Shown here piece after piece: positions 1-64,000 of a stretch of 64,000 nt of DNA (positions are counted from its first letter, which is position 1; each line of letters begins with the position of its first letter). The stretch spans positions 23,286 to 87,285 of the forward strand of contig JADJRF010000001.1 in NCBI GenBank assembly GCA_016712355.1, given 5' to 3'. The notes under the pieces were generated by a model, which had not been told where the DNA came from, did no database searches, and saw only the letters and a list, made by a program, of their open reading frames with translations. Source of the stretch: Vampirovibrionales bacterium. GTDB lineage: Bacteria; Cyanobacteriota; Vampirovibrionia; Vampirovibrionales; Vampirovibrionaceae. A program made the position numbers and the translations under genes.

Positions 1-237
1 GAATACATCCTATTGCGCGCTGGTGTGCCGCTGGTCAACAAACTAATCGATCCGCGCAACCGCGAGCGCGCCGAACGGCACGCCGGCGCACCGCCAGCCT
101 GGGACGGAAAGAAGAAGCACACGGCGTCGCCGGTCGAAGTTATCTTCGACGCAATCGCCTGGGCAACGGGTCACGGGGATGGTCTTCAGCCGGCAGCGCC
201 GCGCGGCAAAGCCGGCAAAGAAAGAAAGGGAAGGTGA
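1..237 (+). CDS. C-terminal end of a gene entering from the left edge (hypothetical)
   Basis: Frame 1 is open from base 1 to TGA 235-237. A GGAAGG SD for the next gene sits in its tail. Confidence 0.4.
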   Translation, partial: EYILLRAGVPLVNKLIDPRNRERAERHAGAPPAWDGKKKHTASPVEVIFDAIAWATGHGDGLQPAAPRGKAGKERKGR

Positions 238-240
238 CAA

Positions 241-1287
241 GTGGCAGAAACGAAGATCGAGTGGACGCACCAGCGCAACCCGGATGGCACGGTGACGCCT
301 GGGTTTACCTTCAACCCCTGGGTGGGTTGCCAGAAGGTAAGCTCTGGCTGCAAGCACTGCTACGCCGAGACGCTGATGGACACGCGCTACGGCAAGGTGA
401 AGTGGGGGCCGGCTGGCACGCGCGTGCGCACCAGCGACGCCAACTGGCGCAAGCCGTTGACATGGAACCGGCAAGCGGAAAAGGAAGGCCGGCGGTTGCG
501 CGTCTTCTGCGCGTCGTTGGCCGATGTCTTCGAGGGTCGCGAAGAAGTTGCACCGTGGCGCGCTGACCTGTTCGAGTTGATTGCGAAGACGCGGATGCTC
601 GATTGGCTGCTGCTGACCAAACGTCCAGAGAATATCGAGCCGATGCTGCGTGCCATTACTACGCCGGGTGGGACGCTAGACGCTTGGCGCCTGTTGGAAA
701 CGGGCTACTATTCCAACGTCTGGCTTGGTACGTCGGTCGAGAACCAGGAAGCCGCCGACGAACGCATTCCGAAGTTGCTGGCGGCGCCGGCAAAGGTGCG
801 CTTCCTGTCGTGCGAGCCGTTGCTTAGCCCGGTCGATTTGATCCGGTTGAATGGAGTGCTAGTGCGCAAGCAAACGCACGCAATCCTCGATGATCGTGGG
901 ACATACGGCATGGCGAACGAATCCGTGCGCTTGCCTGTTGGCGAGACTGGTATCCACTGGGTAATCGTAGGCGGGGAGTCTGGGCAGCAAGCGCGCCCGA
1001 TGAACCCGGAATGGGCGCGCTTGCTGCGCGATCAATGCGTCGATGCCGGCGTTCCCTTCTTCTTCAAGCAGTGGGGCGAATGGGGCGATCCCATCTCAAT
1101 TACGGTAACTGGGCGGGCGCGTGCCGGGTGGTATGAAACGCCGCCCGAAGGGGTGAATCGGCACGAGTTTTCCGGCACAATGGTTGGCGATGTCGAGTTG
1201 CGCTCCTTGAGACCAACGGTTTACCGCGTCGGTAAGGCCGCAGCCGGCCGACTGCTCGACGGGCGCGAGTGGAACGAAACGCCGTAA
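241..1287 (+). CDS. Phage Gp37/Gp68 family (DUF5131) protein
   Basis: N-terminus TKIEWT...NPWVGCQKVSSGCKHCYAE and C-terminal WVIVGGESG...GVPFFFKQWGEW are hallmarks of this family. Confidence 0.8.
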   Translation: MAETKIEWTHQRNPDGTVTPGFTFNPWVGCQKVSSGCKHCYAETLMDTRYGKVKWGPAGTRVRTSDANWRKPLTWNRQAEKEGRRLRVFCASLADVFEGREEVAPWRADLFELIAKTRMLDWLLLTKRPENIEPMLRAITTPGGTLDAWRLLETGYYSNVWLGTSVENQEAADERIPKLLAAPAKVRFLSCEPLLSPVDLIRLNGVLVRKQTHAILDDRGTYGMANESVRLPVGETGIHWVIVGGESGQQARPMNPEWARLLRDQCVDAGVPFFFKQWGEWGDPISITVTGRARAGWYETPPEGVNRHEFSGTMVGDVELRSLRPTVYRVGKAAAGRLLDGREWNETP

Positions 1288-1321
1288 GCGTAGGCGACAA
1301 CGCATAAGAAAGGATTGCCCG

Positions 1322-1708
1322 ATGATTTTGGACAAAGAGAACGTAGCAGAACTGTGGCAGGTGGAAAAAGCAAGAGCCGATCTGTTGGCGGCTGAGCTTG
1401 AGCGCGTTCGCATTGCGCTCGATGGGTACGACGATAGTGACCTGGCATCGCTGGCGCGGACAGTCATGCGTCAGAACGAAGCGTTGCGCGCCGACAACGA
1501 GCAATGGCGCAATGCCATCGAGACGCCGCGCCCGATTCCGCCGGCGCTTGAGATTGCACGCAGCGTCGAAGCCGCGCTTGCTTTGCTGCAAAACGTCGAT
1601 GCCGAGGAGCTTGCTCACGCAGCATTCTTCGCCGGCCACACCGCCGGCTATCGCGAGGGATACGGAAACCGACGATTGGCTGACGCTTCAAGAAAGGAGC
1701 AATCATGA
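1322..1708 (+). CDS. Hypothetical protein (helical)
   Basis: ORF with ATGA overlap to the next gene; coding-like codon bias. Confidence 0.55.
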   Translation: MILDKENVAELWQVEKARADLLAAELERVRIALDGYDDSDLASLARTVMRQNEALRADNEQWRNAIETPRPIPPALEIARSVEAALALLQNVDAEELAHAAFFAGHTAGYREGYGNRRLADASRKEQS

Positions 1709-2229
1709 TTCTGTGGAAAGCAACGTTGCGTCCGCACCAACTGGAACTCGGCGCGTCGCTTGTGGTGTACGCGCTCTCTGAGACACCAGAGGGAGCCATG
1801 AGAGCGGCGAAACGACAAGGCGACCGGATACTGCATGAGCGAATGCGCCGGCCAGGTGATCTGGAGGGCATCGTAATCGAGTCGCGCTGCGACTTCGAGC
1901 GCCTTGAGCGGTTGTCGAGCGACAACAACCTGATCTGGGACTCAGCGCCCTACTACCCCTACCTGGCAGGTAGGGGACAGTACGAACTGCAAGGCAGAGA
2001 CGGTGACTATCTGAGTTTGTGGCAGGTTGAGCTTTCACCAAACAAACCGCAGATGGCAATGGAGATGCAAGTCAACGTCGTGGCCGGCGACATTCAGACG
2101 GCGCTCGTATACGCCAAGCGGATTGCCGAGGCAGAGTTCGCACACTTCGAGGATGACGACGTGCAGTACACGCCGACCAGCGCAACGCTGTTGGCGAGTT
2201 GCGTGCAGGTGGCGACAGGAGGGGCATAG
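1705..2229 (+). CDS. Hypothetical protein
   Basis: ATG overlaps the upstream stop (ATGA); ends 1 nt before the next start. Confidence 0.55.
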   Translation: MILWKATLRPHQLELGASLVVYALSETPEGAMRAAKRQGDRILHERMRRPGDLEGIVIESRCDFERLERLSSDNNLIWDSAPYYPYLAGRGQYELQGRDGDYLSLWQVELSPNKPQMAMEMQVNVVAGDIQTALVYAKRIAEAEFAHFEDDDVQYTPTSATLLASCVQVATGGA

Positions 2230-2230
2230 C

Positions 2231-3211
2231 ATGTACATGCTGGAACGGCACTACGACGCGCTAACAAAAGGCTTGCCAGATCGCACCCAACTACAGGCGG
2301 TGAACATCACGAACGCCGCCACGTGGTTCTTCGATGACACCAAGAATATCATCGTGGAACCGTTGATGCTTGAAACTCCGCACAAGGTTTTTGCCTGGAA
2401 GTGGGATGGCGACTTTCCCGCCGTCATTCCACCCTTCCCTGTGACATGGATGGAGTACAAGATTCCGAAGTGGATCAGCGACATAGTTGACGCCAACGGT
2501 GTCTTCACGGAAGTCGGAAACAACATCGACACGATGGGATACCTGATTCGCGCCGAACCGTTGCAGTCCGAGTATGGGTGGTTGATTACCTGGGAATCTT
2601 GGCGGATGCTGAACGCGCGCTTGGAACGGATGGAGCGCAAAACAGGACATTTGGGTCGCTGGTTCGATGGATGGGAAGGATCGCTCCATCCCTGGTGGAA
2701 AATGACGGCAAAATGCACCCGGCAAGGGGAACTTATCACCGACAGCATCTTGTACGAGTTCGATGAAGATGGCGACCATTTTGTAGAAACCGAGGCGACA
2801 ATCGAGCAAAGACGCCAGGATACCGACGAAACGGAACACTGGTTGTACGGCTACGAGATTTGGGGCACGTTTCATCCCGTCCTGTTTGCCACCTCCTTGA
2901 TGCACGCCAAGAATGTGCATCTTGTCGATAGCCCGCTGCCGCCAGCCGTTGCCAAGCGGCGACGGCGTGAAGGTAAACCCGCCATCACATTCAAGACGCT
3001 GACTATCGAGTCTATACGTAAGCAGGCGGCGACGGCGACCGATGGCGGCAATGTCGGCGCCAAGCGCGCAATGCACATTGTGCGCGGCCACTTTAAGGAC
3101 TATCGCAATTCCGGCGGTCTCTTTGGAAAACACAAGGGGCTGTATTGGTGGGACATGCGCGTCGCTGGAGATGAGCACGCCGGCAAAGTGATCAAGGACT
3201 ACAGGATTTAG
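2231..3211 (+). CDS. Hypothetical protein
   Basis: Internal ATG 2231 of ORF 2027..3211, immediately after the upstream TAG. The longer form would overlap the upstream gene by 200 nt. Confidence 0.6.
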   Translation: MYMLERHYDALTKGLPDRTQLQAVNITNAATWFFDDTKNIIVEPLMLETPHKVFAWKWDGDFPAVIPPFPVTWMEYKIPKWISDIVDANGVFTEVGNNIDTMGYLIRAEPLQSEYGWLITWESWRMLNARLERMERKTGHLGRWFDGWEGSLHPWWKMTAKCTRQGELITDSILYEFDEDGDHFVETEATIEQRRQDTDETEHWLYGYEIWGTFHPVLFATSLMHAKNVHLVDSPLPPAVAKRRRREGKPAITFKTLTIESIRKQAATATDGGNVGAKRAMHIVRGHFKDYRNSGGLFGKHKGLYWWDMRVAGDEHAGKVIKDYRI

Positions 3212-3215
3212 CGAC

Positions 3216-3662
3216 ATGGACGATTTACATCTGGAGTTGTTGAGCTTATGGGACAAGCTGGATTCGATACCGGAGCCTGCGCCAAGCCATCGCAATCGGA
3301 CGATGACGGCGTGGGCGGATGCAATCAGCCAGGTACGGAAGGGGCTGACAGTTGCGTCGAATCGGGCGTTGGCGATGCAGGTAGAGAACGCCAGGCTGCG
3401 GGCGCGAGTGGCGGCGTGGGAGAGTGCGGTGCAGACGGCGCGGTTGAATAATCCGTACGCGCTAGATGCGTTCACGCCGGTGACGCAAGACGACTGGGCA
3501 CGACTATCTGATCTAGTGCTGGCCGAGCTTGGGCACGGTCTCGACCGGTACAGTGCGGCGATGATGGTGACGGCGTGGGACGGGTGTACGGCGTGGGACG
3601 GGTGTACGGCGGCGATTACAACGATGGCGACTGAGGCGATTGGCGATGAAGATGTCATCTAA
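3216..3662 (+). CDS. Hypothetical protein with TAWDGC tandem duplication
   Basis: ORF; contains an 18-bp tandem repeat at 3570-3613. Confidence 0.55.
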   Translation: MDDLHLELLSLWDKLDSIPEPAPSHRNRTMTAWADAISQVRKGLTVASNRALAMQVENARLRARVAAWESAVQTARLNNPYALDAFTPVTQDDWARLSDLVLAELGHGLDRYSAAMMVTAWDGCTAWDGCTAAITTMATEAIGDEDVI

Positions 3663-3945
3663 GAAGCGTGCAATTCTGATGATCGTGCTGGCCGCCCTAC
3701 TGCTGGCGCTGTACTTGCCGGCGCGTGCGTGTTGCGAGACGACGCCGCCGCTGACGCCAGACCCAAACCCACCAATCTCCTCCACGCGCAGCCCGGAACT
3801 ATTTCTGCCGCTGGTTGCCGGCGGCGCCTTGATTGGTATCGAGATCGTCACGCCTACACCCACGAACACGGCGACGCCCACCGCAACCTCGACGCCAATC
3901 CCGCCGATCCATCCGACTCTGACCATCGTTACGCCGACGCCATAG
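3640..3945 (+). CDS. Secreted/membrane-anchored Pro/Thr-rich protein
   Basis: Basic N-terminus, hydrophobic helix ILMIVLAALLLALYL, then a TP-rich low-complexity region. Confidence 0.5.
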   Translation: MAMKMSSKKRAILMIVLAALLLALYLPARACCETTPPLTPDPNPPISSTRSPELFLPLVAGGALIGIEIVTPTPTNTATPTATSTPIPPIHPTLTIVTPTP

Positions 3946-3966
3946 CGAGAGCCGCCAAACTTCCGC

Positions 3967-3998
3967 AAGGACGCCAGGTGTATGTACCTGGCGTCCTT
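3967..3998 (+). terminator. Stem-loop terminator
   Basis: AAGGACGCCAGGT-gtatgt-ACCTGGCGTCCTT (13-bp stem) followed by GTTTAT. Confidence 0.6.
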
Positions 3999-4010
3999 GT
4001 TTATGCATAA

Positions 4011-4058
4011 TTGACATATATTATGCTGTATGGTATTATTTTACTGAATCGGCAATGT
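4011..4058 (+). promoter_or_regulatory. Sigma70-like promoter with downstream GGCAATGT box
   Basis: TTGACA (4011-4016), 17-nt spacer, TGG-TATTAT (4034-4039), GGCAATGT 4051-4058. Same architecture at 38715 and 56974. Confidence 0.6.
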
Positions 4059-4082
4059 TTCATAATTCATCAGGGGGACATC

Positions 4083-4193
4083 ATGGAAGAAGAAGGTGGT
4101 TACTCAGGCGTTTTCTATGTGATGCTGATTATTGGCATCGTCGGCGTGTTGGGTTTCTTTGTTGTGGCCGCCGGCGCCGCTGGCGGGATGTAG
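4083..4193 (+). CDS. Small single-pass membrane protein
   Basis: GGGGGA SD then ATG 4083; hydrophobic core VFYVMLIIGIVGVLGFFVVAAGAA. Confidence 0.4.
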   Translation: MEEEGGYSGVFYVMLIIGIVGVLGFFVVAAGAAGGM

Positions 4194-4203
4194 GAGAGGC
4201 GGC

Positions 4204-4593
4204 GTGCTGTTGAAATGCACCAGAGGCCACATGCACAGTTCGGATCGTCATGATCCGAACTGTGCCGACCGTGTAATCGGCGGCGTGTGTGGGCGTCGCA
4301 CCGGGAAGAAGCAGTGTGGCGCAATCTTGCATTTGGTACAAGACGACAACGGCGCGTCGCCATCATTTGTGGTTGGTCGGTTGGATGCTGGTGCGTTGCG
4401 CGCTCACATTGCGCTGGACGCGCCGGTCGTCGGTCGCTCCAGACGGCGATTGGCGTTGTGCCGGCGCGATATGTTGACGCTGGAAGCATCTGGGATGGAC
4501 GGCGCACAGATCGCCGCTTACATCTCGACGCGTGACGATCTGTGTGCGCACTGCGTCAGAATTTTTGCCGCCGTCTATGGGGGTGAGGCGTGA
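4204..4593 (+). CDS. Hypothetical protein
   Basis: AGGAGAGG SD then GTG 4204, in frame with ORF 4132..4593. Confidence 0.5.
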   Translation: MLLKCTRGHMHSSDRHDPNCADRVIGGVCGRRTGKKQCGAILHLVQDDNGASPSFVVGRLDAGALRAHIALDAPVVGRSRRRLALCRRDMLTLEASGMDGAQIAAYISTRDDLCAHCVRIFAAVYGGEA

Positions 4594-5231
4594 GACAGAC
4601 CTACTACATCACGGCGCCACCCAACGCCAAACCCTGGGGACTGAAAGACGCGTTGGCCGAGTACAAGCTCGACATCAAGTACGCCGCCGAACTCTACTAC
4701 ACCAACGGCGCGACGCGGCGGGTACGCGACTTCGAGCGGTTCAAAGCGCCAGCGGAAAACTTGCTGCTACTGGCATCCTGGTCGGTCGTCATCGCTGGCG
4801 GCTTCCTGCTGCCGCCCGTGACATTTGTGGGCGCGGTCGCCACTGGCTCCGGGTTGGGCATGGCGGCGGGCGCGGCCGGTGTGGCCGCCGGCGTCGCAGT
4901 GGCGCCCAAAGGCCAGCCAGCGTTGATGTTGATCGAAGTGACCTTTCGCAACGTCACCGAGGATCGTATCAAGTGGGCCGAGTACGCGCTGGTGACGTGG
5001 TGCCTGCTCAACCGGTACGAACTGCGCGGCGATCTGGTCGAGGGACGTAATCTGACCTGGGCACAGAACCGGCTAAACCGGCAAGTGGCCGAAGGGCAAA
5101 AGCCGTCGATGCCGACGCCCTGGGGAAGCACAGCGGGCAAGCGCAAGGCCAGCGCCAAGCGCGCTGCGAAGGCAAACGCGCCAACAGCCGGCGCTGCAAA
5201 GCAGTTCGGCAAATGGCTTTGGGGCAAGTAA
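4590..5231 (+). CDS. Hypothetical membrane protein
   Basis: GTGA overlap with the upstream gene; central Gly/Ala-rich hydrophobic segment; basic C-terminus. Confidence 0.55.
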   Translation: MRQTYYITAPPNAKPWGLKDALAEYKLDIKYAAELYYTNGATRRVRDFERFKAPAENLLLLASWSVVIAGGFLLPPVTFVGAVATGSGLGMAAGAAGVAAGVAVAPKGQPALMLIEVTFRNVTEDRIKWAEYALVTWCLLNRYELRGDLVEGRNLTWAQNRLNRQVAEGQKPSMPTPWGSTAGKRKASAKRAAKANAPTAGAAKQFGKWLWGK

Positions 5232-5275
5232 AACGGCGAATGATCGGCGGATATACAGGGCGGAAAGGTGTTGAA

Positions 5276-5587
5276 ATGTCTGCTACCCAAATCAATCTAC
5301 TGCCAGACGTACCACCGATGGGGACGCGTCTGATTGCTATCAATAATGCTAGTGTCGATCAGCGTGTGCGCTCGGAACTACTTGCACACGCACCGGAATG
5401 GGCGCGCTGGTGGACGCAAGACGCAAGCGGAGCCGGCCTCTACTGGGATCATCAGCCTGTGGCCGACTTGCTGTTCGGGTGTTGGGTGGCGGCGCCAGAT
5501 CGCCAACGGAACCATCGGACGTTGCGGCGGGATATGCCGTTGGCTGGTGCGTGGCAGGACATATTGATCGAGGTGACGCGTGACTGA
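5276..5587 (+). CDS. Hypothetical protein
   Basis: GGAAAGGTG SD then ATG 5276, in frame with ORF 5213..5587. Confidence 0.5.
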   Translation: MSATQINLLPDVPPMGTRLIAINNASVDQRVRSELLAHAPEWARWWTQDASGAGLYWDHQPVADLLFGCWVAAPDRQRNHRTLRRDMPLAGAWQDILIEVTRD

Positions 5588-5741
5588 CACCACATGCAGA
5601 ATGTGCAGTGGAACTGGCAGCGTGGACACCTTTGGCTTTTACGGTGTGCCCTGCCCAGACTGCAACGGTACGGGCAAGCTGCCCGTCGCCTACGAATGGA
5701 CGCACGAAGAACGCCCGTGCCGCTGTACGCCGTCCCACTGA
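5580..5741 (+). CDS. Small zinc-finger protein (DnaJ-type CxxCxGxG x2), ends at in-frame TGA
   Basis: GTG 5580 preceded by GAGGTGA. Encodes CRMCSGTG and CPDCNGTG, then THEERPCRCTPSH-stop. The paralog motif continues in frame after the TGA. Confidence 0.45.
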   Translation: MTDTTCRMCSGTGSVDTFGFYGVPCPDCNGTGKLPVAYEWTHEERPCRCTPSH

Positions 5742-5838
5742 CCATTCTGCCACCGTTGCAGTGGCACGGGCATCTACAGGAGCGCACGACTACAGAGGGT
5801 GGCGCCGTCATCCTCTGATTCCTCAGAGGAGAAAGAAC

Positions 5839-6189
5839 ATGCCGACAGTAGCGTTTATCGCTCTTGAGGAATTCGACCGAGGCAACGCCGACGCTGCGCA
5901 AGCTCTCCTAGAGAGTCTACGCTCGCCGGCACGTTTCCAGATCGTCGGGCACTGGCAAGAAATCCGCCGCAACTGCCAGCGGCGCGTCACGCCGGAAATA
6001 GAACGCCGGCGCGTCAATGGGCTGAATGTCGAAGCATCCGGCGCGGCGCTAGATCGCTGCCTGCTGCAATCGCCTGACGGCTTGGGGCTACGTTGGTGGT
6101 TGTCCGGCGGATCGATCTTGGCCTACGGAATTTGCACGCTGGCGAATTGTCCGTTGGCGGCAACACAAGCAGAGGTGACGCGTGACTGA
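5839..6189 (+). CDS. Hypothetical protein
   Basis: GAGGAGAAAG SD then ATG 5839, in frame with ORF 5608..6189. Confidence 0.5.
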   Translation: MPTVAFIALEEFDRGNADAAQALLESLRSPARFQIVGHWQEIRRNCQRRVTPEIERRRVNGLNVEASGAALDRCLLQSPDGLGLRWWLSGGSILAYGICTLANCPLAATQAEVTRD

Positions 6190-6397
6190 CGGCATGGGAT
6201 TCAAGACGCTCGTCTGGACACACGAGGAACGCCCGTGCCGCTGCACGCCAGAGCATCGGCCACACTGCCATCGTTGCGGTGGTAGCGGCATAGTGAAGTT
6301 GGCACGACTACGGAGGATCGACGATGCTACCACGGTACACCAAGCCACGCACGGCGCACCTGACGCCGCAACCGATCACCAAACAACAAGTGCTTGA
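6182..6397 (+). CDS. Small zinc-finger protein, paralog of 5580..5741
   Basis: GTG after GAGGTGA; motif THEERPCRCTPEHRPHCHRCGGSG. The 3' tail overlaps the next gene. Confidence 0.45.
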   Translation: MTDGMGFKTLVWTHEERPCRCTPEHRPHCHRCGGSGIVKLARLRRIDDATTVHQATHGAPDAATDHQTTSA

Positions 6398-6563
6398 CGC
6401 CGCTGCGCACTGGCGCAGGATAGCCGACGATCACGCCGCCTTCGCTGACCGAGAAACCGCGCTCGGCCTGCCACGCGGTGACGTGTCCAGTTATCGGGCG
6501 CGCGCCAGGTTGTGGTATCAAGTGGCGGATGACTTGGAAGCGCAAGCGGAGGGGATGAAATGA
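6324..6563 (+). CDS. Hypothetical protein
   Basis: GGAGGA SD then ATG 6324; ATGA-type coupling to the next gene. Confidence 0.5.
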   Translation: MLPRYTKPRTAHLTPQPITKQQVLDAAAHWRRIADDHAAFADRETALGLPRGDVSSYRARARLWYQVADDLEAQAEGMK

Positions 6564-6781
6564 ATGAATTAGATGCACAAGCTCTACAAGAATTGCTTGA
6601 CGCTCTGCCACGCATGAGCAGCGTGACGATCCGGGTCGCGTTCCAAGATACAAAAGAGTACTGGATCAGCTACGACGATGGCCGCGTCCGATTTATCCCA
6701 GGAACGCCATCCTACGGAACTATTAGCGATGGGTGCGAGCGGGCATTGCGGAATCTGCGCGATAGGGAAGTGACGCCGTGA
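6560..6781 (+). CDS. Hypothetical protein
   Basis: ORF with start overlapping the upstream stop. Confidence 0.5.
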   Translation: MNELDAQALQELLDALPRMSSVTIRVAFQDTKEYWISYDDGRVRFIPGTPSYGTISDGCERALRNLRDREVTP

Positions 6782-6936
6782 CCATCTACGAGTTTCGGCG
6801 CCTCCTCGACTGGTGCGACTGCACCAGGAATCGGGCGAACTGGGTTCAACGTCTAATCCTTGCGAGCGCCGCATACGATGCGCGCACTCGCGCCGGAATA
6901 CTGGCATTGGTCGCGTGGATCGAGAGAGAGCCATGA
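6778..6936 (+). CDS. Small hypothetical protein (52 aa)
   Basis: GTGA overlap upstream and ATGA overlap downstream fill an otherwise empty gap. Below the ORF-track length cutoff. Confidence 0.4.
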   Translation: MTIYEFRRLLDWCDCTRNRANWVQRLILASAAYDARTRAGILALVAWIEREP

Positions 6937-7301
6937 AGCACTCCGCTCAACTTGACGACTACATCGCCGCCAACGAATCGGCCATCCGCACCAACCCACC
7001 GCGCAACAACCCGGCTTACGCGGATGATCCTATCGCCGTCTGGCGGTACTACATGCGTGTGTTCGGTTACGGTCTGGCCGGCTTCGATGAGAAGGAAGCG
7101 ACAGACGCGATCAAGTTGCTCTACAGCCGGTGGTTTGTATTCTTGGAGTTCAACAGCAAGATGCCGAAGATCGACAACCACCTGTTTTTGGGCTGGATTC
7201 GAGATGCCATGCGAGAGGCGCAAGCCGGCGATGCGCGGCGCAAAGCTCAGCGATCCAAAGTTATCAAGGTCGAACAAGGCGCGCTGGCGTATGGAGACTG
7301 A
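6933..7301 (+). CDS. Hypothetical protein
   Basis: ATG 6933, in frame with ORF 6813..7301. Confidence 0.55.
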   Translation: MKHSAQLDDYIAANESAIRTNPPRNNPAYADDPIAVWRYYMRVFGYGLAGFDEKEATDAIKLLYSRWFVFLEFNSKMPKIDNHLFLGWIRDAMREAQAGDARRKAQRSKVIKVEQGALAYGD

Positions 7302-7494
7302 CGGCTTTCTGCGCCAGATCGGGCGCGTGCGGATGCCGGCCTCGACCGTGTGCGCACGGTGTGGGTCGGCGGTTGTCGAAATGGCGATCCGGGAAGATGG
7401 CGCGGTCAAGGCGTACTGCCTGGCTTGCGTGGAGCAGATGAAAGAGGAAAGAGCGCAGAACAATGACCAAGAAATCCTATCTCACCGTAACTGA
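7291..7494 (+). CDS. Small zinc-ribbon protein
   Basis: ATG 7291, in frame with ORF 6952..7494; CARCG...CLAC pairs. Confidence 0.45.
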   Translation: METDGFLRQIGRVRMPASTVCARCGSAVVEMAIREDGAVKAYCLACVEQMKEERAQNNDQEILSHRN

Positions 7495-8884
7495 CCAGTT
7501 TTGCGGCGCGGGCGGCTCCAGTATCGGCGCGACCGCGGCTGGCGTAGAGCTTCGGCTGGCGCTCAACCACTGGCAACTTGCCATCGAGACGCACAACAGC
7601 AACTTTCCCAACGCCATGCACGACTGCACCGACATTTCGGCGTGCGATCCGCGTCGCTATCCATCGACGGACATCCTGATTACATCTCCAGAATGCACAA
7701 ATCACAGCCTGGCGAAAGGCAAACGCCGATTCAGCCAGCCCGATCTGTTCGGTGCGAACGTGCCCGACCCGGCAGAGGAGCGCAGCCGGGCGACCATGTG
7801 GGACGTGCCCAGATTTGCGGAGTATCACCGCTACAACGCCATCATTGTAGAGAACGTGGTCGATGCGCGGCACTGGGTCACGTGGGACGCATGGCTGCAC
7901 GCCATGCAGTTGTTGGGCTATGAGCATCAGATCGTCTTCTTCAACAGCATGTTTGCGTGGCCGACGCCGCAGTCGAGAGACCGCATGTACGTCATCTTCT
8001 CGCGCAAGGGCAATGCACGCCCTGATCTCGACTTCCACCCGGCTGCGCACTGCGAGACATGCGGCAAGACCGTCGAGAGCGTCCAGTCCTGGAAGCGTCA
8101 CGGTCAGCGGTGGGGCCGATACGGTGCGCAGTACGTCTATCGTTGTCCAATTTGCGCCGCCGAGGTCAAGCCGTTCTACAACCCCGCTGCATCTGCAATC
8201 GACTGGACGCTGCCAGCCACGCGCATTGGCGACCGCGACAAACCGCTCAAGGCCAAGACTCTGGAACGCATCCAGAGGGGACTGGACAAGTACGGGCGGC
8301 AAGACCTGATCGTTGCCAACTACACGCCTGGCTGGTCACGGCCAGCGAGCGATGCGCCATTCGGTACGATCACCACATACGACCATCACGCGTTGGTCGT
8401 GCAGTTGTCGTATGGCGGATCGAACAATAGGGCGCGAAGCGCGTCCGAACCGATGCCGACGCAGACGACCAGGCAAGACACGGCATTGATCATGCCCTAC
8501 TACAGCACTGGCGTCGCCAAACCGGCAAGCGAACCAGTTCCGACCGTAACCACAACCGACCGCCACGCATTGATTGTGCCGCCCTTCCTGCTCGGCTATT
8601 ACACGCGTGTTGCCGGCGTCCAAGCCGCTGTCAGCGGAATTGATGAGCCTATGCCCACGCAGAGCACGCAGCCGCGTCACTATCTGGTGCAACCAGGCGA
8701 TGTGTCATCTGTCGAGGATTGTGGATTCAGGATGTTGCGCCCGCACGAAATCAAGGCGGCGATGGCGTTCCCGACGGACTACATCGTGCGCGGGAACAAT
8801 CGTGATCAGGTGCGCCAGTACGGAAATGCAGTGACGCCGCCGATCATGCAGATGCTGATCGAACGTGTGGTGGCGGCGCTATGA
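7463..8884 (+). CDS. DNA (cytosine-5)-methyltransferase
   Basis: Motif I DQFCGAGG, motif IV TSPECTNHS, motif VI IIVENV, motif VIII QSRDRMYV, motif X GNAVTPP. Confidence 0.9.
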   Translation: MTKKSYLTVTDQFCGAGGSSIGATAAGVELRLALNHWQLAIETHNSNFPNAMHDCTDISACDPRRYPSTDILITSPECTNHSLAKGKRRFSQPDLFGANVPDPAEERSRATMWDVPRFAEYHRYNAIIVENVVDARHWVTWDAWLHAMQLLGYEHQIVFFNSMFAWPTPQSRDRMYVIFSRKGNARPDLDFHPAAHCETCGKTVESVQSWKRHGQRWGRYGAQYVYRCPICAAEVKPFYNPAASAIDWTLPATRIGDRDKPLKAKTLERIQRGLDKYGRQDLIVANYTPGWSRPASDAPFGTITTYDHHALVVQLSYGGSNNRARSASEPMPTQTTRQDTALIMPYYSTGVAKPASEPVPTVTTTDRHALIVPPFLLGYYTRVAGVQAAVSGIDEPMPTQSTQPRHYLVQPGDVSSVEDCGFRMLRPHEIKAAMAFPTDYIVRGNNRDQVRQYGNAVTPPIMQMLIERVVAAL

Positions 8885-9168
8885 CCGAACTTCGTTACAC
8901 CGAACAGGATGTCCTCGACTTGAACGCGGAAGCGTGGTTCAAGATCATGGTTGAAGAACTCAAAACACTGTCGGCGCAATTCTGGAATCAGCGACTATCC
9001 AATACTGATCGATCCAGACTCCAGAGAGCAGCCGAGCTGCGAAAAGCCGGCGCCGTGCTGGTTGACGCCGATATGCGCTACGTGGGCGAATATGATGCTC
9101 CATTGGTCGAAGACCCATTCGATCCTGGCCGTTTCGTAACGATTCGACATGTAGAAAGGAACATGTGA
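8881..9168 (+). CDS. Hypothetical protein
   Basis: ATGA overlap with the MTase gene. Confidence 0.5.
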   Translation: MTELRYTEQDVLDLNAEAWFKIMVEELKTLSAQFWNQRLSNTDRSRLQRAAELRKAGAVLVDADMRYVGEYDAPLVEDPFDPGRFVTIRHVERNM

Positions 9169-9171
9169 CAC

Positions 9172-9348
9172 GTGGGTGACTATCAACGCATTTTGGCAAT
9201 CGACATTCTGTTAGCGGAAACAGAGGTGCCGGAAGAAGAAATCCGCAAGTACAAAGACTACGAGTTGGAAGCCTGGCTAGGCGAGCTTGGTTTCGAGTGG
9301 AACGGCGCCGAGTGGGTCGATGTCGATTGGCCGCCTGACGAGGACTAG
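9172..9348 (+). CDS. Small acidic hypothetical protein (58 aa)
   Basis: GTG 9172 to TAG 9346-9348 fills the gap between annotated ORFs. Below the ORF-track cutoff. Confidence 0.35.
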   Translation: MGDYQRILAIDILLAETEVPEEEIRKYKDYELEAWLGELGFEWNGAEWVDVDWPPDED

Positions 9349-9360
9349 GGGAGAAACAGC

Positions 9361-10008
9361 ATGAGCAGCGATACACGCGAAGCGGTTGCCGGCGTACAGC
9401 ATGAAATTTGGTCACACTGGATGCGCTACCTATTCAACATGGCGCGCCACAATCCAGATGGCAGCGTGACCATATCCGCCGATCTGGTTGACCGCTGGAC
9501 GCGCCAGATCGAAACGCGCTATGCCGATCTGACCGAACGCGAACAAGAAAGCGACCGCCATCAAGCTGACAAGGTGTTGCTGGCGATGGGCTGGACGCTT
9601 GTCGAGACACCGTGCGACTGCACGCCTGAGTCGCGACCGTTTTGCTGGCGATGCCAGCGCACCGGCGTGCGCACCTCGACGGCGCCGGCGAATCAGGAAA
9701 ATAGCGAAGCCGAGAAGCGATTGCGAGCGCAGCTTGACGCGTGGGTGGAACTGCACAAAATGCAGTCCGCGCTGCCCAGTCGAGAAGAAGACGACGCGAA
9801 GATGGCAGACCAGGAGCGCAAGATCAAGGCTGCTATTTCTCTTGCAGTCCAGTACGGTCAAATCCCTGGCGATCACCACAAGACGTGGGTGATCGACCAA
9901 GTGTTGCGTATCCTAGCCGGAAGCGATTACGCGGAGATCATTCAGGCGGCGTGCGATGGAGAGGACGGGCCGGACACGTACATGTGGAATGTCGGTATCG
10001 CGCCATGA
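9361..10008 (+). CDS. Hypothetical protein with internal CxC-TPE-RP-CxxC zinc motif
   Basis: GGGGAGAAAC SD then ATG. ETPCDCTPESRPFCWRCQRTG matches the motif of the two small zinc-finger ORFs at 5.6-6.4 kb. Confidence 0.55.
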   Translation: MSSDTREAVAGVQHEIWSHWMRYLFNMARHNPDGSVTISADLVDRWTRQIETRYADLTEREQESDRHQADKVLLAMGWTLVETPCDCTPESRPFCWRCQRTGVRTSTAPANQENSEAEKRLRAQLDAWVELHKMQSALPSREEDDAKMADQERKIKAAISLAVQYGQIPGDHHKTWVIDQVLRILAGSDYAEIIQAACDGEDGPDTYMWNVGIAP

Positions 10009-10364
10009 GATTCGCACGCAGCCACGTTCGTTTTAAGCCGCATGTCACCAGCCGGCGTCTGGCCGCGGCGCGACGCCGGCTGGAACGACAGGCAATGGCA
10101 CTACCGTTGTTTGCCGATCAGATTCGCGCCGGCCAGCCTACGCCTGAAGAATCGGTGGCGGCGGCAGATCGCCAGACAAAGCGCCAATTCGACGCTCACC
10201 GCAAATACGAAGCCGAATCCTGGCTGAAGGGACGCCGGCTTTTGCGGCAGTTGCCGGCAGAACGCCGTGCGGAGATCATCGCAGCGTGGAACGCATCTGG
10301 CGTGCCAGCGCGCCCGGAGTATTTTCTGGACTTCCTTCGCAAAAAGTACGGACTCGCTGAATGA
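10005..10364 (+). CDS. Hypothetical basic protein
   Basis: ATGA overlap at 10005-10008, in frame with ORF 9741..10364. Confidence 0.5.
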   Translation: MRFARSHVRFKPHVTSRRLAAARRRLERQAMALPLFADQIRAGQPTPEESVAAADRQTKRQFDAHRKYEAESWLKGRRLLRQLPAERRAEIIAAWNASGVPARPEYFLDFLRKKYGLAE

Positions 10365-11008
10365 CCCACTCACTTACCATCCGACTCGGCAACCGCGACG
10401 ATCTCGACTGGGCGCAACGCATCGTTGAGAGCGACCACTACCTGCATCAGCGCGTAGACCCACGCGCACGCCCGATGGTGTACGTCCTCGACTACGACGC
10501 CGTACCGGTTGGTCTGGTCATGCTCGGCATCCCGCACGCGACGCGGTGCGGCGGATGGTGTGGCTATCCCGGCTTGCCGACGCAATGGCAGGTGGTCGAT
10601 TTGTGCCGCATTTGGATTGACCCTGGTTTGCAAGCAGGCGGTCGCTGGTGCGATCCGTACACCGTCCCCGGCTTCTACGACCGGCGCGGCATGTTTCGCC
10701 CGACTACGCCGACCTGGGCGATCAGCGAGGTGCTACAACGCGTGCAGGCTGACCGGGTGCGGTTGTGGCCGCCAGTCTACCTGGAGCAGCCGTATCATAT
10801 CGAGTTGGCAATCAGCTATCACGATCCGCAGTACCACCGCGGCACGATCTACAAGCATAGCCACGCCACGCCGATGTACCGGGACGCCAGCGGCAACCCG
10901 ATACCGGGATCGTCCGGCAAATACGGCTGGTGCTGGCGATTGCCCGCGCCGGCATGGGAGTGGGATAGCTTGACCGATGTCCGGTCACGACAGATAAGGA
11001 TGCTGTGA
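10361..11008 (+). CDS. Mom-like GNAT-fold acyltransferase (putative nucleobase-modifying)
   Basis: ESDHYLHQ...VGLVMLGIPHATR...VVDLCRIWI...HRGTIYKHSHATPMY parallels the HHxHH / vGRPvAR / Rl / G-x-x-Y-x-A-x-x-W layout of Mom/DUF4338-type GNATs. Recalled pattern, not searched. Confidence 0.45.
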   Translation: MTHSLTIRLGNRDDLDWAQRIVESDHYLHQRVDPRARPMVYVLDYDAVPVGLVMLGIPHATRCGGWCGYPGLPTQWQVVDLCRIWIDPGLQAGGRWCDPYTVPGFYDRRGMFRPTTPTWAISEVLQRVQADRVRLWPPVYLEQPYHIELAISYHDPQYHRGTIYKHSHATPMYRDASGNPIPGSSGKYGWCWRLPAPAWEWDSLTDVRSRQIRML

Positions 11009-12300
11009 TGCAAGGCATACAAGACCCGCTTGCCGCGCTGCAAGACACGGCGCGCATTATCAACGAGGAACCGTACAACCCGGACTGGTTCTTCATGTTC
11101 AGCGGTGGCAAAGACAGCAACGCCACCGTACAATCGGCATGGGTGTGCGTCAAGGAAGGGAGCGTGCAGGCGCCGGCGACGGCCACGATCCTGTTTGCCG
11201 ATACGCAGATGGAGTTTCACCAGTTTCTCGAAGAAGTAGACGACAAGGCGCAGACATTGGTAGCGGCGTGGGAGTCGCTTGGCATCAAGGCGCGATACGT
11301 AAAGGTTGCGCCGGTGTTGCAATCTGACTTCTGGGTGCGTCTGTTGGGGTACGGCTACGCCCCTCCGACAAAGGCGATGCGCTGGTGTACCGACCAACTC
11401 AAGATTCAGCCGGCGCGCAAGATGCGCAACGCCCTCAACCTGAACGACGCGCTCTTGATGGTCGGCGCACGATACGGCGAAAGCGCACGGCGCGACGAGT
11501 ACCTGTCATGCACGATGGGCGGCGAATGCGGGCCGGATGCGATGGCGCGCGTCAAGAGCAAGTTTCCGACTATGCTGCCCGTGGTCAACTGGCGCACTTG
11601 CGCCGTGTGGGACTTCCTGCAACTGATTGCGCCCTCCTACGGGCTAGATAACAGCCGGCTGCGCGCCATCTACGGGCCGGACGGCGATTTGCGTTACGGG
11701 TGTTGGTCGTGCCCGCTGGTCTTCAACGACCGCACAGCCAAGTACTGGGCGGAAACCGACCCGCTGACCGCTGAGCTTTTGACCTGGACAAACGCCAACC
11801 TACGGCCTGGGGGCGCAGCTTGGGCGTCAGTGAATCGTGAGCTATTTGAGGGGCAAGAAGCGCGCCTGTCGCTGGACTACTGTCGCCGGCTCTTTGGTGA
11901 GTTGACCGACATGCAAAATCGGCATGGGCGCACGCTGCTAAAAGAGTGGCAGATTGACGGTATCAAGACGCTGTGGATATGGCGAGAGCAAGCGCCAGAG
12001 GCAATGCGCGGCGTGATTGCGCAGGAGACGCTGCTCGACATGACGCCGAAACCGACACGCGTTCACATCTCTCAGTTTCCTTTGCGCACGGCCAGAGCGC
12101 TGTACGAAGCACCGCTATGGGAGGATTCGTACCACGGCGTTATCCAGCGCCATGCAGCGACACTGGTCGAATTGTCGCCGGGGGTATCGTGGAACTACCA
12201 ATCACAAGTTGGAAACGGACAGGACGCTGCAACGATTTGGGGTAACGCACAGGATCAGATTATCCGCGTGCACGGCGATGAAATCGAGAGGCTGAACTAG
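11005..12300 (+). CDS. DndC-like PP-loop ATPase (PAPS reductase family)
   Basis: PP-loop FSGGKDSNA, RWCTDQLKIQP, GARYGESARR, and Cys motifs YLSCTMGGECGPD and YGCWSCPLV, as in DndC. Unknown ~150-aa C-terminal extension. Confidence 0.8.
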   Translation: MMQGIQDPLAALQDTARIINEEPYNPDWFFMFSGGKDSNATVQSAWVCVKEGSVQAPATATILFADTQMEFHQFLEEVDDKAQTLVAAWESLGIKARYVKVAPVLQSDFWVRLLGYGYAPPTKAMRWCTDQLKIQPARKMRNALNLNDALLMVGARYGESARRDEYLSCTMGGECGPDAMARVKSKFPTMLPVVNWRTCAVWDFLQLIAPSYGLDNSRLRAIYGPDGDLRYGCWSCPLVFNDRTAKYWAETDPLTAELLTWTNANLRPGGAAWASVNRELFEGQEARLSLDYCRRLFGELTDMQNRHGRTLLKEWQIDGIKTLWIWREQAPEAMRGVIAQETLLDMTPKPTRVHISQFPLRTARALYEAPLWEDSYHGVIQRHAATLVELSPGVSWNYQSQVGNGQDAATIWGNAQDQIIRVHGDEIERLN

Positions 12301-12302
12301 CA

Positions 12303-12623
12303 ATGTGTTTCGAGCAACTGCACGAATCTTCCAAGCGTGGCGAATTATTGTTGGTGGACGGCGGTATGTGCCACTGGCATTTGCGACGCGACGGTCAGCT
12401 AACGATTAGGGAGATCATTGCGACGAAATCGGGAGCCGGTACGCAGATGCTCGATCTGCTGCGCGTCGTCGCTAGCGCGTCATGCATCGTTGCGAAGTGT
12501 CCCGCCGATCTTTCAGCGAATTCCTGGTATGCGCGCAAAGGGTTCTTTCTCGTCGCGACGGAGACGGCGAAATCGGGCAGACCGATCAACGTGTGGCACC
12601 TCGACTTATGCAACTCGATCTGA
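12303..12623 (+). CDS. Mini GNAT-like acetyltransferase-fold protein
   Basis: 106 aa. TKSGAGTQML fits the acetyl-CoA motif A (xxGxG/A), and the C-terminal SWYARKGFFLV resembles the FYxKxGF GNAT ending. Confidence 0.45.
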   Translation: MCFEQLHESSKRGELLLVDGGMCHWHLRRDGQLTIREIIATKSGAGTQMLDLLRVVASASCIVAKCPADLSANSWYARKGFFLVATETAKSGRPINVWHLDLCNSI

Positions 12624-13192
12624 TTGCCGGCCACTACCACTGCGACAATTGCGGGCAGGTTGTCGAGCATGTGCAGCGCACGCGCCGTTTTTGGCTGTGC
12701 GACGCGTGCTGGCAAGCCATCGTGCCGGCATACGACACGATCCCGACGCAGGACGGCAAGCGCACGGCTGAGTGGCTGGCAGAGTGGGCGCCAGTGCGTG
12801 AGCAAATCGGGAACTATTGGGGCTGGTATCACGACATGGAGAAACGGTACCCACCGCGTTACACCCCACCCCGCAAGCCGCTCGAATTGCACTACAAGCC
12901 GGTTGACGCCGACAGCCTCAATCCGCTGTGCGCGTGTGGCCGGCCACGCCAGCCAATGAGCTTCATGATCACTACGTCGCCTGGACTCTTTGGCGGCCCG
13001 TTTCGCAGCCATTGCGAAGTGTGCGAAGCAAAGTTGGCGGTCGAGAGCATCTTCAAGATGGCAGAGAAGATTCACCAAGACTGGAACGATGAAGACTGGC
13101 TGGAGTATTGCTGGCAGCATCGACGCGAGTTGTACGACGTGGGCGTGCTGCCGGACTACTGGTTTACGCTGAAAGCTGTGCAATTGCCATGA
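12608..13192 (+). CDS. Hypothetical Cys-rich protein; shares a C-terminal domain with the next gene
   Basis: ATG 12608, in frame with ORF 12482..13192; CDNCG...CDAC zinc pairs. Confidence 0.55.
   Translation: MQLDLIAGHYHCDNCGQVVEHVQRTRRFWLCDACWQAIVPAYDTIPTQDGKRTAEWLAEWAPVREQIGNYWGWYHDMEKRYPPRYTPPRKPLELHYKPVDADSLNPLCACGRPRQPMSFMITTSPGLFGGPFRSHCEVCEAKLAVESIFKMAEKIHQDWNDEDWLEYCWQHRRELYDVGVLPDYWFTLKAVQLP
13040..13178 (+). repeat. Direct repeat copy 1 (shared C-terminal domain)
   Basis: About 139 bp similar to 13627-13765 (offset 587 bp). Confidence 0.7.
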
Positions 13193-13791
13193 ACAACACT
13201 CTGACCAACGAGCAGCGCGCCGCCCGCCGCGCGAAAAGGAAAAACGGGAAGCTCATCAGGTCGATGCCGCTGTTTGCGGACGCACTCCGTCCTGATGGCG
13301 CAATGGCGTCATGGCTTACTACGCCAGAACAAGAATTGCCGGCTGTCGAGCGGAATCGGCAACAGGCGCGCGAATTTGGCGACCGTATGCGGGCGAAAGA
13401 GGAGAAAGAGCGACAGCAGGAAGCCGAGGAGAGAGCGAAGGCGATTGAAGGTAAGACGCCTGAGCAAATCGCCTTTTTGGAGAAAGGTCGTCAAGCCTAT
13501 CCGCCCTTCGGGGATTACGGCGCGACCTTCTGGCGCAAATCGCAGCAGCCAGGCTTCCTGGAAGCGCAAATGGAGAGAATGGCCGACCTGCAACGGCGCG
13601 GTGAGACGGTGCGCGCAAGAATAGCCGTCGAAGGCATCTTCAGGACAGCGGAGAAGACCCACCCGGACTGGGACGATGAAGACTGGCTGGAGCATTTTTG
13701 GCAGCATCGACGCGAGTTGTTCGATGCGGGCGTGCTGCCGGACTACTGGTTTACATTGAAAGCGAGGTTTGGAGATGTCGCAGTACGATAA
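13189..13791 (+). CDS. Hypothetical protein, C-terminal paralog of 12608..13192
   Basis: ATGA overlap. C-terminal IFRTAEKTHPDWDDEDWLEHFWQHRRELFDAGVLPDYWFTLKA matches the upstream gene. Confidence 0.55.
   Translation: MNNTLTNEQRAARRAKRKNGKLIRSMPLFADALRPDGAMASWLTTPEQELPAVERNRQQAREFGDRMRAKEEKERQQEAEERAKAIEGKTPEQIAFLEKGRQAYPPFGDYGATFWRKSQQPGFLEAQMERMADLQRRGETVRARIAVEGIFRTAEKTHPDWDDEDWLEHFWQHRRELFDAGVLPDYWFTLKARFGDVAVR
13627..13765 (+). repeat. Direct repeat copy 2 (shared C-terminal domain)
   Basis: See 13040-13178. Confidence 0.7.
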
Positions 13792-14008
13792 CCTGATTGG
13801 ACTTCGGTACAAGCAGCTTGTGCATGACTCCAAGAAAGGGATGGTCTGGCGCACGTTCGAGGTGCGCTCCATCGTGGATGGCGACCAGGCAGTGACACGC
13901 GTCTGGAGCCGGCGCCACCGCGTCTACGTCTACCAGATTACGCCAGCGGCTATCCTTGCTGACTCGCTAGAGAACAGCGAGATGTACAAAATTGTAAAAA
14001 AAGTGTAA
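13769..14008 (+). CDS. Hypothetical protein
   Basis: ORF overlapping the upstream gene end; last gene of its block. Confidence 0.5.
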   Translation: MEMSQYDNLIGLRYKQLVHDSKKGMVWRTFEVRSIVDGDQAVTRVWSRRHRVYVYQITPAAILADSLENSEMYKIVKKV

Positions 14009-14017
14009 AATCCTGAT

Positions 14018-14076
14018 AATTCAATTGAATTTACGTGGTTGCCGTATTGCAATTCAATTGAATTGTGTGGTATAAT
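14018..14076 (+). promoter_or_regulatory. Promoter with twin 14-bp palindromic operators
   Basis: AATTCAATTGAATT at 14018-14031 and 14051-14064. TTGCAA (14047-14052), 18-nt spacer, TGG-TATAAT (14071-14076). Confidence 0.65.
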
Positions 14077-14165
14077 CAGCTTATCACCAAGTGGTGAGAC
14101 GAAACCAAAAGGCAAAGCAAGAGCCGAGCCACTACCGACCGCAAGTGCGGTAAGGAGTCAGAACG

Positions 14166-14525
14166 ATGAACACCACACAGACCACCGCCCCAGTCGCAAT
14201 CAAGACCCGCAACTTCAGCGAAATGCCTGGCAGCAACACCTATTTCCGCACCAGCGACTGCACGCCGTTTTTCAGCGAAGACGGCAGCTTGGTTGTCTAC
14301 AACGGCAAAGGCGACAGCCGCTCGTGGGGCACGCCTTCCGTGCGTAGCACCGTCAAGTCGCTGACCGCCAACGTCATCAAGGTGACTGTGGTCGGCTGGC
14401 ACAAGCACACGGTCTCGCCGGTCGGCGGCAGCTTCTACTTTGTTAATGAGGCCGGCGCCTGGGTGCGCCGCACCGCCGGCCACAAGACAGTCAAGGCGGC
14501 CATAGCCGCCGCTGTTAGCCACTAA
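14166..14525 (+). CDS. Hypothetical beta-rich protein, first gene of the accessory operon
   Basis: AAGGAG SD (inside the CCGCAAGTGCGGTAAGGAG element) 8 nt before the ATG. Confidence 0.6.
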   Translation: MNTTQTTAPVAIKTRNFSEMPGSNTYFRTSDCTPFFSEDGSLVVYNGKGDSRSWGTPSVRSTVKSLTANVIKVTVVGWHKHTVSPVGGSFYFVNEAGAWVRRTAGHKTVKAAIAAAVSH

Positions 14526-14535
14526 ACCATACGCC

Positions 14536-14562
14536 GCGCCGGGCGGTCAATCCCGGCGCTTT
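14536..14562 (+). terminator. Possible intra-operon attenuator/terminator
   Basis: GCGCCGGG-cggtcaat-CCCGGCGC followed by TTTAAT. Confidence 0.45.
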
Positions 14563-14656
14563 AATGCAGCCAGGCACGCAAGTGCGCCGCCTGACCGTCC
14601 CAAGCCGGAGCAATGCAGAGGGAAGTGTCGCCGCAAGTGCGGCAAGGAGATTGATC

Positions 14657-15403
14657 GTGAGCACGCTAAAAGTTTCTTTTTACCGTTCCGACAAATGGCG
14701 AGACGCCGAGTTCGTCGCCACCGGCTGCCGACCGGCGACTATCGGGCAAGAGACGTTCGACCTGGTGGAAGCCACGGTCGAACAGCGCCGCAATGTTGCG
14801 GCGCTGCGAATTGCTGACACTCAGATCAGCATTTCGCCCGGCGTCGAGTTTGATGCCGTGCCAACACTCGCAGAGGCGCTGGACGCCTACCAGCGCCAAG
14901 AGAAGCAGCGCGCGGAAAAGGAAGCCGACGCCGAAGCTAAGCGCGCCGCCGACCACGTTCGATTTTTAGAAGAACAAGCACAGCGCAAGGCTGCCGAGGC
15001 TGTCGTTGAAGCAGCTAAGCAGCAACGCCAGGTTGAAAAGCTGGCGTGGTGCCAGGCGCACGGCAGCGACCGTCTGCGTCGCGGCGTCGAACGCGGCCAT
15101 GACTGCCAGGCGCTCTATGTCCGCGAGCGCGCCGCCGTCGAAGCGCCCGGCTTCACTGCCGACATCTACGACGCCGCCAAATGGAAGTCGGCCACCTGCC
15201 CAAGCGCCAAGTCCCTCGACACCGCCGAAGCTGCCGAAGCCCTGGGGCTTGGCCCGGTAGATGTTGTCTGGTTGACGGCGCCGGCCGCCGACACCAAAAC
15301 CGACGCCGACATGGACTACGCGGACGGCTACGGCTGGAGCGCGTGCGAGGCCGTCGTCATCAGCGGGTACCTCGGCAAGTACGACCTGGTGCAGGCATTG
15401 TGA
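14657..15403 (+). CDS. Hypothetical protein with central coiled-coil
   Basis: GTG 14657 lies 7 nt after a second copy of CCGCAAGTGCGGCAAGGAG, in frame with ORF 14564..15403. Confidence 0.55.
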   Translation: MSTLKVSFYRSDKWRDAEFVATGCRPATIGQETFDLVEATVEQRRNVAALRIADTQISISPGVEFDAVPTLAEALDAYQRQEKQRAEKEADAEAKRAADHVRFLEEQAQRKAAEAVVEAAKQQRQVEKLAWCQAHGSDRLRRGVERGHDCQALYVRERAAVEAPGFTADIYDAAKWKSATCPSAKSLDTAEAAEALGLGPVDVVWLTAPAADTKTDADMDYADGYGWSACEAVVISGYLGKYDLVQAL

Positions 15404-15894
15404 TCGCCCTCGATTTTGATGGTGTGGTCGCCAACTACAGCGATCACACCACGACGATCCGGCTCAATACGGGTCTGCTGGCGCTGCTCCCCCGGCAGCG
15501 CCAGCCGGTCGTGATCTGCACGAACCAGGGCGGCATGGCCTTTAGCCGGCTCAACCCGGCCAAGTACCCGACACCATTGCAGGTTGCGCAGCGCCTGAAC
15601 GCAGGTCGCAATTTCCTGACGCGCAACGGCTACCCAGTCGCCGCCATTTTTGCATCCACCTACCACCCCAAAGCTGATCCTGCCGAGATTCAACGGGTGG
15701 CGCAAGAGTTGCGTGAGCTTATCTCTGTGGTCGTCCCGCGCTGGCACGTCTACACGACCGAGCGGGCGCGCAAGCCTCACGCGTTCATGCTCAAAGTTGC
15801 TGGCGCCACGGTGTATTATGGCGACAGCCCGGAAGATCAACAGGCGGCCTCGGCAGCCGGCGTACCGTTCGTGGCGGTTCCACGCTTTTTGTAG
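15400..15894 (+). CDS. HAD-IIIA family phosphatase (GmhB / polynucleotide 3'-phosphatase-like)
   Basis: GTGA overlap. Motif I ALDFDGVV, motif II ICTNQGG, motif III RKP, motif IV GDSPEDQ. Confidence 0.75.
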   Translation: MIALDFDGVVANYSDHTTTIRLNTGLLALLPRQRQPVVICTNQGGMAFSRLNPAKYPTPLQVAQRLNAGRNFLTRNGYPVAAIFASTYHPKADPAEIQRVAQELRELISVVVPRWHVYTTERARKPHAFMLKVAGATVYYGDSPEDQQAASAAGVPFVAVPRFL

Positions 15895-15903
15895 GGATCG
15901 AAG

Positions 15904-16197
15904 ATGGCGACACCGATCACAGAACGCATCAATAAGGCGCGTGCGCATCTATCGCAACTGCGCCATATTTCGGAAAAAGAGATTACCGCCGATCTCACCG
16001 GACGCGAACGTGCCAGCGCCATCATCCGAGCGCGCACGCAGTACAATGCGGTGTACAGTGCCGTCAAGTTGGTGGCGCGTGGTCGCAAGTTGCGCGGTAT
16101 CGATGCGCCGACTGCGCAACAACAGGCTGAAGCGCAACGCCTCATTGACGATGCGCACCGGTTGTTTACTTACGCCCGTCGATTCAGCGTGAAATAG
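15904..16197 (+). CDS. Hypothetical helical basic protein
   Basis: ORF, 97 aa. Confidence 0.5.
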   Translation: MATPITERINKARAHLSQLRHISEKEITADLTGRERASAIIRARTQYNAVYSAVKLVARGRKLRGIDAPTAQQQAEAQRLIDDAHRLFTYARRFSVK

Positions 16198-16204
16198 GAG
16201 GATT

Positions 16205-16954
16205 ATGAACTCGACTCGATTGCTTTATCAAGCCGCCGGCCAGCCGCCCGTTCCCGCCGTCATCGACGCGTCAGGATGGATGCAACTGTCCAAGCGGAAA
16301 CGCCCCACCGCGCCGCCCGGTGGCAAGTGTTATCTTTGTGGCGGTGAAGTTGAAGGCGCTGGCGTGCCTACCGCAGAACGCTTTGGCGAGACCTGGACGG
16401 CACATGGCGACGCGCTTCAACCCGATGCGGAGTGGCTGTGTGCTGCTTGCGCCTTCAGCCTGTCGGAAGCGGCGACGCACCCGGCAAAGCCCAATCCGTT
16501 CAAGATGCGTACAATGACGCATTTGGTTATTGGTAGTCAATGGGAGTTGCTTGGACTTTCCGACAAGCGCCGCATGGCTGAGGTGTTGTTGTCGCCGCCA
16601 CGCGCCGATCCCTGGCTGCTTTGCATTCAGGATGCGCCGCTTAGCGCCGGCCACGCCATCTACCGCACGCCGGTCAACGCCGCCGGCGCAACCGCGTGGC
16701 GAGTCACGCTTGGCGGCAGCGTCATTGCCGGTTCGCCTACGCATCTTGCTGCCGTGCTGACGCCAATCGAGGCGCTGTACCTGGCGGAGCATAGCAAGAC
16801 CGCCATCCGCACGGGCGTCTATACGCCCAAATGGATTCTTGCCCAGGGCGAAAACGACTGGGCGCGACTAGAAGCGTCAATCGTCCCATTGCGAGGGCAG
16901 CCTATTTTTGAGCTTGCGCTATTCCTGGCGCAGAAAGGAACCGACGACGAATGA
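16205..16954 (+). CDS. csf1: Csf1-like (type IV Cas8-like) zinc-finger protein
   Basis: AGGAGG SD. 249 aa with CYLCGG...(35 aa)...CAACAF zinc pairs near the N-terminus; size and position upstream of the Cas7-like gene fit Csf1. Motif-level inference only. Confidence 0.45.
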   Translation: MNSTRLLYQAAGQPPVPAVIDASGWMQLSKRKRPTAPPGGKCYLCGGEVEGAGVPTAERFGETWTAHGDALQPDAEWLCAACAFSLSEAATHPAKPNPFKMRTMTHLVIGSQWELLGLSDKRRMAEVLLSPPRADPWLLCIQDAPLSAGHAIYRTPVNAAGATAWRVTLGGSVIAGSPTHLAAVLTPIEALYLAEHSKTAIRTGVYTPKWILAQGENDWARLEASIVPLRGQPIFELALFLAQKGTDDE

Positions 16955-18408
16955 ATCTCAACCTCCATGCCACGATCACCCTACGGTCATCCCTGGCACA
17001 CGGCGCCTTCGATGCCGGTGCAACCGTGATCCCCTTCCGCCGCGAGCCTGTGCTCCAACGCGACGATGCCGGTGCGCCTGTTCTCGACCCCTACGCTGCG
17101 CTGACCGCCGATCCGGTGCAGCGTGAGCAACTGCGCCAGTACGCACAGCGCCTTTTGCGCGTCGTCTGGCAGTCCAAAAGCGACCGCGCCTGGAGCTACG
17201 CACAACTTGCCGAGCGCATCGCCGTCACCGCGCGCATGAAGGCGACGCTTGGCGATTTCCTCATGGAGATGCTCCAGAAGATGGGCGCCGGCGAAAGTCC
17301 AATCTACTTTCAGGATGACGCCGAGTTCGTTGCCAGTATTCTGGCCGCCGCCGATGCCAACACGCTGCTGGCGCTGCTGCGCGAACAAGGTGAGCGTTTG
17401 CTGATCGTCGCGCGTATGCAGGCAGAAAGCGCCGCCCGCTTCGAGGGGCGCACGATCAAGGCTGCCGAAAACGGGCAAATGGCGCTGCTTGGCGCGCCGG
17501 CGCCCGACGAGAAACCCGTACCGGAAGCATTCCGCACGCGCGCGATGCCGTACATACCGATGGTGCCAGTCTACTCAGGCAACGCCATCCGTAACGGCGT
17601 CATTCGCCGTCACGCCGCCCGCTTCTTGCTGGATCGTTTCGGCTGGAAGTTGGACATTGACCACTTCCGTGCGCTTTTTGTCGGCGGCAGCCTGGTGCGC
17701 ACGGGCGAAAAGGGCTTCGACATCGATCAGCGTCGCAAACTCATCGACATGATGCCGCTCTATGGATTACTTGGCGGCGCGTTCAACACATCGAGCATGG
17801 TCGAGGGCAGCACAAAATGCGGCAAGGCATGGCCGATTGTGCGCGAGGCGATCCCGGTGCTTCCGCAAGTTCTTCGCAGTCAAGCCGACATGCTGGCAAT
17901 GCAGAGCGTGATCGGCACCGAGTCCTACAGCCGCCGCGAAGACGCTGCGATGCTGGCGGGATCGTACATCGCCGGACAAGCGACGGTCGGCGCCACCGAT
18001 GCGCACATGGGCATGATGTTCGAGCGCGAAGTGATCGTCGCCGGCACGCGCCTGTGGAATCAGTGGCACTTTTATCAGGCGACTGAGCACCAACTCGGTG
18101 CGTGGATTTCCGCTTGGGTGAAGTGGGCCGAACGCCCGGTTCTGGGTGGAGCGTCGCAGCACGGCCACGGCATGGCCGATGTGGACTACCGGCGCAACGG
18201 GGAGCCATTCCTTGCCGTGACAGATGGCAAGATCGCGTTGGCGCCGGAAGCACAGGCCGCTTTCGACGCCTACCAGCGCCACCTGGACGCACGTAAAGAG
18301 GCTATCTCTATCCTGCTGATGGCTGTTGAGCCGGGTGAGCCAATCCCAACCGGCACCGTGGACGCCGGCAACCTGCAAGGCGATCTGCTGGCGCAGGAGA
18401 CCGACTGA
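16951..18408 (+). CDS. csf2: Cas7/Csf2-like RAMP backbone protein with large insertion
   Basis: ATGA overlap. N-terminal strand HATITLRSSLAHG, then VPVYSGNAIRNGVIRRHAARFLLD, LFVGGSL and PLYGLLGGAF resemble Cas7/Csf2 signatures. About 150 extra helical residues after strand 1. Confidence 0.5.
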   Translation: MNLNLHATITLRSSLAHGAFDAGATVIPFRREPVLQRDDAGAPVLDPYAALTADPVQREQLRQYAQRLLRVVWQSKSDRAWSYAQLAERIAVTARMKATLGDFLMEMLQKMGAGESPIYFQDDAEFVASILAAADANTLLALLREQGERLLIVARMQAESAARFEGRTIKAAENGQMALLGAPAPDEKPVPEAFRTRAMPYIPMVPVYSGNAIRNGVIRRHAARFLLDRFGWKLDIDHFRALFVGGSLVRTGEKGFDIDQRRKLIDMMPLYGLLGGAFNTSSMVEGSTKCGKAWPIVREAIPVLPQVLRSQADMLAMQSVIGTESYSRREDAAMLAGSYIAGQATVGATDAHMGMMFEREVIVAGTRLWNQWHFYQATEHQLGAWISAWVKWAERPVLGGASQHGHGMADVDYRRNGEPFLAVTDGKIALAPEAQAAFDAYQRHLDARKEAISILLMAVEPGEPIPTGTVDAGNLQGDLLAQETD

Positions 18409-18409
18409 G

Positions 18410-18712
18410 ATGGTGCGGGGGCGCTACTTCATCACGCCCCATGCGGTACAGCAATTCCAGGCGCGTGTTGCGCGCCTGGAATATGCCGAGTGCATCCGTG
18501 TCATTGCGGATGCACTCGAAGCTGCACCGATAGAGCGTCACGCCGTCACTTACAACGGTACAGCAATGCGTGTTAGAGTGCGCAAGCCGTTTCATTTTCG
18601 CGCCATTATCGTACCTGGTGATCCGCTACCTGTCGTGACGACGATTCTGAAAAGCGGAAAGCGTGGTCAAAATCGAGGAAGGATGCAACTATATGCCGCC
18701 AATGAAGATTAG
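18410..18712 (+). CDS. Small DUF4258/BrnT-like fold protein (tentative)
   Basis: ATG 2 nt after the csf2-like stop. ITPHAVQQFQAR...VVTTIL resembles the ItxHAxxRmxxR...vITvy layout of DUF4258/BrnT RNase-fold proteins. Confidence 0.35.
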   Translation: MVRGRYFITPHAVQQFQARVARLEYAECIRVIADALEAAPIERHAVTYNGTAMRVRVRKPFHFRAIIVPGDPLPVVTTILKSGKRGQNRGRMQLYAANED

Positions 18713-19376
18713 CTGTAAACCCAACACTTTATTCGTGTACGACCGCTGGATCGCAGTAGATGCATTGATCCAGCGGGCATATCTACTGGACAAATTTGGC
18801 GCAGAGTTTTATCAACTCCCTACGCTTACCGCTGGCTCTCCCGCCAGCGATCTGATGGATTGCGCGTTGCCGCTCGAATCTCGACAGCGCGGCGGTCATC
18901 AATACTGGGCGGCGTCGTGGTGCGACGTACAGTCGATGCAGTTGCAACAGGACGCATCCGCCTGGGTGCGTCAATTCAGCGACGCCGATGGCGTGAGCTA
19001 CTTGCACGACAAAGCCAGGCGGATCAACACGACTGCCGGACGCGACAAGGCGTACAATATGCCTATCCATCTGCGCACGCTCGATGAATGCGTCTGGTAT
19101 GTTGTTGGTGATATTGCCGAGATCGACCGCCTACTCAATGGCTACATCCATGCCATCGGCAAAAAGGCGGCATACGGCAACGGTGCGCTTCAGGAGTACG
19201 CAACCGGCCAGTATTGGCGGGTCGAAGCCTGGCCGCACGACTGGAGCGAACGCGACGCTGAAGGCCGCCTGACCAGAGGGTTGCCGGCGACGACGTTGGA
19301 TAATGCTGAGATTTACGGAGTACGCCCGCCCTACTTCGTGCGGGCCAACCAGATTCTGATGGAGATGCCGGCGTGA
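18693..19376 (+). CDS. csf3: Cas5/Csf3-like RAMP protein
   Basis: GAGGAAGGA SD then ATG 18693. N-terminal WIAVDALIQRAYLL and the Gly-rich loop AIGKKAAYGNGAL are typical of Cas5/Csf3-type RAMPs; 227 aa. Confidence 0.45.
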   Translation: MPPMKISCKPNTLFVYDRWIAVDALIQRAYLLDKFGAEFYQLPTLTAGSPASDLMDCALPLESRQRGGHQYWAASWCDVQSMQLQQDASAWVRQFSDADGVSYLHDKARRINTTAGRDKAYNMPIHLRTLDECVWYVVGDIAEIDRLLNGYIHAIGKKAAYGNGALQEYATGQYWRVEAWPHDWSERDAEGRLTRGLPATTLDNAEIYGVRPPYFVRANQILMEMPA

Positions 19377-20113
19377 AAGCGGCAAACCGGGAACGCTACC
19401 TATTGCACGCCACGCTGCCGACGCACCGACGCAAGCTGGCCCAAGCGCGCTCAATCGTGCAAGATGCTCTGGCGGCGTGCCCATCGTGGTATGTGGCGTT
19501 TTCGACCGGCAAGGACTCGACCTGCGTATTGGCGCTGGTGCGCGAGGTGCTCCCCGACGCCGTAGCGCACCACTCGCTACACCAGCGAATGCTGCCGGAA
19601 AGTTTCGCCTATCTGGATCGCACTGCCAACGTGCGACGTGTCGCCTACCAAAATTTCGACGGCACCGACTGGGCACAGCGATGGGAAAGCAGAGAAGCAG
19701 CCGAGGCCGCCGGCGCACGTTGGCTAGATGACGACGAGATCGCCACGCGCGGCGCTCCCGAAGCCGGCGTCTTCCTGGGGCTGCGCGCTGACGAGGCCGG
19801 CTATCGGCGCGTTCATCTGCGTAAGAATGGGGTGTTGTTTCAGGCGCAAAAAACCGGTAAGTGGCACTGCAACCCCATTGCCTGGTGGAGCGTCGAGGAT
19901 GTGTGGGCGTACATTCTTAGCCACCAAATCGACTACAACGCCGCATACGACAGGCTTGACGAGTTGGGCTTGTCCGCCGCTGAACAGCGAATAGGCCCGT
20001 TGGCAGTAGAACGTGTTTTGGGATACGGTCAACTCGCCATCTTGCGGCGCGGTTGGCCGGAAATTTACCGTAACTTGGTTGCCCACTTCCCAGAAGCGGC
20101 GACCTACACATGA
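19373..20113 (+). CDS. PAPS reductase family PP-loop protein (cysH-like)
   Basis: GTGA overlap. PP-loop AFSTGKDST, GLRADEAGYRR, PIAWWSVEDVWAYILSHQIDYNAAYD. Confidence 0.8.
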   Translation: MKAANRERYLLHATLPTHRRKLAQARSIVQDALAACPSWYVAFSTGKDSTCVLALVREVLPDAVAHHSLHQRMLPESFAYLDRTANVRRVAYQNFDGTDWAQRWESREAAEAAGARWLDDDEIATRGAPEAGVFLGLRADEAGYRRVHLRKNGVLFQAQKTGKWHCNPIAWWSVEDVWAYILSHQIDYNAAYDRLDELGLSAAEQRIGPLAVERVLGYGQLAILRRGWPEIYRNLVAHFPEAATYT

Positions 20114-20691
20114 AAGGAAATACCACTATGACGAACGATGAAAAACGTGCAGAAGTCGAGCGCATTGTGCGCGAGTTTACGATGCAGTACATCGAGCGCC
20201 GCCTGCTGTGGCAGTTAGGACAGATCGTGCCCGGCGCCGACGGTGTGCCCGCCGCACGTCACGCCCTGGCGCAACTCTACGCCGGCGCCGCCGATGCACT
20301 GCAATACACGATGGAGCCGCAAGAGTGGCGCACGTTGGCGCTTTACGGCGCTGGCGTGATCGATGGCGATCCCGGCGAAATGCAGGAAATCGCACAGAGC
20401 ATGGCGGAATGGCTATTCAGCCTACCGACGCACAACCGGTATGAAATCCCGGACTACTGGGCGGAAACCGAACTTGGTGCGCTCTGGTGGGCTGCGGTCA
20501 TTCGCAATCAGGGCGACGAACTGATCACCATTGCCGACGCTGCACGGCTGGCTGGCGTCACCGTGCAGGCAATCAGCCAACGGATAGAGCGTGGTTCGCT
20601 AGATGTATTTGTCGATCCATTTGCGCCTGAACGACAAGGGCGTCAAAAGGTAAGGCGGCGCGATATCTTGTCTGACGCATCTAGCGACTGA
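20110..20691 (+). CDS. Hypothetical protein with C-terminal excisionase/MerR-type HTH
   Basis: ATGA overlap; LITIADAARLAGVTVQAISQRIERGSL. Confidence 0.55.
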   Translation: MKGNTTMTNDEKRAEVERIVREFTMQYIERRLLWQLGQIVPGADGVPAARHALAQLYAGAADALQYTMEPQEWRTLALYGAGVIDGDPGEMQEIAQSMAEWLFSLPTHNRYEIPDYWAETELGALWWAAVIRNQGDELITIADAARLAGVTVQAISQRIERGSLDVFVDPFAPERQGRQKVRRRDILSDASSD

Positions 20692-20755
20692 CGAAGTGGA
20701 GTGTAGTTGACACGATGTAGGTTGTGTCAACTACACTCCACTTCGTGTTTTTTTT
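20692..20755 (+). terminator. Rho-independent terminator with 22-bp perfect stem
   Basis: CGAAGTGGAGTGTAGTTGACAC-gatgtaggtt-GTGTCAACTACACTCCACTTCG followed by TGTTTTTTTT. Confidence 0.8.
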
Positions 20756-20771
20756 GGGAAAGAAGACCACG

Positions 20772-20993
20772 ATGAAGATCACGCAGAATAAAAACTACAT
20801 CAAGATCACAGAGCCAGACCGCCCCGTCGAACTGATCGTGGCAAACGAAGGCGACTACGCCGACTTGCAGTTGGGATTCGGGGTGAAGGTCAAAAACATC
20901 ACTCTGGGCACCGAATTAACGCCGGAAGCGGCGCTGGCCGTTGGTCGATGGTTGATCGACTGGGCAGAACGAGCCGCGCCGGGTCAAGCGTGA
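20772..20993 (+). CDS. Hypothetical protein
   Basis: ATG 20772 lies downstream of the terminator hairpin, in frame with ORF 20724..20993. Confidence 0.45.
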   Translation: MKITQNKNYIKITEPDRPVELIVANEGDYADLQLGFGVKVKNITLGTELTPEAALAVGRWLIDWAERAAPGQA

Positions 20994-21919
20994 TGGACGC
21001 CATCACCGTTTTACCCGCCGGCACGCCGACGCCCTATCAATCCGCCGATCTTTCACCGATTATCGAGATGGTGCTGGATTCGCTTACCTCGCCGCGCACG
21101 CGCCGCGACTACAGCCGCGCTTTGCGCGATTTTCTGGCGTGGTACATCCAGGAAAACCGGCAAGGGTTGAACCGGATCACCGTGCAGGCGCACATCCGCG
21201 CGCTGCGAGAGGCTGGCGTGCCGGCGTCGAGCATCAACCAGCGGCTGGCGGCCATCCGCAAGCTGGCGCTGGAGGCCGCCGACAACGGCTTCCTCGACGA
21301 ATCGACCGCCCAAGCCATCAAGCGCGTGCCCAACCAGCCGCGTAAAGGCAAGAAACTGGGTAATTGGTTGACCGCAGAGCAGGCAAAATCCATCCTCGAC
21401 GCACCAGACCGAACGACGCTGGCCGGCAAGCGCGATGCCGCAATCCTGGCGATTGCACTGGGCGCCGGCTTGCGGCGTGAGGAAATCGCATCGCTCACCG
21501 TCAAACAGATTCAGCAGCGCGACAAACGTTGGCTGATCGTGGACATCGAAGGCAAGCACCACCGCACGCGATCTGTCGCCATCCACGAAAGCATCAAGGC
21601 GCGCATCGACGCCTGGCTGGAAGCGGCCGGCATCGCCAGCGGGCCGATCTTCCGGCGCATCTTTCGCAACGGCAAGATTGGCGCCAGCATGACAGCGCAA
21701 ACCGTCTGGCTGGTCGTGCAGAAGTACAACCCAGAAGACATGCCCCTGGCGCCCCACGACATGCGGCGCACCTTCGCTATCCTCGCCTACGAAGCCGGCG
21801 CTTCGCTCAAGTCGATCCAGAATGCACTTGGACACGAATCGGTCGAGACGACCGAGAACTACATTGGCGACCGCGCCGACATCCACATTTCCCCTTCCGA
21901 TATGCTTCCTATCTTCTAA
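20993..21919 (+). CDS. Tyrosine recombinase / phage integrase family
   Basis: GAGLRREE (Arg I), HDMRRTFA (H-x-x-R), LGHESVETTENY (His + catalytic Tyr); N-terminal SAM-like domain. Confidence 0.85.
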   Translation: MDAITVLPAGTPTPYQSADLSPIIEMVLDSLTSPRTRRDYSRALRDFLAWYIQENRQGLNRITVQAHIRALREAGVPASSINQRLAAIRKLALEAADNGFLDESTAQAIKRVPNQPRKGKKLGNWLTAEQAKSILDAPDRTTLAGKRDAAILAIALGAGLRREEIASLTVKQIQQRDKRWLIVDIEGKHHRTRSVAIHESIKARIDAWLEAAGIASGPIFRRIFRNGKIGASMTAQTVWLVVQKYNPEDMPLAPHDMRRTFAILAYEAGASLKSIQNALGHESVETTENYIGDRADIHISPSDMLPIF

Positions 21920-21932
21920 ATATGCCTATAGA

Positions 21933-21980
21933 TTGACAAAGTATACACCGTATGATAATTTATTCTCCTAAAGGCAATTG
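21933..21980 (+). promoter_or_regulatory. Putative promoter with GGCAATTG box
   Basis: TTGACA 21933-21938; GATAAT/TAATTT -10 candidates at 21954-21961; GGCAATTG 21973-21980. Confidence 0.45.
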
Positions 21981-22007
21981 ATGCAAGGTGATTCCAAAGG
22001 AGAATAT

Positions 22008-24113
22008 ATGCTTGTCGAAAGTGTGTTCGCGCAGTGGGAGAAGGCACGCAACGGCGAGATCGACGCTGTGGCGTGGAAAGAGTGGGCGATCAAGCTCTAC
22101 TTCGAGAGCGATTTACTGGCTGAACTTCAGGCGCTCAAAGTGGCGCAACTGAAGGAGTTGCTTGCCAGGCTGCTTACCGTGGCGCGTGGCAGCAAGAAGG
22201 CCGAAGTGGCCGATGAGGCATACAAGGCGATTTCCGGCGTGCTCACGGTGATGTCGCCGGTCGGTCTCGCCTACTCGTACAGCTACGACGATCACCGCAC
22301 AGGACAGGTAGAGGCAAAACGGCTGGCGCAAGTGCGCAAGTCTATCGAGGCGATTACCCCCGACGACATGGCCGCCTACGCAGCCCGATGCGCAGAGCGT
22401 GCTGCCGCACACACCGCTGCACTGACCGATCCCCAAACGCTGCAAGATTTTTCCGTCTTCCTGCGCAGCAAGGGCGTGGACGCGCTGACCGATGATCAAC
22501 TGGAGCGTTTCGACACCCTGATCTGGGAGCGCGACCAGGCTAACATCCGTGCTGAGCAGGAGCGGCGCGCCAAGATCGATCAGGTCGATTTGGGCGATGT
22601 CGAGTTGACCGTCACGCAGGAACGTCACACGCAGAAGGACGTGGACATCTGGATCGTGCGGCTCTCGACGCGCGTCGATGGCGACATCTACAAGCAGTTG
22701 GCCGAGGCCGCCGAGCGGTTGGGCGGCGGCTGGTCGCGTTACTCCAACGGCTTCCTGTTTTGGGAGAAAGAAGACGCCGAGACCTTTGCCGGCGTCAAGG
22801 ACGGCGACGTAAGCGCCGGCGACCGATGGGAACGCAATCGCCGGATGCGTGAGGAGCGAGCCGCAGATCGCCTGGCGCAGTACGCTATCCGCAAGGACGG
22901 CGCCGCCGCCGATGTGCTGGCGATGGATCGACTCACCAACACCGTGCGGCGCGCACGTATGGCGGCCAGCGCGGAAGCGGACGCACGCAGCGACCAGGCA
23001 ATGGCCGCTACGATCATGAGCATCGCCACGGCGCAAGCGAACGGTGATGCGTTGACGGTGCTTGCCAACGTGCGCAGCGCCGTGCAGGTTGCCGAGCTTC
23101 TCTATCTGCTGCGCCGCGCCATGATCGCCGGCGCAAAGGCACGCGGCGAGACCATCTCCTACAGCGACCCGGTGCGCTACGACGCTGCCGACATTCGCCA
23201 TGCGGAGTATCCCTGGCCGGCGTGGAACGAAGGCGATGCGCGCGAAGTGGCGACGCTGCTCAAGGGCAAGCGTGGCGCCGGCGATGCGCTCGCCGTGCTC
23301 AACAACATGATCAAGGGCGTCAGCAGCAGCGGCATGGTAACGGCCCGCACGAAGATGGGCGCCGACGCGATGGTAACGCTGGCCGGCATGTTTCCAGGGA
23401 TTAACAACTACTGGACGGAGGCAATACGGGCAAGCACGATCTCTTATCAGCGGCTGGAACGGATGGGGATCGACAACCTGCCGATCTTACGTCACGCACT
23501 GCGTGAGTTGCTGCCGCACGTAGTTGCGCCGGCGCAACCAGACCCCGTGACGGTGGCCGAACGTGCGCTGATCGGCGTGCGCATTCCCGGATTCTTCCCG
23601 ACGCCGGCTGATGTCGTCGCCAAGATGCTCGACTACGCTCAGGTCGAGCCGGGTATGCTGGTGCTGGAGCCATCCGCCGGCAAGGGCAATATCGTTACGC
23701 CGTTGCTCGATGCCGGAGCGAAGGTGATCGCGGTCGAGCACGCCTACACCCTGCTCCACATCTTGCGACTCAAGTATACCGCCCGCATCGTCATTGCCGA
23801 TGGTGATTTTTTGGAGATTCCAGCCAAGCGTTGGCGCCACACTCCGATAGATCGCGTCGTAATGAATCCTCCCTTCGAGGATGGGCAGGACATCTCGCAT
23901 GTCTGCCACGCCTACGACTTTCTGCGTGAAGGCGGGCGGTTGGTCGCGATCATGGGCGCGGGTGCGTTCTATCGAAGCGACAGTCGGGCGGTTGCGTTTC
24001 GGACGTGGCTGGAAGACGTAGGCGGTGAAGTGGTCGAGGATTTGCCGTCTGGCACCTTCTACCACGAGGCCGGTACGAACGTATCAACGAAGATGGTGTT
24101 GATCACCAAGTAG
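22008..24113 (+). CDS. Large protein with C-terminal N6-adenine DNA methyltransferase domain
   Basis: AAAGGAG SD then ATG 22008. C-terminal FFPTP (motif X), VLEPSAGKGNI (motif I), VVMNPPF (motif IV). About 500-aa N-terminal helical region of unknown function. Confidence 0.8.
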   Translation: MLVESVFAQWEKARNGEIDAVAWKEWAIKLYFESDLLAELQALKVAQLKELLARLLTVARGSKKAEVADEAYKAISGVLTVMSPVGLAYSYSYDDHRTGQVEAKRLAQVRKSIEAITPDDMAAYAARCAERAAAHTAALTDPQTLQDFSVFLRSKGVDALTDDQLERFDTLIWERDQANIRAEQERRAKIDQVDLGDVELTVTQERHTQKDVDIWIVRLSTRVDGDIYKQLAEAAERLGGGWSRYSNGFLFWEKEDAETFAGVKDGDVSAGDRWERNRRMREERAADRLAQYAIRKDGAAADVLAMDRLTNTVRRARMAASAEADARSDQAMAATIMSIATAQANGDALTVLANVRSAVQVAELLYLLRRAMIAGAKARGETISYSDPVRYDAADIRHAEYPWPAWNEGDAREVATLLKGKRGAGDALAVLNNMIKGVSSSGMVTARTKMGADAMVTLAGMFPGINNYWTEAIRASTISYQRLERMGIDNLPILRHALRELLPHVVAPAQPDPVTVAERALIGVRIPGFFPTPADVVAKMLDYAQVEPGMLVLEPSAGKGNIVTPLLDAGAKVIAVEHAYTLLHILRLKYTARIVIADGDFLEIPAKRWRHTPIDRVVMNPPFEDGQDISHVCHAYDFLREGGRLVAIMGAGAFYRSDSRAVAFRTWLEDVGGEVVEDLPSGTFYHEAGTNVSTKMVLITK

Positions 24114-24124
24114 GCTGAAGCCGC

Positions 24125-24167
24125 AAAAGAGAAAGCCCCTGGGCACTCCCCAGGGGCTTTCTCTTTT
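24125..24167. terminator. Bidirectional stem-loop terminator between convergent genes
   Basis: AAAAGAGAAAGCCCCTGGG-cactc-CCCAGGGGCTTTCTCTTTT. Confidence 0.75.
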
Positions 24168-24469
24168 CAGAAAGTGAAGCCGCGTATTTCGCCAGGGTTC
24201 TGCGCTGACGGCGCTTCGGGCGGCGTGGCCGGCACGAAGCCTCTGCGGGTGTTGGTAGGCGCTGGCGGCGGTGCGACCTGCGCCGGCGGCTGATTATCCG
24301 GTGAATCTTCACCGCCTTTCAGCGCCGCCGCCACCGATACAATTAGAAACATCGCGGCTAGAAACAGCGCGTAGTTGGTTGCATCGCGATTGCCGGTGCT
24401 GTTGAGCAGGATGGCGACGGACAGGGCGATAGCCGTCAGCAACTGCATGGCGATTCCGAACATACTCAC
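24167..24469 (-). CDS. Small membrane protein (2 TM) with Pro-rich tail
   Basis: Hydrophobic segments FGIAMQLLTAIALSVAILL and ALFLAAMFLIVSVAAAL. Confidence 0.5.
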   Translation of the reverse strand: MSMFGIAMQLLTAIALSVAILLNSTGNRDATNYALFLAAMFLIVSVAAALKGGEDSPDNQPPAQVAPPPAPTNTRRGFVPATPPEAPSAQNPGEIRGFTF

Positions 24470-24954
24470 CTCACCATCACTTCACTGGCTGCCGAGCGCG
24501 CTTGCTGCTGTGCTGGCAACTCATCGGGGAACACGGGCAGTTGATGCTGCTGCGTGTTCGCACCAGGTAGACGCCCTTGCTGTGGCGCCCCAAACTGCGC
24601 AACTGGCGCTCCGTACACAGTCCACTCGTCATCGACTACTGGCGCTTCGATGGGCTGTTTTGGTTGCTTGGCGGTCTCCTTCATATAGGATGCCCACTGC
24701 CCAAAGCTCTTAAGGAACGCCGCGAACGCATCCGACTGTGCGCCTACCGTGTCGCCAAAGACGCGCCCAGTCACGATTACCGTTGCCGCCAGAATCAACA
24801 GGATGACGATGCCGACGCCGGCAAAACCGACGAAGGCAATGCTCAGGATCACCCCGTTTTTGCCGATGGAATTTTCGACAAAGAGCAGGAAGAAGACCCC
24901 GAAACCGAGGATGGCGACAACGGCGATGGTGGTTGCTACGAATGCGGTGCGCAT
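24466..24954 (-). CDS. Membrane protein (2-3 TM)
   Basis: N-terminal hydrophobic helices; overlaps the downstream gene start. Confidence 0.55.
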   Translation of the reverse strand: MRTAFVATTIAVVAILGFGVFFLLFVENSIGKNGVILSIAFVGFAGVGIVILLILAATVIVTGRVFGDTVGAQSDAFAAFLKSFGQWASYMKETAKQPKQPIEAPVVDDEWTVYGAPVAQFGAPQQGRLPGANTQQHQLPVFPDELPAQQQARSAASEVMVR

Positions 24955-24964
24955 GGTTCGATCC

Positions 24965-26359
24965 TCACGATGGTTGCAACTGATTCACAGTCTTCTGCAA
25001 AAGCGCCTGCGCCGTGTAGGCATTCAGCGCCACATGGTAACGCTGCTGGTACTCCTGGCGCACGCGATGCGCCGATGGCGGTGCGCCTTCGCTGACGCAC
25101 ACGTACTGGATGAATGCCTGCATTTCGGCGTGGCGCCGGGCGCGTTCGTCTTGCGGTGCGACCGAGGCCGTGTAGACCGGTTCTGCGCTTTCTTCGGGCG
25201 CAGAAGGGCGTGACGCTGTGCGGCGATTGACCGGCTGGAGCGTCAACGTCGTGCGCTTGCCCTGCCACCAGCCATTGATGCCTTGAATGATGCGTTCCTG
25301 ATCTTCGGCGGGCACCCAGGGCGCCTGGAACGCCCAGATTTTCGAGCCATTGAGCGTGAACATGAAGCTGCCAGAGCCTGGCAACTTGTGCGCGTTCAGT
25401 TCGCTGCCCGGCACGCCGGTCGCGTAGTAGGCTTCATCGCTCGAAGCCACCAGGCCCACGGCGCGCGCCGGCACGTTGGCGACAGCTTCCGGCGTCAGCG
25501 ACGCCTTCGAGATTTTCTGCGTGCCGCCGATCAGGTGGATTAGCAAGCCGCGCCCTTTCTCTGCCAGCATCTTGAAGTAGGTGGCGATGTCGGGCTGCTT
25601 CTCGATCAGCGCCGACAGTTCATCGATCACCACGACCAGACGCTGCCAGTTGCCGGCGCGCCCGCCGTTGACCGTCGCCTCACGTTCGCGGCGCTCCATC
25701 TCCTCGACGATGGCGGCCAGCATCGCGCACGCTTCTTCCGAGTCGGTGACGACCGGGTGTGCCAGATGGGGCAGCCCGGCCAGACCGGGAAAGCCATCGA
25801 CCGCTTTGGGGTCGATCAGGATCATGGCGGTTTCTTCCGGGCTGGAAGCGACCGCCAACGACAACACCATCGCTTTCATCAGCGTGGTCTTGCCGCTGCC
25901 AGTTGTGCCGGCGGCGATAAGGTGCGGCGTGGACGAGGCAGCCAGACTGAAGCGTAACCAGGACGGCGAACGCACCTGCGAGCCAAACGGCACGAACGAG
26001 TGATCGTAGTGCTCGCCAAGCGTCACAACCGGCGCGCCCCTGGGGACGCCTTCGAGCATCGCACGCAGGGAGACCGGCTGCGGATCGGTGCGCGGGACGA
26101 TGATCGCAAAGCGTCCCTGCTTGATCCAGCGCACCTGGACAGTGCTGTTGCGCGTGGAGGTCAGCGCCTGCTCAATCTCCTTTTCCAGCTTGACGATCTG
26201 GTCAATGGTGGCGCCGTCGAGCGGCGTCAACACATGGACGTTCTCGCTTGCCGTCTGGTAAGAGACCGGGTGCGCTTCGATGCGCACCTTGCGCTTGTAG
26301 GCTTTGAGTACCTGCACGATTGTGTAGGCTTCGTCACGCATCCCCATGATCACCACCAC
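24965..26359 (-). CDS. FtsK/SpoIIIE-family DNA translocase-like ATPase
   Basis: Walker A AAGTTGSGKTTLMKAM, Walker B LVVVIDELSAL, then GGTQKISK. Confidence 0.85.
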   Translation of the reverse strand: MVVIMGMRDEAYTIVQVLKAYKRKVRIEAHPVSYQTASENVHVLTPLDGATIDQIVKLEKEIEQALTSTRNSTVQVRWIKQGRFAIIVPRTDPQPVSLRAMLEGVPRGAPVVTLGEHYDHSFVPFGSQVRSPSWLRFSLAASSTPHLIAAGTTGSGKTTLMKAMVLSLAVASSPEETAMILIDPKAVDGFPGLAGLPHLAHPVVTDSEEACAMLAAIVEEMERREREATVNGGRAGNWQRLVVVIDELSALIEKQPDIATYFKMLAEKGRGLLIHLIGGTQKISKASLTPEAVANVPARAVGLVASSDEAYYATGVPGSELNAHKLPGSGSFMFTLNGSKIWAFQAPWVPAEDQERIIQGINGWWQGKRTTLTLQPVNRRTASRPSAPEESAEPVYTASVAPQDERARRHAEMQAFIQYVCVSEGAPPSAHRVRQEYQQRYHVALNAYTAQALLQKTVNQLQPS

Positions 26360-26568
26360 CCTAACGCCAGCACCAACGATGCCAGCACCGCATTGACAGA
26401 CAAGGCGCCGCCCGACAGCGCCAGAATCACCAGCATCAGGCCGATGCAGAACTGACTGAGCCGGTCACGCACCACATTGCGAGGAAAGCCGGCTTCCAGC
26501 GCCAGGAACGCAAAGCCAAGCGCCACGCCGCCCACGATTGCCATCCCAAAGATCATCGGCACGGGCAT
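26350..26568 (-). CDS. Small membrane protein
   Basis: GAGGTGG SD then ATG 26568, in frame with ORF 26350..26625; two hydrophobic helices. Confidence 0.5.
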   Translation of the reverse strand: MPVPMIFGMAIVGGVALGFAFLALEAGFPRNVVRDRLSQFCIGLMLVILALSGGALSVNAVLASLVLALGWW

Positions 26569-26576
26569 CGACCACC

Positions 26577-27497
26577 TCACACCTGCGACAAAATCAGATT
26601 GCGCAGATCGTCCGCGCCTTCCCATGCGCGGATATACTCCTTGAATTCCTCGACACGGCTGGCGGGCACGTGGAAGGAGACGTGATCTTCACGGCTTGCA
26701 CTCTGCGCCCCACCGTTGCGAGAAGCACCAGCGTTTTTCGTTGCGCTGCGTGCGGCGCCGCTGCCACCGCCATTACTGCGCGCCGGCGCGCTTTGCGTCG
26801 TCGTGTCAGCGTCGTCGTCTTCGTAGAGCACATCGTCGCCGGCCTCGTCCTCGATAGGCGCGATTTTGGGTGGGCGCCCGATGTGTTCCGTGTTTTGCCA
26901 GAACTGCTGCCCGTTGCGCTCGACCATGCGCACGGCAGGCAGCGTGACGTACTTGCTGCTGTGCCGATGCACAAAGCTGATGGTCAGCCCGGTCTTGCGC
27001 GCCAGCGCCGTAACGGTCATCTCGCCTTTTTCGAGCTTATCGCGCCAGCGCGCGCAAGCATCCTTGAGCTTGTGGTGTTTGTCGGCGTCGTTCAACTGCT
27101 TGCCGTGGCGCGTGTTGGCAAGATAGGCAGCGTCCTTCGCTTCCTCGTGCGTCGAAACGCGCCAACGCGCGGCGATCTGGGTGTAACCCTCGCGCTTGTG
27201 CGCTTCGGTGCGCTGCCAGCCATCGGTGACGCACCAGCGCCCCTCGACAATGCGAATTTCGATTTCGCCCAAATCTTCGCCGGCGGCCAGGCGCTCTTGC
27301 AGTTCCACAACGTAATCGTCGTGGATATGCTCGACGCGCATCTGGTACTGCGCGTCGAAAACAAGATCAGCAATCGTCGCCTGTCCTTCCGTCCAGCGGT
27401 TGGCATCCAGGTCGATCACCTGTGCGCCGCCATTGCCGTTGTTTCCGAGCATCTCAGCGATGGAACCGCCGAGTATCTCACGCAGGTTGACTGACAC
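26577..27497 (-). CDS. ParB/Srx-fold DNA-binding protein (ParB-like)
   Basis: GGAGG, 5 nt, then GTG 27497 (alternative ATG at 27527). VTDGWQRTEA resembles the ParB-N DGxxR motif; HTH TVTALARKTGLTISFV; Gly/Ser-rich linker. Confidence 0.6.
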   Translation of the reverse strand: MSVNLREILGGSIAEMLGNNGNGGAQVIDLDANRWTEGQATIADLVFDAQYQMRVEHIHDDYVVELQERLAAGEDLGEIEIRIVEGRWCVTDGWQRTEAHKREGYTQIAARWRVSTHEEAKDAAYLANTRHGKQLNDADKHHKLKDACARWRDKLEKGEMTVTALARKTGLTISFVHRHSSKYVTLPAVRMVERNGQQFWQNTEHIGRPPKIAPIEDEAGDDVLYEDDDADTTTQSAPARSNGGGSGAARSATKNAGASRNGGAQSASREDHVSFHVPASRVEEFKEYIRAWEGADDLRNLILSQV

Positions 27498-28263
27498 GTT
27501 CACCTCCGACTGCCCAACGAAGACCATCCGCCAATTCCGACGACAACAGGGCGGCGTGCGCATGGTACGGGAACGCCTCCCACAGTAGCAGCCCCACCTT
27601 GCCGGCGCGGTCGATGTCAACCGCAATCGGAATCACGCCGGTCAGCGTGGCGTGACTGACGCCGCGCACCTGGTCACGCAAGGCGAGCAACTGCACTTCG
27701 CTCTCCTTGTTGCGCCCGTCGAACATGTTGGGCACAACCAGGAGCTTTGCTTGCGGCAAACCCGCTTTGCTGCGCACGTTCTGAATCACTTCGACAGTCG
27801 GCTGGAATGCCGACACATCTTTCGCCCGGCACGGCACCGGAATCACAACCACATCGGCGGCGGCCACGGCCATCTCGCTGAAGTAGCCGTGATCCGACGT
27901 GTCGAAGACCACCGCGTCGCCATCCCACTGCTGGCGCACGCGTTGGCGGAAATCCGTCACGGGCTTGTGCGCGCCGAGCACGCCGGCTTCCGCCATTGTG
28001 AGCAGGTCGTTGGCCGGCAGCATCCATGCGTGCTGGCGCGCCGCCACGACCATTTCTTCCAACCGCGCCGACGCCAGCCCCATCGTCCACGCGGCGGCAG
28101 CCTCGCCCTTCTCAACGCCCAGGTTGGCGCAAAAGTGCGCCTGGGGATTCAAGTCGATGCCGAGCGTCTTGACGCCGCGCTTTGCTAGCGCGCCGAGTAG
28201 GTGCGCCGAGACCGTCGTCTTGCCGGCGCCGCCTTTTGCCACGAACACTGTGATTACCTGCAT
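27478..28263 (-). CDS. parA: ParA/Soj-family partition ATPase
   Basis: ATG 28263 after GGAAAGGTGA. Deviant Walker A VAKGGAGKTT; Walker B VVFDTSD. Confidence 0.85.
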   Translation of the reverse strand: MQVITVFVAKGGAGKTTVSAHLLGALAKRGVKTLGIDLNPQAHFCANLGVEKGEAAAAWTMGLASARLEEMVVAARQHAWMLPANDLLTMAEAGVLGAHKPVTDFRQRVRQQWDGDAVVFDTSDHGYFSEMAVAAADVVVIPVPCRAKDVSAFQPTVEVIQNVRSKAGLPQAKLLVVPNMFDGRNKESEVQLLALRDQVRGVSHATLTGVIPIAVDIDRAGKVGLLLWEAFPYHAHAALLSSELADGLRWAVGGERVSQPA

Positions 28264-28288
28264 GAGTCTGTCACCTTTCCTTGTGCGT

Positions 28289-28335
28289 ATTGCCGATCTG
28301 CAAGATAGGATAGATCGGAAAATGATGATTGTCAA
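28289..28335 (-). promoter_or_regulatory. parA-block promoter (minus strand) with GGCAAT box
   Basis: On the minus strand: TTGACA, 17-nt spacer, TATCCT, then 12 nt to GGCAATAC. CCGATCT/AGATCGG inverted repeat flanks the -10. Confidence 0.5.
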
Positions 28336-28408
28336 TACTAAAACTCAAAACTTATAGACCAAAACACAAAAATAGTGAAAATCGGTTTGCAAATTTTGGG
28401 TTATAGTA

Positions 28409-28436
28409 TTGACATTTGGGATATAGCCTCTATAAT
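28409..28436 (+). promoter_or_regulatory. Near-consensus sigma70 promoter
   Basis: TTGACA, 16-nt spacer, TATAAT. Confidence 0.65.
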
Positions 28437-28477
28437 CAGGGTGTCATCTATGTCGCGAAAATAGATAGGAGCTACGC

Positions 28478-28741
28478 GTGCGTTCGTCTCTCAATATCAA
28501 GTTCATCGATGGAGACCTCAAATGGCAGTTGAAGATCAGTATCAATCAGTTGAGTATCCGGGCCGGATTTGGCACGGGCTATCTCAGCCAGTTGATCCGC
28601 GATCACCCGGTTGACGTGAAGCTGAGCACGGTCGATGCGATCTGGACGGCGGCGATGGTGCGCTACGCCGAGATCGGCGTCGAACCGCCAGACGACCTGT
28701 GGGAGCGCATGGTCTACCACGATCCAACCGATAGCGCATAG
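28478..28741 (+). CDS. XRE-family HTH protein
   Basis: ISINQLSIRAGFGTGYLSQLIRDH is a helix-turn-helix. Confidence 0.65.
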   Translation: MRSSLNIKFIDGDLKWQLKISINQLSIRAGFGTGYLSQLIRDHPVDVKLSTVDAIWTAAMVRYAEIGVEPPDDLWERMVYHDPTDSA

Positions 28742-28779
28742 CGGCGCGGCATGTCCATACCACACAGATTTGCGCCAAG

Positions 28780-30324
28780 TCAGACGAACTCGATCCGCTC
28801 GATGATAGCACTTCGATCTTTTCTTCCCTTCCCGCCCGGTCTCACGTAGATTCTCAAGCAACCCGACAACCAAGCCTGTAGCTGCGCCGGTGTCGCCTCG
28901 TCAAACATGCGGTCGCCTAGCGCGTGCAGCGCCGCCAGGTTATCCGCCGAATGTTCGGCGGATTCGATTGCCGCGCGCTGCGCCAGCAGGTCTTGCTCGG
29001 CATCGTCCAGGCGTTTGCGTTCTGCCTGGAACGTCGCCATTTGCGCGTCGAACCAGTCGAGTTGCGTTTCCGGTAAATGCACGTAGGTGTGCAGCAGCCG
29101 GCGCTCTTTGGCGAGCAGGCGCTCACGCGCGGCGGCCACGCCGTCCAGTTCGGCGTCGATGCGCGCGGCGTCAGCGGCGTGCATCTGGCGCGCCACCTCG
29201 CGTGCGTCGGCGTTGGTTGTCAGTTGTTGGATGGCGAGTCGCGCGATAGTCAACAGGCGCTTCTCACTGACGTTGTGGCGCCCCTCACCGCGCTTCTCGC
29301 AGTAGTAGCATCGAAAGTGCGTGATGGGTGGATTATGGGACGCGTGCGCGGTGTACATCGGCTGATTGGCGACGGCGCACCAGACGACGCCGGCCAGGAT
29401 ACTGAAGGGTGGATCGTGCTGCGTGGTCAGCGCGTCGATCTTGGTCTGGATGCGCGTCAGTTCCGCGTCGGTGATGATGGCCGGGTGGTCGCCGCGCACC
29501 CTGGTCAGCGGGCGTGCGTTTTTCGAGACGCGGTTGACCAGGATGTAGCCGGCGTAACGGTCGGGAATGCGGAAGACCTTGCGCAGCGCGCCGTAGTCCC
29601 AGAGCTTGCCGCTTGGCGACGGCTGGCGCTCAGCCTGGAGTCGCTGCGTAATGGCGACGCGTCCCAGGTCTTCATCAAGGAAAAGATCGACCAGAATGTA
29701 GCGGATGACGGCGGCGGCGGGCGGGTCGATGACGACGGTGCGTGCGCCGGTTTCGCTGTAGTGGTACTTGTAGCCCCAGGGCAGATGAGAAGGGAATTGC
29801 TTGTGCTTGGCGACGCGCTCGATCATGCCGCGTTCGTGCTCGTTGACGATGCGCCGCACGGCGCTGTGGGCAAAATGCGACTCGATCACGCCGAGCAGTC
29901 CGGCGCCTTCGGAGTCGCGCAGCGCCTTGATGTCGAGCGTGACGGGCAAACTCTGGCGCGGCACGACGATGACGCCATGCTCAAGGCAGAATCGTTCCAG
30001 CGTGACGATTAGCGCATCGGTGCGGCCTAGCCTGTCGCGCGAACGGCACACTATGGCATCGACGGCGCCGGCGCGCACCAGACGCAGCAACTCGCCATAG
30101 GCGTCGGGATAGGTCTCGGCGGCGGTGGATAGCTCTACGATTGAGCGGCTGCCGATGACCTGGAGATCGGCAACGATGGCGCCGGTGTAGCCGGGATAGT
30201 GGCGCGCCAAATCGGCCACGAACTCGTGGTTGAGCCGGCGTTGATCCGGCAAGGACTCTTTCTCTGCCTGGGCGCGGCTAGACACCGCCGTCCAAGAGAC
30301 AAACCGGATATGCGATTGCGTCAC
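28780..30324 (-). CDS. Large serine recombinase (copy 1)
   Basis: Resolvase catalytic domain FVSWTAVSSRAQ...RSRDRLGR, recombinase domain, zinc ribbon CAV...FRCYYCEKR, C-terminal coiled coil. Confidence 0.9.
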   Translation of the reverse strand: MTQSHIRFVSWTAVSSRAQAEKESLPDQRRLNHEFVADLARHYPGYTGAIVADLQVIGSRSIVELSTAAETYPDAYGELLRLVRAGAVDAIVCRSRDRLGRTDALIVTLERFCLEHGVIVVPRQSLPVTLDIKALRDSEGAGLLGVIESHFAHSAVRRIVNEHERGMIERVAKHKQFPSHLPWGYKYHYSETGARTVVIDPPAAAVIRYILVDLFLDEDLGRVAITQRLQAERQPSPSGKLWDYGALRKVFRIPDRYAGYILVNRVSKNARPLTRVRGDHPAIITDAELTRIQTKIDALTTQHDPPFSILAGVVWCAVANQPMYTAHASHNPPITHFRCYYCEKRGEGRHNVSEKRLLTIARLAIQQLTTNADAREVARQMHAADAARIDAELDGVAAARERLLAKERRLLHTYVHLPETQLDWFDAQMATFQAERKRLDDAEQDLLAQRAAIESAEHSADNLAALHALGDRMFDEATPAQLQAWLSGCLRIYVRPGGKGRKDRSAIIERIEFV

Positions 30325-30342
30325 CCTGTCACTCTGCCGATG

Positions 30343-31902
30343 TCAGACCAGCCAGCGCACCGCCGTGATCTCTGTGCTGCCGGCTGTCGGTTTCACTTCC
30401 ACGCGCACAACCTGCGCCAGCCACATCTGCGCCCCACGCAGATCGGCGGCGCGATGTTCAATTAAATAGCGCCCGATGCTTTGCACTTCACGTAGACGAG
30501 CGGCGATGCTTTCGGCATCCGCCACGGCGCCGACCTGTGTGCGTAGTGCGTCGAGTTGCGCCTGGAGGTTGATTGCCTCCCGCTTCAGGCGTTCCATTTC
30601 GGCCCCAAACAATTCCGGCGCCAGATCATCGCGCTCGACGTACAAGTTGAGAAGGCGCTGCTGTTTCTGAGCAATCAACGCCAGCGCCTGATCGAGCACG
30701 CGCTGGCGTTCACCCACGTCAGGTGCATTTTCAAGCAGCGTCTGGCGCGCCTGTTCGGAAAACGCCGAAAGATCACCGCTTTGCGTCAACTGGTCGATGG
30801 CGGCAATCAGCACGGCCTCGATCTCTTGCTCTGCGATGCTGTGCTGTGGCCGGCAGTGCGTGCAGCGCAGCCGGCGGTAGGCTATGCGTTCGCTGCCGGA
30901 CTGGTAGTACTGCACTTGGCTGGAGAGCGTCTTGCCGCACGCGGTGCAGACCACGACGCCGGAAAAGACACTGCCGCGCCCGATGCGCGCCTGTTGGCGC
31001 GTGGCGCGCAAGCTCAATACGTCTTGGCGGTCGCGCTCGCTGATGATTGCGGCGTGGTCGCCGCGCACCTGCACCGGCGTGCGTCCAGTCTGTGAGCGAC
31101 GGTTGAGCGAGATGTAGCCGGCGTAGGCGTCCACGTTGGCGACGATGTGTTTTGCCATGTCGGGCGTCCAGGCGGCGCCGCGCGCTGGACGGTAGCCGCC
31201 GGCGTTAAGCGCTTCGGCAATCTCGCGGTAGTTGCGGTGCGTCAGGTAGAGCCGGATGGCCTCCTGGATGGCGGCGCCGGCTTCCGTATCGATCTGAACA
31301 GTGGGCTGGCCGTCTGGCGTGAAACGGTAGATGTAGCCGTAGGGCAAATGCGACGGGAAACGCTTCTCGACGCTCACGCGCGCCGTCATGCCGCGTGCGT
31401 GCTCGTTGACCAGGCGTCTGACCGCTGAGCCAGTCAGATACCCCTCGACGGCGGCGGTCAGGCCGGCGCCCTCCGAGTCGCGCAGCGTCTTGATGTCGAG
31501 CGTCGTCGGCAAACTCTGGCGCGGCACGACGATGACGCCGTGTTGCAGGCAAAAGCGTTCAACGGTGATCGATAGCGCATCGGTGCGGCCTAGCCTGTCG
31601 CGCGAACGGCACACAATGGCATCGACGGCGCCAGCGCGCACCAGACGCAGCAACTCGCCGTAGGCGTCGGGATAGGTCTCGGCGGCGGTGGATAGCTCTA
31701 CAATCGAGCGGCTGCCGATAACCTGGAGATCGGCAATGATGGCGCCGGTGTAGCCGGGATAGTGGCGCGAGAGGTTGGCTACAAACTCGTGATTGAGCCG
31801 GCGTTGATCCGGCAGAGATTCTTTTTCGGCTTGTGGGCGGCTACTAACGGCAGCCCACGACACAAAACGCAATGATTCGTGTGAATTTTGTAAGTTTTGC
31901 AC
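30343..31902 (-). CDS. Large serine recombinase (copy 2)
   Basis: N-terminal ~140 aa are nearly identical to copy 1. C-terminal DNA-binding region is divergent, with CTACGK...LRCTHCR. Confidence 0.9.
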   Translation of the reverse strand: MQNLQNSHESLRFVSWAAVSSRPQAEKESLPDQRRLNHEFVANLSRHYPGYTGAIIADLQVIGSRSIVELSTAAETYPDAYGELLRLVRAGAVDAIVCRSRDRLGRTDALSITVERFCLQHGVIVVPRQSLPTTLDIKTLRDSEGAGLTAAVEGYLTGSAVRRLVNEHARGMTARVSVEKRFPSHLPYGYIYRFTPDGQPTVQIDTEAGAAIQEAIRLYLTHRNYREIAEALNAGGYRPARGAAWTPDMAKHIVANVDAYAGYISLNRRSQTGRTPVQVRGDHAAIISERDRQDVLSLRATRQQARIGRGSVFSGVVVCTACGKTLSSQVQYYQSGSERIAYRRLRCTHCRPQHSIAEQEIEAVLIAAIDQLTQSGDLSAFSEQARQTLLENAPDVGERQRVLDQALALIAQKQQRLLNLYVERDDLAPELFGAEMERLKREAINLQAQLDALRTQVGAVADAESIAARLREVQSIGRYLIEHRAADLRGAQMWLAQVVRVEVKPTAGSTEITAVRWLV

Positions 31903-32153
31903 GTTGAACCGGCTTACTAGAATATGCTATGCTTGCCGATAGCCTTCAACCTATCGCCTACCGGGGATCGAGGAGATTCGCGATTTTTCCCCTTTTTGTC
32001 AATGGTGACAAGATAACCAGATCGCGACGTATGCCTGAATTCGAATACGACTCAGAAAAAGACCTGATCGCTGAGGAGAAAGACGCCGTTGCGCGTCGCG
32101 TAGCTGCGCTTGAGTTGTTGCTGCAATATGCAATCACGCAACGGCTTAAACGG

Positions 32154-32657
32154 TCACGGCATATCATCGTGCAAGGTAGCCGCAATTTGATCGCGGACTT
32201 CCTTGCCGGCCAGTCGCTCAATTGATTCGAGCAGCCGGCGCTCTTTGGCATGGTACTCTTGCAGATCGACGCTGGCCTTATCAATTAGACGAAGCATATT
32301 CATTGCTTCCTGACGACGCAGCGCGGATAGTCCATCGACAATGCGCGCCGCTTCGCGCGCTTCGTCGGTGAGCAACGGACTACGCGGTAAGGACGTTGGA
32401 TCGTTGGTGCGCGCCAGAAGGAAATCTGTTGTTGTATCGAGGATGTCGGCCAACACCAACACGATACCCGCATTGGGTAGCGTCATGTGCTTGCGTTTAT
32501 CGTTTTCCAGACGCGATAGGTACCCCTGCGACAAAGCGATCCCGCGCTTGGCGCACTGTTCGGCTAACTCCAGTTGCGTCATGTTGTTCAACTGACGCAA
32601 CGTCGCCACCCTGCCGCCAAACGTACTGATCATAGATGGACTGACCGTTAATTTCAC
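32154..32657 (-). CDS. CI-like XRE-family repressor
   Basis: AAGGAGGG SD then GTG 32657; HTH MTQLELAEQCAKRGIALSQGYLSRLENDKR. Divergent from a Cro-like gene. Confidence 0.75.
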   Translation of the reverse strand: MKLTVSPSMISTFGGRVATLRQLNNMTQLELAEQCAKRGIALSQGYLSRLENDKRKHMTLPNAGIVLVLADILDTTTDFLLARTNDPTSLPRSPLLTDEAREAARIVDGLSALRRQEAMNMLRLIDKASVDLQEYHAKERRLLESIERLAGKEVRDQIAATLHDDMP

Positions 32658-32690
32658 ATCGCCCTCCTTGCAACTAAAGCCTCGATGATC

Positions 32691-32733
32691 GTGCAACTTG
32701 CCACTTGCACTATTCCTGAGTGAATGATATTAT
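32691..32733 (+). promoter_or_regulatory. Switch-region operator and rightward promoter
   Basis: Near-palindrome GTGCAACTTGCCACTTGCAC (32691-32710). TTGCAC (32705-32710), 17-nt spacer, TATTAT (32728-32733). Confidence 0.55.
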
Positions 32734-32766
32734 TCATACACGCTATATTTTATGAGAGGAGATAGC

Positions 32767-33051
32767 ATGTCTGAATCAAAATCGGGCGTCGCACCCCTAT
32801 TTGTCAAGGCAAGCACGGTGGCACGGCTTGCCCAACTCAAACAGCGACGCGGCGCCCGGACGTACCGCGAGTTATGCGACCAGATTCTTCACCCGCGTCT
32901 CGCCGTCGAGACGGAACGGGATGAATTCCGGCGCATCAACATCTCCCCTGAAGCAATGGCGACCCTGCGCCAGTTATCGCGCACAGCAACAGATCGTCGT
33001 GCGTCATACGACGACATTGTGAACGCCGCCATCGATGAGGCGTCCCGATGA
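32767..33051 (+). CDS. Cro-like / small regulatory protein
   Basis: GAGAGGAG SD then ATG 32767; position divergent from the repressor. Confidence 0.5.
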   Translation: MSESKSGVAPLFVKASTVARLAQLKQRRGARTYRELCDQILHPRLAVETERDEFRRINISPEAMATLRQLSRTATDRRASYDDIVNAAIDEASR

Positions 33052-33305
33052 ACTTTTTGTTTACTGTGCGCCAGAACGGATGTTCCATACCAGTTTTTTC
33101 CAGCGGTCAGGCTGGTGAAACTGCAACTCAGGTGCTGCTGTCGGCGGTGCGTATTGCGCCGAACATTCTGCGAGATTGCACGTGCGTTCTTCCTAATAAT
33201 CGCGCAGGTTGTAAGGAATGTCAAGACCGATACAAATATGCCGGGCGGAATAGTTTATGCGCTTTGCATAAAGAAGCAGGAAGGGAGGAGACGAATGGCG
33301 CCTAG
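33048..33305 (+). CDS. Cys-rich hypothetical protein (weak)
   Basis: ATGA coupling to the upstream gene, but composition is atypical. Confidence 0.3.
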   Translation: MNFLFTVRQNGCSIPVFSSGQAGETATQVLLSAVRIAPNILRDCTCVLPNNRAGCKECQDRYKYAGRNSLCALHKEAGREETNGA

Positions 33306-33471
33306 TTGGTTATGGCGCGGCGCGGTATTGGCGGTGGTTGCCGGCGTCGATGTGGTGCTGGTGTTGCCGCTGGCGATGGTGACGTGGTTAATGCTCGGCA
33401 GCCTGCACAAACAAGAAGAACGCTCTGCGGAGCTTGTGTTTGGGGAGCGGTATATTCGGCTGAAAGGGTGA
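33295..33471 (+). CDS. Small membrane protein
   Basis: GGGAGGAG SD then ATG 33295; helix GAVLAVVAGVDVVLVLPLAMV. Confidence 0.4.
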   Translation: MAPSWLWRGAVLAVVAGVDVVLVLPLAMVTWLMLGSLHKQEERSAELVFGERYIRLKG

Positions 33472-33475
33472 CACT

Positions 33476-34216
33476 ATGCTCAAGGAAGATGAAATGGTGT
33501 TGGCGTTTATCCGCCAACATCCAGATACGCGTTTGACGGCAATCGCGGCGGAACTCAAGTTGCCGCAAGCGATCATCGTCGGCTCGTTGGGCCGGCTCCA
33601 GCGCAGCGGCGCGATCCGGTACACGTACAAGAAGATTGGGGAGCGCAACAATCAGGCGCGTCCGCTCGATTTCGAGTACCAGTTTCAGGTGTTGCAGCCG
33701 GCGGCGCCCGGCGAACGCGATGCGACCTGGGACGAACTGACGGGACGCGTGGCTCGGCCCGCATTGGCGGACGCAGAACGCGTTGTGCTTCGCCAGATTG
33801 GGCGGGCGATTCACGGCGTCACCGGCGATCCAGTGCCGACAGTGCCGCCATCGGCAACTGACGCAAACCTCCCTGTCCACGCCCCGTGCGCCATCTGCGG
33901 GTCTTCGGCGCACCCAAACCTCATCGTTCGGCATATCAAAACCAAATACGGCGATTACGGCCTACGCCGCCTGTGCCATGCGTGCGGACGGGCGGTGGGC
34001 GATCTCGACATGGAGGAGTATCGCGGCCGGCTCTATGCGCGCGCCATGAATGCGCTGGCGGAAGCGGCGCACATCCTGAGCATGGCGCCGGCCAACGACA
34101 AGGCGCTGGCGGGGCTGGCAAATATCGCCACGCTGCAAGACGCGTTCGACTCGCGTGTAATCGGCTTCCAGTGCGAGATCGACGCCGGCGACGTAAAGGC
34201 GGTCGATCATGAGTGA
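33476..34216 (+). CDS. Winged-helix DNA-binding protein with Cys-rich C-terminal half
   Basis: GGGTGA SD. N-terminal MarR-like wHTH (LAFIRQHPDTRLTAIAAELKLPQAIIVGSLGRLQRSGAI). Confidence 0.55.
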   Translation: MLKEDEMVLAFIRQHPDTRLTAIAAELKLPQAIIVGSLGRLQRSGAIRYTYKKIGERNNQARPLDFEYQFQVLQPAAPGERDATWDELTGRVARPALADAERVVLRQIGRAIHGVTGDPVPTVPPSATDANLPVHAPCAICGSSAHPNLIVRHIKTKYGDYGLRRLCHACGRAVGDLDMEEYRGRLYARAMNALAEAAHILSMAPANDKALAGLANIATLQDAFDSRVIGFQCEIDAGDVKAVDHE

Positions 34217-34667
34217 CGATTGGAAGTTCGGCGGCTTCGATGACCCTGAAGAAAACTGGGTCAAGCTGCCCAAAGCGATATACGAGAACCTGGCGCGTTT
34301 TTCGAGCGAGGCTGAGTTGAAGGTTGTGCTCTATGTGCTGCGCCACACGTGGGGTTACGGCGACGACTACAAGGCGATGAGCGTCGATGAAATCTGCGCC
34401 GGCCGCAAGCGCAAGGATGGCACGCGCATCGATTCCGGCACGGGCTTGCAGCCCCAGGCGGCGCGCGATGGCATCAAGCGCGCCATCGAACATGGCTTCG
34501 TGCGCGTGTGGCTGGATGCATCCGATCCGGGCCGGCAGGTCAAGTATTACATGCTGGCGCGCCACGATCTTGACCGTCTCCCACCCGGCGTCGAGCAGCT
34601 TTTTGAGGCCGAAACCGGGGGTGAAAATCACCCAGGGGGGAGTGAAAATCACCGGGGGGGAGGGTGA
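34209..34667 (+). CDS. Replication initiator (lambda O / replisome-organizer-like), N-terminal DNA-binding part
   Basis: LKVVLYVLRHTWGYGDDYKAMSVDEI is typical of phage replication-initiator wHTH domains. The ORF runs into the iterons and stops there. Confidence 0.6.
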   Translation: MSDDWKFGGFDDPEENWVKLPKAIYENLARFSSEAELKVVLYVLRHTWGYGDDYKAMSVDEICAGRKRKDGTRIDSGTGLQPQAARDGIKRAIEHGFVRVWLDASDPGRQVKYYMLARHDLDRLPPGVEQLFEAETGGENHPGGSENHRGGG

Positions 34668-35334
34668 AAATCACCCAGGGGGGGTGAAAATCACCCAGGG
34701 GGGGGGTGAAAATCACCCATCGTACAGAGATAGATACTTAGATAGATCATCAGATAGAAACTTAGAGAGAAATGTTGAGGGGGGCAATGCACCGCAAGCG
34801 CCGCTACCAGCATCAGGCAACGCCAACGCCGACCCATTCTTTGGGCAATCGCGCGCGTCCTGGTACGGCTTTGGCGGGCAGCGTAAACGCGCCATGCAGA
34901 ACACCGACGCGGCCGTCAGGATTGGGCTGGACGCACCGGCGTTCACGGCGCTGGTCACGCGGCTGGTGGAAATCCATCACCTGGTCGCGATTGTCGATGC
35001 CGGCGATGACAATGAGTTGCGCCGGATGCAGGAGCTTGCCGTGATGCTGGCTGGCGCGTCCTTCCAGATCGACACCGTTGAGAAGATCGACAAGCTGTAC
35101 GCGGCTTGGAAGAAGCAGTACGGGAAAGGCGACGTGGCGCCCTACGCCAACTCGCTCAAGAACTACGCTAGTTCGTTAGCGCAACAGGGGAGATTGAAAG
35201 ATGGACATGTCATTGACGCCAGTGGCACGCGTGCTGTCGCTGCCGAAGGGGCGCGAACTCAAGCCGCCCGCGCCAAGCAGCGCGCCACTGCTGCACAGTT
35301 GCCCGCATTGCCGAGCGGGGATGTTGATTTCTAG
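34387..35334 (+). CDS. Replication initiator C-terminal part in a different frame (5' limit uncertain)
   Basis: The coding-like part begins in or after the iterons (possible GTG starts at 34621 or 34684). It may be joined to 34209..34667 by a frameshift in the G7-G9 runs. Confidence 0.4.
   Translation: MKSAPAASARMARASIPARACSPRRRAMASSAPSNMASCACGWMHPIRAGRSSITCWRATILTVSHPASSSFLRPKPGVKITQGGVKITGGEGENHPGGVKITQGGGENHPSYRDRYLDRSSDRNLERNVEGGNAPQAPLPASGNANADPFFGQSRASWYGFGGQRKRAMQNTDAAVRIGLDAPAFTALVTRLVEIHHLVAIVDAGDDNELRRMQELAVMLAGASFQIDTVEKIDKLYAAWKKQYGKGDVAPYANSLKNYASSLAQQGRLKDGHVIDASGTRAVAAEGARTQAARAKQRATAAQLPALPSGDVDF
34617..34719 (+). repeat. Five origin iterons GGGTGAAAATCACCC
   Basis: GTGAAAATCAC cores at 34621, 34642, 34664, 34684 and 34706 (spacing 20-22 bp). 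Each is an inverted repeat GGTGA-AAA-TCACC flanked by G runs. Confidence 0.85.
34617..34775. other. Putative origin of replication (iterons + phased AT-rich tract)
   Basis: Iterons are followed by AGATAGA x3 and AGAGAGA at exact 12-bp phasing (34728, 34740, 34752, 34764). The layout parallels lambda ori inside gene O. Confidence 0.7.
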
Positions 35335-36112
35335 CGGCATGACTCTGCGCGAAGCGATGGCGCTGCCGGATGGCGATTTGCTGCGCAACGCCGACTCGCT
35401 CTTTTGTCAGTGCGACGCCGGAAGCGCGCTGCTGGCGATGATCACGCGCCGCAACGCCGACTTCATGCAGTGGCTGAAGACCACCGAAACCGCACAGCGG
35501 GAAGCTGCCGCACGCGTGGCCGCCGGCGCGTTCGGGCTGGCCGGCATTCCAGATCGCTTCCGCAACGCGACCTGGGCGGCGATGCGCAACCGATGCGGGA
35601 AAGACCCGGAGAAGCAAGAGGCGTTGACGCTCACCTACCGGCTGATCCAGGACGGCTACATCGAGCGCGGCGGCGTCAAGAAGAAATCGCTCTTGCTGTG
35701 GTCGAAGCGGCGCGGCACAGGCAAGACGTACCTGGCGACAGCGGTCTTCAAGCAGGGGATCAAGAACCGGCCCGGCTTGTGGATTTGGTTTCATCGGCTG
35801 GTCGAGTCGGTGCGCGCCGGCTACAACAGCGACGGCGACGCCTACAAGCTGCTGGCGCAAGCGCGTGACATCGACGTGCTGATGATGGACGAATTGGGCC
35901 ACAACTGGCGCGACGACGCCACCGCGCACACGGTCGAGGTGCTGCACAGCGTGCTGTTTTACCGGCACGCCTACGATATGCCGACGATCTTCACCAGCAA
36001 CAAGTCGCCTGACGAATTGGCGACGATGTTTGGCGAGGAACATTGGCAGCGTATCGGGGAGATGGCGGCAATTGTGGAGATGGGCGGGGAAACGCTCAGG
36101 GAGATTGGGTGA
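35201..36112 (+). CDS. DnaC/IstB-like AAA+ helicase loader
   Basis: Walker A SKRRGTGKTYLA, Walker B DVLMMDELG. Start uncertain: 35201, or ATG 35339 just after the upstream stop. Confidence 0.75.
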   Translation: MDMSLTPVARVLSLPKGRELKPPAPSSAPLLHSCPHCRAGMLISSGMTLREAMALPDGDLLRNADSLFCQCDAGSALLAMITRRNADFMQWLKTTETAQREAAARVAAGAFGLAGIPDRFRNATWAAMRNRCGKDPEKQEALTLTYRLIQDGYIERGGVKKKSLLLWSKRRGTGKTYLATAVFKQGIKNRPGLWIWFHRLVESVRAGYNSDGDAYKLLAQARDIDVLMMDELGHNWRDDATAHTVEVLHSVLFYRHAYDMPTIFTSNKSPDELATMFGEEHWQRIGEMAAIVEMGGETLREIG

Positions 36113-37470
36113 TGACAAACGACGCATCGGCAATGCTTTCACAGCCCTACGACCTGCGCGCCGAAAAAGCCGTCATCGGCTCGGCGCTGATCGACCCGGA
36201 CGCCTACGACCGCGCCGCCGGCTTGGGGTTGACGGCGAAGGACTTCTACCAGGAAGCCAACACCGTAATCTGGCAAGCGATGGAGTACCTGGCGGCGCGC
36301 GGCGAGCCGGTCAACGATTTCGTGCTGGTGACAAACGAGATCGAGCAAGCCGGCGACCTCGACACGTTGGGGAGCGTGGCGTACCTGACGGAGTGCGCCG
36401 CCGACACGCCCAGCGCGCTGTACATCGACCACTATGCCAAGATCGTGCTGGCGGCTTCGCTGCGCCGGCGCATCATCGGCGCCGGCAGCGACATTGTGAA
36501 GTTGGCATACGAAGCGACCAACGACGGCGACCCGGCGCTGCTGCTGGATGCCGCTATGCAGAAGTTTATCGATATAACCGCCGAAAGTTCGGCGGGTTTT
36601 ACGCCGGTCAGCAAAGTCTTGCCGGACGCGCTCAACCAGATCGAGCAGGGCAACACGACCGGGATCATGACCGGGTACGGCATGTTGGATCGCATCCTCG
36701 GCGGGTTGCGACCGGGCGAATTGAGCATCCTGGCCGGGCGGCCGGCGATGGGCAAGAGCGGCCTGGCGCAATGCATCGTCAACAACATCTGCAAGCGCGG
36801 GCGGAACGTTGCGCTCGTCAACCTGGAGATGAGCAGCCAGGAGACCACCAATCGCATTCTGTCGCAAGAGAGCGGCGTGCCGTTGACCACGATCCGGCGC
36901 GGCGGCGAGTACGTGGCCGAAGACGAGTGGGTGGCGCTGCTGGCGGCGGCGTCGGTGATCAGCGAGTTCGGCTTGTTCTTGCTCGACAAGCCGTCGGTGT
37001 CCGTGAGCCAGTTGCGCGGCGTCTGTCGCGGACTCCAGCGCACCTACGGCCTCGATATGGTCGTGATCGACTACCTGCAACTGCTTAGCACGGGCAAGAA
37101 GCAAGGCAGCGACGAGAACCGGCAACAGGAAGTCTCCTACATTGCACGCAGTCTCAAAATCCTGGCGCGTGAGTTGGGCGTGCCAGTGCTGGCGCTGGCG
37201 CAGTTGTCGCGTGCGGTCGAATCGCGCGCCGACAAGCGCCCGATGCTGAGCGACCTGCGCGAGTCGGGTGAAATAGAGCAGGCGGCGGATTCCGTGATGT
37301 TCATCTATCGCGATGACTACTACAACGAGGATAGCGAACGCCAGAACATTGCCGATGTCATCGTCGCCAAAAACCGCAACGACGGCACCGGGTCCGCGCC
37401 GCTCTACTTCCGCAAAGAGTTGACCGTCTTCCGTGATCTGGAAGTCTCACGCACCACATTGGAGTACTGA
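36112..37470 (+). CDS. dnaB: Replicative DNA helicase DnaB
   Basis: N-terminal PYDLRAEKAVIGSALID, Walker A AGRPAMGKSGLA, Walker B VVIDYLQLL, then SRAVESR..KRPMLSDLRESG. Confidence 0.9.
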   Translation: MTNDASAMLSQPYDLRAEKAVIGSALIDPDAYDRAAGLGLTAKDFYQEANTVIWQAMEYLAARGEPVNDFVLVTNEIEQAGDLDTLGSVAYLTECAADTPSALYIDHYAKIVLAASLRRRIIGAGSDIVKLAYEATNDGDPALLLDAAMQKFIDITAESSAGFTPVSKVLPDALNQIEQGNTTGIMTGYGMLDRILGGLRPGELSILAGRPAMGKSGLAQCIVNNICKRGRNVALVNLEMSSQETTNRILSQESGVPLTTIRRGGEYVAEDEWVALLAAASVISEFGLFLLDKPSVSVSQLRGVCRGLQRTYGLDMVVIDYLQLLSTGKKQGSDENRQQEVSYIARSLKILARELGVPVLALAQLSRAVESRADKRPMLSDLRESGEIEQAADSVMFIYRDDYYNEDSERQNIADVIVAKNRNDGTGSAPLYFRKELTVFRDLEVSRTTLEY

Positions 37471-37477
37471 AAAGCAA

Positions 37478-37502
37478 AGCGCCGGCCATAAAGACCGGCG
37501 CT
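37478..37502 (+). terminator. Weak stem-loop after dnaB
   Basis: AGCGCCGG-ccataaaga-CCGGCGCT; no clear T tract. Confidence 0.3.
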
Positions 37503-37612
37503 CGCCAACATCGGCAATGTGATGTTTGGGTGACGCCTTGATAGTAGCACACCTGTGCGGCTGCTGTCAAGCACTTCTCGTCAGTTTAGTTTGATAAGCC
37601 AAAGGTAATACC

Positions 37613-38200
37613 ATGAGCGGAATTTGGAACGTAGAAAAATCGGGTGCTACAGGATACGCACATGGTGAAGGTGGAGCGCCGATCATGCGCGATGGGACGT
37701 ACTTTTTCCGGCTCAAAACGCGCTGTTTTGTGCGCTTTGGCGAGATGTACGACGCAATTGTCGCCTACAAACGCGCGCATGACGGAAATTCACCCTCCGT
37801 GCGCAACCTGATGGCGATCTGCAACTACAACAGCACGGCGGCGGTGATGCACGCGTTGGAGGCGCTGGAAGCGGAAGGGCTGATCACGCGCGGCTACAAC
37901 ATATCGCGTCATATCTGCGTGGCCGGCGGTGCATGGACGCACGGCGGCGCGCATGATGCCGAACTAACGCCATACGCATCGATGGCGTGGACACGCATTG
38001 TCGAGTACAAGCAAGCGCACGACGGCAACGCGCCGACGATACACGACCTGATGGTGCGCTGTCGGTTTTCTAGCAAATCGGTCACACGCGCCGCTGTGGT
38101 CGAGCTACGCACGGCGCAATTGGTGCGAATGCCACCTGATCCGATTGCACGGCATCTGGAAGTAGTGGGCGGCCAATGGACGCTGGCCGGCGGTGAGTGA
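37613..38200 (+). CDS. Protein with two tandem LexA-N-like winged-helix domains
   Basis: Two repeats: IVAYKRAHDGNSPSVRNLMAICNYNSTAAVMHALEALEAEGLITR and IVEYKQAHDGNAPTIHDLMVRCRFSSKSVTRAAVVELRTAQLVR. Confidence 0.55.
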   Translation: MSGIWNVEKSGATGYAHGEGGAPIMRDGTYFFRLKTRCFVRFGEMYDAIVAYKRAHDGNSPSVRNLMAICNYNSTAAVMHALEALEAEGLITRGYNISRHICVAGGAWTHGGAHDAELTPYASMAWTRIVEYKQAHDGNAPTIHDLMVRCRFSSKSVTRAAVVELRTAQLVRMPPDPIARHLEVVGGQWTLAGGE

Positions 38201-38450
38201 GCTTGTCGGCGCCAGCGTGCGCTTCGTCGGCAGCAACGGCGACACGCGTCTCGGTGTCGTGCTGGCTGTCGAGGCCGGCGGGTTGATCCAAGTCGCCTGG
38301 GATCGGTTTAGCGATTTAGAAGCTCGCTTCGTCGCCGCCAAGCGCAAACCGAGCGACCACGAGCAAGCCGCCATCGAGCCGCACAAGGCGTGGGTGTACG
38401 CCCCCGGCCACAGCGGATGGCCGGCGGGATCGAAATTGGAGATCGTGTAG
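38193..38450 (+). CDS. Hypothetical protein
   Basis: GTG start overlaps the upstream stop. Confidence 0.45.
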   Translation: MSELVGASVRFVGSNGDTRLGVVLAVEAGGLIQVAWDRFSDLEARFVAAKRKPSDHEQAAIEPHKAWVYAPGHSGWPAGSKLEIV

Positions 38451-38481
38451 AGCTTTCTTAGAGTTTTCTTGGAGGTTTCAC

Positions 38482-38718
38482 ATGCCACAACACAGCGTTA
38501 TCGTCCGAACCTATGCCAACTGTGTTATCACCGTCAGTCGATCCTGTGACGGACTGGGCGCGTTGTGCGCCCACGTGCTCGATGCTAGAACACACATGCA
38601 CACGCCGGCTATCAATGCTACCAACTCCGAACAGGCGCTGGAACAGGCAATGGCGTTTGTCGATGCGCTGCCCGAAGAAGGGCGCACGTGGGCGCCGTCA
38701 CTGCCCGTGCGGATTTGA
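38482..38718 (+). CDS. Hypothetical protein
   Basis: GGAGG SD then ATG. Confidence 0.5.
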   Translation: MPQHSVIVRTYANCVITVSRSCDGLGALCAHVLDARTHMHTPAINATNSEQALEQAMAFVDALPEEGRTWAPSLPVRI

Positions 38719-38763
38719 CGAATTATGCGCTACATGGTATTATTTTGATTAGTTCGGCAATGT
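38715..38763 (+). promoter_or_regulatory. Sigma70-like promoter with GGCAATGT box
   Basis: TTGACG, 17-nt spacer, TGG-TATTAT (38738-38743), GGCAATGT 38756-38763. Confidence 0.6.
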
Positions 38764-38780
38764 TGGAAGGGAGTGACGCC

Positions 38781-39005
38781 ATGTGGTGGTTCTACATCAA
38801 CGCCGGCCAGCCGTGGGGATTGACCAAGACCCAGGTTGGCAAGCTGGTCAACCAGTACAACCTGCGTAGCAAAAGCATCGGCACGCGCTCTGCCGTGTAC
38901 GGGCCGGAGTGGGTGCAACTGATGCGTAAGCTCGGCAAGCAGCCGGCAGATGCGGTCTATGCCCGCAACATTGCCGAGTTGCCTGCCGTTTTTTTTGGGG
39001 CGTAA
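38781..39005 (+). CDS. Hypothetical protein
   Basis: GGGAGTGA SD then ATG 38781, in frame with ORF 38688..39005. Confidence 0.5.
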   Translation: MWWFYINAGQPWGLTKTQVGKLVNQYNLRSKSIGTRSAVYGPEWVQLMRKLGKQPADAVYARNIAELPAVFFGA

Positions 39006-39006
39006 T

Positions 39007-39564
39007 ATGCCTACAGGAATACAAAAGCGCCGAGATATTCATCGCAGCCCCTTTGCGGTGACAGTACCCTTCACCAAGCCCGAACAGGCTCTGATCGCGC
39101 GGCTGGCTGAGGAGCGGCAAGCGCCCAAAGAGAACCACGCTTCGGCGCGCGACAAGCGAATCATGTACCGCGACAACGTGGCGACGCACCTGATCGGACT
39201 GATGGGCGAGTACGCCGTCTCGAAGACGCTTGGCGTGCCTTTCGACCAGGAAGCCTACGTCGCCGGCGACTTGGAAAAGGACATGGTGATCTTCGGCGTG
39301 GGCGTCGAGATCAAGACGCTCCAGGGTTATCTGGCTTTTCGGGTGCTCGAAGACTTCGTGGCCGATGTCGCCGTGCTGGTGACGTACAAGGCCGGCGTCT
39401 TCGACCAGGTGACGATCCAGGGCTGGATCGACCGGGAGACTTTTGCGGCGTGCCATTTTCAAGACGACTTCGGGTACGGCGTGCGCCCCTGTATGCAGCC
39501 CAATCGTCTACATCCGATTTTTACCCTCAAGACATTTTGCGAGGTGCGAGCGAAACATGTCTGA
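39007..39564 (+). CDS. PD-(D/E)xK nuclease-fold protein (tentative)
   Basis: ATG 39007. GLMGEYAV...AGDLEKD...GVEIKT fits an E...D...ExK layout. Overlaps the dam-family gene start. Confidence 0.4.
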   Translation: MPTGIQKRRDIHRSPFAVTVPFTKPEQALIARLAEERQAPKENHASARDKRIMYRDNVATHLIGLMGEYAVSKTLGVPFDQEAYVAGDLEKDMVIFGVGVEIKTLQGYLAFRVLEDFVADVAVLVTYKAGVFDQVTIQGWIDRETFAACHFQDDFGYGVRPCMQPNRLHPIFTLKTFCEVRAKHV

Positions 39565-40402
39565 TGCAATCACGCCGGCGCTAAAGTGGCCCGGCTCCAA
39601 ACGATGGTTGGTGGATCAACTGAGCGAACTCTACGTGCCCTACCGCAAGCGGTGGTTCGTGGATTTGTTCACAGGGTCAGGCGCGGCGGTGCTCGGCGTG
39701 CATCCAGACCGCGCCATCCTCAACGACGCCAACCCGCACGTGATGAACTTTCACAAGTGGGTGCGCATGGGGCTGTGCATCGACCACGACATGGCGCGTG
39801 GCGTCGATGGGCTGGTGGTGCCGTTGGTCAATGACCAGGACATCTACTACGCGCACCGAGAACGCTTCAACGCGCTGATCGACGCCGGCCAAGCCAACTC
39901 ACAGGAAGCGGCGCTGCTGTTCTGGTACATGAATCGCACGGGCTACAACGGGCTGGTGCGGTTCAATCGCGGCGGGCATTTCAATACGCCCTTTGGCCGC
40001 TACGCCAAGCTGGACTACGCCGGCTATGCGGTGAAGTTTCACCAGATTGGGCGGGCGATGCAAACCTGGCGCCTGTTGAGCCGGGACTTCACGCTGGTGC
40101 CCGTCAAGCCCGGCGATTTTCTCTACGCCGATCCTCCCTACGACAACCAGGCCGGCGGCGGCTTTACCGGCTACGCGGCGGGCAGCTTTGCCTGGTACGA
40201 CCAGGTGCGCCTGGCGGATTTTCTGGCAAAGCACGACGGGCCGGTCGTTGCCAGCAACGCTGCCACCGACCGGATTATCGACCTGTACCGCGAGCGCGGC
40301 TTCCAGGTCGAAACGGTCTCTGTGCGCCGCTCGATTTCTTGCAAGGGCAGCCGGCGCACGGCGGCGATGGAGATCATCGCCACGAAAGGGGTGCGAAAGT
40401 GA
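39557..40402 (+). CDS. dam: Dam-family (D12 class) N6-adenine DNA methyltransferase
   Basis: LKWPGSKRWL, FVDLFTGSGAAVL (motif I), YADPPYD (motif IV). Confidence 0.9.
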   Translation: MSDAITPALKWPGSKRWLVDQLSELYVPYRKRWFVDLFTGSGAAVLGVHPDRAILNDANPHVMNFHKWVRMGLCIDHDMARGVDGLVVPLVNDQDIYYAHRERFNALIDAGQANSQEAALLFWYMNRTGYNGLVRFNRGGHFNTPFGRYAKLDYAGYAVKFHQIGRAMQTWRLLSRDFTLVPVKPGDFLYADPPYDNQAGGGFTGYAAGSFAWYDQVRLADFLAKHDGPVVASNAATDRIIDLYRERGFQVETVSVRRSISCKGSRRTAAMEIIATKGVRK

Positions 40403-40650
40403 TTCGCAGTCATCTACGCCCGCATGGGCATCCTACCGCACGCAAGGAGTTTGCACGCCTGCACGCACGGCGCCAGTGGGACGCGTTGCTGGCGTGGTGC
40501 GTGGACGCGGGGCACAACGTAGCGGCGCTGACGCCGGCGGTCGATGCCGATGCAAAGGCGATCCGGCGCCAGATAGCCAAGACGCGTCAGGCGTTGCGGC
40601 GGCGTGGCGTGGCTGTGCCGGTGATGCTGGAGAGCAATCTTGATGTGTAG
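40399..40650 (+). CDS. Hypothetical basic protein
   Basis: GTGA overlap, in frame with ORF 40339..40650. Confidence 0.45.
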   Translation: MIRSHLRPHGHPTARKEFARLHARRQWDALLAWCVDAGHNVAALTPAVDADAKAIRRQIAKTRQALRRRGVAVPVMLESNLDV

Positions 40651-41269
40651 ACAACGCCGAAGCAGTACGGCGATAGCCCACCGTGAAAAAAAGTTGCAGC
40701 GGTCGAACGACTCATACGTCGTGGCGGCGGGGCGCATTGACCTGTCGTCCATAGAACCGGCCGAAAGTCCTTCGTTGGGCGCGTGGGGGCGGAATGCGGG
40801 AGACCGTCCCCGATTCAGTTTTCTGAGTTCCAGGTTGGGCTGCACTGACTGGACGCTGGTTGCCGTACTGCTCGTCTTTGCCTTGAGCCTGGGCACGCTC
40901 ACTCGCGCCCAGGCTCAAGGCCATCTACTCGATTTACCGGACGCCCTGACGCTGCGCATGGCGCAGGTTGCCAAAGGCGAGGACGGCATCGACCCGGCGC
41001 AACCGGCGTGCGTGATGCGCAATCGCATCGTGGCCGGCTGGTCGCCGTGGAAAGTGCTCAATCACTTCTACGCTGCGCCGCACACAGTTAGCGCCGACGA
41101 ACTGGCGCGTGTGCGCGCCGTGCTGCGCGATGGCGCCGGCTGCGACCCGGACGCCTACTTCCAGTGGTCAACCTCCGACGTGACGCGTGTGAAGCCGGCG
41201 GCGAGTGCCTGGCTTTACAGCGCCAACGGCAACCACTACTACCGGCGCGACGCGCTGAAACGAGGCTAA
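40640..41269 (+). CDS. Secreted SleB-like cell-wall hydrolase (start uncertain)
   Basis: Signal-like WTLVAVLLVFALSLGTLTRAQAQG, then MAQVAKGEDG...ACVMRNRIVAG...HFYAAPH resembling the Hydrolase_2/SleB domain. Confidence 0.5.
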   Translation: MMCRQRRSSTAIAHREKKLQRSNDSYVVAAGRIDLSSIEPAESPSLGAWGRNAGDRPRFSFLSSRLGCTDWTLVAVLLVFALSLGTLTRAQAQGHLLDLPDALTLRMAQVAKGEDGIDPAQPACVMRNRIVAGWSPWKVLNHFYAAPHTVSADELARVRAVLRDGAGCDPDAYFQWSTSDVTRVKPAASAWLYSANGNHYYRRDALKRG

Positions 41270-41273
41270 CCGC

Positions 41274-42302
41274 GTGATCACCAAGCGCAAAGTCGCCATG
41301 CCGCCGCCGCGCCCTGGGCAGCACGGCGCCGAGATTATCAAGCGGCTGGAACGCAACGTCAACGGCAACCGCCGCGCGTGGCAGGTCTTCGCTGACTTTT
41401 GCGAGATTGCAGAGCGATGTCTGATCGACCAGCCAGCACACATCGAGAACGCTGCTGCCGGTTTGCCCGTTACGGAGAACGACGAGACGGTCGCCGTCTG
41501 GGAGAAGCTCTTTCAGTGGTACCCGAAGCACAGGGAAAATGACTGGCAGAACTTCACGGAGTGCTACATCCTGCTTGTGGACGCCGCCGACAACGCGCAG
41601 AAGATCGATTCTTCGTGGGACGTATTGGGCGAAGTTTTCATGGACTTTGGGGCGCCGAGCGCCTGGCACGGCCAGTTCTTCACGCCGTGGGTAGTCGCCA
41701 AGATGACCGCGCAGATAACCCACGACGACAGCCTGCTGCACACGCGCCTGCTCGAAGCGGCGCGGCGCGTCTCGAAAGCCGGCGGCGTGGACGGCGCGCT
41801 GCTCGACAGCATGGCGCTGCTGAGCCTGGGTGCGCCTGGGGAGAGTCTTCAAGCCAAACAGGGCGATTGGTTCAACCGCTGGTTTTTGCCGCGCGTGGCG
41901 CCCCACGTCGAGCCGGTGATGGTGTACGACTGCGCGTGCGGCAGCGGCGTCATGCTGATGGCAAGCGCCAGCCAACAGCCAACATGGGCGAATCAGTGGG
42001 GCTTGGTGCGCTACTACGGGCAGGACATCGACGCACAGTGCGTGCAGATGGCGCGCATCAACATGATGCTGCACGGGTTGAACGGATATGCGCTCAAGTG
42101 TGACCGCGCCCTGTTGCGCGGCAACTTGCGCAAGCAAGGGATCGACCCGGACGCGCTGGAAACGCTGCCCGTACTGGCGCCAATACAATCCGCCGAACAT
42201 TCACCGATATTGCCGGCGGCGCACACAAACGGCGGGACGCCGGCGCGCATCGATGTCGAGGTCAACTGGGCGAACGCAGCGCAGTTGGGTTTGTTTGCGT
42301 GA
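41274..42302 (+). CDS. HsdM/N6_Mtase-like protein lacking the catalytic NPPF/Y motif
   Basis: GQFFTP (motif X), VYDCACGSGVML (motif I), YGQDIDAQCVQMARINMMLHGL. The ORF ends ~70 aa later with no (N/D)PP(F/Y/W). Confidence 0.6.
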   Translation: MITKRKVAMPPPRPGQHGAEIIKRLERNVNGNRRAWQVFADFCEIAERCLIDQPAHIENAAAGLPVTENDETVAVWEKLFQWYPKHRENDWQNFTECYILLVDAADNAQKIDSSWDVLGEVFMDFGAPSAWHGQFFTPWVVAKMTAQITHDDSLLHTRLLEAARRVSKAGGVDGALLDSMALLSLGAPGESLQAKQGDWFNRWFLPRVAPHVEPVMVYDCACGSGVMLMASASQQPTWANQWGLVRYYGQDIDAQCVQMARINMMLHGLNGYALKCDRALLRGNLRKQGIDPDALETLPVLAPIQSAEHSPILPAAHTNGGTPARIDVEVNWANAAQLGLFA

Positions 42303-42310
42303 GGTGTCAC

Positions 42311-42412
42311 GTGCCAAGAACAATCACAGACTGGGTATTGGTGTTGGCCGGTACGGGGTTCGTGGTGTGGATGTTGTTTGTTTTTGCCGCTGCGTGGGTG
42401 CTTGGCGGCTGA
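42311..42412 (+). CDS. Tiny membrane peptide (33 aa)
   Basis: GTG 42311; hydrophobic WVLVLAGTGFVVWMLFVFAAAWVLGG. Confidence 0.3.
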   Translation: MPRTITDWVLVLAGTGFVVWMLFVFAAAWVLGG

Positions 42413-42439
42413 GTACGGATTATCGAGAAGGAGGACTCG

Positions 42440-42841
42440 GTGAGCGAACAATTGGGAACACATTGGGAAAACTGTGCAACGGAAGGCGGCGAGGGGCATT
42501 ACGCGTGCGCGGTGGCCGAGATCGAGCGATTGCGCGCGCAGTTGCAGGCGCAAGCTCCGCAGCCTGGCGCCGTCTCGGTGTTGGCGTCGGACATTGTGTT
42601 TGGCGACGCTCAACCTACCTACGAGTTCGTACAGCACCCGGCGCACTACAACAGCCACCCGGCCGGCATTGAGTGCATTACGGTCATCGAGCCGATGAGC
42701 TTCAATGTCGGCACGGCGATTAAACACTTGTGGCGCGCCGGCCTGAAGCCAGGCGCCGACCACGTGCAGGACTTGCGCAAGGCGATCACCTATATCGAGT
42801 TCGAGATTGCGCGCATCGAGCGCGGCAAGGCCGGCGGCTGA
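42440..42841 (+). CDS. DUF3310-family phage protein
   Basis: HPAHYNSHPAGIECITVIE...NVGTAIKHLWRAGLK...DLRKAITYIEFEI matches the DUF3310 signature. Confidence 0.7.
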   Translation: MSEQLGTHWENCATEGGEGHYACAVAEIERLRAQLQAQAPQPGAVSVLASDIVFGDAQPTYEFVQHPAHYNSHPAGIECITVIEPMSFNVGTAIKHLWRAGLKPGADHVQDLRKAITYIEFEIARIERGKAGG

Positions 42842-44643
42842 TGACCGTGCGCCTCATTGCCGGCAGTGCGCACGACCTGAGCGCACTGCCGGATGGTTCG
42901 ATCCATCTTGCTGCGTTTTCGCCGCCCTATCTAGGGCTGCGCAAGTACCACGGCGATCAGGGCGTTGCGTGGCCGGCGGTGACATACGCACCGATGGTCA
43001 ATACGCCCGCCGTCACCGTGCCGGCGATGACCTGTCCGCTTGGCAACGAAGCAACCATCGAAGCATACATCGGTCATCTTGTGCTGGTGCAGCGCGAAGT
43101 GTGGCGCGTGCTGCGCGATGACGGTGTATGCTTTGTGAATTTGGGGGACAGCTACGCCAACGACGATAAGTGGGGCGGAACAACAAGCGGAAAACACACA
43201 TTGGCTTTACACGGTGAGCCTGTAGGGAGAGTCCGCCGACATACCGGATTGAAACCCAAAGACTTGACGCTTGTGCCGGCGCGCTTTGCGTTGGCGATGC
43301 AGGCGGAGGGCTGGTATATCCGCAACGACATCATTTGGGCGAAAGGCGTCAGTTTCAACCCGGTTTACTCCGGCTCGACGCTCCCTATGTCGCGCACGGA
43401 TGCCTTCACCCAGTCGCACGAGTACGTGTGGTTGCTTGCCAAGCAGGAACGCTATTTCTTCGACCTGTACGCCGTCAAGGAAGCGCCGGCCAGCTACACG
43501 CGTAAAGGCGGCGCCGCGCCCTACACGGCCAACGGCAGCACAACCAACGGCGTCGGCTCCAAAAGCCTGCATCAGATGAGCGTCGCCGGGCGCACGCCGC
43601 GCACGGTCTGGACGATCAACCCCACCGGCTATCGCGGTGCGCATTTTGCCGTGTGGCCGGAAGAATTGGTCGAGAAGTTAGTGCGCGTGGGCACTTCCGC
43701 CAAAGGCGTGTGTCCGACGTGCGGCGCGCCGTGGAAACGCGTCGTCCAGAAGCAGCCGGCATCCTCACGCACCGTCAACGGCAGCGGGCCGCACGGCGAG
43801 CACGGCTTCATCGGCTCCAGCCGCGTCGATGATCCGCTGGAGTACAGCACGTTCGGCTGGATTCCCACCTGCAACTGCTATTTTGGCGGCGATTATCGTC
43901 CCGACGATTTCGAGGTCGTGTGGTCGCCCACCGGCGAGCAGAGCGAAGACGATCCTTCTCTGGAGACCGGGCGCGCCGGCTGGAACCGCACGCGTGCCGG
44001 CAACGAAGGCCGGCACCCGATGACGCGTTACGAGCAGCGCCACTACGCTGACCAGTTGCGCAGATCGCCCCACCGCGCCGAGATGAAAACCGAAGCCGGC
44101 GCAGCCGCGTTCGCTCACTATTTGCGCACCGACCGTGCTGGCGCCCGCCCTGTGCCGGTTGCGCTTTTGGATCGTTGGATCGACGCCGGTTGGCTGACGC
44201 GTGTCGAGGTTCCTTTTCATGTGCCGGCGTTGCTGGATGATCCCGAACTGCCGGAAGACGCCATTGCGCCGGCGGTGTGCGCGCGGTGTGATGGCAGCGG
44301 CGTGGATGCGTTGCCGATGTTTGGCGACGCGCTGCCGTGCCCGGCGTGCGGCGGCCAGCCCGTAACCGGCGGCAACGATGCGTGGCGACGCTGGAGAGCG
44401 GAAGCCGACGAAGCGCAAGCGAACCGGCAATTGGTGCTTGACCGCATTGCGGCGCTTGGCAATCTACCGGTTGCGCCGGCGGTGGTGCTCGACGTGTTCT
44501 CCGGTTCCGGTACAACCGGCGCGGTGGCGACGCAGCTTGGGCGCGACTACATCGGCATCGACATCAACCCAGGTTATCACGCGTTGGCCGAGGAACGCAT
44601 CGGCGCGACGCAGATCGATCTATTCGCAGGAGAAACACCGTGA
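42841..44643 (+). CDS. Beta-class N4/N6 DNA methyltransferase with large Cys-rich insertion
   Basis: ATGA-type overlap. Motif IV AFSPPY near the N-terminus, motif I VLDVFSGSGTTGAVA at the C-terminus. CPTCG and CARCDGSG...CPACGG zinc motifs lie between them. Confidence 0.85.
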   Translation: MTVRLIAGSAHDLSALPDGSIHLAAFSPPYLGLRKYHGDQGVAWPAVTYAPMVNTPAVTVPAMTCPLGNEATIEAYIGHLVLVQREVWRVLRDDGVCFVNLGDSYANDDKWGGTTSGKHTLALHGEPVGRVRRHTGLKPKDLTLVPARFALAMQAEGWYIRNDIIWAKGVSFNPVYSGSTLPMSRTDAFTQSHEYVWLLAKQERYFFDLYAVKEAPASYTRKGGAAPYTANGSTTNGVGSKSLHQMSVAGRTPRTVWTINPTGYRGAHFAVWPEELVEKLVRVGTSAKGVCPTCGAPWKRVVQKQPASSRTVNGSGPHGEHGFIGSSRVDDPLEYSTFGWIPTCNCYFGGDYRPDDFEVVWSPTGEQSEDDPSLETGRAGWNRTRAGNEGRHPMTRYEQRHYADQLRRSPHRAEMKTEAGAAAFAHYLRTDRAGARPVPVALLDRWIDAGWLTRVEVPFHVPALLDDPELPEDAIAPAVCARCDGSGVDALPMFGDALPCPACGGQPVTGGNDAWRRWRAEADEAQANRQLVLDRIAALGNLPVAPAVVLDVFSGSGTTGAVATQLGRDYIGIDINPGYHALAEERIGATQIDLFAGETP

Positions 44644-44810
44644 TTTGGTTCACCCCACCCCACATTTTGGAGATCGTCGCGCCGGTCGAGTTTGGCGCCG
44701 TCGTGCTCAATCCGCCCTTCACGACAAGCGAAGCCGGGACGCAATCCGCCGATCATTCGGCGGATAAAGACGCGCCGGCGGAAAGTGACGAGGAGATTGC
44801 CTGTGAGTAA
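44640..44810 (+). pseudogene. Mini-ORF carrying an orphan methyltransferase motif IV (FTPP...VVLNPPF)
   Basis: GTGA-coupled 56-aa ORF VIWFTPPHILEIVAPVEFGAVVLNPPFTT... looks like motifs X and IV of a gamma-class m6A MTase without the SAM-binding core. Confidence 0.3.
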
Positions 44811-45633
44811 GCGCGTCTTTCAGCCGATACCGGAACAGCAGTCGCGCTCGATGCAGAAGCGCATCCTGGCCGAAGCGCAGCGCGACGGCACGATGCATAC
44901 GCTCTACTGGTATGTCGAGATTCGCCTGCCGATGCGCTGGCACGAGCACGGTCGCAACCTACTGCGACCGGCGTCTTTCCCGCATGAGTGGGTGCCGGTG
45001 ATCCCGGTTGGCGACGATCCGAAGGACTCGGAACGCGCGGCGGTGGCGCTGCGCGATGCGTTTGCAAAGGACAATCCCGACCGGGGATTTTCGTTTAGCG
45101 TTTGCCTGACCGCCGCCGACATCCTCGACAGCAGCGGCGTGACATGGTACCGGTACGGGCTGGAGGAACCCTGGGGCGCCAGCAAGCCGGAACCGGTTTG
45201 GGACGCGGTGTGCCCCGTATGCGGCGCGGTGACGCGCGGCGAGCCGTGCGCGTGTCTGGTGGAAGCGGCGCCGCCGGCCATCGTTGCCGACAGCGCCGGC
45301 GTCTGGCACGTGTATGAGGCTGGCGCGGTTGTGTGCGGCGTCGAGACCGGGATGGGCGCGTTTGTGACGCCTGAGCGGGCAGCGTGGCCGGCGCTGGCGT
45401 TATGCGAGCAGTGTGTAGCGGCAAGCAGCGAACGTGTGCTTGCCTTGATCATCGGGAAAGGAATCAAGCATGTCGATCAAACCGTTGGGGCGCAAAGCCT
45501 ACGGAAGCATTCCGCATCTACCTGGCAGCCGCACCGGGCCTGCCGATTGGTCGTGCCACGAAGGACAGGCGCGCATCTGCACCGTCACGCGTCGCGACGC
45601 CAGAGACGTGATCGTTGTGCAGCAGAAACTTGA
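44803..45633 (+). CDS. Hypothetical Cys-containing protein (3' end overlaps next gene)
   Basis: GTG 44803, in frame with ORF 44692..45633; 164-nt overlap with the RNA-ligase gene. Confidence 0.45.
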   Translation: MSKRVFQPIPEQQSRSMQKRILAEAQRDGTMHTLYWYVEIRLPMRWHEHGRNLLRPASFPHEWVPVIPVGDDPKDSERAAVALRDAFAKDNPDRGFSFSVCLTAADILDSSGVTWYRYGLEEPWGASKPEPVWDAVCPVCGAVTRGEPCACLVEAAPPAIVADSAGVWHVYEAGAVVCGVETGMGAFVTPERAAWPALALCEQCVAASSERVLALIIGKGIKHVDQTVGAQSLRKHSASTWQPHRACRLVVPRRTGAHLHRHASRRQRRDRCAAET

Positions 45634-46294
45634 CGGGTCGTGCTGCGCCGTGGCGCGCATCGGTGACGAGATCGTCGCCTTGTCGCGCGCCGGCTATCGT
45701 GCCGAGACCTCGCCCTATATCCAGCACTGGGTCTTCGCCTGGTGGGTGGATCAGCGGGCGCGGCGCTTTCGTGAGTTTCTGGCGGATGGCGAGCGCGTGG
45801 TCGGTGAGTGGCTGGCGTTGGCGCACGGCACGCGATACGACTTGCCGCACGAACCGTTCGTGGTCTTCGACATCATGCGCGGCAGTGAGCGTGCGCCCTT
45901 CCTGGAAGTGATGGCGCGCTGTGCGTGGGGCGGCGGCGTGGGGCGTCCATTCACTATGCCGCAACTGATCAGCTACGGGCCGGCGGTGCATGTGGATGAT
46001 GCCATGATGCGTCTGAGTGCGCGCCTGCACGGTGCGTCCGACAATATCGAGGGTATCGTCTATCGCGTTGAGTATGACGGCAAGGTCGATTTCCTTGCCA
46101 AGTACGTCGATCACGACAAGGTGGATGGCATTTACCTGCCAGAGATCAGCGGCAAGCCGGCGGTGTGGAACCGGTTCATGGGCACGCGTCTCAACGAGAT
46201 GTTCGACCTGCCGATGATTACGGAGTGGGCGGCAGGACGGGCAAAAGCATTCATCCAAACAGAAAAGGAAACCGAAGATGGCAGCGATCTTTGA
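45470..46294 (+). CDS. ATP-dependent RNA ligase family nucleotidyltransferase
   Basis: YGSIPHLPGSR, motif I VVQQKLDGSC (KxDG), VVGEWL, IEGIVYR. Confidence 0.7.
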   Translation: MSIKPLGRKAYGSIPHLPGSRTGPADWSCHEGQARICTVTRRDARDVIVVQQKLDGSCCAVARIGDEIVALSRAGYRAETSPYIQHWVFAWWVDQRARRFREFLADGERVVGEWLALAHGTRYDLPHEPFVVFDIMRGSERAPFLEVMARCAWGGGVGRPFTMPQLISYGPAVHVDDAMMRLSARLHGASDNIEGIVYRVEYDGKVDFLAKYVDHDKVDGIYLPEISGKPAVWNRFMGTRLNEMFDLPMITEWAAGRAKAFIQTEKETEDGSDL

Positions 46295-46568
46295 TGTCGA
46301 GGAGTTCGAGCCGGTTGCACTCAGCCGGACAAGCAAGAAGCCCAAAGCGCCGGCTAAAGGCAAGGCCGCCAGCGCGCTGAAGACCTACAAGAAGAAGGTG
46401 GGCGCGTTCTACGCAAAGCGCCGCGCGTGGACGGCCAGCGCCAAGCGCACGGAGCTTGAGCGCATCGCCGCATTCTGCCTGCAAGAGCGCATCGACCTGG
46501 ACGAGCAGCGCGACGGCATTGCGATCCTGCTCAAGCTCTACCGGACGAAAGCGGCGAGGCCGGCATGA
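46278..46568 (+). CDS. Hypothetical basic protein
   Basis: ORF overlapping the upstream stop. Confidence 0.5.
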   Translation: MAAIFDVEEFEPVALSRTSKKPKAPAKGKAASALKTYKKKVGAFYAKRRAWTASAKRTELERIAAFCLQERIDLDEQRDGIAILLKLYRTKAARPA

Positions 46569-46804
46569 CGACAAACACACCTGCCGGCACTAAATGCACC
46601 TGGGAAAACTGCAATCGCCCCGCCTCGCATCCGCAAATAGAAAGCACGGGCGAACAGTGGGCGAATTTGTGCGACGAGCACACAGCAGAACTGGATGCGT
46701 CTGTCGATTCGCTCGATCCTGGGGACATGTTACGCACGTGGATTCTCGCCGCTGGCGGCGTCGATGCAATGATGCGTGCCATCACAAAGGAGTCGCCGGC
46801 ATGA
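46565..46804 (+). CDS. Hypothetical protein
   Basis: ATGA overlaps at both ends. Confidence 0.5.
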   Translation: MTTNTPAGTKCTWENCNRPASHPQIESTGEQWANLCDEHTAELDASVDSLDPGDMLRTWILAAGGVDAMMRAITKESPA

Positions 46805-47280
46805 AGATGCACCTACGCTATCTCTGGTATGTGCTGCGCCACAAGTGGTACGTTTTCACGGAGTGCGTGCGCCTGGGCATCCCGTGGGCCGGCGTCACGC
46901 ACGACTGGCAGAAGTTTACGCGCGCCGAGTGGCGCCCGTATGCGCTGACCTTCTACGGCGGGTATGAGCGTAAGGATCGCCCGGCCTGGCTGGTGACGGA
47001 CTTCGAGCGCGCCTGGCGTCATCACCTACTCCACGGGCCGCATCACTGGGAGCACTGGATTATCAAAGCCGGCGACTTTTCCGAGTGCGCGGCAATGCCG
47101 AAGCGCTACGTGCGCGAGATGGTGGCCGATTGGTACGGCGCCGGCTGTGCGCGCAACGGCGCACCCAAAGGCGCGGATCGCTATGCAGAGGTGCGTGTTT
47201 GGTACAGCAAGCAAGGCGACCGCATTCGCCTTCACCCCGTCACGCGCTACCAGGTCGAGCACCTGATTGGACTGAGATGA
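46801..47280 (+). CDS. Conserved-looking phage protein, His/Trp-rich
   Basis: ATG 46801, in frame with ORF 46594..47280; HHLLHGPHHWEHW motif. Confidence 0.55.
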   Translation: MKMHLRYLWYVLRHKWYVFTECVRLGIPWAGVTHDWQKFTRAEWRPYALTFYGGYERKDRPAWLVTDFERAWRHHLLHGPHHWEHWIIKAGDFSECAAMPKRYVREMVADWYGAGCARNGAPKGADRYAEVRVWYSKQGDRIRLHPVTRYQVEHLIGLR

Positions 47281-47284
47281 CCTG

Positions 47285-47791
47285 ATGCCAACTACCGCCG
47301 AGCAAATCCGCCAACTGAAAGAACGCATCCGCGCAAACGGAGGACAGATCGTCGCCATCGACGGCGTGCCCTATCGGGACGGCGCGCCCCAAAGCGGTGA
47401 AAGATCACCGGATAAGCGCCAGCGCGCCAGGCGCACCACGCCGGCGGCGGGCAGCCCGCTGGAAGCGAAGTTCCTCGATACGTGGCGCGCGTTGTGCCCG
47501 GAGGTCGAGTTGGTGCGCGAGTATATGCCCGTGCCCGATGTTGCCAGATGGCGCGCCGACTTTGCGATTCCGGCGCTGCGCATCATGATCGAGGTGGATG
47601 GCGGCACGTGGGAGAAAGGCGTCAAGGGGCACGGCTATGGCGCTGGCGCGACGCGCGACGCCGTGAAGCAAAACGCCGCGGTGCTGGCCGGCTGGCGTGT
47701 CTTTCGCTTTACGACCGACATGCTGCACAAGCGCGCTATCGTCGCCAGCATCACGCCGATTATCGAGTTGGTGCGAAGCGAACTGGCGTAG
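47285..47791 (+). CDS. Vsr/DUF559-like endonuclease-fold protein
   Basis: SPLEAKFLD...WRADFAIPALRIMIEVDGG...AGWRVFRFT fits the D...E-x-D/K core of Vsr/DUF559 nucleases. Confidence 0.55.
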   Translation: MPTTAEQIRQLKERIRANGGQIVAIDGVPYRDGAPQSGERSPDKRQRARRTTPAAGSPLEAKFLDTWRALCPEVELVREYMPVPDVARWRADFAIPALRIMIEVDGGTWEKGVKGHGYGAGATRDAVKQNAAVLAGWRVFRFTTDMLHKRAIVASITPIIELVRSELA

Positions 47792-47808
47792 AGGATTGCC
47801 AGCAAAGC

Positions 47809-47838
47809 AAGAAGCCCGGTCATGCGACCGGGCTTCTT
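47809..47838. terminator. Bidirectional terminator between convergent genes
   Basis: AAGAAGCCCGGTC-atgc-GACCGGGCTTCTT followed by TGTTGTT. Confidence 0.7.
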
Positions 47839-47843
47839 TGTTG

Positions 47844-48545
47844 TTACTCGTTATGCGGGCGTCCCGGCCCGTCCGCTGGCTTGTGATCGACGGCCTCGAC
47901 ATCGGTCAACACCCAGGCGTTGCCGAGCTTGCGCCCGACGCCGTGCTTGGCGTGCAGGTACTTGACGTGCGCCTGTGCGCGGCGGATGCTGACGCCCCAC
48001 TCAGCCGCGAGTTGAGGGATCGTGCGCAGATGAGCGTTGCGGTCTGCCGGCTCCACGGCATCGGCAAACGAGCGCGCCGCTCGAATTTCCGTGCCGAGTG
48101 TTTGGCCGTTGATCTTGCCGCCGGCATACGCCTGGTGCGCATCCTTGATGAAGCCTTCGGCGTCGCGGCGGGCGTCCCACTGCGTGTAGGGTTCGGGCAG
48201 TGGCAGCCCCTGCGCCCACCGGTCGAACGCTTCCGCCGGCGGCATGTTGGCAACGATGTCGATCAGGCGCCGGCACTGCGCCAGGTCTGCCCACTCAGCC
48301 AGTTCGCTTTCGGCGCCGGCTGGCGGGCCGACGAGCACCATGTTGAAGACGTGGACGGTGCCCTTGTCCGGTTCGCCCGGCATGGGCACGACGCGGGCGG
48401 CAAAGCCGCGTCCGGTCAACTCATCGGCGGCCATGTGCAGGCGCCGCAGGTAAATGGCAATTTCCAGGTCTTCGATCTGCCACCGCCCCAGGGCGGCGAC
48501 AGTATCGATGTGCTTCTGAAAGACGATGATTGGTTGCGCTTCCAT
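47844..48545 (-). CDS. Hypothetical protein with C-terminal HTH
   Basis: TIPQLAAEWGVSIRRAQAHVKYL. Confidence 0.55.
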   Translation of the reverse strand: MEAQPIIVFQKHIDTVAALGRWQIEDLEIAIYLRRLHMAADELTGRGFAARVVPMPGEPDKGTVHVFNMVLVGPPAGAESELAEWADLAQCRRLIDIVANMPPAEAFDRWAQGLPLPEPYTQWDARRDAEGFIKDAHQAYAGGKINGQTLGTEIRAARSFADAVEPADRNAHLRTIPQLAAEWGVSIRRAQAHVKYLHAKHGVGRKLGNAWVLTDVEAVDHKPADGPGRPHNE

Positions 48546-48592
48546 AGGTGATCCTTTCGCCGGGTTTAGCCGCCCGGCTCGGCGTTAAACGT

Positions 48593-48943
48593 CTAGTCGC
48601 TCATCCGGTCGTAGCAGTCCGGGCAGGAGGTGCCCAGGCTGGCGTTCATTACCTGCGCCGCCGGCACGCTGTGGCCGCACGAGCAGCGCACCAGCTTCAC
48701 TGGCTGCGGCGTCCGCTTGCGACGGATGACGCCGTAGCCGTGGTCGTAGTAGTAGTTCGGTGACTCGCACCACCGAACCGTAGCGCCGCCGGCCAGCATG
48801 AATTCGATAGCCGGCACGGTTGTGTTGTTCATCGTCGCGGCTTTTTCGATGGCGGCGGCGAGCGTCTCGGCTGTCGCCGGTTTGAACGTCACGCCGAAAC
48901 TGCCAACGTAGCCGTCAGTGATCTCAAACTCTGATGCGTTCAT
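48593..48943 (-). CDS. Hypothetical protein with C-terminal zinc ribbon
   Basis: CSCGH...CPDC. Confidence 0.5.
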   Translation of the reverse strand: MNASEFEITDGYVGSFGVTFKPATAETLAAAIEKAATMNNTTVPAIEFMLAGGATVRWCESPNYYYDHGYGVIRRKRTPQPVKLVRCSCGHSVPAAQVMNASLGTSCPDCYDRMSD

Positions 48944-48952
48944 GTCCCCCTC

Positions 48953-49297
48953 CTAGACCAACCACTCAATGCTGTCGAACGCCGTTTCCGGTCGTTCGTA
49001 AAACCAGTACCCCTTCTCGGCGGCGTAAAACTTCACTTGCCAGCCACCGAAGCGACCGCGGTCACGCGCCGGGAAAACTTCCGCCACCCGCTCGCCGCCA
49101 CGTACCAGGTAAGCGAGAACCGGGATGGCGCCGTCGAACTCCATGAATGCACGCGGGTTGTAGCCCGCCGCTTCGATCCGCTCATTCAGCCCGGCGGGGT
49201 TTTCCGAAGAACTGTACGGTTCCGCCGGCTGGTACCGGCCATTCATAGATTCCCACCGCATCGGCTTGCCCGTGATAGGGCAGACAAAAGATTCCAT
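48953..49297 (-). CDS. Hypothetical protein
   Basis: AAAGGAGGA SD on the minus strand, then ATG 49297. Confidence 0.5.
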   Translation of the reverse strand: MESFVCPITGKPMRWESMNGRYQPAEPYSSSENPAGLNERIEAAGYNPRAFMEFDGAIPVLAYLVRGGERVAEVFPARDRGRFGGWQVKFYAAEKGYWFYERPETAFDSIEWLV

Positions 49298-49320
49298 CCG
49301 ATCCTCCTTTTACTTATTTA

Positions 49321-49406
49321 TACGCAATTGCGTACAAATTCAGTATAGCACAGGTTTGCCCGCCTGAATCATACGATTACCCTACGAAATTATACGCTAT
49401 TGCGTG
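49321..49406. promoter_or_regulatory. Divergent control region with two TACGCAATTGCGTA-type operators
   Basis: Perfect 14-bp palindrome at 49321-49334 and an imperfect copy TACGCTATTGCGTG at 49393-49406 (72 bp apart). Confidence 0.5.
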
Positions 49407-49443
49407 CAATTGATTTTTATAGGTCGAATTTTAGTCAAATATG

Positions 49444-49488
49444 TTGACTGTATATGCATACAGTGATAATCTACGCGTATCGGCAATT
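49444..49488 (+). promoter_or_regulatory. Promoter with spacer palindrome and GGCAATT box
   Basis: TTGACT 49444-49449; CTGTAT-atgc-ATACAG in the spacer; GATAAT/TAATCT at 49465-49472; GGCAATT 49482-49488. Confidence 0.5.
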
Positions 49489-49516
49489 CAATTTCCTCAC
49501 GCAAAGGGGTGACACC

Positions 49517-50032
49517 ATGACGAAGGAAGAATTTGAGGTGGTCGCGGAACTGGTCGCGCTGGCGCGGCGTCCGCTCGACACGGGTAGTTTCGACCGGCGC
49601 GGCATCGCCCAGTCGCTGCGTTTGATGCGCAAGCGCGGGTTGTCGGCGCCCCAGGCCGTTGCGGTGGTAGATCGGCTCAATCGGCGCGACGACCTGCCGA
49701 TGTGGGAGCATCGGCCCCAGTTGCCCGACATGACGCCGGCTGAGCGGATGCAGTGCTTCGCCTGGTCGCGCTTCGGGTTAAACCGGCGAGAGCTCCTCGA
49801 CGCGCTGCGCGATGGCAGCGTCTACACGGCGTTGCACGCGGCGTTCGACCCGGAGCACGAAGACGTGTTCCGCCTGGAGCGCATCCGGCGTGAAGGCCGG
49901 CGCTACACGATCACCGTGCAGCTTGTGCAGCGGAAGGACGGCCACTGGCGCAAGCGCGGTGCGCCGACGACGGAAGCCATCGCGTTCGAGCGCGTCCTGC
50001 GCGGCGCGCCAGTTCTCTACACACTGAGGTAA
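49517..50032 (+). CDS. Hypothetical protein
   Basis: GGGGTGA SD then ATG 49517. Confidence 0.5.
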   Translation: MTKEEFEVVAELVALARRPLDTGSFDRRGIAQSLRLMRKRGLSAPQAVAVVDRLNRRDDLPMWEHRPQLPDMTPAERMQCFAWSRFGLNRRELLDALRDGSVYTALHAAFDPEHEDVFRLERIRREGRRYTITVQLVQRKDGHWRKRGAPTTEAIAFERVLRGAPVLYTLR

Positions 50033-50033
50033 T

Positions 50034-50354
50034 ATGCGAGTACAGATCGATCTATCCGAGGCGCTGGCGAACTGGCTGGCGGATTACGGCGGCAACGTCG
50101 AAGCCGGCATCCTGGCCGCGGCGCGCGTCGCCGGCTTCACCGGATCGGTGCGCCACCCGATCACGGTGTCAGAGTGCATGTTGCGCGCGGCTGAGCAGTA
50201 CGGCGTCGCCGTCGCACGCAACGTGATCACCACGGCGTGTCAGCGCCACGCACTGACGGCGCGCAAGAGCGGCGACACGTGGCTGGTTGACTCGACGGCG
50301 TTCGATGCATGGCTGGCGCGATACGTGGCGCGAGAAACGCATCTTTCGCGATGA
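50034..50354 (+). CDS. Hypothetical protein, possible excisionase-type HTH at C-terminus
   Basis: ...ITVSECMLRAAEQYGVAVARNVITTACQRHALTARKSGDTWLVDSTAFDAWL. Confidence 0.45.
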   Translation: MRVQIDLSEALANWLADYGGNVEAGILAAARVAGFTGSVRHPITVSECMLRAAEQYGVAVARNVITTACQRHALTARKSGDTWLVDSTAFDAWLARYVARETHLSR

Positions 50355-50545
50355 AATAGATGTACAGTACAGCTATTTCAGTGTGCTGGCCGGCTGTACC
50401 GAGTGCGTAGGCGGCGACGTGGGTACAGCCGGCGCCACACTGGAGACGCCGGCTGTACAGTCCGGTACGGTACAGCCGGAAGCGCACAGAAAGGCGCGAA
50501 ATGACGGTGTAGGCGCACTTTCGCGGTGTACCGCACTGTACTGAA
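50354..50545. repeat. Non-coding GTAC-rich inverted-repeat cluster
   Basis: Nine GTAC cores. Two hairpins share the same stem: GCCGGCTGTACC/GGTACAGCCGGC (50389-50433) and CCGGCTGTAC/GTACAGCCGG (50449-50479). Also AAATAG...CTATTT at 50354-50378. Confidence 0.7.
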
Positions 50546-50563
50546 TTAGTAAAGGAAAAACAA

Positions 50564-50845
50564 ATGGTTATCAAGTTAGGTTTGATTGCTAACCGGCATC
50601 CTTTGCCGGTTAGCGAGTATTTGATGGAGGCTGACGCTACCGAGCGGTACGGTTATCATCAGGGGTTGTACGATGAAATCATCCGCCGAACAGCGCGGTA
50701 TGCCGGTGTCGATGTCCGTCTATATGCGACCGGCCTCACGATTGCGGCGATTGCGGCGGTCAAAGGTCTGGAGGCTGCTGGCTGCACGGTTGTGGTGATG
50801 AACTATGATCGTGAGTCTGACAGCTACATTGAAATTAGTTTGTAG
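50564..50845 (+). CDS. Hypothetical small alpha/beta protein
   Basis: AAAGGAAAAA then ATG; looks lower in GC than its neighbours (by eye). Confidence 0.5.
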   Translation: MVIKLGLIANRHPLPVSEYLMEADATERYGYHQGLYDEIIRRTARYAGVDVRLYATGLTIAAIAAVKGLEAAGCTVVVMNYDRESDSYIEISL

Positions 50846-50861
50846 GAGGAAGCGGATTTCT

Positions 50862-51575
50862 ATGTACGCCGAGCACATCATCGGCTTGACGGCGAAAGAA
50901 CAGGTGCGGCCTGATGACCCCGATCAGGTCGCATCTGTTTCTTCGCGTTACCAGGCAATTCGCGCCGCCGGCGCGCTGCGTCCGCGCGTCGAGGAAAAGC
51001 AGCTTGGCGAGGATGGCAGCCTGTTCGAGCTTGACAGGCTGGCCGGCGACAACCAGTATGTATTTCTGTCCTACGGTGCGCGCTACCGCGAGTACCGGAC
51101 GCCGGCTATGTGCTATGGCTTTGTCTTCGACGCCGAGCAACTGGTCACGGAGTACGGCGCCATCGTCGGCGGCGACATGCTCAACCGCTACGAGCGCCTG
51201 CTGGAGCGATGCATTGCCGAAGTGGCCGCCACCTTGCCGCCGCTCGAAATGATCTCCGACGCCGAGCTTGCCGACTTTGCGGCGCTGGCTGGCGACGACC
51301 CCGACATGTTGGCTTACGTGCGCCAGCAATCGGTACACCGTGACAGCGACATCGACATGGCGATCCGCATTGGCGATATGTCGGAGCCGGGCGCACAGGA
51401 AGCGGTGACGCTTTTCCAGGCGCGCGTCGGTGCGCTTCAGCGGCGCCACCGCAAAGCCGGCCATGCGGCATTGGCGGCGCTGCGTGAAGGCGTCGAAATC
51501 CTCGTGCCCACCCAGTTGCCGATCTCGGCGGCAGTCGGCTTTATCGAAGCCGGCGTTTTCGTTCCCGCGCGCTAA
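50862..51575 (+). CDS. Hypothetical protein
   Basis: AGGAGGAAG SD then ATG 50862, in frame with ORF 50805..51575. Confidence 0.55.
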   Translation: MYAEHIIGLTAKEQVRPDDPDQVASVSSRYQAIRAAGALRPRVEEKQLGEDGSLFELDRLAGDNQYVFLSYGARYREYRTPAMCYGFVFDAEQLVTEYGAIVGGDMLNRYERLLERCIAEVAATLPPLEMISDAELADFAALAGDDPDMLAYVRQQSVHRDSDIDMAIRIGDMSEPGAQEAVTLFQARVGALQRRHRKAGHAALAALREGVEILVPTQLPISAAVGFIEAGVFVPAR

Positions 51576-51578
51576 CCG

Positions 51579-51616
51579 ACGAACGATCACCGAATTGAGC
51601 GTGATCGTTCGTTTTC
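51579..51616 (+). terminator. Rho-independent terminator
   Basis: ACGAACGATCAC-cgaattgagc-GTGATCGTTCGT followed by TTTCC. Confidence 0.7.
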
Positions 51617-51620
51617 CTAT

Positions 51621-51671
51621 TTGACATTTGATACACTATGCGGTACAATTTTTGTGTATCAAAAAAAAAAA
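51621..51671 (+). promoter_or_regulatory. Sigma70-like promoter with flanking inverted repeat and A11 tract
   Basis: TTGACA, 17-nt spacer, TACAAT (51644-51649). GATACAC (51630) / GTGTATC (51654) bracket the -10. A11 tract at 51661-51671. Confidence 0.6.
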
Positions 51672-51696
51672 TGGGTGACACCGAAAGGATCGAGCT

Positions 51697-52176
51697 ATGA
51701 ATACTCCGTTGACTTTTGGAAAACACAAGGGGATGACGCCAGGGGCGCTGAAGCGCATCGATCCTGACTACCTGTCGTGGGGGGCTGCCAATTTGCAGTC
51801 TCCCACGTGGCGCGCCGCGTTCCAGCAGGCGCTGGACACCATCACCGACGAGGACAAGGCGTGGGCGATGGTGCGCTCTGGCGGCGGCGAGATCGATTTC
51901 GAGGAGGCGCTGATCGTCGTGCGCGACGAGCGCCTGGAGGCTGAGGAGAATGACCGCAAGCTGGCCGCGTGCGAAGCGGCGCTGCGCGAGATCGCCGCGA
52001 AGTATGCGCCGATCTTCGGCAAGACGGTCGATCAAGTGGCCGGCGTCATCCACCGCCACGAAATGGGGTGGGAGGACGAGCCGGCGAAGTTTTTCAGCAG
52101 CACGGAAGCGTACAACAACTTCCGTGCCATGATGACCGAACACGATGCAGCCGTTTCCGCCATCTGGCGGGCATAG
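51697..52176 (+). CDS. DUF3820-like N-terminal domain protein
   Basis: LTFGKHKGMTPGALKRIDPDYLSWG matches the FGKHKG...Y(L)xW motif. Confidence 0.55.
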   Translation: MNTPLTFGKHKGMTPGALKRIDPDYLSWGAANLQSPTWRAAFQQALDTITDEDKAWAMVRSGGGEIDFEEALIVVRDERLEAEENDRKLAACEAALREIAAKYAPIFGKTVDQVAGVIHRHEMGWEDEPAKFFSSTEAYNNFRAMMTEHDAAVSAIWRA

Positions 52177-52186
52177 GGAGAAAAAC

Positions 52187-53296
52187 ATGATCGGGCAAGC
52201 ATACTTCCAGGGGAAATACGTCGAAGACATGGCCGGCATGTACATGGCCGCCATCGTCGCCAAGCTCAACGGCATCGCCGTGGGTGCACCCGGCTACGGC
52301 AAGACCGACGTTGCCGAGTCGATGTGTCTCGACATCTTCGGAAACGGCGGGTTCGGCTTCTTCCGCATCGACCCATCCACGATGCCGGAGGAACTCAAGG
52401 GCGCCGTGGACATCGAGAAGCTCCTAAGCACAGACCCTGCCTTCCAGCGCAAGCTGAAGGGCAGCATGTTCGACGCCGACCTGCACGCCCACATCGTGGA
52501 TGAGATCGGGCGCGGGTCTGGCGTCATCCTCAACATCCTTTTGCTGGCGCTCAACCGCAAAGACGTGACCGATCCGGCGCCAGTGCTCGCCACCTCCAAC
52601 TTCATGCCCAAAGGCGTCGAGTTTGAGGCGCTGCTCGACCGCTTCGCACTTTGGAAGTGGGTGGCGCCTACGAACGACCTGGACACCGCCGCGATGGTGC
52701 GTGCGCAGCTTTTGGGTCTCGGTGGGCGGCTGCACGTCGAGATGGCGCTGCCGGCGCTGACCGACCTGCAAGACGTGTGGGCGGCGCGTCCTGGCGACAA
52801 GGCCGCCGACGCGATTGTCGATCTGATCGCCAGCCTGGAGACCGAGATCGCCAACGAGGGGTTGATGGCGAATCCCCGCCGGCGCACGGCCTGGTCGCGG
52901 TTGCTCTACCGCATGGGCGTCTTCGGCACCGGGCAGGCGGATTTCAGCGCACTGCCGAACGAAGCCGTCACCGCGCTGCGGTGGGCGTGGCCGGCCAAGA
53001 CGGAAGCGGAAGCTACGACCTGGCAGACGCTGGTCGGCGGGCTGGTCGATCCGATCCAGACCTTGATCGACAATGCAATGGCGGAAGTGGCGAAAGCTGC
53101 CAACGCCGCCATCGAGGAACTGGAAGCCGGCCGCAAGCAGATTGCCGAGGCAGCCAACGCAGTCTCGCAAGCGGTGATGAAGTTCGAGCGCGACGCCCGC
53201 GCCCTGGGCGTCAACGACCCACGCGTCGATGAAGCGAAAGCGATCATGATGGCGTGGACGACCAATGTCGTGCGCAAGCAGCGCATCGAGCGATAG
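52187..53296 (+). CDS. MoxR-like AAA+ ATPase
   Basis: ATG 52187. Walker A VGAPGYGKTDVA, Walker B HIVDEIGRGS. Confidence 0.75.
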   Translation: MIGQAYFQGKYVEDMAGMYMAAIVAKLNGIAVGAPGYGKTDVAESMCLDIFGNGGFGFFRIDPSTMPEELKGAVDIEKLLSTDPAFQRKLKGSMFDADLHAHIVDEIGRGSGVILNILLLALNRKDVTDPAPVLATSNFMPKGVEFEALLDRFALWKWVAPTNDLDTAAMVRAQLLGLGGRLHVEMALPALTDLQDVWAARPGDKAADAIVDLIASLETEIANEGLMANPRRRTAWSRLLYRMGVFGTGQADFSALPNEAVTALRWAWPAKTEAEATTWQTLVGGLVDPIQTLIDNAMAEVAKAANAAIEELEAGRKQIAEAANAVSQAVMKFERDARALGVNDPRVDEAKAIMMAWTTNVVRKQRIER

Positions 53297-53304
53297 GAGC
53301 CGCT

Positions 53305-54822
53305 ATGACTCAGGTATCCCTTCTACCCGCCAAGCCCGCCACCAAGTTCGGCGTCACCGACCGGGCATTTGGCCGGCTTGCCAAGATGGACGTAGCGCAA
53401 GCGCCAGCCAGCGTTGTCGAAAGCGACCTGGCCGGCGACACGTTTGCCACGGTCTACCGCGACGCGGCGACGCTGGAAGCAGCGCCCGACGGACGCGAAG
53501 TCAACAAGACTCTGCTCGACTGGATGCGCCAGTCCGGGCAGTGGAACGGGTTGATCGACACGGCGCGCGGCGATGTGATGGCGTCCTTGACCGCCAGCCA
53601 GGTGCTGTGGGAGTACCTGCGCACCGACGAGGCAACCAAGAGCGCGCTGGACGCGCAAGCGCAAGCGGACGCCGCCCGCGAGGAAGCCGACAATCTCAAC
53701 AGCAGCGCACAGGCAGCCGACCACGCCGCGGATGCGCTGGAACAGTCCGGCAACCAGCCTGACGCCGATGCGCTGCGGCAACAGGCACAGGCACAACGCC
53801 AGCAGGCGCAGGAAGCCGCACAGCAGGCACAGGCGGCGCAGCAGGCAGCGAATGCCAGCGCCGAGAAAGCCGCCGGCTCCAAGATGACTTCGGCGCTGAT
53901 GAGTTCGGCGGTTGCCGAAGCGCAGGACAAAGCCGAGGAGATGGTCGCAGTTGGCGCCGGCTTCGGGCGCGGCAAAGGCGAGGTGACGATGGGCAACATC
54001 GGACGGGCACAGGCTGCCATGCAGCACCTGTCCGACAAGGTGCGCCGCGTCGCCAAACTCGCCGGGCGTTTTCGCGGTGTGGGCTTCGAGGCGCGGCGTA
54101 ACATGATCAAGCGCGGCGAGGAACCCGCCGACCTGGAGTACACGCAGGACTTCGGGCGGATGTTCCCGGCCGAGCTTGCGTTGCTGAGCCAGCACACGGC
54201 GCCGCTCAATCGCCTACGCGTGCTGCAATGGGCAGACGCGGGTCTGGCCGGCTGGAAGCTGGTCGAGCGCGAAAAAGAGCGCGGCCCGTTTGTGGGCGCG
54301 GTCGATGTGTCCGGCTCGATGACGACGAGCGACCGCCGCGCGTTCACGCGCGAGGAGATCGGCAAGGCGGTTGCCCTGGGCGTCGCGCAGGTTGCGCAAG
54401 CGGAGAATCGCCCGTACCGTTTATTCAGCTTTAGCAGCGGGAAAGATGCCCTGATCGAGTGCGACAGCACGCAGGGCTGGCCGGAACACCTGACCTGGGC
54501 GGATGCTGCGATGCACGGCGGCACCGACTTCGACATGGCGCTGGCGAACGCGCTGGCGCACCTCGACGCAATGGGCGACGATGGGCACCGCGCCGACTTG
54601 CTCTTTGTGAGCGATGGCGATGCAACGGTGGCGACAGCGACCGAAGATGCGTGGGCGGCGTTCAAGGCCAAGACCGGAGCGCGCCTGATCTATGTCGCCG
54701 TGGCCGGCGTGCGGCGCAGCTACGACCAGTTGGAACGGCTGGCCGACATGGTGATCGACGTGTCTGATCTGAGCGTGGAAGCCGGCGACGCGCTGGCGCA
54801 GGAAGTCAGTCTGTTGGTGTGA
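53305..54822 (+). CDS. VWA-domain protein (MIDAS) partner of MoxR ATPase
   Basis: ATG 53305. MIDAS GAVDVSGSM...GGTDF...FVSDGD; Q/A-rich coiled linker. Confidence 0.75.
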   Translation: MTQVSLLPAKPATKFGVTDRAFGRLAKMDVAQAPASVVESDLAGDTFATVYRDAATLEAAPDGREVNKTLLDWMRQSGQWNGLIDTARGDVMASLTASQVLWEYLRTDEATKSALDAQAQADAAREEADNLNSSAQAADHAADALEQSGNQPDADALRQQAQAQRQQAQEAAQQAQAAQQAANASAEKAAGSKMTSALMSSAVAEAQDKAEEMVAVGAGFGRGKGEVTMGNIGRAQAAMQHLSDKVRRVAKLAGRFRGVGFEARRNMIKRGEEPADLEYTQDFGRMFPAELALLSQHTAPLNRLRVLQWADAGLAGWKLVEREKERGPFVGAVDVSGSMTTSDRRAFTREEIGKAVALGVAQVAQAENRPYRLFSFSSGKDALIECDSTQGWPEHLTWADAAMHGGTDFDMALANALAHLDAMGDDGHRADLLFVSDGDATVATATEDAWAAFKAKTGARLIYVAVAGVRRSYDQLERLADMVIDVSDLSVEAGDALAQEVSLLV

Positions 54823-54860
54823 TCTATATTCGGTGATCTTTCACCGCAAAAGGAGGGGAC

Positions 54861-55142
54861 ATGCAGAATCAGTACAAGGTCGTGCGTAGTAACGGTATCT
54901 ATTTCGTCGTGCCGGCCAGCAAGGACATGGCCGGCACGCAGTTTGGCAAGCCAGGCGACAAAGCCGAGTGCTTACGCGTGGCCGAACGGCTGGCAACGAT
55001 GTCGGCGCGCAAGGCGAACGGCGGCAAGAAGGGCGCACACATTGTCGAGCGGATTGGCGACAGCTTTTCGGTGATGGAAGCTGATGTCGTCAACGATGTC
55101 GATCTGGAGCCTGACGAGTACCAGGACGACGAAGATGAGTGA
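54861..55142 (+). CDS. Hypothetical protein with acidic tail
   Basis: AAAGGAGGGGA SD then ATG. Confidence 0.5.
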   Translation: MQNQYKVVRSNGIYFVVPASKDMAGTQFGKPGDKAECLRVAERLATMSARKANGGKKGAHIVERIGDSFSVMEADVVNDVDLEPDEYQDDEDE

Positions 55143-55350
55143 GCTAACACAGCGCGTGCGGTACGTCTGGGCGATGCCGGCGCCGATCCGCATCAAATCG
55201 ACCGGGCAGACCGGCAAGTTGTCGATGATCGCCTATGGCGCCCTGGTCACGGAACAGGGCGCCGATGACATCCTGTGGGTCAAGCTCGACAGCACAGGCG
55301 AGCTTGTGAAGGTGTACGGCGTCGATGCCGAGCGCATCGGGGAGGGGTAG
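55135..55350 (+). CDS. Hypothetical protein
   Basis: ATG 55135 overlaps the upstream 3' end, in frame with ORF 55084..55350. Confidence 0.45.
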   Translation: MSELTQRVRYVWAMPAPIRIKSTGQTGKLSMIAYGALVTEQGADDILWVKLDSTGELVKVYGVDAERIGEG

Positions 55351-55353
55351 CGA

Positions 55354-55806
55354 ATGCCTGAGTACACGTTTCCTGTCGCCTACCTGATTGACGAAGAACT
55401 GGACAGCCGGTTTGCCGGCAAGGAAGGCGATTTGGCGTGGCTGCGCCAGCATCTGCGCGATGCTTCGTGCGTCGTCTTCAACGCCCCGCGCCCGCTGCGG
55501 TACGAGTACAGCGACAGCAGCGACGAGTGCGGCCGGCAGATACCTGGATTGCCGACCGGTTTCTTTGCGGCGGCGGTGTGGCCTATGCGCGACGCGTGGA
55601 ATGCCCGCTGCGTCAAAAGCAACCACGAAGACAAGGCTTGCGTGCTGCGCCTGGTAACGCAAGCGCAGGCAAGGCAGATGGTCATTGACGATCTGCCCGA
55701 TAAATACCGGGAGACCTGGCTGGCAAACGGGCTGGTCGATGCGCATTGGCGGGCGTCGTTTGCCAATCGGTTCGGCGGTACGGAAACTGACGTGGTGACG
55801 CCGTGA
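55354..55806 (+). CDS. Hypothetical protein
   Basis: ORF; GTGA overlap with the next gene. Confidence 0.5.
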
Positions 55807-56837
55807 AGACCCCCAAGACGCACTACATCGCACCATCGACGCCGCGCGTCCCCGGCGCTATCCACCACTGCGCGTGTGGGCAAGACGCGCGTTACGTGCC
55901 GGCGACAGAAGACGCCGCGCAAGTCACGTGCGGCGCGTGTGCGCGTGTCCTCGACAGCAAGCACGCCCGCACCAAGACCAGCGCGTTTGGCGTGAGCCGG
56001 CGGGAACGGCACGACGCGTCTGCGTTCTACGGGCGCGCCATTTACGGCGACGCCGCGCCGAGCACGCCGCAAAACGGCGTGGAAGCCCCAGAAACGGCGC
56101 TGGAGGGCTGGATCGATAAAGTATACCTCGATGACGCTCGACGCATGACGGCGACCCCACAGGGCGGCGTAGCGTTGGCGTTTACGTCGCCGCCGTACAA
56201 CGTCGGCAAAGAGTACGACGCCGATCTGTCGTTTGACGACTATCGCCAGTTGCTGCGCGATGTGGCCGCCGAGGTGTACCGTGTGTTGATGCCGGGCGGT
56301 CGCTATGTGGTCAACGTCGCCAACCTGGGACGTAAGCCTTACATCCCTTTGCACGCGATGATCTGGCAGGACATGCAGGCGACGGGCTGGCTGCCGATGG
56401 GTGAGATCATCTGGCGGAAGGCGAAGGGCGCCGGCGGTAGTTGTGCGTGGGGAAGCTGGCGCAGCGCACGCGCCCCGCGCTTGCGCGACGTACATGAATA
56501 CCTGCTCGTCTTTGCCAAAGAGCAGTACGGGCGCGCCGCCAAAGGCGTGTCGGACATCGGGCGCGACGAGTTTATGAACTCTACGCTGTCAGTCTGGGAG
56601 ATCGCGCCGGAGTCGGCCAGGCGCGTCGGGCACCCGGCGCCGTTTCCGCTGGCGCTGGCTGAGCGGGTGATTCGGCTCTACAGCTATCGCGGCGATGTCG
56701 TGCTTGACCCGTTTGCCGGCAGCGGCACGACCCTGGTCGCCGCCAAGCGCACAGGCCGGCACTACGTCGGCTACGACATCATGCCGGAATATGTGGCGCT
56801 GGCAGAAAGTCGCCTCAATCGCACAACTGTGCTATAA
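55803..56837 (+). CDS. Beta-class N4/N6 DNA methyltransferase
   Basis: Motif [12 protein letters not shown], then motif [16 protein letters not shown] at the C-terminus. N-terminal CACG...CGAC zinc motif. Confidence 0.85.
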
Positions 56838-56890
56838 TCACGGCGTGCGTATCCCTTCTTACATCCTTCCTTCCTCACCCTCTTTCCTCT

Positions 56891-56920
56891 AGCCCGGCCC
56901 GAATACCAGCGGGCCGGGCT
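56891..56920 (+). terminator. Rho-independent terminator
   Basis: AGCCCGGCCCG-aataccag-CGGGCCGGGCT followed by GCTTTTAT. Confidence 0.7.
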
Positions 56921-56973
56921 GCTTTTATGCCTGTAGTCCTTTTTTTATTCCGGTGATCATTCTGCAATTACAA

Positions 56974-57017
56974 TTGACATTTTTTAGGCTATGTGGTATT
57001 ATTTTCTCTGGCAATGT
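56974..57017 (+). promoter_or_regulatory. Sigma70-like promoter with GGCAATGT box
   Basis: TTGACA, 17-nt spacer, TGG-TATTAT (56997-57002), GGCAATGT 57010-57017. Confidence 0.6.
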
Positions 57018-57057
57018 GGATCGTTTGGGGGTGACGCCCCAGGAAGGATAGATCGCG

Positions 57058-58230
57058 ATGGCAGACATTCTAGCAGTCGAGGACGAGCAAGTCTCTGAGC
57101 GTGAAAGCGACTTGCTCGAACGCTACGTCGTGTTGATTGAGTGGTCTGATGGCCGGCGCGTGGACGGCAAGAGCGTCCAGCCGCCCACCAAGTGGTACCG
57201 GATGCTGCATAAGTTCGGCATCCGCGTGCGCACAGAAGACGAAGCCGCCGAGAACGTGGTTGAAAGCCGGCTGGACGCCAAGAAATCGACCGTGATCGTC
57301 CAGGAAGGGGCGATCATCACGTTTAGCTACTCGCTGGCGCGCCTGATCGCGGCGCGCTTGATGCGCGGCATCGAGGTCGAGAAGCACCAGTACGAGGAGG
57401 TCAACGGAAAGCGGCGGATCGTCGCCGTGACGAAGGAGACGATCCGCCCGGCGCTGGTGCTCTTTGGCCGGCTCGACCTGGAGAAGAATTTTGAGCCTTC
57501 GTTGTCGGACATCCGCGCGCTGGAGCACATCGAGCATGTGCATGGCAAGCGCGGGCGGAAGGCGACGCCCTCGGATTGGGCCGTCACCTGCTACGAGTGC
57601 ATGGCGACGCACAACGTGCAGGAGAGCGCGCCCACGTCGTGTCCGGTCTGCAACGGCGTGCAGATCGAATATCAGCCCGGTTCGGTGCAGACCTTCCGGG
57701 ACGATCCAGAAGTCTCCCCGCTGTACTTCTGGCTGCGGACGCGCTTTGCGTCCGGCGCGTTTCAATTCCCATTGATGGCCGACGGCGGCGCGCACGCATC
57801 GCCTGACTACAGGATTTCCGCCGACTGGCAGCGGGAGGTGGCGTTTACGTTCCTCGATTCGCCGCTGGTCGCGCAGATGGAAGCGTTGCACTTGAGCCGG
57901 GAAACGCAGTTGGCGTTCCTGGACGCGGCCTACACGGTGCGCAGCGTCTGGAGTGACAAGCGCCGCATGAATGCGCGCTTGGAGGCCGTGACGGCCTTCC
58001 TCGTCGCCAACAATGACCCGGCAGCGTTGCTGGAAATCTCCATGTCGGAGATGCCGCAGCCCGACCTGTTCGACCTAGCCGGCATGACCGGCAAAGATCA
58101 GGCGGCGGCGCTGATGGTGGCGTTCCTGGCGCGGCAGCACGGCGGCGCCGGCGAGGATGGCGTTGTCGTGGAGGTGCCGGCGGTCAAGACGCCCGGCAAG
58201 GCGGTCTCGATTCGCAAGTCGATTGTGTAG
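57058..58230 (+). CDS. Hypothetical protein with central zinc ribbon
   Basis: GGAAGGA SD; CYEC...CPVC. Confidence 0.6.
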   Translation: MADILAVEDEQVSERESDLLERYVVLIEWSDGRRVDGKSVQPPTKWYRMLHKFGIRVRTEDEAAENVVESRLDAKKSTVIVQEGAIITFSYSLARLIAARLMRGIEVEKHQYEEVNGKRRIVAVTKETIRPALVLFGRLDLEKNFEPSLSDIRALEHIEHVHGKRGRKATPSDWAVTCYECMATHNVQESAPTSCPVCNGVQIEYQPGSVQTFRDDPEVSPLYFWLRTRFASGAFQFPLMADGGAHASPDYRISADWQREVAFTFLDSPLVAQMEALHLSRETQLAFLDAAYTVRSVWSDKRRMNARLEAVTAFLVANNDPAALLEISMSEMPQPDLFDLAGMTGKDQAAALMVAFLARQHGGAGEDGVVVEVPAVKTPGKAVSIRKSIV

Positions 58231-58246
58231 TGAAAGGAAACGAACC

Positions 58247-58624
58247 GTGAGAATCCCGTCTGATGAACCTGGCGCGAAGGCAAAGGTCAAGGCGTCCGTT
58301 GAGCGGTTGGTGGAAATGCTTAACGCGCTCAACATCTCGATTGCCGGCACGCCGGCTGCGTTTACTGTTGAGTACCTGTATTGGTATTGGTTTCAACCCA
58401 GGGTGTTACTGGTCGTAGGTAGCATCAAGTACGAGGTGCTTCTCTTGAGCTTCACGCAAGCGTCGGTGCTCGTAAAGTGCATGTCGCCATACTCGGCGAA
58501 GTACTTCCGCTTGGTGGAATGGGCGACGCCGGAAGAACGGATTTTCGACTGGCTTCAACCGGCGCTCACGGTGACGATGGCAAGCGTCGAGCGGTCGTAT
58601 CGAGTGTATCTGGAGGGAAAATAA
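58247..58624 (+). CDS. Hypothetical protein
   Basis: GTG 58247 after AAAGGAAAC, in frame with ORF 58157..58624. Confidence 0.5.
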   Translation: MRIPSDEPGAKAKVKASVERLVEMLNALNISIAGTPAAFTVEYLYWYWFQPRVLLVVGSIKYEVLLLSFTQASVLVKCMSPYSAKYFRLVEWATPEERIFDWLQPALTVTMASVERSYRVYLEGK

Positions 58625-58625
58625 A

Positions 58626-59267
58626 GTGGATGAAATCAGGAAAGTAACAGGGGAACAGGCGGCGCAGCGCGCTATCCTGTCGCAAATCGAAGATGAGATC
58701 AAGCGGCGCGGCGGCCCGCCATCCTACAAGGGCGTGCCGCTTAGCCGGCGGTACATTTTTGACTCAGGCGTCGGCGCGGCGCGGTTGTACTTTGTGGATT
58801 GCGAGGAAGGCGCCGAGCTTTATCTGGAAGTGTACGAGTCGGCAGAGCCGGATACTGTCGTGGCGCGGGCGCTCGACCCGGCAGACAAAAAGACGAGCCG
58901 GCGTTTCTATGGCAGCAAAGCATCGATGGTGATTCAGCCAATTGTCGATTACCTGTTTGGCGTCGCGGAGAACCGCGTGCGCCAGCGGGAGATTAACGAC
59001 GCGTACCGCGCCGGCCGGGAAGCGATGGCGGTGAAAACGCGCGCATACGCATGGGATCACATGGACACGGCAAAGGTGCGCCATGATGTGCTGGAAATCG
59101 ATCTCGGTGAAGGCGCGACAGCGCGCATGGAGTTTTATCTTCAGGAGATGGCGCCGATGTACAAGGCGTCGCTGACCTTCCTGACGCCGACAGACGCCGG
59201 CATCGACGCCGTGATCGAGCGCCTGCATACGTTGGCGAGACTCAGCAGGCAGGGGAGCACGTTGTGA
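58626..59267 (+). CDS. Hypothetical protein
   Basis: ORF starting 1 nt after the upstream stop. Confidence 0.55.
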   Translation: MDEIRKVTGEQAAQRAILSQIEDEIKRRGGPPSYKGVPLSRRYIFDSGVGAARLYFVDCEEGAELYLEVYESAEPDTVVARALDPADKKTSRRFYGSKASMVIQPIVDYLFGVAENRVRQREINDAYRAGREAMAVKTRAYAWDHMDTAKVRHDVLEIDLGEGATARMEFYLQEMAPMYKASLTFLTPTDAGIDAVIERLHTLARLSRQGSTL

Positions 59268-59833
59268 GAGCGATCCGCACCGAAGCGCAACTGCGCGCCG
59301 AGATCGAGCGACTGGAGAAGAAGATCGCACGCCTGACGCCCAGAGCCGACAGGGAAGACGAGCTTGCCTATCATTTCACGCACGGCGTCGGCAACATGAC
59401 GGCAGGGCAAGCCGGGCGCCGGCAACGCAGCCACGACGCACAGCGCAAGGCCATTGGGGATCGGTTGCGGGCACAGAAAGACCTGGCCTACCTGCGCAAT
59501 CGGCTGGCAAACTTCGAGGCCGGCGAGTGCCATGCGGACGGCCAGCCACGCGCCGACGCGCCGAGCCGACAGGTGCGTAAGCGCGTCACCGACGTGTACG
59601 CGGCGTACATCCGCGCGCACGTGAAGAAGGGCGATACTGTCGAGTTCATGCCTAACCCGCAAAGAACTGTCGTGCGCCGGCTGAATCCGAAAACGGTGAC
59701 GCTGGAGCCGCACGGCACGACTTGGAGCTACACCGACATTCGCCCCTACAAGCCGGACGGATCGCAGTACAGCGACCGCGAGATCGGGCAAGCGGTCGCA
59801 GCGTGGGCAAGGGCGGAAGGCATTTCGATCTAG
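59264..59833 (+). CDS. Hypothetical protein (N-terminal coiled coil)
   Basis: GTGA overlap. Confidence 0.55.
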   Translation: MRAIRTEAQLRAEIERLEKKIARLTPRADREDELAYHFTHGVGNMTAGQAGRRQRSHDAQRKAIGDRLRAQKDLAYLRNRLANFEAGECHADGQPRADAPSRQVRKRVTDVYAAYIRAHVKKGDTVEFMPNPQRTVVRRLNPKTVTLEPHGTTWSYTDIRPYKPDGSQYSDREIGQAVAAWARAEGISI

Positions 59834-59843
59834 GGGAGGCGCG

Positions 59844-60089
59844 ATGTACCAAGTCAGAGTGCAGATCATGCAGGACGAGCGGGCGGTGACGGCGCCGGTC
59901 GATCTTCACGACGCCAAGAGCTTTCAGGATGCGATGGCGTTCCTGAGCGCGCTCATCAAGATTGCCGGCGTGGATACGTGGTACGGCAATCCGCAACTGG
60001 AAGCCCTACGCATCCAGCCGCTGGAGTTGCCGGCGGAAGCGCGGGCAATGGCCGACGAGATCATTGCCCACTTGGGGCTGAACCGGTAG
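59844..60089 (+). CDS. Hypothetical protein
   Basis: GGGGAGG SD then ATG. Confidence 0.5.
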   Translation: MYQVRVQIMQDERAVTAPVDLHDAKSFQDAMAFLSALIKIAGVDTWYGNPQLEALRIQPLELPAEARAMADEIIAHLGLNR

Positions 60090-60135
60090 TTTTTTTTGAG
60101 TCGAGTATTTCTGTAGGCATAAAAGGGGTGACAGT

Positions 60136-60504
60136 ATGTGCGAAGGAATTGACAGAGTGCAGGAACTCAAACGCCGCCTGGCGTTCTTGGAGAGTGGCGG
60201 TGGTAAATCGGAAGCGGTGCTCGATCAGGCGTTTGGCATCTACAACGAAGCCGCCGGCTACATCAAGGCGCTGGAAGAAGTGCAGGCCGGCGTCAAGGGC
60301 ATGGTCGAAGAAATCTTTGCTGAGCTTCTGATCAGCAAGTTTGACGCGCCGAGCGGCAAAGCGGCAGTACGCGCTAGCTACAGCCGCGTCGCCTACGACA
60401 CGAATGGTCTCGACGCACTGGCGCAGAGCAACCCGGTGATCGGACTGGCGTTGGAACCGTACCGCAAAGTTACCGAAGTGCCGGGTACGCTTCAGATTCG
60501 ATAG
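60136..60504 (+). CDS. Hypothetical protein (coiled-coil N-terminus)
   Basis: GGGGTGA SD then ATG. Confidence 0.5.
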   Translation: MCEGIDRVQELKRRLAFLESGGGKSEAVLDQAFGIYNEAAGYIKALEEVQAGVKGMVEEIFAELLISKFDAPSGKAAVRASYSRVAYDTNGLDALAQSNPVIGLALEPYRKVTEVPGTLQIR

Positions 60505-60516
60505 GGGAGGTGCAAA

Positions 60517-60912
60517 GTGGGATTGACAACATCGCACGAATGCTGGAGTGGGTCATACGGTGCGTTTCGTCGCTGGCGCAACGCACTGGCGGCAGCAGCC
60601 GGATACCAGATCGGATTGTACGAAGACGGAAATCCAATTCCGGTTCTGGACTGGGACAGCCTGCCCGATGGGGTGTTGGCGGGCGAATGGCCGGCGACGC
60701 CGGATGATCCGCTGCTCGTCCTGCTTGCTCACTCTGACTGTGAGGGCTGGATCAGATCGGCGCAGGCGGCGCCGTTGGCAGACCGACTTGCGGAGTTGAT
60801 CGAGAAATTGCCGCCCGATACGGCGGATGCGATCTGGCGACGCCGAACCGAAGAATTTGTCGCCGGCCTACGCAAAGCGGCGGAAGCCGGCGAGGACGTG
60901 GAGTTTTTCTAA
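60517..60912 (+). CDS. Hypothetical protein
   Basis: GGGGAGGTG SD then GTG. Confidence 0.5.
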   Translation: MGLTTSHECWSGSYGAFRRWRNALAAAAGYQIGLYEDGNPIPVLDWDSLPDGVLAGEWPATPDDPLLVLLAHSDCEGWIRSAQAAPLADRLAELIEKLPPDTADAIWRRRTEEFVAGLRKAAEAGEDVEFF

Positions 60913-60924
60913 GAGACAACGCCG

Positions 60925-61503
60925 ATGGCATCGGGCAACACACACGCACGCGTCGCCTACGCACTTCAGGCGCCTATCACGCTGGCTGGCATCGTCGTCG
61001 CCATCAACTACGACGATGCGCAGTTGGGCGCCGGTCTCGTCATCGGCGGGCTGGTGGGCATTATCATCACGCCCGACATCGATCACCACGTGGTGACGCA
61101 CGAAGAACTGCGCTTCTACCAGGTGGGTGAGGTGGTCGGCGTGCTGTGGCAATGGCTGTGGGCAGGATACGAGATCGTTGTGCCTCACCGTGGCATCTCC
61201 CACGTGCCCGTCATCGGCACACTGACGCGGGCGATCTATCTGGCGGTGATTGCGCGGGTGCTGCTGTGGGTGGCGGCGGGCATCGCCGGCGACTGGTGCG
61301 TGCTGAATGCGTGCGATGTGCAGCCGGTGACTGTCGGCGCACTGTGGGATATAGCGGTGATCTTTCACCGCTTTTGGTTGGGCGTGCTGGCCGGCTGGAT
61401 CGTGCAGGACTTGGGGCACTTGCTCTTTGACCTGCCGCCGTTGGCGCTGGCCGGCGCGGTTGGGTTGATCGTAGTTGTCGTCATGGTAATTTTTGGCGCG
61501 TGA
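60925..61503 (+). CDS. Integral membrane, putative metal-binding protein (DUF2227/YdjM-like, tentative)
   Basis: Multiple TM helices with TPDIDHH and PHRGISH His/Asp clusters. Confidence 0.5.
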   Translation: MASGNTHARVAYALQAPITLAGIVVAINYDDAQLGAGLVIGGLVGIIITPDIDHHVVTHEELRFYQVGEVVGVLWQWLWAGYEIVVPHRGISHVPVIGTLTRAIYLAVIARVLLWVAAGIAGDWCVLNACDVQPVTVGALWDIAVIFHRFWLGVLAGWIVQDLGHLLFDLPPLALAGAVGLIVVVVMVIFGA

Positions 61504-61515
61504 AAGGAATCAACG

Positions 61516-62706
61516 ATGGAGAGTGTACTGAAGGCAAATCGAGAACAGTTGCTGGCGGCGGTGAAGCTGGCGATTCGCTTCCACCAAAAGAGCTTCGGCC
61601 CGCTGGACGGGATGCTGCTGATCGAGGGCGGCGACCGCGGCGTGACGGTGAGCGGCATCAATCCTGGAGAGCGGCGCATCGACGCGACGATTGGCTGCGA
61701 ACCGTTGGCCGATACATGGCCGGAAGGAGTCTTTGTCAGCGGCAAGTTGCTGAGTGAAATTCTTGGTTTGTTGCCGTCCCCGATGGTGCGCATCGGGTGG
61801 AACGACAAGACGATGGCGGTCGAGGGGTACGGAATCGATGGACGCAGCGACGCCACGACGCTCAAGGTGCGCCAGGACAACGCAACGCGGGCATTGCTCA
61901 AGTCGGCGCCAGATGACGAGGCGCCGTACTTCCTGATCGGCGCAGCGGAGTTTGGCGCGCTGGCGGGGCTGGCGACGACGGCGCGCTCTGGCGACGAAAG
62001 CCGGCCGACGTTGACCGGCGTGCGCATCGAGCTTATGCCCGACGACGACAACGACACGGCGCGACTGGCGTTTGTCTGCACGGACGGATACCGCTTGGTC
62101 AAGGCCACGACGCGCGTGCCTTATGCCGGTGACGGCAAGCGACCGATCAATCTATTGGCGCCTGGCGTTGAGATGACGCACATGGCCGGTCAACGTGGGG
62201 TTGGTGATCTGAAGTTTGTGCTGTTCGAAAACAAGATCGAGGTGAGCGGGCTGTTGGCTGGCGACATCGCGTTTCGGTTGGTGACGCACCTATCGGACGG
62301 GAATTATCCGAACTACGCCGCCATTATTCCCAACGTGGCCGGCGAGGTGATGGAGGTCGATCTGCGTGAGTTTCGCCGGCATCTGGCGACGGCGAAATCA
62401 TTCAAGCGCGACGATCTGCGCGTGGACTTCGAGTTTGGCGCGGACGCTGTGCAGTTGCGATGCAAGGATGACGAGAAGGGCGATTTCGAGTCGCGGTGTC
62501 CAATTACGCGGTTGGGCACGACTGAGCCGGTCTCGATGGCGATGAACATGGCGTATCTGGAAAGCGCCGTGACTGGGCTGCTCGACCTGGGCATTGACGA
62601 TCCGACGATGCACTATCACGCCGACAATCGCCCGTTCGTGCTGAAAGGCGAGAAGGATCACATGAGCGCTGTGGTGGTGGTCATGCCGATGATCATTCCA
62701 AAGTAG
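61516..62706 (+). CDS. dnaN: DNA polymerase III beta sliding clamp-like protein
   Basis: LTGVRIEL, FVCTDGYRLV and SDGNYPNYAAIIP match the DnaN hallmarks (TDGhRL, G.fPdY..viP). About 396 aa, three-domain size. Confidence 0.8.
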   Translation: MESVLKANREQLLAAVKLAIRFHQKSFGPLDGMLLIEGGDRGVTVSGINPGERRIDATIGCEPLADTWPEGVFVSGKLLSEILGLLPSPMVRIGWNDKTMAVEGYGIDGRSDATTLKVRQDNATRALLKSAPDDEAPYFLIGAAEFGALAGLATTARSGDESRPTLTGVRIELMPDDDNDTARLAFVCTDGYRLVKATTRVPYAGDGKRPINLLAPGVEMTHMAGQRGVGDLKFVLFENKIEVSGLLAGDIAFRLVTHLSDGNYPNYAAIIPNVAGEVMEVDLREFRRHLATAKSFKRDDLRVDFEFGADAVQLRCKDDEKGDFESRCPITRLGTTEPVSMAMNMAYLESAVTGLLDLGIDDPTMHYHADNRPFVLKGEKDHMSAVVVVMPMIIPK

Positions 62707-62783
62707 GCGCGGATATTCCTTGAGGAATAATTGACGGCGTGATATTCTGTACGGCATAAGAATCGACAATCGAAAGGAGCAAC

Positions 62784-63818
62784 ATGGTCAAGGTAATGGC
62801 GGCAAGCAAGATCGTTCTCCAGGATCGCCAGCACGCGCCGAGCGACCTGGGCGTGCTGTGGCAGGGCGCCGGCACCGACAGCGAGCGCGTGATCGAGTAT
62901 GCGGGCCGGCTGTGCTACGCCTCAACGTCGCGTCAGGGCACGGCGCCAGGCTTCATCCAGCAACGCATCAAAGAGGGACACCTCGACGTGCTGGAACATG
63001 CGTGGGCGTCAGTGCTGCTGCCGGCGGATGAGTTCGATCCGGCATTTTGGACGAAGTTCAACCGCTACCTGGAAATCCACTCGGATCATCCAGATGCACA
63101 TCTGGTAAGCGCCAACCTGCGCGTCTGGCGCGAGCTGATGGAGAACGGCCACGCGTGGGAGCTTACGGGCGCGCTGGCGTCGATTGCCCCGTCGATTTTT
63201 CAACCGCTGGTCGAAAGCCTCCGTGCGCGCCAGCAGCATGTCGAGTTCGAGATCAACGTGCCGCCATTGCCGTCCATGCCGAGCAAGCGCGCCGGCGACG
63301 CCACCGTGACCTTTGTCATGGCAAACATGCCGACGCAGAACCTGACCTATGGCTGGTCGATGCTGCATCACACGGTGGCGACGTTCCTCATCGAAGGCGT
63401 CTCGCGTGCCCTGACGCATCAGCTTGTGCGTCATCGTTTGGCGAGCGTCTCGCAGGAGTCACAGCGGTACGTCGATCTGGAGAAGGGGCAGTGGCAAGCA
63501 ATCGTGCCGCCGGCCATCGCCAACAACGTAGAGGCAATGGCTGAGTTTACGGAGTTTTGGTCTGTCGCCAAAGACAAGTACGCCAGGTTGCGCGACCTGG
63601 GTATACGCAAAGAGGATGCCCGCTTCCTGCTACCTAACGCGACCGAAACGCGCTTGTTGGTGACGATGAACCTGATTGGTTGGCGTCACTTCTGTAAGCT
63701 GCGTGCGGTGGACAAGGCGGCGCAGTGGGAAATCCGTGCAGTGGGCATGGCGATCCTGGAGTATTTAGCCGATCTTTCACCGTTTTTTGCGGACATGCTG
63801 GAGGACGCCGAGCAATGA
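62784..63818 (+). CDS. thyX: FAD-dependent thymidylate synthase ThyX
   Basis: ThyX motif LVRHRLASVSQESQRY, N-terminal AGRLCYAS...GHLDVLEH, C-terminal EDARFLLPNATET...AQWEIR. Confidence 0.9.
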   Translation: MVKVMAASKIVLQDRQHAPSDLGVLWQGAGTDSERVIEYAGRLCYASTSRQGTAPGFIQQRIKEGHLDVLEHAWASVLLPADEFDPAFWTKFNRYLEIHSDHPDAHLVSANLRVWRELMENGHAWELTGALASIAPSIFQPLVESLRARQQHVEFEINVPPLPSMPSKRAGDATVTFVMANMPTQNLTYGWSMLHHTVATFLIEGVSRALTHQLVRHRLASVSQESQRYVDLEKGQWQAIVPPAIANNVEAMAEFTEFWSVAKDKYARLRDLGIRKEDARFLLPNATETRLLVTMNLIGWRHFCKLRAVDKAAQWEIRAVGMAILEYLADLSPFFADMLEDAEQ

Positions 63819-64000
63819 CCGTGCAGCGTGGGGTGCTCACGAAGGTAACGGCGCCGGCTTCGGCGGAAACGTTCTTGCGCGACGCGGTGACGGCTGAGCA
63901 GGCAGTGCGTGAGCGCACGGTACACGCGCGTCCGATGCCGATCACCGGGCACAATATCGCCTTTGCCATGTCGGAGATGGCCGGCGAGGTGATCGACGCC
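63815..64000 (+). CDS. 5' part of a gene running off the right edge (possibly MazG-like NTP pyrophosphohydrolase)
   Basis: ATGA overlap with thyX; frame open to base 64000. AMSEMAGEVIDA resembles the MazG EExGE helix (weak). Confidence 0.35.
   Translation, partial: MTVQRGVLTKVTAPASAETFLRDAVTAEQAVRERTVHARPMPITGHNIAFAMSEMAGEVIDA

Follow-up and report, generated by a model that had tools for sequence, protein, structure and literature searches.

A divergent Mom-like GNAT, a DndC-like PP-loop enzyme and a mini-GNAT encoded side by side in a phage-like element are probably independent modules

Introduction

Phage Mu Mom (PF25680; PDB 8bv8) is an N6-adenine glycyl transferase that depends on tRNA-Gly and whose product is N6-carbamoylmethyl-dA. 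It converts dA by itself with Gly-tRNA-Gly, needing no partner enzyme, and its catalytically important residues are H58, Y59, R111, S124, D149, R151 and Y159 (PMC13219725). A second precedent comes from a Vibrio phage that escapes Dnd by means of a two-gene segment, which includes a fusion of a PAPS-reductase domain to a Dam methylase (Piel et al.; bioRxiv 10.1101/2021.05.05.442762), and phage PAPS reductases have been noted as candidate anti-defence genes (PMC13551039). Here we describe three adjacent genes, encoding a Mom-like GNAT, a DndC-like enzyme and a very small GNAT, that a sequence-only reading had proposed to form a single cassette making a new DNA modification by activation followed by acylation.

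Results

The window, by which we mean the whole 64-kb stretch of DNA that was analysed, is a phage-like element whose host group is probably Chloroflexota. It encodes at least five DNA methyltransferases, among them a C5 cytosine DNA methyltransferase on the plus strand (7463..8884; PHROG 116, E 3e-63) that lies in the same co-directional gene block as the Mom-like gene. No tRNA genes were found in the 64-kb window, a promoter and terminator scan found no convincing operon boundaries inside the gene block, and no DNA near-identical to the window was found in cultured phages.

The three adjacent reading frames claimed previously are all present on the plus strand. They encode a divergent Mom-family GNAT acyltransferase of 215 aa with an ATG start (10361..11008), a phage-clade DndC-like PP-loop ATP-pyrophosphatase (11008..12300, 430 aa from an ATG, or 11005..12300, 431 aa from a GTG) and a 106-aa mini-GNAT (12303..12623), which begins 2 nt past the DndC-like stop, as had been reported. 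An ATGA overlap had been placed between the first two genes; that sequence is real but belongs one junction further upstream, where the stop of the preceding reading frame (10362-10364) overlaps the Mom-like ATG at 10361. The junction between the Mom-like and DndC-like genes reads CTGTGATG and offers two starts for the latter, GTG at 11005 (4-nt overlap) and ATG at 11008 (1-nt overlap, TGATG). The ATG is more likely to be the start, because AAGGA lies 7 nt upstream of it and the resulting length of 430 aa matches the homologues P0121 and P0122. Both this overlap and the 2-nt spacing between the second and third genes are compatible with translational coupling. Homologue matches at 45-97% protein identity numbered 312 for the Mom-like protein, 56 for the DndC-like protein and 640+ for the mini-GNAT, and since each has so many homologues, sequence comparison indicates that all three are real genes and not chance open reading frames. 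All the motifs singled out earlier were found, with little or no variation within their respective families, in which HY, GIPHAT, RIW and GTIY are conserved for the Mom-like protein, SGGKDS, RWCTD and GCWSC for the DndC-like protein, and GAG and WY.RRGF for the mini-GNAT. Conserved reading frames on the minus strand over the first and third genes were considered and rejected, being antisense shadows cast by the conservation of the plus-strand genes.

Assignment of the protein encoded at 10361-11008 to the Mom-like GNATs was borne out by Pfam matches of its relatives, by profile-profile alignment and by fold search. The window protein itself had no Pfam match at E<=1; PHROG 1384, annotated as Mom-like, matched it at E 0.003, and 16 of 20 close relatives matched Pfam Mom PF25680 (best E 4.2e-6). 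Alignment of the family with hhalign to an alignment of eight Mom homologues (A6) gave 94.8% probability and E 5.5e-8; against the single Mu Mom sequence the match was weak (E 0.16), significance being reached only with the Mom alignment. When the family profile was searched against PDB sequences, Mom was not found and the sole match was a spurious sigma-factor, so that the link to Mom required profile-profile and fold comparison. An AF2 model of the protein (pLDDT 79.7) had 118 Foldseek matches in the PDB at E<=1e-3, and the best 50 of the 118 were all members of the GNAT superfamily. Mu Mom (8bv8_B) ranked second among these PDB matches (E 1.1e-5, TM 0.48/0.51), and in a fold search of BFVD a Salmonella phage Mom ranked third. 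A tblastn search of 50,697 cultured phage genomes with the Mom-like protein gave no match, and no com-like regulator was identified.

Most of the catalytically important residues of Mu Mom have counterparts in this family. The hhalign residue map pairs H26/Y27 with H58/Y59, R83 with R111, T118 with S124, D155 with D149 and Y164 with Y159; H26, Y27, R83, D155 and Y164 are invariant in the family, as is T118 in place of the Mom serine. Mom R151 aligns with the variable Q157 and is thus not conserved, and the Mom-like proteins of actinobacterial phages lack it too. The alignment stops at about Mom residue 180, beyond which 36 residues remain in the window protein versus 61 in Mom, and in the model a short loop is all that connects the final strands, with no HTH-like insertion. 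Lacking both this insertion and R151, members of the clade may depend on a partner for DNA binding, or may have a target other than DNA.

The earlier DndC-like PP-loop assignment of the second gene holds for its N-terminal domain, through matches to TIGR03183 and the PADLOC DndC model. The TIGR03183 match (E 3e-30) scored 105.5 bits, below the equivalog cutoff of 290.4, and spans residues 27-223, corresponding to model positions 15-215 of 447; the PADLOC DndC match (E 9e-33) covers residues 26-244 only, and PAPS_reduct PF01507 matched at E 2.7e-7. The SGGKDS PP-loop (S33-S38) is invariant in the family, as are six cysteines (C128, C169, C175, C199, C233 and C236) that could ligate an Fe-S cluster. 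Their arrangement is rearranged relative to canonical DndC: S-C-x5-E-C-G, situated further upstream, replaces ECPLV..SCGG, while G-C-W-S-C is kept. In the AF2 model (pLDDT 84.6) the fold of the N-domain matches CysH, LarE, TtuA and GMP synthetase, and a C-terminal domain specific to the lineage, made up of the last ~100 residues, is confidently modelled as alpha+beta. The C-terminal 182 aa had no match among PDB sequences, the fold search matched the N-domain only, and the family profile found nothing among PDB sequences beyond a marginal FAD synthase match.

No partners of the Dnd or Ssp type had been seen, and we agree: a scan of about 30 reading frames of the window, including all those of >=475 aa and part of the small DndE-like ones, revealed no cysteine desulfurase, DndD-like ATPase or Ssp-like partner. 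A conserved partner directly upstream of DndC-like genes was also considered and rejected, as the upstream genes at loci L027-L031 share no relationship with one another or with Mom. DndC-like genes in cultured phages stand beside methyltransferases, without a Mom-like gene.

The 106-aa protein, previously called GNAT-like, proved to be a true mini-GNAT. Neither it nor its 640+ homologues match Pfam directly; when 1.84 billion representatives were searched with the family profile, 390 matches were obtained, and Acetyltransf_1/7/10 models hit 27 of the 31 distant relatives among them (best E 5e-19). Invariant in the family are G44 and G46, in the glycine loop of GNAT motif A (beta4-alpha3), together with a WY..GF motif. 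The top PDB profile matches were acetyltransferases, weakly (E 0.44), at the GAG..WY.RGF motif. DUF6610, a DpdA4-like transglycosylase, is encoded next to the mini-GNAT in 18 of 28 informative clusters and is present, fusions included, in 20 of 28, and five of the distant relatives are themselves fusions to DUF6610. An HMM search of the 64-kb window for DUF6610 found nothing, so that by sequence the mini-GNAT here is an orphan of its usual partner. The reading frame downstream of the mini-GNAT gene was tried as a divergent DUF6610, for which neither Pfam nor a custom HMM gave support. In the literature on the mini-GNAT and DUF6610 pairing no function has been reported. With a mini-GNAT coupled in this way to a gene of the DpdA4-like kind, 7-deazaguanine modification of DNA may include a step that has yet to be described.

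Co-occurrence of the three genes across relatives was evaluated in 24 informative Mom-like clusters, deduplicated at 95% and with at least 1.4 kb on each side. The trio is not conserved together and its gene order varies. In 4/24 clusters the Mom-like gene has a DndC-like gene next to it and in 2/24 one nearby; in 18/24 there is none within about 6 kb. These six compare with 0/24 comparable p106-only loci (Fisher p = 0.02), a modest enrichment; homologues of the C5 methyltransferase, the neighbour shared by the most Mom-like clusters (n = 24), occur near the Mom-like gene in seven. Two subfamilies are represented among the adjacent DndC-like genes, one scoring ~640 bits and the other ~150-170 bits with the A2 profile; these genes lie downstream of the Mom-like gene in the window and L010 and upstream of it in L013, L079 and L082. 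No Mom-like gene was found in the loci retrieved through the DndC-like protein (L001-L004, L027-L032 and L034-L044). By blastn, three loci (L075, L011 and L012) match the window across 10361-11008 only. In a further locus with ~80% identical proteins (L130), the C5 methyltransferase lies directly upstream of the Mom-like gene, overlapping it, and the order is C5 methyltransferase, Mom, three genes, DndC, p106.

These comparisons bear directly on a two-enzyme pathway in which the DndC-like protein adenylates, and perhaps thiolates, a DNA position that the Mom-like GNAT, possibly with the mini-GNAT, then acylates to give a new hypermodification. The overlap of the first two genes and the 2-nt gap before the third would fit such a pathway, as would the enriched adjacency of DndC-like genes from two subfamilies in both orders, and a partner could supply the DNA binding for which the Mom-like clade lacks the essential insertion. 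Nevertheless, three quarters of the Mom-like clusters (18/24) have no DndC-like gene within reach, independently found DndC-like loci have no Mom-like gene, in L130 the two are set apart by three unrelated genes, and the mobile unit is the Mom-like gene by itself. Overlapping starts are moreover general in compact phage blocks; at L027-L031 the DndC-like starts overlap unrelated upstream genes. We regard this pathway as highly improbable. The single activate-then-acylate cassette proposed earlier, to which this pathway corresponds, is not supported: linkage is not conserved, Mu Mom is self-sufficient (PMC13219725) and DUF6610, the partner of the mini-GNAT, is absent.

A narrower coupling would join only the last two genes, with the GNAT acylating a thiolated or adenylated intermediate or the DndC-like protein itself and the Mom-like gene being independent. 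L130 and the window keep these two genes in the same order, with proteins ~80% identical, despite relocation of the Mom-like gene in L130. Yet in the nearest relatives of the window (L010, L073 and L074) the DndC-like protein is 97% identical, the mini-GNAT is absent and blastn synteny ends at 12296, at the DndC-like stop codon. The mini-GNAT is also missing from the other 12 DndC-like clusters (0/12), and 26 of 28 mini-GNAT clusters lack a DndC-like gene, which is near a mini-GNAT only in the window and L130, while 20 of 28 have DUF6610. We therefore think such a two-gene unit quite unlikely.

Discussion

Given the observed folds, family relationships, conserved motifs and lack of conserved linkage, we favour the view that the three genes are probably separate, individually mobile DNA-modification or counter-defence modules that happen to lie side by side here, and the region is best read as a mosaic anti-restriction island. 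The enrichment of DndC-like genes near Mom-like genes, with two subfamilies abutting the latter, may nonetheless reflect some functional synergy. Novelty lies, to a moderate degree, in the individual parts and not in the cassette put forward earlier.

For all three proteins we infer both substrates and biological roles. The genes would occupy an early, methyltransferase-rich block of the phage-like element. By analogy with Mu Mom, the first protein would most likely work alone, moving an aminoacyl group from a charged tRNA onto a base in double-stranded phage DNA, and the modified base would block restriction enzymes. The PP-loop of the second would give ATP-dependent adenylation, with conserved cysteines suited to an Fe-S cluster, and a plausible route would be sulfur modification of phage DNA via host sulfur-donor proteins. 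Its most likely role, again by analogy, would be to counter phosphorothioate-based (Dnd/Ssp-type) defence; the anti-Dnd precedent, as we would apply it here, rests on a two-gene segment and has its PAPS domain in a different, fused protein. The third would be a small acyl-CoA-type N-acyltransferase, whose relatives elsewhere would act with the DpdA4-like 7-deazaguanine transglycosylase that is missing here.

The targets might instead lie outside DNA, with the GNATs acetylating proteins, small molecules or charged tRNA and the DndC-like protein serving auxiliary sulfur metabolism or as an RNA thiolase. Two sulfur transferases, TtuA (tRNA) and LarE (cofactor), are among its fold matches, and its E-C-G motif presumably recalls the catalytic ECGLH motif of CysH. 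PHROGs classes phage PAPS reductases as auxiliary metabolic genes, and the GNAT fold is not predictive of substrate (PMC13219725). Even so, the best profile matches were to Mom and DndC specifically and not to CysH or generic GNATs, the block and the element are dense in DNA methyltransferases, in related loci the genes repeatedly stand beside C5 methyltransferases and DpdA4-like genes, and fusions of PAPS domains to methyltransferases exist. Non-DNA targets thus appear unlikely to us. Still on DNA, the Mom-like GNAT without its DNA-binding insertion and the adjacent DndC-like enzyme, with or without the mini-GNAT, might install a new adduct, for example a thio-modified position carrying an acyl or aminoacyl group. 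Such cooperation would account for the two DndC subfamilies that recurrently adjoin Mom-like genes. Separately, the Mom-like clade alone might use a different amino acid or base from Mu Mom. We judge this pair of ideas improbable.

If active, the Mom-like clade would bring uncultured phages, probably of Chloroflexota, within the recently established chemistry of tRNA-dependent DNA aminoacylation. Its minimal architecture, with no HTH-like insertion, could show what Mom requires for recognising DNA and tRNA, or could point to a different adduct. Phage evasion of phosphorothioate-based defence has a tractable candidate in the phage DndC-like clade, whose cysteines are rearranged and whose C-terminal domain is particular to it. 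The locus also carries a caution, namely that tight packing and overlapping stop and start codons in phage early regions do not equate to a shared pathway, and that comparative synteny is needed.

Compared with known systems, the Mom-like protein shares with Mu Mom the GNAT fold and the elements W..HY, WGY, (L/C)R(M/I)W, (S/T)xAIS, an aspartate ending beta-5 and G..Y, at ~21% identity over the aligned core. Its context is also like that of Mu Mom, as it is phage-encoded, has DNA methyltransferases nearby and acts like a single-gene module. The HTH-like insertion of Mu Mom (175-209, including W181), which is essential for Mom activity, has no counterpart in the clade. The clade for its part has ~22 residues of its own inserted between R83 and T118, as well as the conserved loop PHATRCxGWWGYPGLPTQWQ. 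The DndC-like protein has SGGKDS, RWCTD, G-C-W-(S/T)-C and the PAPS-reductase/ATP-pyrophosphatase fold in common with DndC/SspD (TIGR03183, PADLOC DndC), and, as with other phage DndC-like copies, its gene stands alone near DNA methyltransferases. A PF20306 C-terminal domain, precomputed for several canonical DndC matches, is absent from its family, and unlike the anti-Dnd protein of the Vibrio phage, in which the PAPS domain is fused to a methylase, it is unfused. The mini-GNAT shares its glycine loop and WY.RGF motif with small GNATs (Acetyltransf_1/7/10, Acetyltransf_CG) in a protein of only 106 aa, and relative to the DpdA4 (DUF6610) 7-deazaguanine DNA transglycosylase module, to which a mini-GNAT is adjacent or fused in most genomes, the window has the mini-GNAT and not DUF6610.

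The three genes and their junctions

The three open reading frames predicted by the sequence-only reading are present on the + strand: gene 1 (Mom-like) at 10361-11008 encodes 215 aa, gene 2 (DndC-like) at 11005-12300 encodes 431 aa from a GTG, and gene 3 (a mini-GNAT) at 12303-12623 encodes 106 aa. Database searches returned 312 homologues for gene 1, 56 for gene 2 and more than 640 for gene 3; motifs are strongly conserved in each family, and on sequence grounds these are real genes. The junction sequence places the start of gene 3 2 nt past the gene 2 stop, as had been claimed; the ATGA overlap assigned to genes 1 and 2 does exist, but at the boundary of gene 1 with the ORF before it. Where gene 1 meets gene 2, the sequence is CTGTGATG, which offers two candidate starts for gene 2, GTG 11005 or ATG 11008. 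The ATG is the more plausible start, since AAGGA lies 7 nt upstream and the product would have 430 aa, as in the homologues P0121 and P0122.

Conservation of the trio

The proposal that the trio forms a single hypermodification pathway was not upheld, as the genes are not conserved together and their order varies. After deduplication at 95% and a requirement for flanks of 1.4 kb or more on both sides, our neighbourhood survey retained 24 informative Mom-like clusters; a DndC-like gene was missing from the locus in 18, adjacent in 4 and nearby in 2. The adjacent copies belonged to two subfamilies and lay upstream of the Mom-like gene in some loci and downstream in others, and loci retrieved via the DndC-like protein itself contained no Mom-like gene. 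At the DNA level, three related loci (L075, L011 and L012) matched the window over 10361-11008 only, while homology to the nearest relative (L010, L073, L074; DndC-like protein 97% identical) ended at 12296, before gene 3. In a further locus (L130, ~80% protein identity) the order was C5 methyltransferase, Mom-like, three other genes, DndC-like, mini-GNAT. Overlaps at gene starts are a general feature of these phage gene blocks.

DndC-like genes were modestly enriched near Mom-like genes (6/24 loci versus 0/24 comparable loci, p = 0.02), and for this reason we retain a small probability that the gene 1 and gene 2 enzymes cooperate. We take the enrichment to reflect shared residence in anti-restriction islands; C5 methyltransferases occurred in 7 of the 24 Mom-like clusters, slightly more often than DndC-like genes. 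The three genes are best explained as a mosaic, each being an independent module for modification or counter-defence: gene 1 would be a Mom-like transferase of aminoacyl or acyl groups that acts alone, gene 2 a stand-alone DndC-like enzyme that probably counters phosphorothioate-based defence, and gene 3 an orphaned mini-GNAT, all with putative substrates.

The surrounding element

The window is a phage-like element carrying at least five DNA methyltransferase genes of C5, N6, N6/N4 and large multidomain types (7463-8884, 21978-24113, 41274-42302, 42730-44643 and 55803-56837), an unusually large commitment to DNA modification for a single element. Other genes encode recombinases, an FtsK-like ATPase, DnaB helicase, a sliding clamp, ThyX and a MoxR-vWA pair; in the last (52145-54822), a MoxR-like AAA+ ATPase precedes a vWA-domain protein, as is typical of MoxR-vWA systems. 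No tRNA genes were found in the window. Downstream of gene 3, adjacent ORFs at 12608-13192 and about 13200-13791 share a C-terminal motif of ~45 residues (..AEK.H.DW.DEDWLE..WQHRREL.D.GVLPDYWFTLKA) and have no match in Pfam or PHROG; the former also contains CxxC pairs. A promoter and terminator scan found nothing convincing inside the 7.4-13.8 kb block. The best sigma-70-like match in the region (14047-14076, TTGCAA-18-TATAAT with an upstream TG) sits in an AT-rich intergenic gap at 13900-14160 and probably marks where the next transcription unit begins, past the modification genes.

Gene 3 belongs to a family paired with DUF6610

Searching 1.84 billion representatives with the gene 3 family profile returned 390 relatives. 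The GNAT-like assignment held: 27 of 31 distant relatives matched Pfam Acetyltransf_1/7/10 (best E 5e-19). Gene 3 is a genuine mini-GNAT, and its usual partner differs from genes 1 and 2. Five long proteins among the distant relatives are fusions to DUF6610 (PF20314), which Hutinet et al. 2023 (PMC10516641) equate with DpdA4, one of the subfamilies of 7-deazaguanine DNA transglycosylases. Of 28 informative clusters, 20 had DUF6610 after the mini-GNAT, 18 of them directly adjacent; several phages and representative proteins carry the two as a single ORF. Examples of the pairing are the fusions L054:5965-7053 and L056:5998-7062, together with L126:4001-4956, L005:4927-6014 and L122:4001-5455; in L122-L125 a QueT-like gene intervenes. 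DUF6610 was not found in the 64-kb window. No description of the pairing turned up in the literature searched; it may point to an acylation step, as yet undescribed, in the modification of DNA with 7-deazaguanines.

Gene 2 is a phage-clade DndC-like enzyme

The DndC-like assignment stands for the N-terminal domain and motifs of gene 2 but not as orthology: matches to DndC models are confined to the N-terminal ~220 residues, and the TIGR03183 score (E 3e-30) is 105 bits against a cutoff of 290. PADLOC DndC gave E 9e-33, with BrxP and SspD scoring lower. The PP-loop SGGKDS, RWCTD, G-C-W-S-C and six cysteines are invariant in the family. Unlike canonical DndC, gene 2 lacks the ECPLV..SCGG cysteine motif and has instead an upstream S-C-x5-E-C-G, also present in the Pseudomonas, Thermus and L013 phage copies. 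The N-domain fold of the AF2 model (pLDDT 84.6) matched PAPS reductase, LarE, TtuA and GMP synthetase; residues ~280-330 show a loose alignment to the middle region of DndC, and the last ~100 form a confidently modelled alpha+beta domain with no sequence match in the PDB. As the sequence-only reading had noted for Dnd partners, the window ORFs scanned included no DndA/D-like partner. In cultured phages, DndC-like genes adjoin C5 or Dam methyltransferases, without a Mom-like gene. A two-gene Vibrio phage segment that includes a PAPS-reductase domain-Dam methylase fusion gives Dnd escape (bioRxiv 10.1101/2021.05.05.442762), and phage PAPS reductases have been discussed as anti-defence candidates (PMC13551039). 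Some metagenomic phages pair a DndC-like gene of the gene 2 subfamily with a second, shorter PAPS_reduct-domain gene, either downstream (L027:5001-7452) or upstream and overlapping (L029:4015-6365).

Gene 1 encodes a GNAT, probably a divergent member of the Mom family

The gene 1 protein itself had no Pfam match and a weak PHROG 'Mom-like' match (E 0.003). Its assignment as a Mom-like GNAT was supported through its family: 16 of 20 close relatives matched Pfam Mom PF25680 (best E 4.2e-6), and profile-profile comparison with eight cultured-phage Mom homologues gave 94.8% probability (E 5.5e-8, 123 columns). Fold matches listed for the AF2 model (pLDDT 79.7) were GNATs throughout, with the Mu Mom crystal structure 8bv8 at rank 2 in the PDB search and a Salmonella phage Mom at rank 3 in the BFVD search.

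A tblastn search of 50,697 cultured phage genomes with this Mom-like clade returned no match. The clade is present on contigs assigned to MAGs of Chloroflexota (Anaerolineae, Caldilineaceae; L139, L141-L144), which suggests that the window's element has its host in this phylum; most other matches came from activated-sludge or wastewater-type metagenomes. Separately, Mom-like 'acetyltransferase' genes of actinobacterial phages lie directly 3' of a ParB-like nuclease-domain gene (Microbacterium phage Pickles13, L135, region 395-1128; Arthrobacter phage Sicarius2, L136, region 1-964).

Mu Mom alone transfers glycine from Gly-tRNA-Gly to the N6 of adenine in dsDNA, after which the product rearranges (Silva et al. 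2026, PMC13219725); the tRNA-Gly(ccc) gene that comes after the Mom-like gene in Pickles13 fits this published use. Activity depends on H58, Y59, R111, S124, D149, R151 and Y159, and an HTH-like insertion (~175-209) is essential (PMC13219725). In the window family, invariant H26, Y27, R83, D155 and Y164 align with H58, Y59, R111, D149 and Y159, and an invariant T118 takes the S124 position. The family has no HTH-like insertion and no conserved equivalent of R151, which is likewise missing from the actinobacterial phage proteins; its own features are extra residues inserted between R83 and T118 and a loop with the conserved sequence PHATRCxGWWGYPGLPTQWQ. Genes 1, 2 and 3 encode known kinds of enzyme, each in a new form.

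Follow-up and report, generated by a model that had tools for sequence, protein, structure and literature searches.

An array-less type IV-B CRISPR–Cas-derived cassette with a Cas11-like domain inside Csf2 on a mobile element of a Vampirovibrionales bacterium

What is a CRISPR–Cas effector operon without an array, and what might it do for the mobile element that carries it? The question is raised by positions 16205–20113 of a 64 kb stretch of Vampirovibrionales bacterium DNA (64,000 nucleotides, hereafter the window), which an initial annotation read as an array-less type IV-B effector operon. That core reading is supported, since the Csf1, Csf2, Csf3 and CysH-like identities are each backed by profile searches, with E-values for the Csf proteins (2e-22 to 6e-39) far past chance. 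On sequence grounds, the locus is an array-less type IV-B CRISPR–Cas-derived (Csf) cassette without adaptation genes, Cas6, helicase or nuclease. The type IV-specific Cas7, encoded by csf2, is the signature gene for classification; csf2, csf1 and csf3, by which type IV is recognized, all gave profile matches. As in type IV-B, a cysH-like gene encoding a PP-loop protein without the catalytic cysteine is linked to them, and array, adaptation genes, cas6/csf5 and DinG/RecD are absent (arrays in the 64 kb, the remainder among the genes scanned). The initial annotation had claimed a match to published type IV-B loci; this holds for the linked cysH-like gene and for the lack of array, cas1/2, cas6 and dinG, but the canonical separate cas11 gene is missing, and a Cas11-homologous domain is found within Csf2.

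All five open reading frames proposed for the operon are present (Table 1), with the coupled junctions that had been claimed: csf1 and csf2 overlap by ATGA, csf3 and cysH by GTGA, and the small gene and csf3 by 20 nt. Only the gap between csf2 and the small gene, given as 2 nt, needs correction to 1 nt (TGA-G-ATG). The motifs quoted earlier were found in Csf1 (CYLCGG and CAACAF), Csf2 (VYSGNAIRNG), Csf3 (IGKKAAYGNGAL) and the CysH-like protein (FSTGKDS). The cassette genes are under purifying selection, with pN/pS of 0.16–0.27 against relatives that are 81–83% identical. A candidate promoter upstream may drive the csf genes. The sixth gene, for a 193-residue protein, gave only weak helix–turn–helix matches (MerR-like phrog, E = 8e-5; mad1, E = 7e-5) and has no homologue adjoining the cassette in any related locus; we place it outside the conserved cassette. 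The hairpin that follows is probably an intrinsic terminator closing the operon; less probably, the adjacent recombinase may use it as its site of recombination.

Table 1. Features of the cassette and its immediate surroundings (window coordinates).
Feature	Position	Strand	Details
Candidate sigma-70-type promoter	14047..14076	+	TTGCAA-18-TATAAT with upstream TG; consensus scan only; ahead of same-strand gene run into csf1
csf1, type IV Cas8-like large subunit	16205..16954	+	249 aa; PADLOC typeIV_Cas8 Csf1_0_IV, E 2e-22
csf2, type IV Cas7 backbone with internal Cas11-like domain	16951..18408	+	485 aa; PADLOC typeIV_Cas7, E 6e-39
Cas11-like helical domain of Csf2	17050..17559	+	About residues 34–203; helices at residues 55–164
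Acidic C-terminal tail of Csf2	18334..18405	+	LQxxxExxExD; conserved; lacking in canonical Csf2
Small accessory gene, DUF4258-like family	18410..18712	+	100 aa; recurs in type IV-B loci
csf3, type IV Cas5 subunit	18693..19376	+	227 aa from ATG; PADLOC typeIV_Cas5 Csf3_0_IV, E 3e-30
cysH-like gene (CasCysH type), PP-loop ATP pyrophosphatase-like	19373..20113	+	246 aa; GTG start; STGKDS at 19502–19519
193-aa protein gene	20110..20691	+	Sixth gene; C-terminal HTH; ATGA overlap with cysH
20-bp perfect hairpin, then T-run	20695..20752	+	Terminator scan
Tyrosine recombinase, XerC/D-like	20948..21919	+	323 aa; Pfam Phage_integrase, E 2e-26; NCBIfam XerC, E 6e-38, below equivalog cut-off

The Csf1-like and Cas5-type calls for the first and fourth genes were borne out by the type IV Cas8 and Cas5 profiles. 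The corresponding NCBIfam models, cas8u_csf1 (E = 5.6e-7) and cas5_csf3 (E = 4e-15), matched under their curated/equivalog cut-offs. The zinc-ribbon cysteines of Csf1 (CxxC...CxxC) line up with those of Csf1 from canonical type IV-B loci, and pN/pS is 0.24–0.27 for csf1 and 0.19 for csf3.

For Csf2, the proposed Cas7/RAMP relationship withstood both profile searches and structure prediction. The best sequence match in the PDB is the type IV-B Csf2 of 7JHY (E = 5e-10, residues 202–410), compared with only 5e-4 for type IV-A Csf2. A search with Foldseek using the AlphaFold model (mean pLDDT 74) gave type IV Csf2 chains as the best matches (E = 3e-9), and the top 34 were all type IV Csf chains. 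The score against NCBIfam cas7_csf2 (51.5 bits) lies below the curated cut-off of 130 bits, which marks the protein as a divergent member of this family.

Csf2 is also about 180 residues above the usual length, a feature overlooked in the initial annotation, and a Cas11-like helical domain is inserted between its N-terminal strands and the VPVYSGNA motif. Alignment of the insert with seven type IV-B Cas11 proteins using hhalign gave a probability of 93% and an E-value of 3.5e-7 over 116 columns, nearly the whole length of Cas11, against E ≥ 0.1 for reversed and shuffled controls. In calibration, the Cas11 profile recovered real separate Cas11 genes at 1e-17 to 1e-25 and rejected neighbouring proteins (E ≥ 0.07). 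Plasmid tblastn matches to Csf2 are canonical type IV-B loci that align only from residue ∼185–205 onwards. None of the seven loci of the clade with a readable csf1–csf2 junction has a separate cas11 gene, whereas all 12 canonical loci examined do; insert and separate gene were never found together in the loci examined. In a second lineage, P0123, this site likewise holds an insert resembling Cas11 (E = 4e-9). The insert is constrained to the same degree as the Csf2 core (pN/pS of 0.17–0.19).

It might be argued that these ∼170 residues are an unrelated helical expansion and that the clade lost Cas11 as type IV-A did. Helical bundles easily look alike, and when the insert was modelled in isolation (pLDDT 81) its match to the type IV-B Cas11 chain 7jhy_g (E = 0.42, TM 0.44/0.50) was not significant by itself; the inserts of P0123 and the present clade barely match each other (E = 0.024) and the low-GC phage Cas11 subset was matched weakly (E = 4e-4). 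However, that chain is precisely the one that ranked first among 350,542, the independent PADLOC typeIV_Cas11 model matches the same residues, albeit weakly (E = 5e-4), and both the profile–profile alignment with its controls and the mutual exclusion of insert and separate gene in the loci examined speak against this alternative, which is quite unlikely. On the profile evidence, Cas11, usually encoded by its own gene between csf1 and csf2, is here a domain inserted into Csf2, and its function has probably been kept there. At the other end of the protein, canonical Csf2 proteins stop ∼25 residues sooner; in the tail, Gln476, Glu483 and Asp485 are invariant in 22 homologues.

The 100-residue open reading frame between csf2 and csf3 is a real gene recurrently linked to type IV-B loci. 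Homologues that are 37–43% identical occur in two related loci and on the Rhodovastum plasmid, a profile search extended the family to 30 clusters, and all seven contexts inspected, including three further members, are type IV-B loci. The gene is missing from the nearest relative (Csf2 83% identical) and is thus dispensable. In the profile comparison its product is not Cas11-like. A Pfam scan of five members gave nothing even at E-values up to 10 (PF14076 included), and a sequence search of the PDB gave no match, the best being ribosomal protein uS5 (E = 0.27). UniRef calls the Rhodovastum homologue DUF4258, which provides a lead that the protein may be toxin-like and belong to the RelE/ParE-superfamily (BECR) fold group.

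The last gene of the cassette was correctly recognized as encoding a PAPS-reductase-type PP-loop protein: the match to Pfam PAPS_reduct (PF01507; E = 3e-12) is above the gathering cut-off and the protein groups with type IV-B CysH-like proteins, BLASTP giving 1e-16 to 1e-18 against those of RHA1, SPI1 and Rhodovastum. The other PAPS-reductase gene in the window, a DndC-like paralogue, is no real match (E = 0.03). The PP-loop SxGKDS is present, but the catalytic cysteine motif ECGxH is absent. The enzyme position varies in relatives, in which a SpoU RNA methylase is added or a B12 radical-SAM enzyme or other protein replaces CysH.

Neither Tandem Repeats Finder nor a direct-repeat scan of all 64 kb found a CRISPR array or mini-array, in agreement with the initial annotation, and no tRNA or Rfam RNA was matched. 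The sole repeat found is iteron-like (five copies, 34617–34725). Cas1/2, cas6/csf5 and DinG/RecD helicase genes are absent among the genes scanned near the operon; within 5 kb on either side lie genes for a HAD-like phosphatase, an HTH protein, a methyltransferase and a tyrosine recombinase, besides small ORFs that match no known family. DnaB at 36043 is the only helicase among the window ORFs scanned, chiefly the larger ones. The window also carries replication genes, at least four DNA methyltransferases, recombinases, an FtsK-like gene and a MoxR/VWA pair. The cassette is carried by a large mobile element. The integrase named in the initial annotation is borne out, a tyrosine recombinase sitting 0.8 kb downstream of the operon. 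A phage-like character of the element is not supported, as no phage structural gene was found among the window genes scanned (the larger ORFs, many without a family match).

The architecture is rare. An exhaustive HMMER search of 1.84 billion representatives returned 837 Csf2-like matches, of which five full-length proteins and two fragments have the insert, and no relatives were found among 185,579 species genomes. Relatives with as little as 45% identity retain the four-gene order, with flanks that are otherwise unrelated. The loci of the Mycobacterium sp. JS623 megaplasmid (7JHY) and Rhodococcus jostii RHA1 pRHL2 resemble the cassette in csf1, csf2, csf3 and a linked cysH-like gene whose product has the PP-loop without the catalytic cysteine, in lacking array, cas1/2, cas6, helicase and nuclease, and in residing on mobile elements; identity in the Csf2 core is 28–30%. 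They differ in that the present cassette has no cas11 gene of its own, the Cas11-like domain inside Csf2 fixing Cas11:Cas7 at 1:1, whereas 7JHY has five Cas11 to six Csf2, in the additional conserved acidic tail and the DUF4258-like gene between csf2 and csf3 here, and in the position of cysH, which follows csf3 on the same strand here but is divergent and upstream in pRHL2.

Alphaproteobacterial-type loci (Rhodovastum atsumiense plasmid RHOApd and the metagenome loci L026 and L027) share the strand order csf1...csf2-csf3-...-cysH and the small gene (39% identical over 82 residues; tblastn against L023), and in the tblastn search of plasmids with Csf2 the Rhodovastum plasmid ranked first (E = 2e-18). 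Unlike the present cassette, they retain cas11 as a gene of its own (hhalign E = 1e-23 to 1e-25), and their small gene lies between csf3 and cysH. Phage-borne loci (Skermania phage SPI1 orf40–44, IMG/VR L007–L012 and the Fuxiviridae archaeal viruses) are also array-less, with csf1-cas11-csf2-csf3 and a cysH-like gene, and belong to viral genomes; they have a separate cas11 and often place cysH between csf2 and csf3, and the element in the window is not evidently a virus. A small subunit covalently joined to Cas7, with fewer subunits as a result, is also known from type III (III-E Cas7-11/gRAMP and III-D2; PMC12669027). Those proteins are end-to-end multi-domain fusions forming a single-protein effector with crRNA and RNase activity, whereas the present Csf2 appears to be a single, still-polymerizing Cas7 with one Cas11 domain in a loop and no evident guide or nuclease.

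No established function for type IV-B was found in the literature searched. A Csf2/Cas11 filament on RNA is known only from the Mycobacterium complex (7JHY; PMC7937560). We consider it likely that the locus as a whole is a self-contained type IV-B cassette, a Cas11-in-Csf2 variant that would form a filament and may serve as a platform for the CysH-like enzyme. By homology to 7JHY (PMC7937560), Csf2 would polymerize on RNA of ∼55–60 nt and the Cas11 domains, one per Csf2, would make a minor filament over the Csf2–Csf2 interfaces. Gene linkage suggests that the filament may bring the CysH-like enzyme, with its ATP-dependent adenylation chemistry, to the bound nucleic acid, most likely RNA, that a SpoU 2′-O-methyltransferase, B12 radical-SAM enzyme or others may fill this role in relatives, and that the small BECR-fold-like protein may bind or cut RNA, either for loading or as output. 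The benefit to the element would probably lie in conflicts with the host or other mobile elements.

Two other functions have been suggested for such complexes. The complex could load crRNAs from the CRISPR of the host or another element and silence competing plasmids or phages by binding, in the style of type IV-A (PMC8175902); Csf1, Csf2 and Csf3 do have the architecture of guide-bearing class 1 complexes, and a mini-array accompanies the IV-B locus of one archaeal virus (PMC10848311). This is unlikely, given that neither array nor mini-array was found in the window, that the Mycobacterium complex largely ignored crRNAs co-expressed in Escherichia coli (PMC7937560), that type IV-B is negatively correlated with other CRISPR systems (PMC7038947) and that the conserved CysH-like enzyme would be left unexplained. 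The enzyme also weighs against an anti-defence role in which the filament absorbs host crRNAs or other small guide RNAs regardless of sequence and so shields the element (discussed in PMC8175902 and PMC7038947), as neither its strict linkage nor the variety at its position is accounted for. The heterogeneous sequence of the RNA in 7JHY and the movement of the cassette as a unit between unrelated flanks on mobile elements are in keeping with such a sponge, yet the authors of PMC7038947 judged it unlikely as too complex compared with known anti-CRISPRs, and we hold it to be very improbable here. That the cassette is a decaying, functionless remnant, as the joint absence of array, nuclease and adaptation genes might suggest, is close to refuted: every gene is intact with overlaps typical of translational coupling, and both the purifying selection and the retention of gene order amid unrelated flanks speak against decay.

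The initial annotation saw in the locus a good handle on what type IV-B and CysH do. It is less new in this respect than was assumed, since type IV-B on phages and prophages has already been published (PMC7038947, PMC10848311). The cassette belongs to a known type of system of plasmids and phages; what is new is a rare variant with a Cas11-like domain inside Csf2, accompanied by a small, possibly toxin-like rider.

Profile searches place three proteins of the cassette among the type IV Csf families. Proteins 1, 2 and 4 matched the PADLOC models for type IV Cas8/Csf1 (E = 2e-22), Cas7/Csf2 (E = 6e-39) and Cas5/Csf3 (E = 3e-30), and the same three Csf families were matched in NCBIfam with scores under the equivalog cut-offs, indicating that these proteins are divergent members. 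The best match of protein 2 among all PDB sequences was Csf2 of the Mycobacterium IV-B complex (PDB code 7JHY; 5e-10), with IV-A Csf2 at 5e-4. A Foldseek search with an AlphaFold model of Csf2 (22 homologues as input, pLDDT 74) returned type IV Csf2 chains as the top 34 hits, followed by 7JHY and the type III protein Csm3. Protein 5 scored over the Pfam PAPS_reduct threshold (3e-12); it contains the PP-loop STGKDS, lacks the ECGxH catalytic cysteine motif and matches the CysH-like proteins of the IV-B loci of RHA1 pRHL2, Skermania phage SPI1 and a Rhodovastum plasmid (E = 1e-16 to 1e-18), features that are those of 'CasCysH' as reviewed previously (PMC8175902). It is essentially unrelated to the DndC-like gene at 11005-12300 (E = 0.03). 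Taken together, these matches support the interpretation offered in the initial annotation.

All five open reading frames of that annotation are present, and its ATGA and GTGA junctions and 20-nt overlap are correct; the 2-nt gap that it described is a single nucleotide (TGA-g-ATG). csf1 overlaps csf2 directly, with no gene in between. A sixth ORF (20110-20691) shares an ATGA overlap with the ORF upstream. This downstream 193-aa HTH gene was rejected as a cassette member, its conservation with the cassette being absent in related loci, as was a 97-aa ORF just 5' of csf1 (15904-16197), which is missing from all related loci. The operon is separated from the gene for the tyrosine recombinase by a 20-bp perfect inverted repeat (hairpin) with a T-run (20695-20752), which is probably a terminator ending the transcription unit, although it could instead be a recombinase site. 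Rfam and ARAGORN scans found nothing. A conserved non-coding RNA beside the cassette was also considered and rejected, as the cassette has no surrounding intergenic space in the window and Rfam gave no hits.

Coordinates of the cassette genes and of the modification and recombination genes of the window
Feature	Position	Remarks
Protein 1, csf1	16205-16954	249 aa
Protein 2, csf2	16951-18408	485 aa
Protein 3, small ORF	18410-18712	100 aa
Protein 4, csf3	18693-19376	227 aa
Protein 5, cysH-like	19373-20113	246 aa, GTG start
DNA methyltransferase gene	7463-8884	
DNA methyltransferase gene	21978-24113	
DNA methyltransferase gene	39443-40402	
DNA methyltransferase gene	42730-44643	
Two tandem large serine recombinase genes	28780-31902 (-)	

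In canonical IV-B loci a cas11 gene lies between csf1 and csf2 (PMC8175902, PMC7937560), an order confirmed here in pRHL2, the Rhodovastum plasmid, phage SPI1, six IMG/VR contigs and three further metagenome loci. Csf2 of the window has 485 residues, compared with 270-340 in canonical Csf2, and all plasmid and phage tblastn hits, as well as about 830 of the 837 exhaustive HMMER hits, align only from around residue 195. Its N-terminal 33 residues match the opening strands of canonical Csf2 (RREPVLQ in the window, for instance, corresponds to RREPVIQ in RHA1) and the alignment resumes at VPVYSGNA. Because both flanks align with canonical Csf2, residues ~34-203 represent a clean domain insertion.

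In the predicted model of Csf2, residues 55-164 form a bundle of six helices. Alignment of the insert profile to seven IV-B Cas11 proteins with hhalign gave a probability of 93 % and an E value of 3.5e-7 over 116 columns, compared with E values of at least 0.1 for reversed and column-shuffled Cas11 alignments used as controls; for true, separately encoded Cas11 proteins the same Cas11 profile gave 1e-17 to 1e-25, and neighbouring proteins were rejected. The PADLOC type IV Cas11 models matched residues 78-173 weakly (E = 5e-4). With a model of the isolated domain (pLDDT 81), the single best of 350,542 PDB chains in Foldseek was the Cas11 chain of 7JHY, a match that is not significant alone (E = 0.42, TM 0.44/0.50). 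An insert at the same loop is found in a distant, separate lineage of Csf2 represented by a 473-aa metagenomic protein (P0123); it is more obviously Cas11-like (hhalign E = 4e-9), with the IDW...W...FVERLC motifs that characterise Cas11 of phages still present. Either there were two independent insertion events or the insertion is an old one that has since diverged. That the insert is something other than Cas11 is quite unlikely, and in this clade, in which the seven loci with a readable csf1-csf2 junction have no separate cas11 gene, Cas11 has very probably become a domain of Csf2. Purifying selection acts on the insert as it does on the Csf2 core (pN/pS 0.17-0.19), and it is extremely improbable that the cassette is a decaying remnant. 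Long-form Csf2 also carries an additional acidic C-terminal tail, LQxxxExxExD (residues 462-485; window 18334-18405), in which three residues are invariant; this tail is missing from canonical Csf2 and could be a short docking motif.

The 100-aa ORF between csf2 and csf3 has homologues of 37-43 % identity in the same position in two related loci (L015 and L019), and another between csf3 and cysH on the Rhodovastum plasmid. A profile search recovered 30 clusters; three further members that were looked up each lie within a IV-B locus with a separate cas11, so that the context is IV-B in all seven cases inspected. The UniRef name of the Rhodovastum member is DUF4258, a family counted among the toxins of the RelE/ParE superfamily (BECR fold; PMC11980606). 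Searches of the ORF against Pfam, NCBIfam, PADLOC and PDB profiles gave nothing significant, and the DUF4258 label is unconfirmed by Pfam and the PDB. As a candidate for the missing Cas11 the ORF was rejected (hhalign E = 0.21). It is absent from the closest relative of the window cassette (L013), indicating an optional accessory, and no mention of the family was found in the type IV literature searched.

The loci share only csf1-csf2-csf3-cysH, with wholly different flanks, and the enzyme gene itself varies. The CysH-like gene of L013 (L013:3031-3777) is 36-38 % identical to that of the window despite csf1-3 being 74-83 % identical; the cysH-like gene of another locus (L016) is 83 % identical to that of the window. 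These values indicate that the enzyme gene has recently been exchanged inside the cassette. Locus L001 has an added SpoU-family methyltransferase of the TrmL/TrmH type (L001:8798-9208), a member of the RNA-specific SPOUT class, and L015 an added 210-aa ORF (L015:3630-4262) without a family match, for which a DxD-like motif in the translation suggests a possible glycosyltransferase. A weak match to a family-2 glycosyltransferase was found in L010. CysH is replaced in L021 by a B12-binding radical-SAM enzyme (L021:2395-3639), and the CysH position is occupied in L006 (L006:12104-12820), L011 (L011:3854-4513) and L012 by an 'LDSGAF' protein unrelated to CysH. This protein is common to L006, of the same clade as the window cassette, and to L011 and L012, low-GC phage contigs of a very different clade (37 % identity, E = 6e-40). 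Searches against Pfam, PHROGs, NCBIfam and PDB sequences gave no match, which leaves the suspicion that it is a DpdA/TGT-like transglycosylase unsupported. The linkage pattern fits a platform bearing an exchangeable modifying enzyme, and an exchangeable position that includes an RNA-specific SPOUT-class enzyme points to nucleic-acid modification, rather than interference, as the output.

The window encodes at least four DNA methyltransferases, a DUF5131 protein, a tyrosine recombinase, two large serine recombinases, an FtsK-like ATPase, a MoxR/VWA pair, DnaB next to iterons, a sliding clamp and thymidylate synthase. One methyltransferase of 711 aa matches those of huge phages (phrog_15406, E = 9e-145) and the MADS mad2 model (E = 3e-18). 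DNA modification and recombination are heavily represented in the element. None of the ~40 window ORFs scanned is a phage structural (virion) gene, and many window ORFs have no family match. A tail-fibre gene near the cassette in L021 indicates that some carriers are phages, and the cassette has an FtsK-like gene close by in each of L006, L013 and L022. DnaB is uninformative about host or element, its identity being alike (~41 %) to Firmicutes, Actinomycetota and phage DnaB. A tandem array of five iteron-like repeats, each of 21-22 nt with the palindromic core GGGTGAAAATCACCC (34617-34725), is probably the replication origin of the element, as it lies 1.3 kb upstream of the DnaB helicase gene (36043-37470); it falls inside a 315-aa ORF call without a family match (34387-35334), which may be spurious. 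A C-terminal segment (…DWDDEDWLE.FWQHRRELFDAGVLPDYWFTLKA) is almost the same in the adjacent ORFs 12482-13192 and 13108-13791, which are therefore tandem paralogues. The DndC-like gene is a second member of the PAPS-reductase family (DndC/PRK06850-like, E = 1e-30). Next to the canonical IV-B loci of the Rhodovastum plasmid (L023), L026 and L027 there are pairs of DUF3440-type PAPS reductase and ParB_N genes, and such a neighbourhood may be recurrent. The cultured Skermania phage SPI1 (L025, KR011061.1) carries a complete IV-B cassette (orf40-44: csf1, cas11, csf2, csf3 and cysH-like, the last with SGGKDS), all five genes of which are annotated merely as hypothetical proteins.

Long-form Csf2 was found in 22 clusters by a word-indexed search and in five full-length representatives and two fragments by an exhaustive search. 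None of 185,579 species-representative genomes scanned contained it, and a metagenome scan added only five loci. Look-up of the exact window Csf2 sequence returned no identical record, and megablast of 14000-24200 against phage and plasmid collections gave no match. No description of a Csf2-Cas11 fusion was found in the type IV literature searched, which is absence of evidence only. The cassette belongs to a known yet enigmatic system, correctly called, of which it is a rare architectural variant, apparently one not described before.

Beyond what is observed here (gene identities, Cas11-Csf2 fusion, selective constraint and patterns of linkage), the 7JHY structure (PMC7937560) suggests how the complex may be built: Csf2 would polymerise on RNA, the Cas11 domains, fixed at 1:1 to Csf2, would make up the minor filament, and Csf3 and Csf1 would cap the filament. 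From its linkage and an earlier proposal (PMC8175902), the CysH-like enzyme, with ATP, might adenylate or otherwise modify the nucleic acid held by the complex. As the initial annotation had claimed, no CRISPR-like array was detected in the whole 64 kb, where Tandem Repeats Finder and a scan for direct repeats picked up only the five iteron-like repeats. Use of borrowed crRNAs by the complex is an unlikely explanation, and a role as a guide-RNA sponge is more doubtful still.

Our boldest reading, which is tentative and possible rather than probable, is that IV-B is a modular device whose Csf filament, bound to RNA, delivers one of several interchangeable enzymes that modify nucleic acids (CysH-like adenylating, SpoU 2'-O-methyltransferase, B12 radical-SAM methylase, 'DSGAF' family or glycosyltransferase-like). 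The DUF4258-like protein would be the missing RNA-handling factor, acting in RNA processing or selection or as an RNase output, and the clade with Cas11 in Cas7 would be the simplest version for reconstitution, as its subunits are fewer and their stoichiometry is fixed. Among CRISPR-derived systems to which the literature searched assigns no function, type IV-B is the most widespread, and the locus itself does not solve that. With Cas11 naturally fused to Cas7, the complex comes down to three proteins of fixed stoichiometry, which should aid reconstitution and structural work, and the IV-B-linked small protein family and the exchangeable enzyme position provide further handles. If this reading is true, the Cas11-in-Cas7 clade could allow the function of IV-B to be assigned at last.
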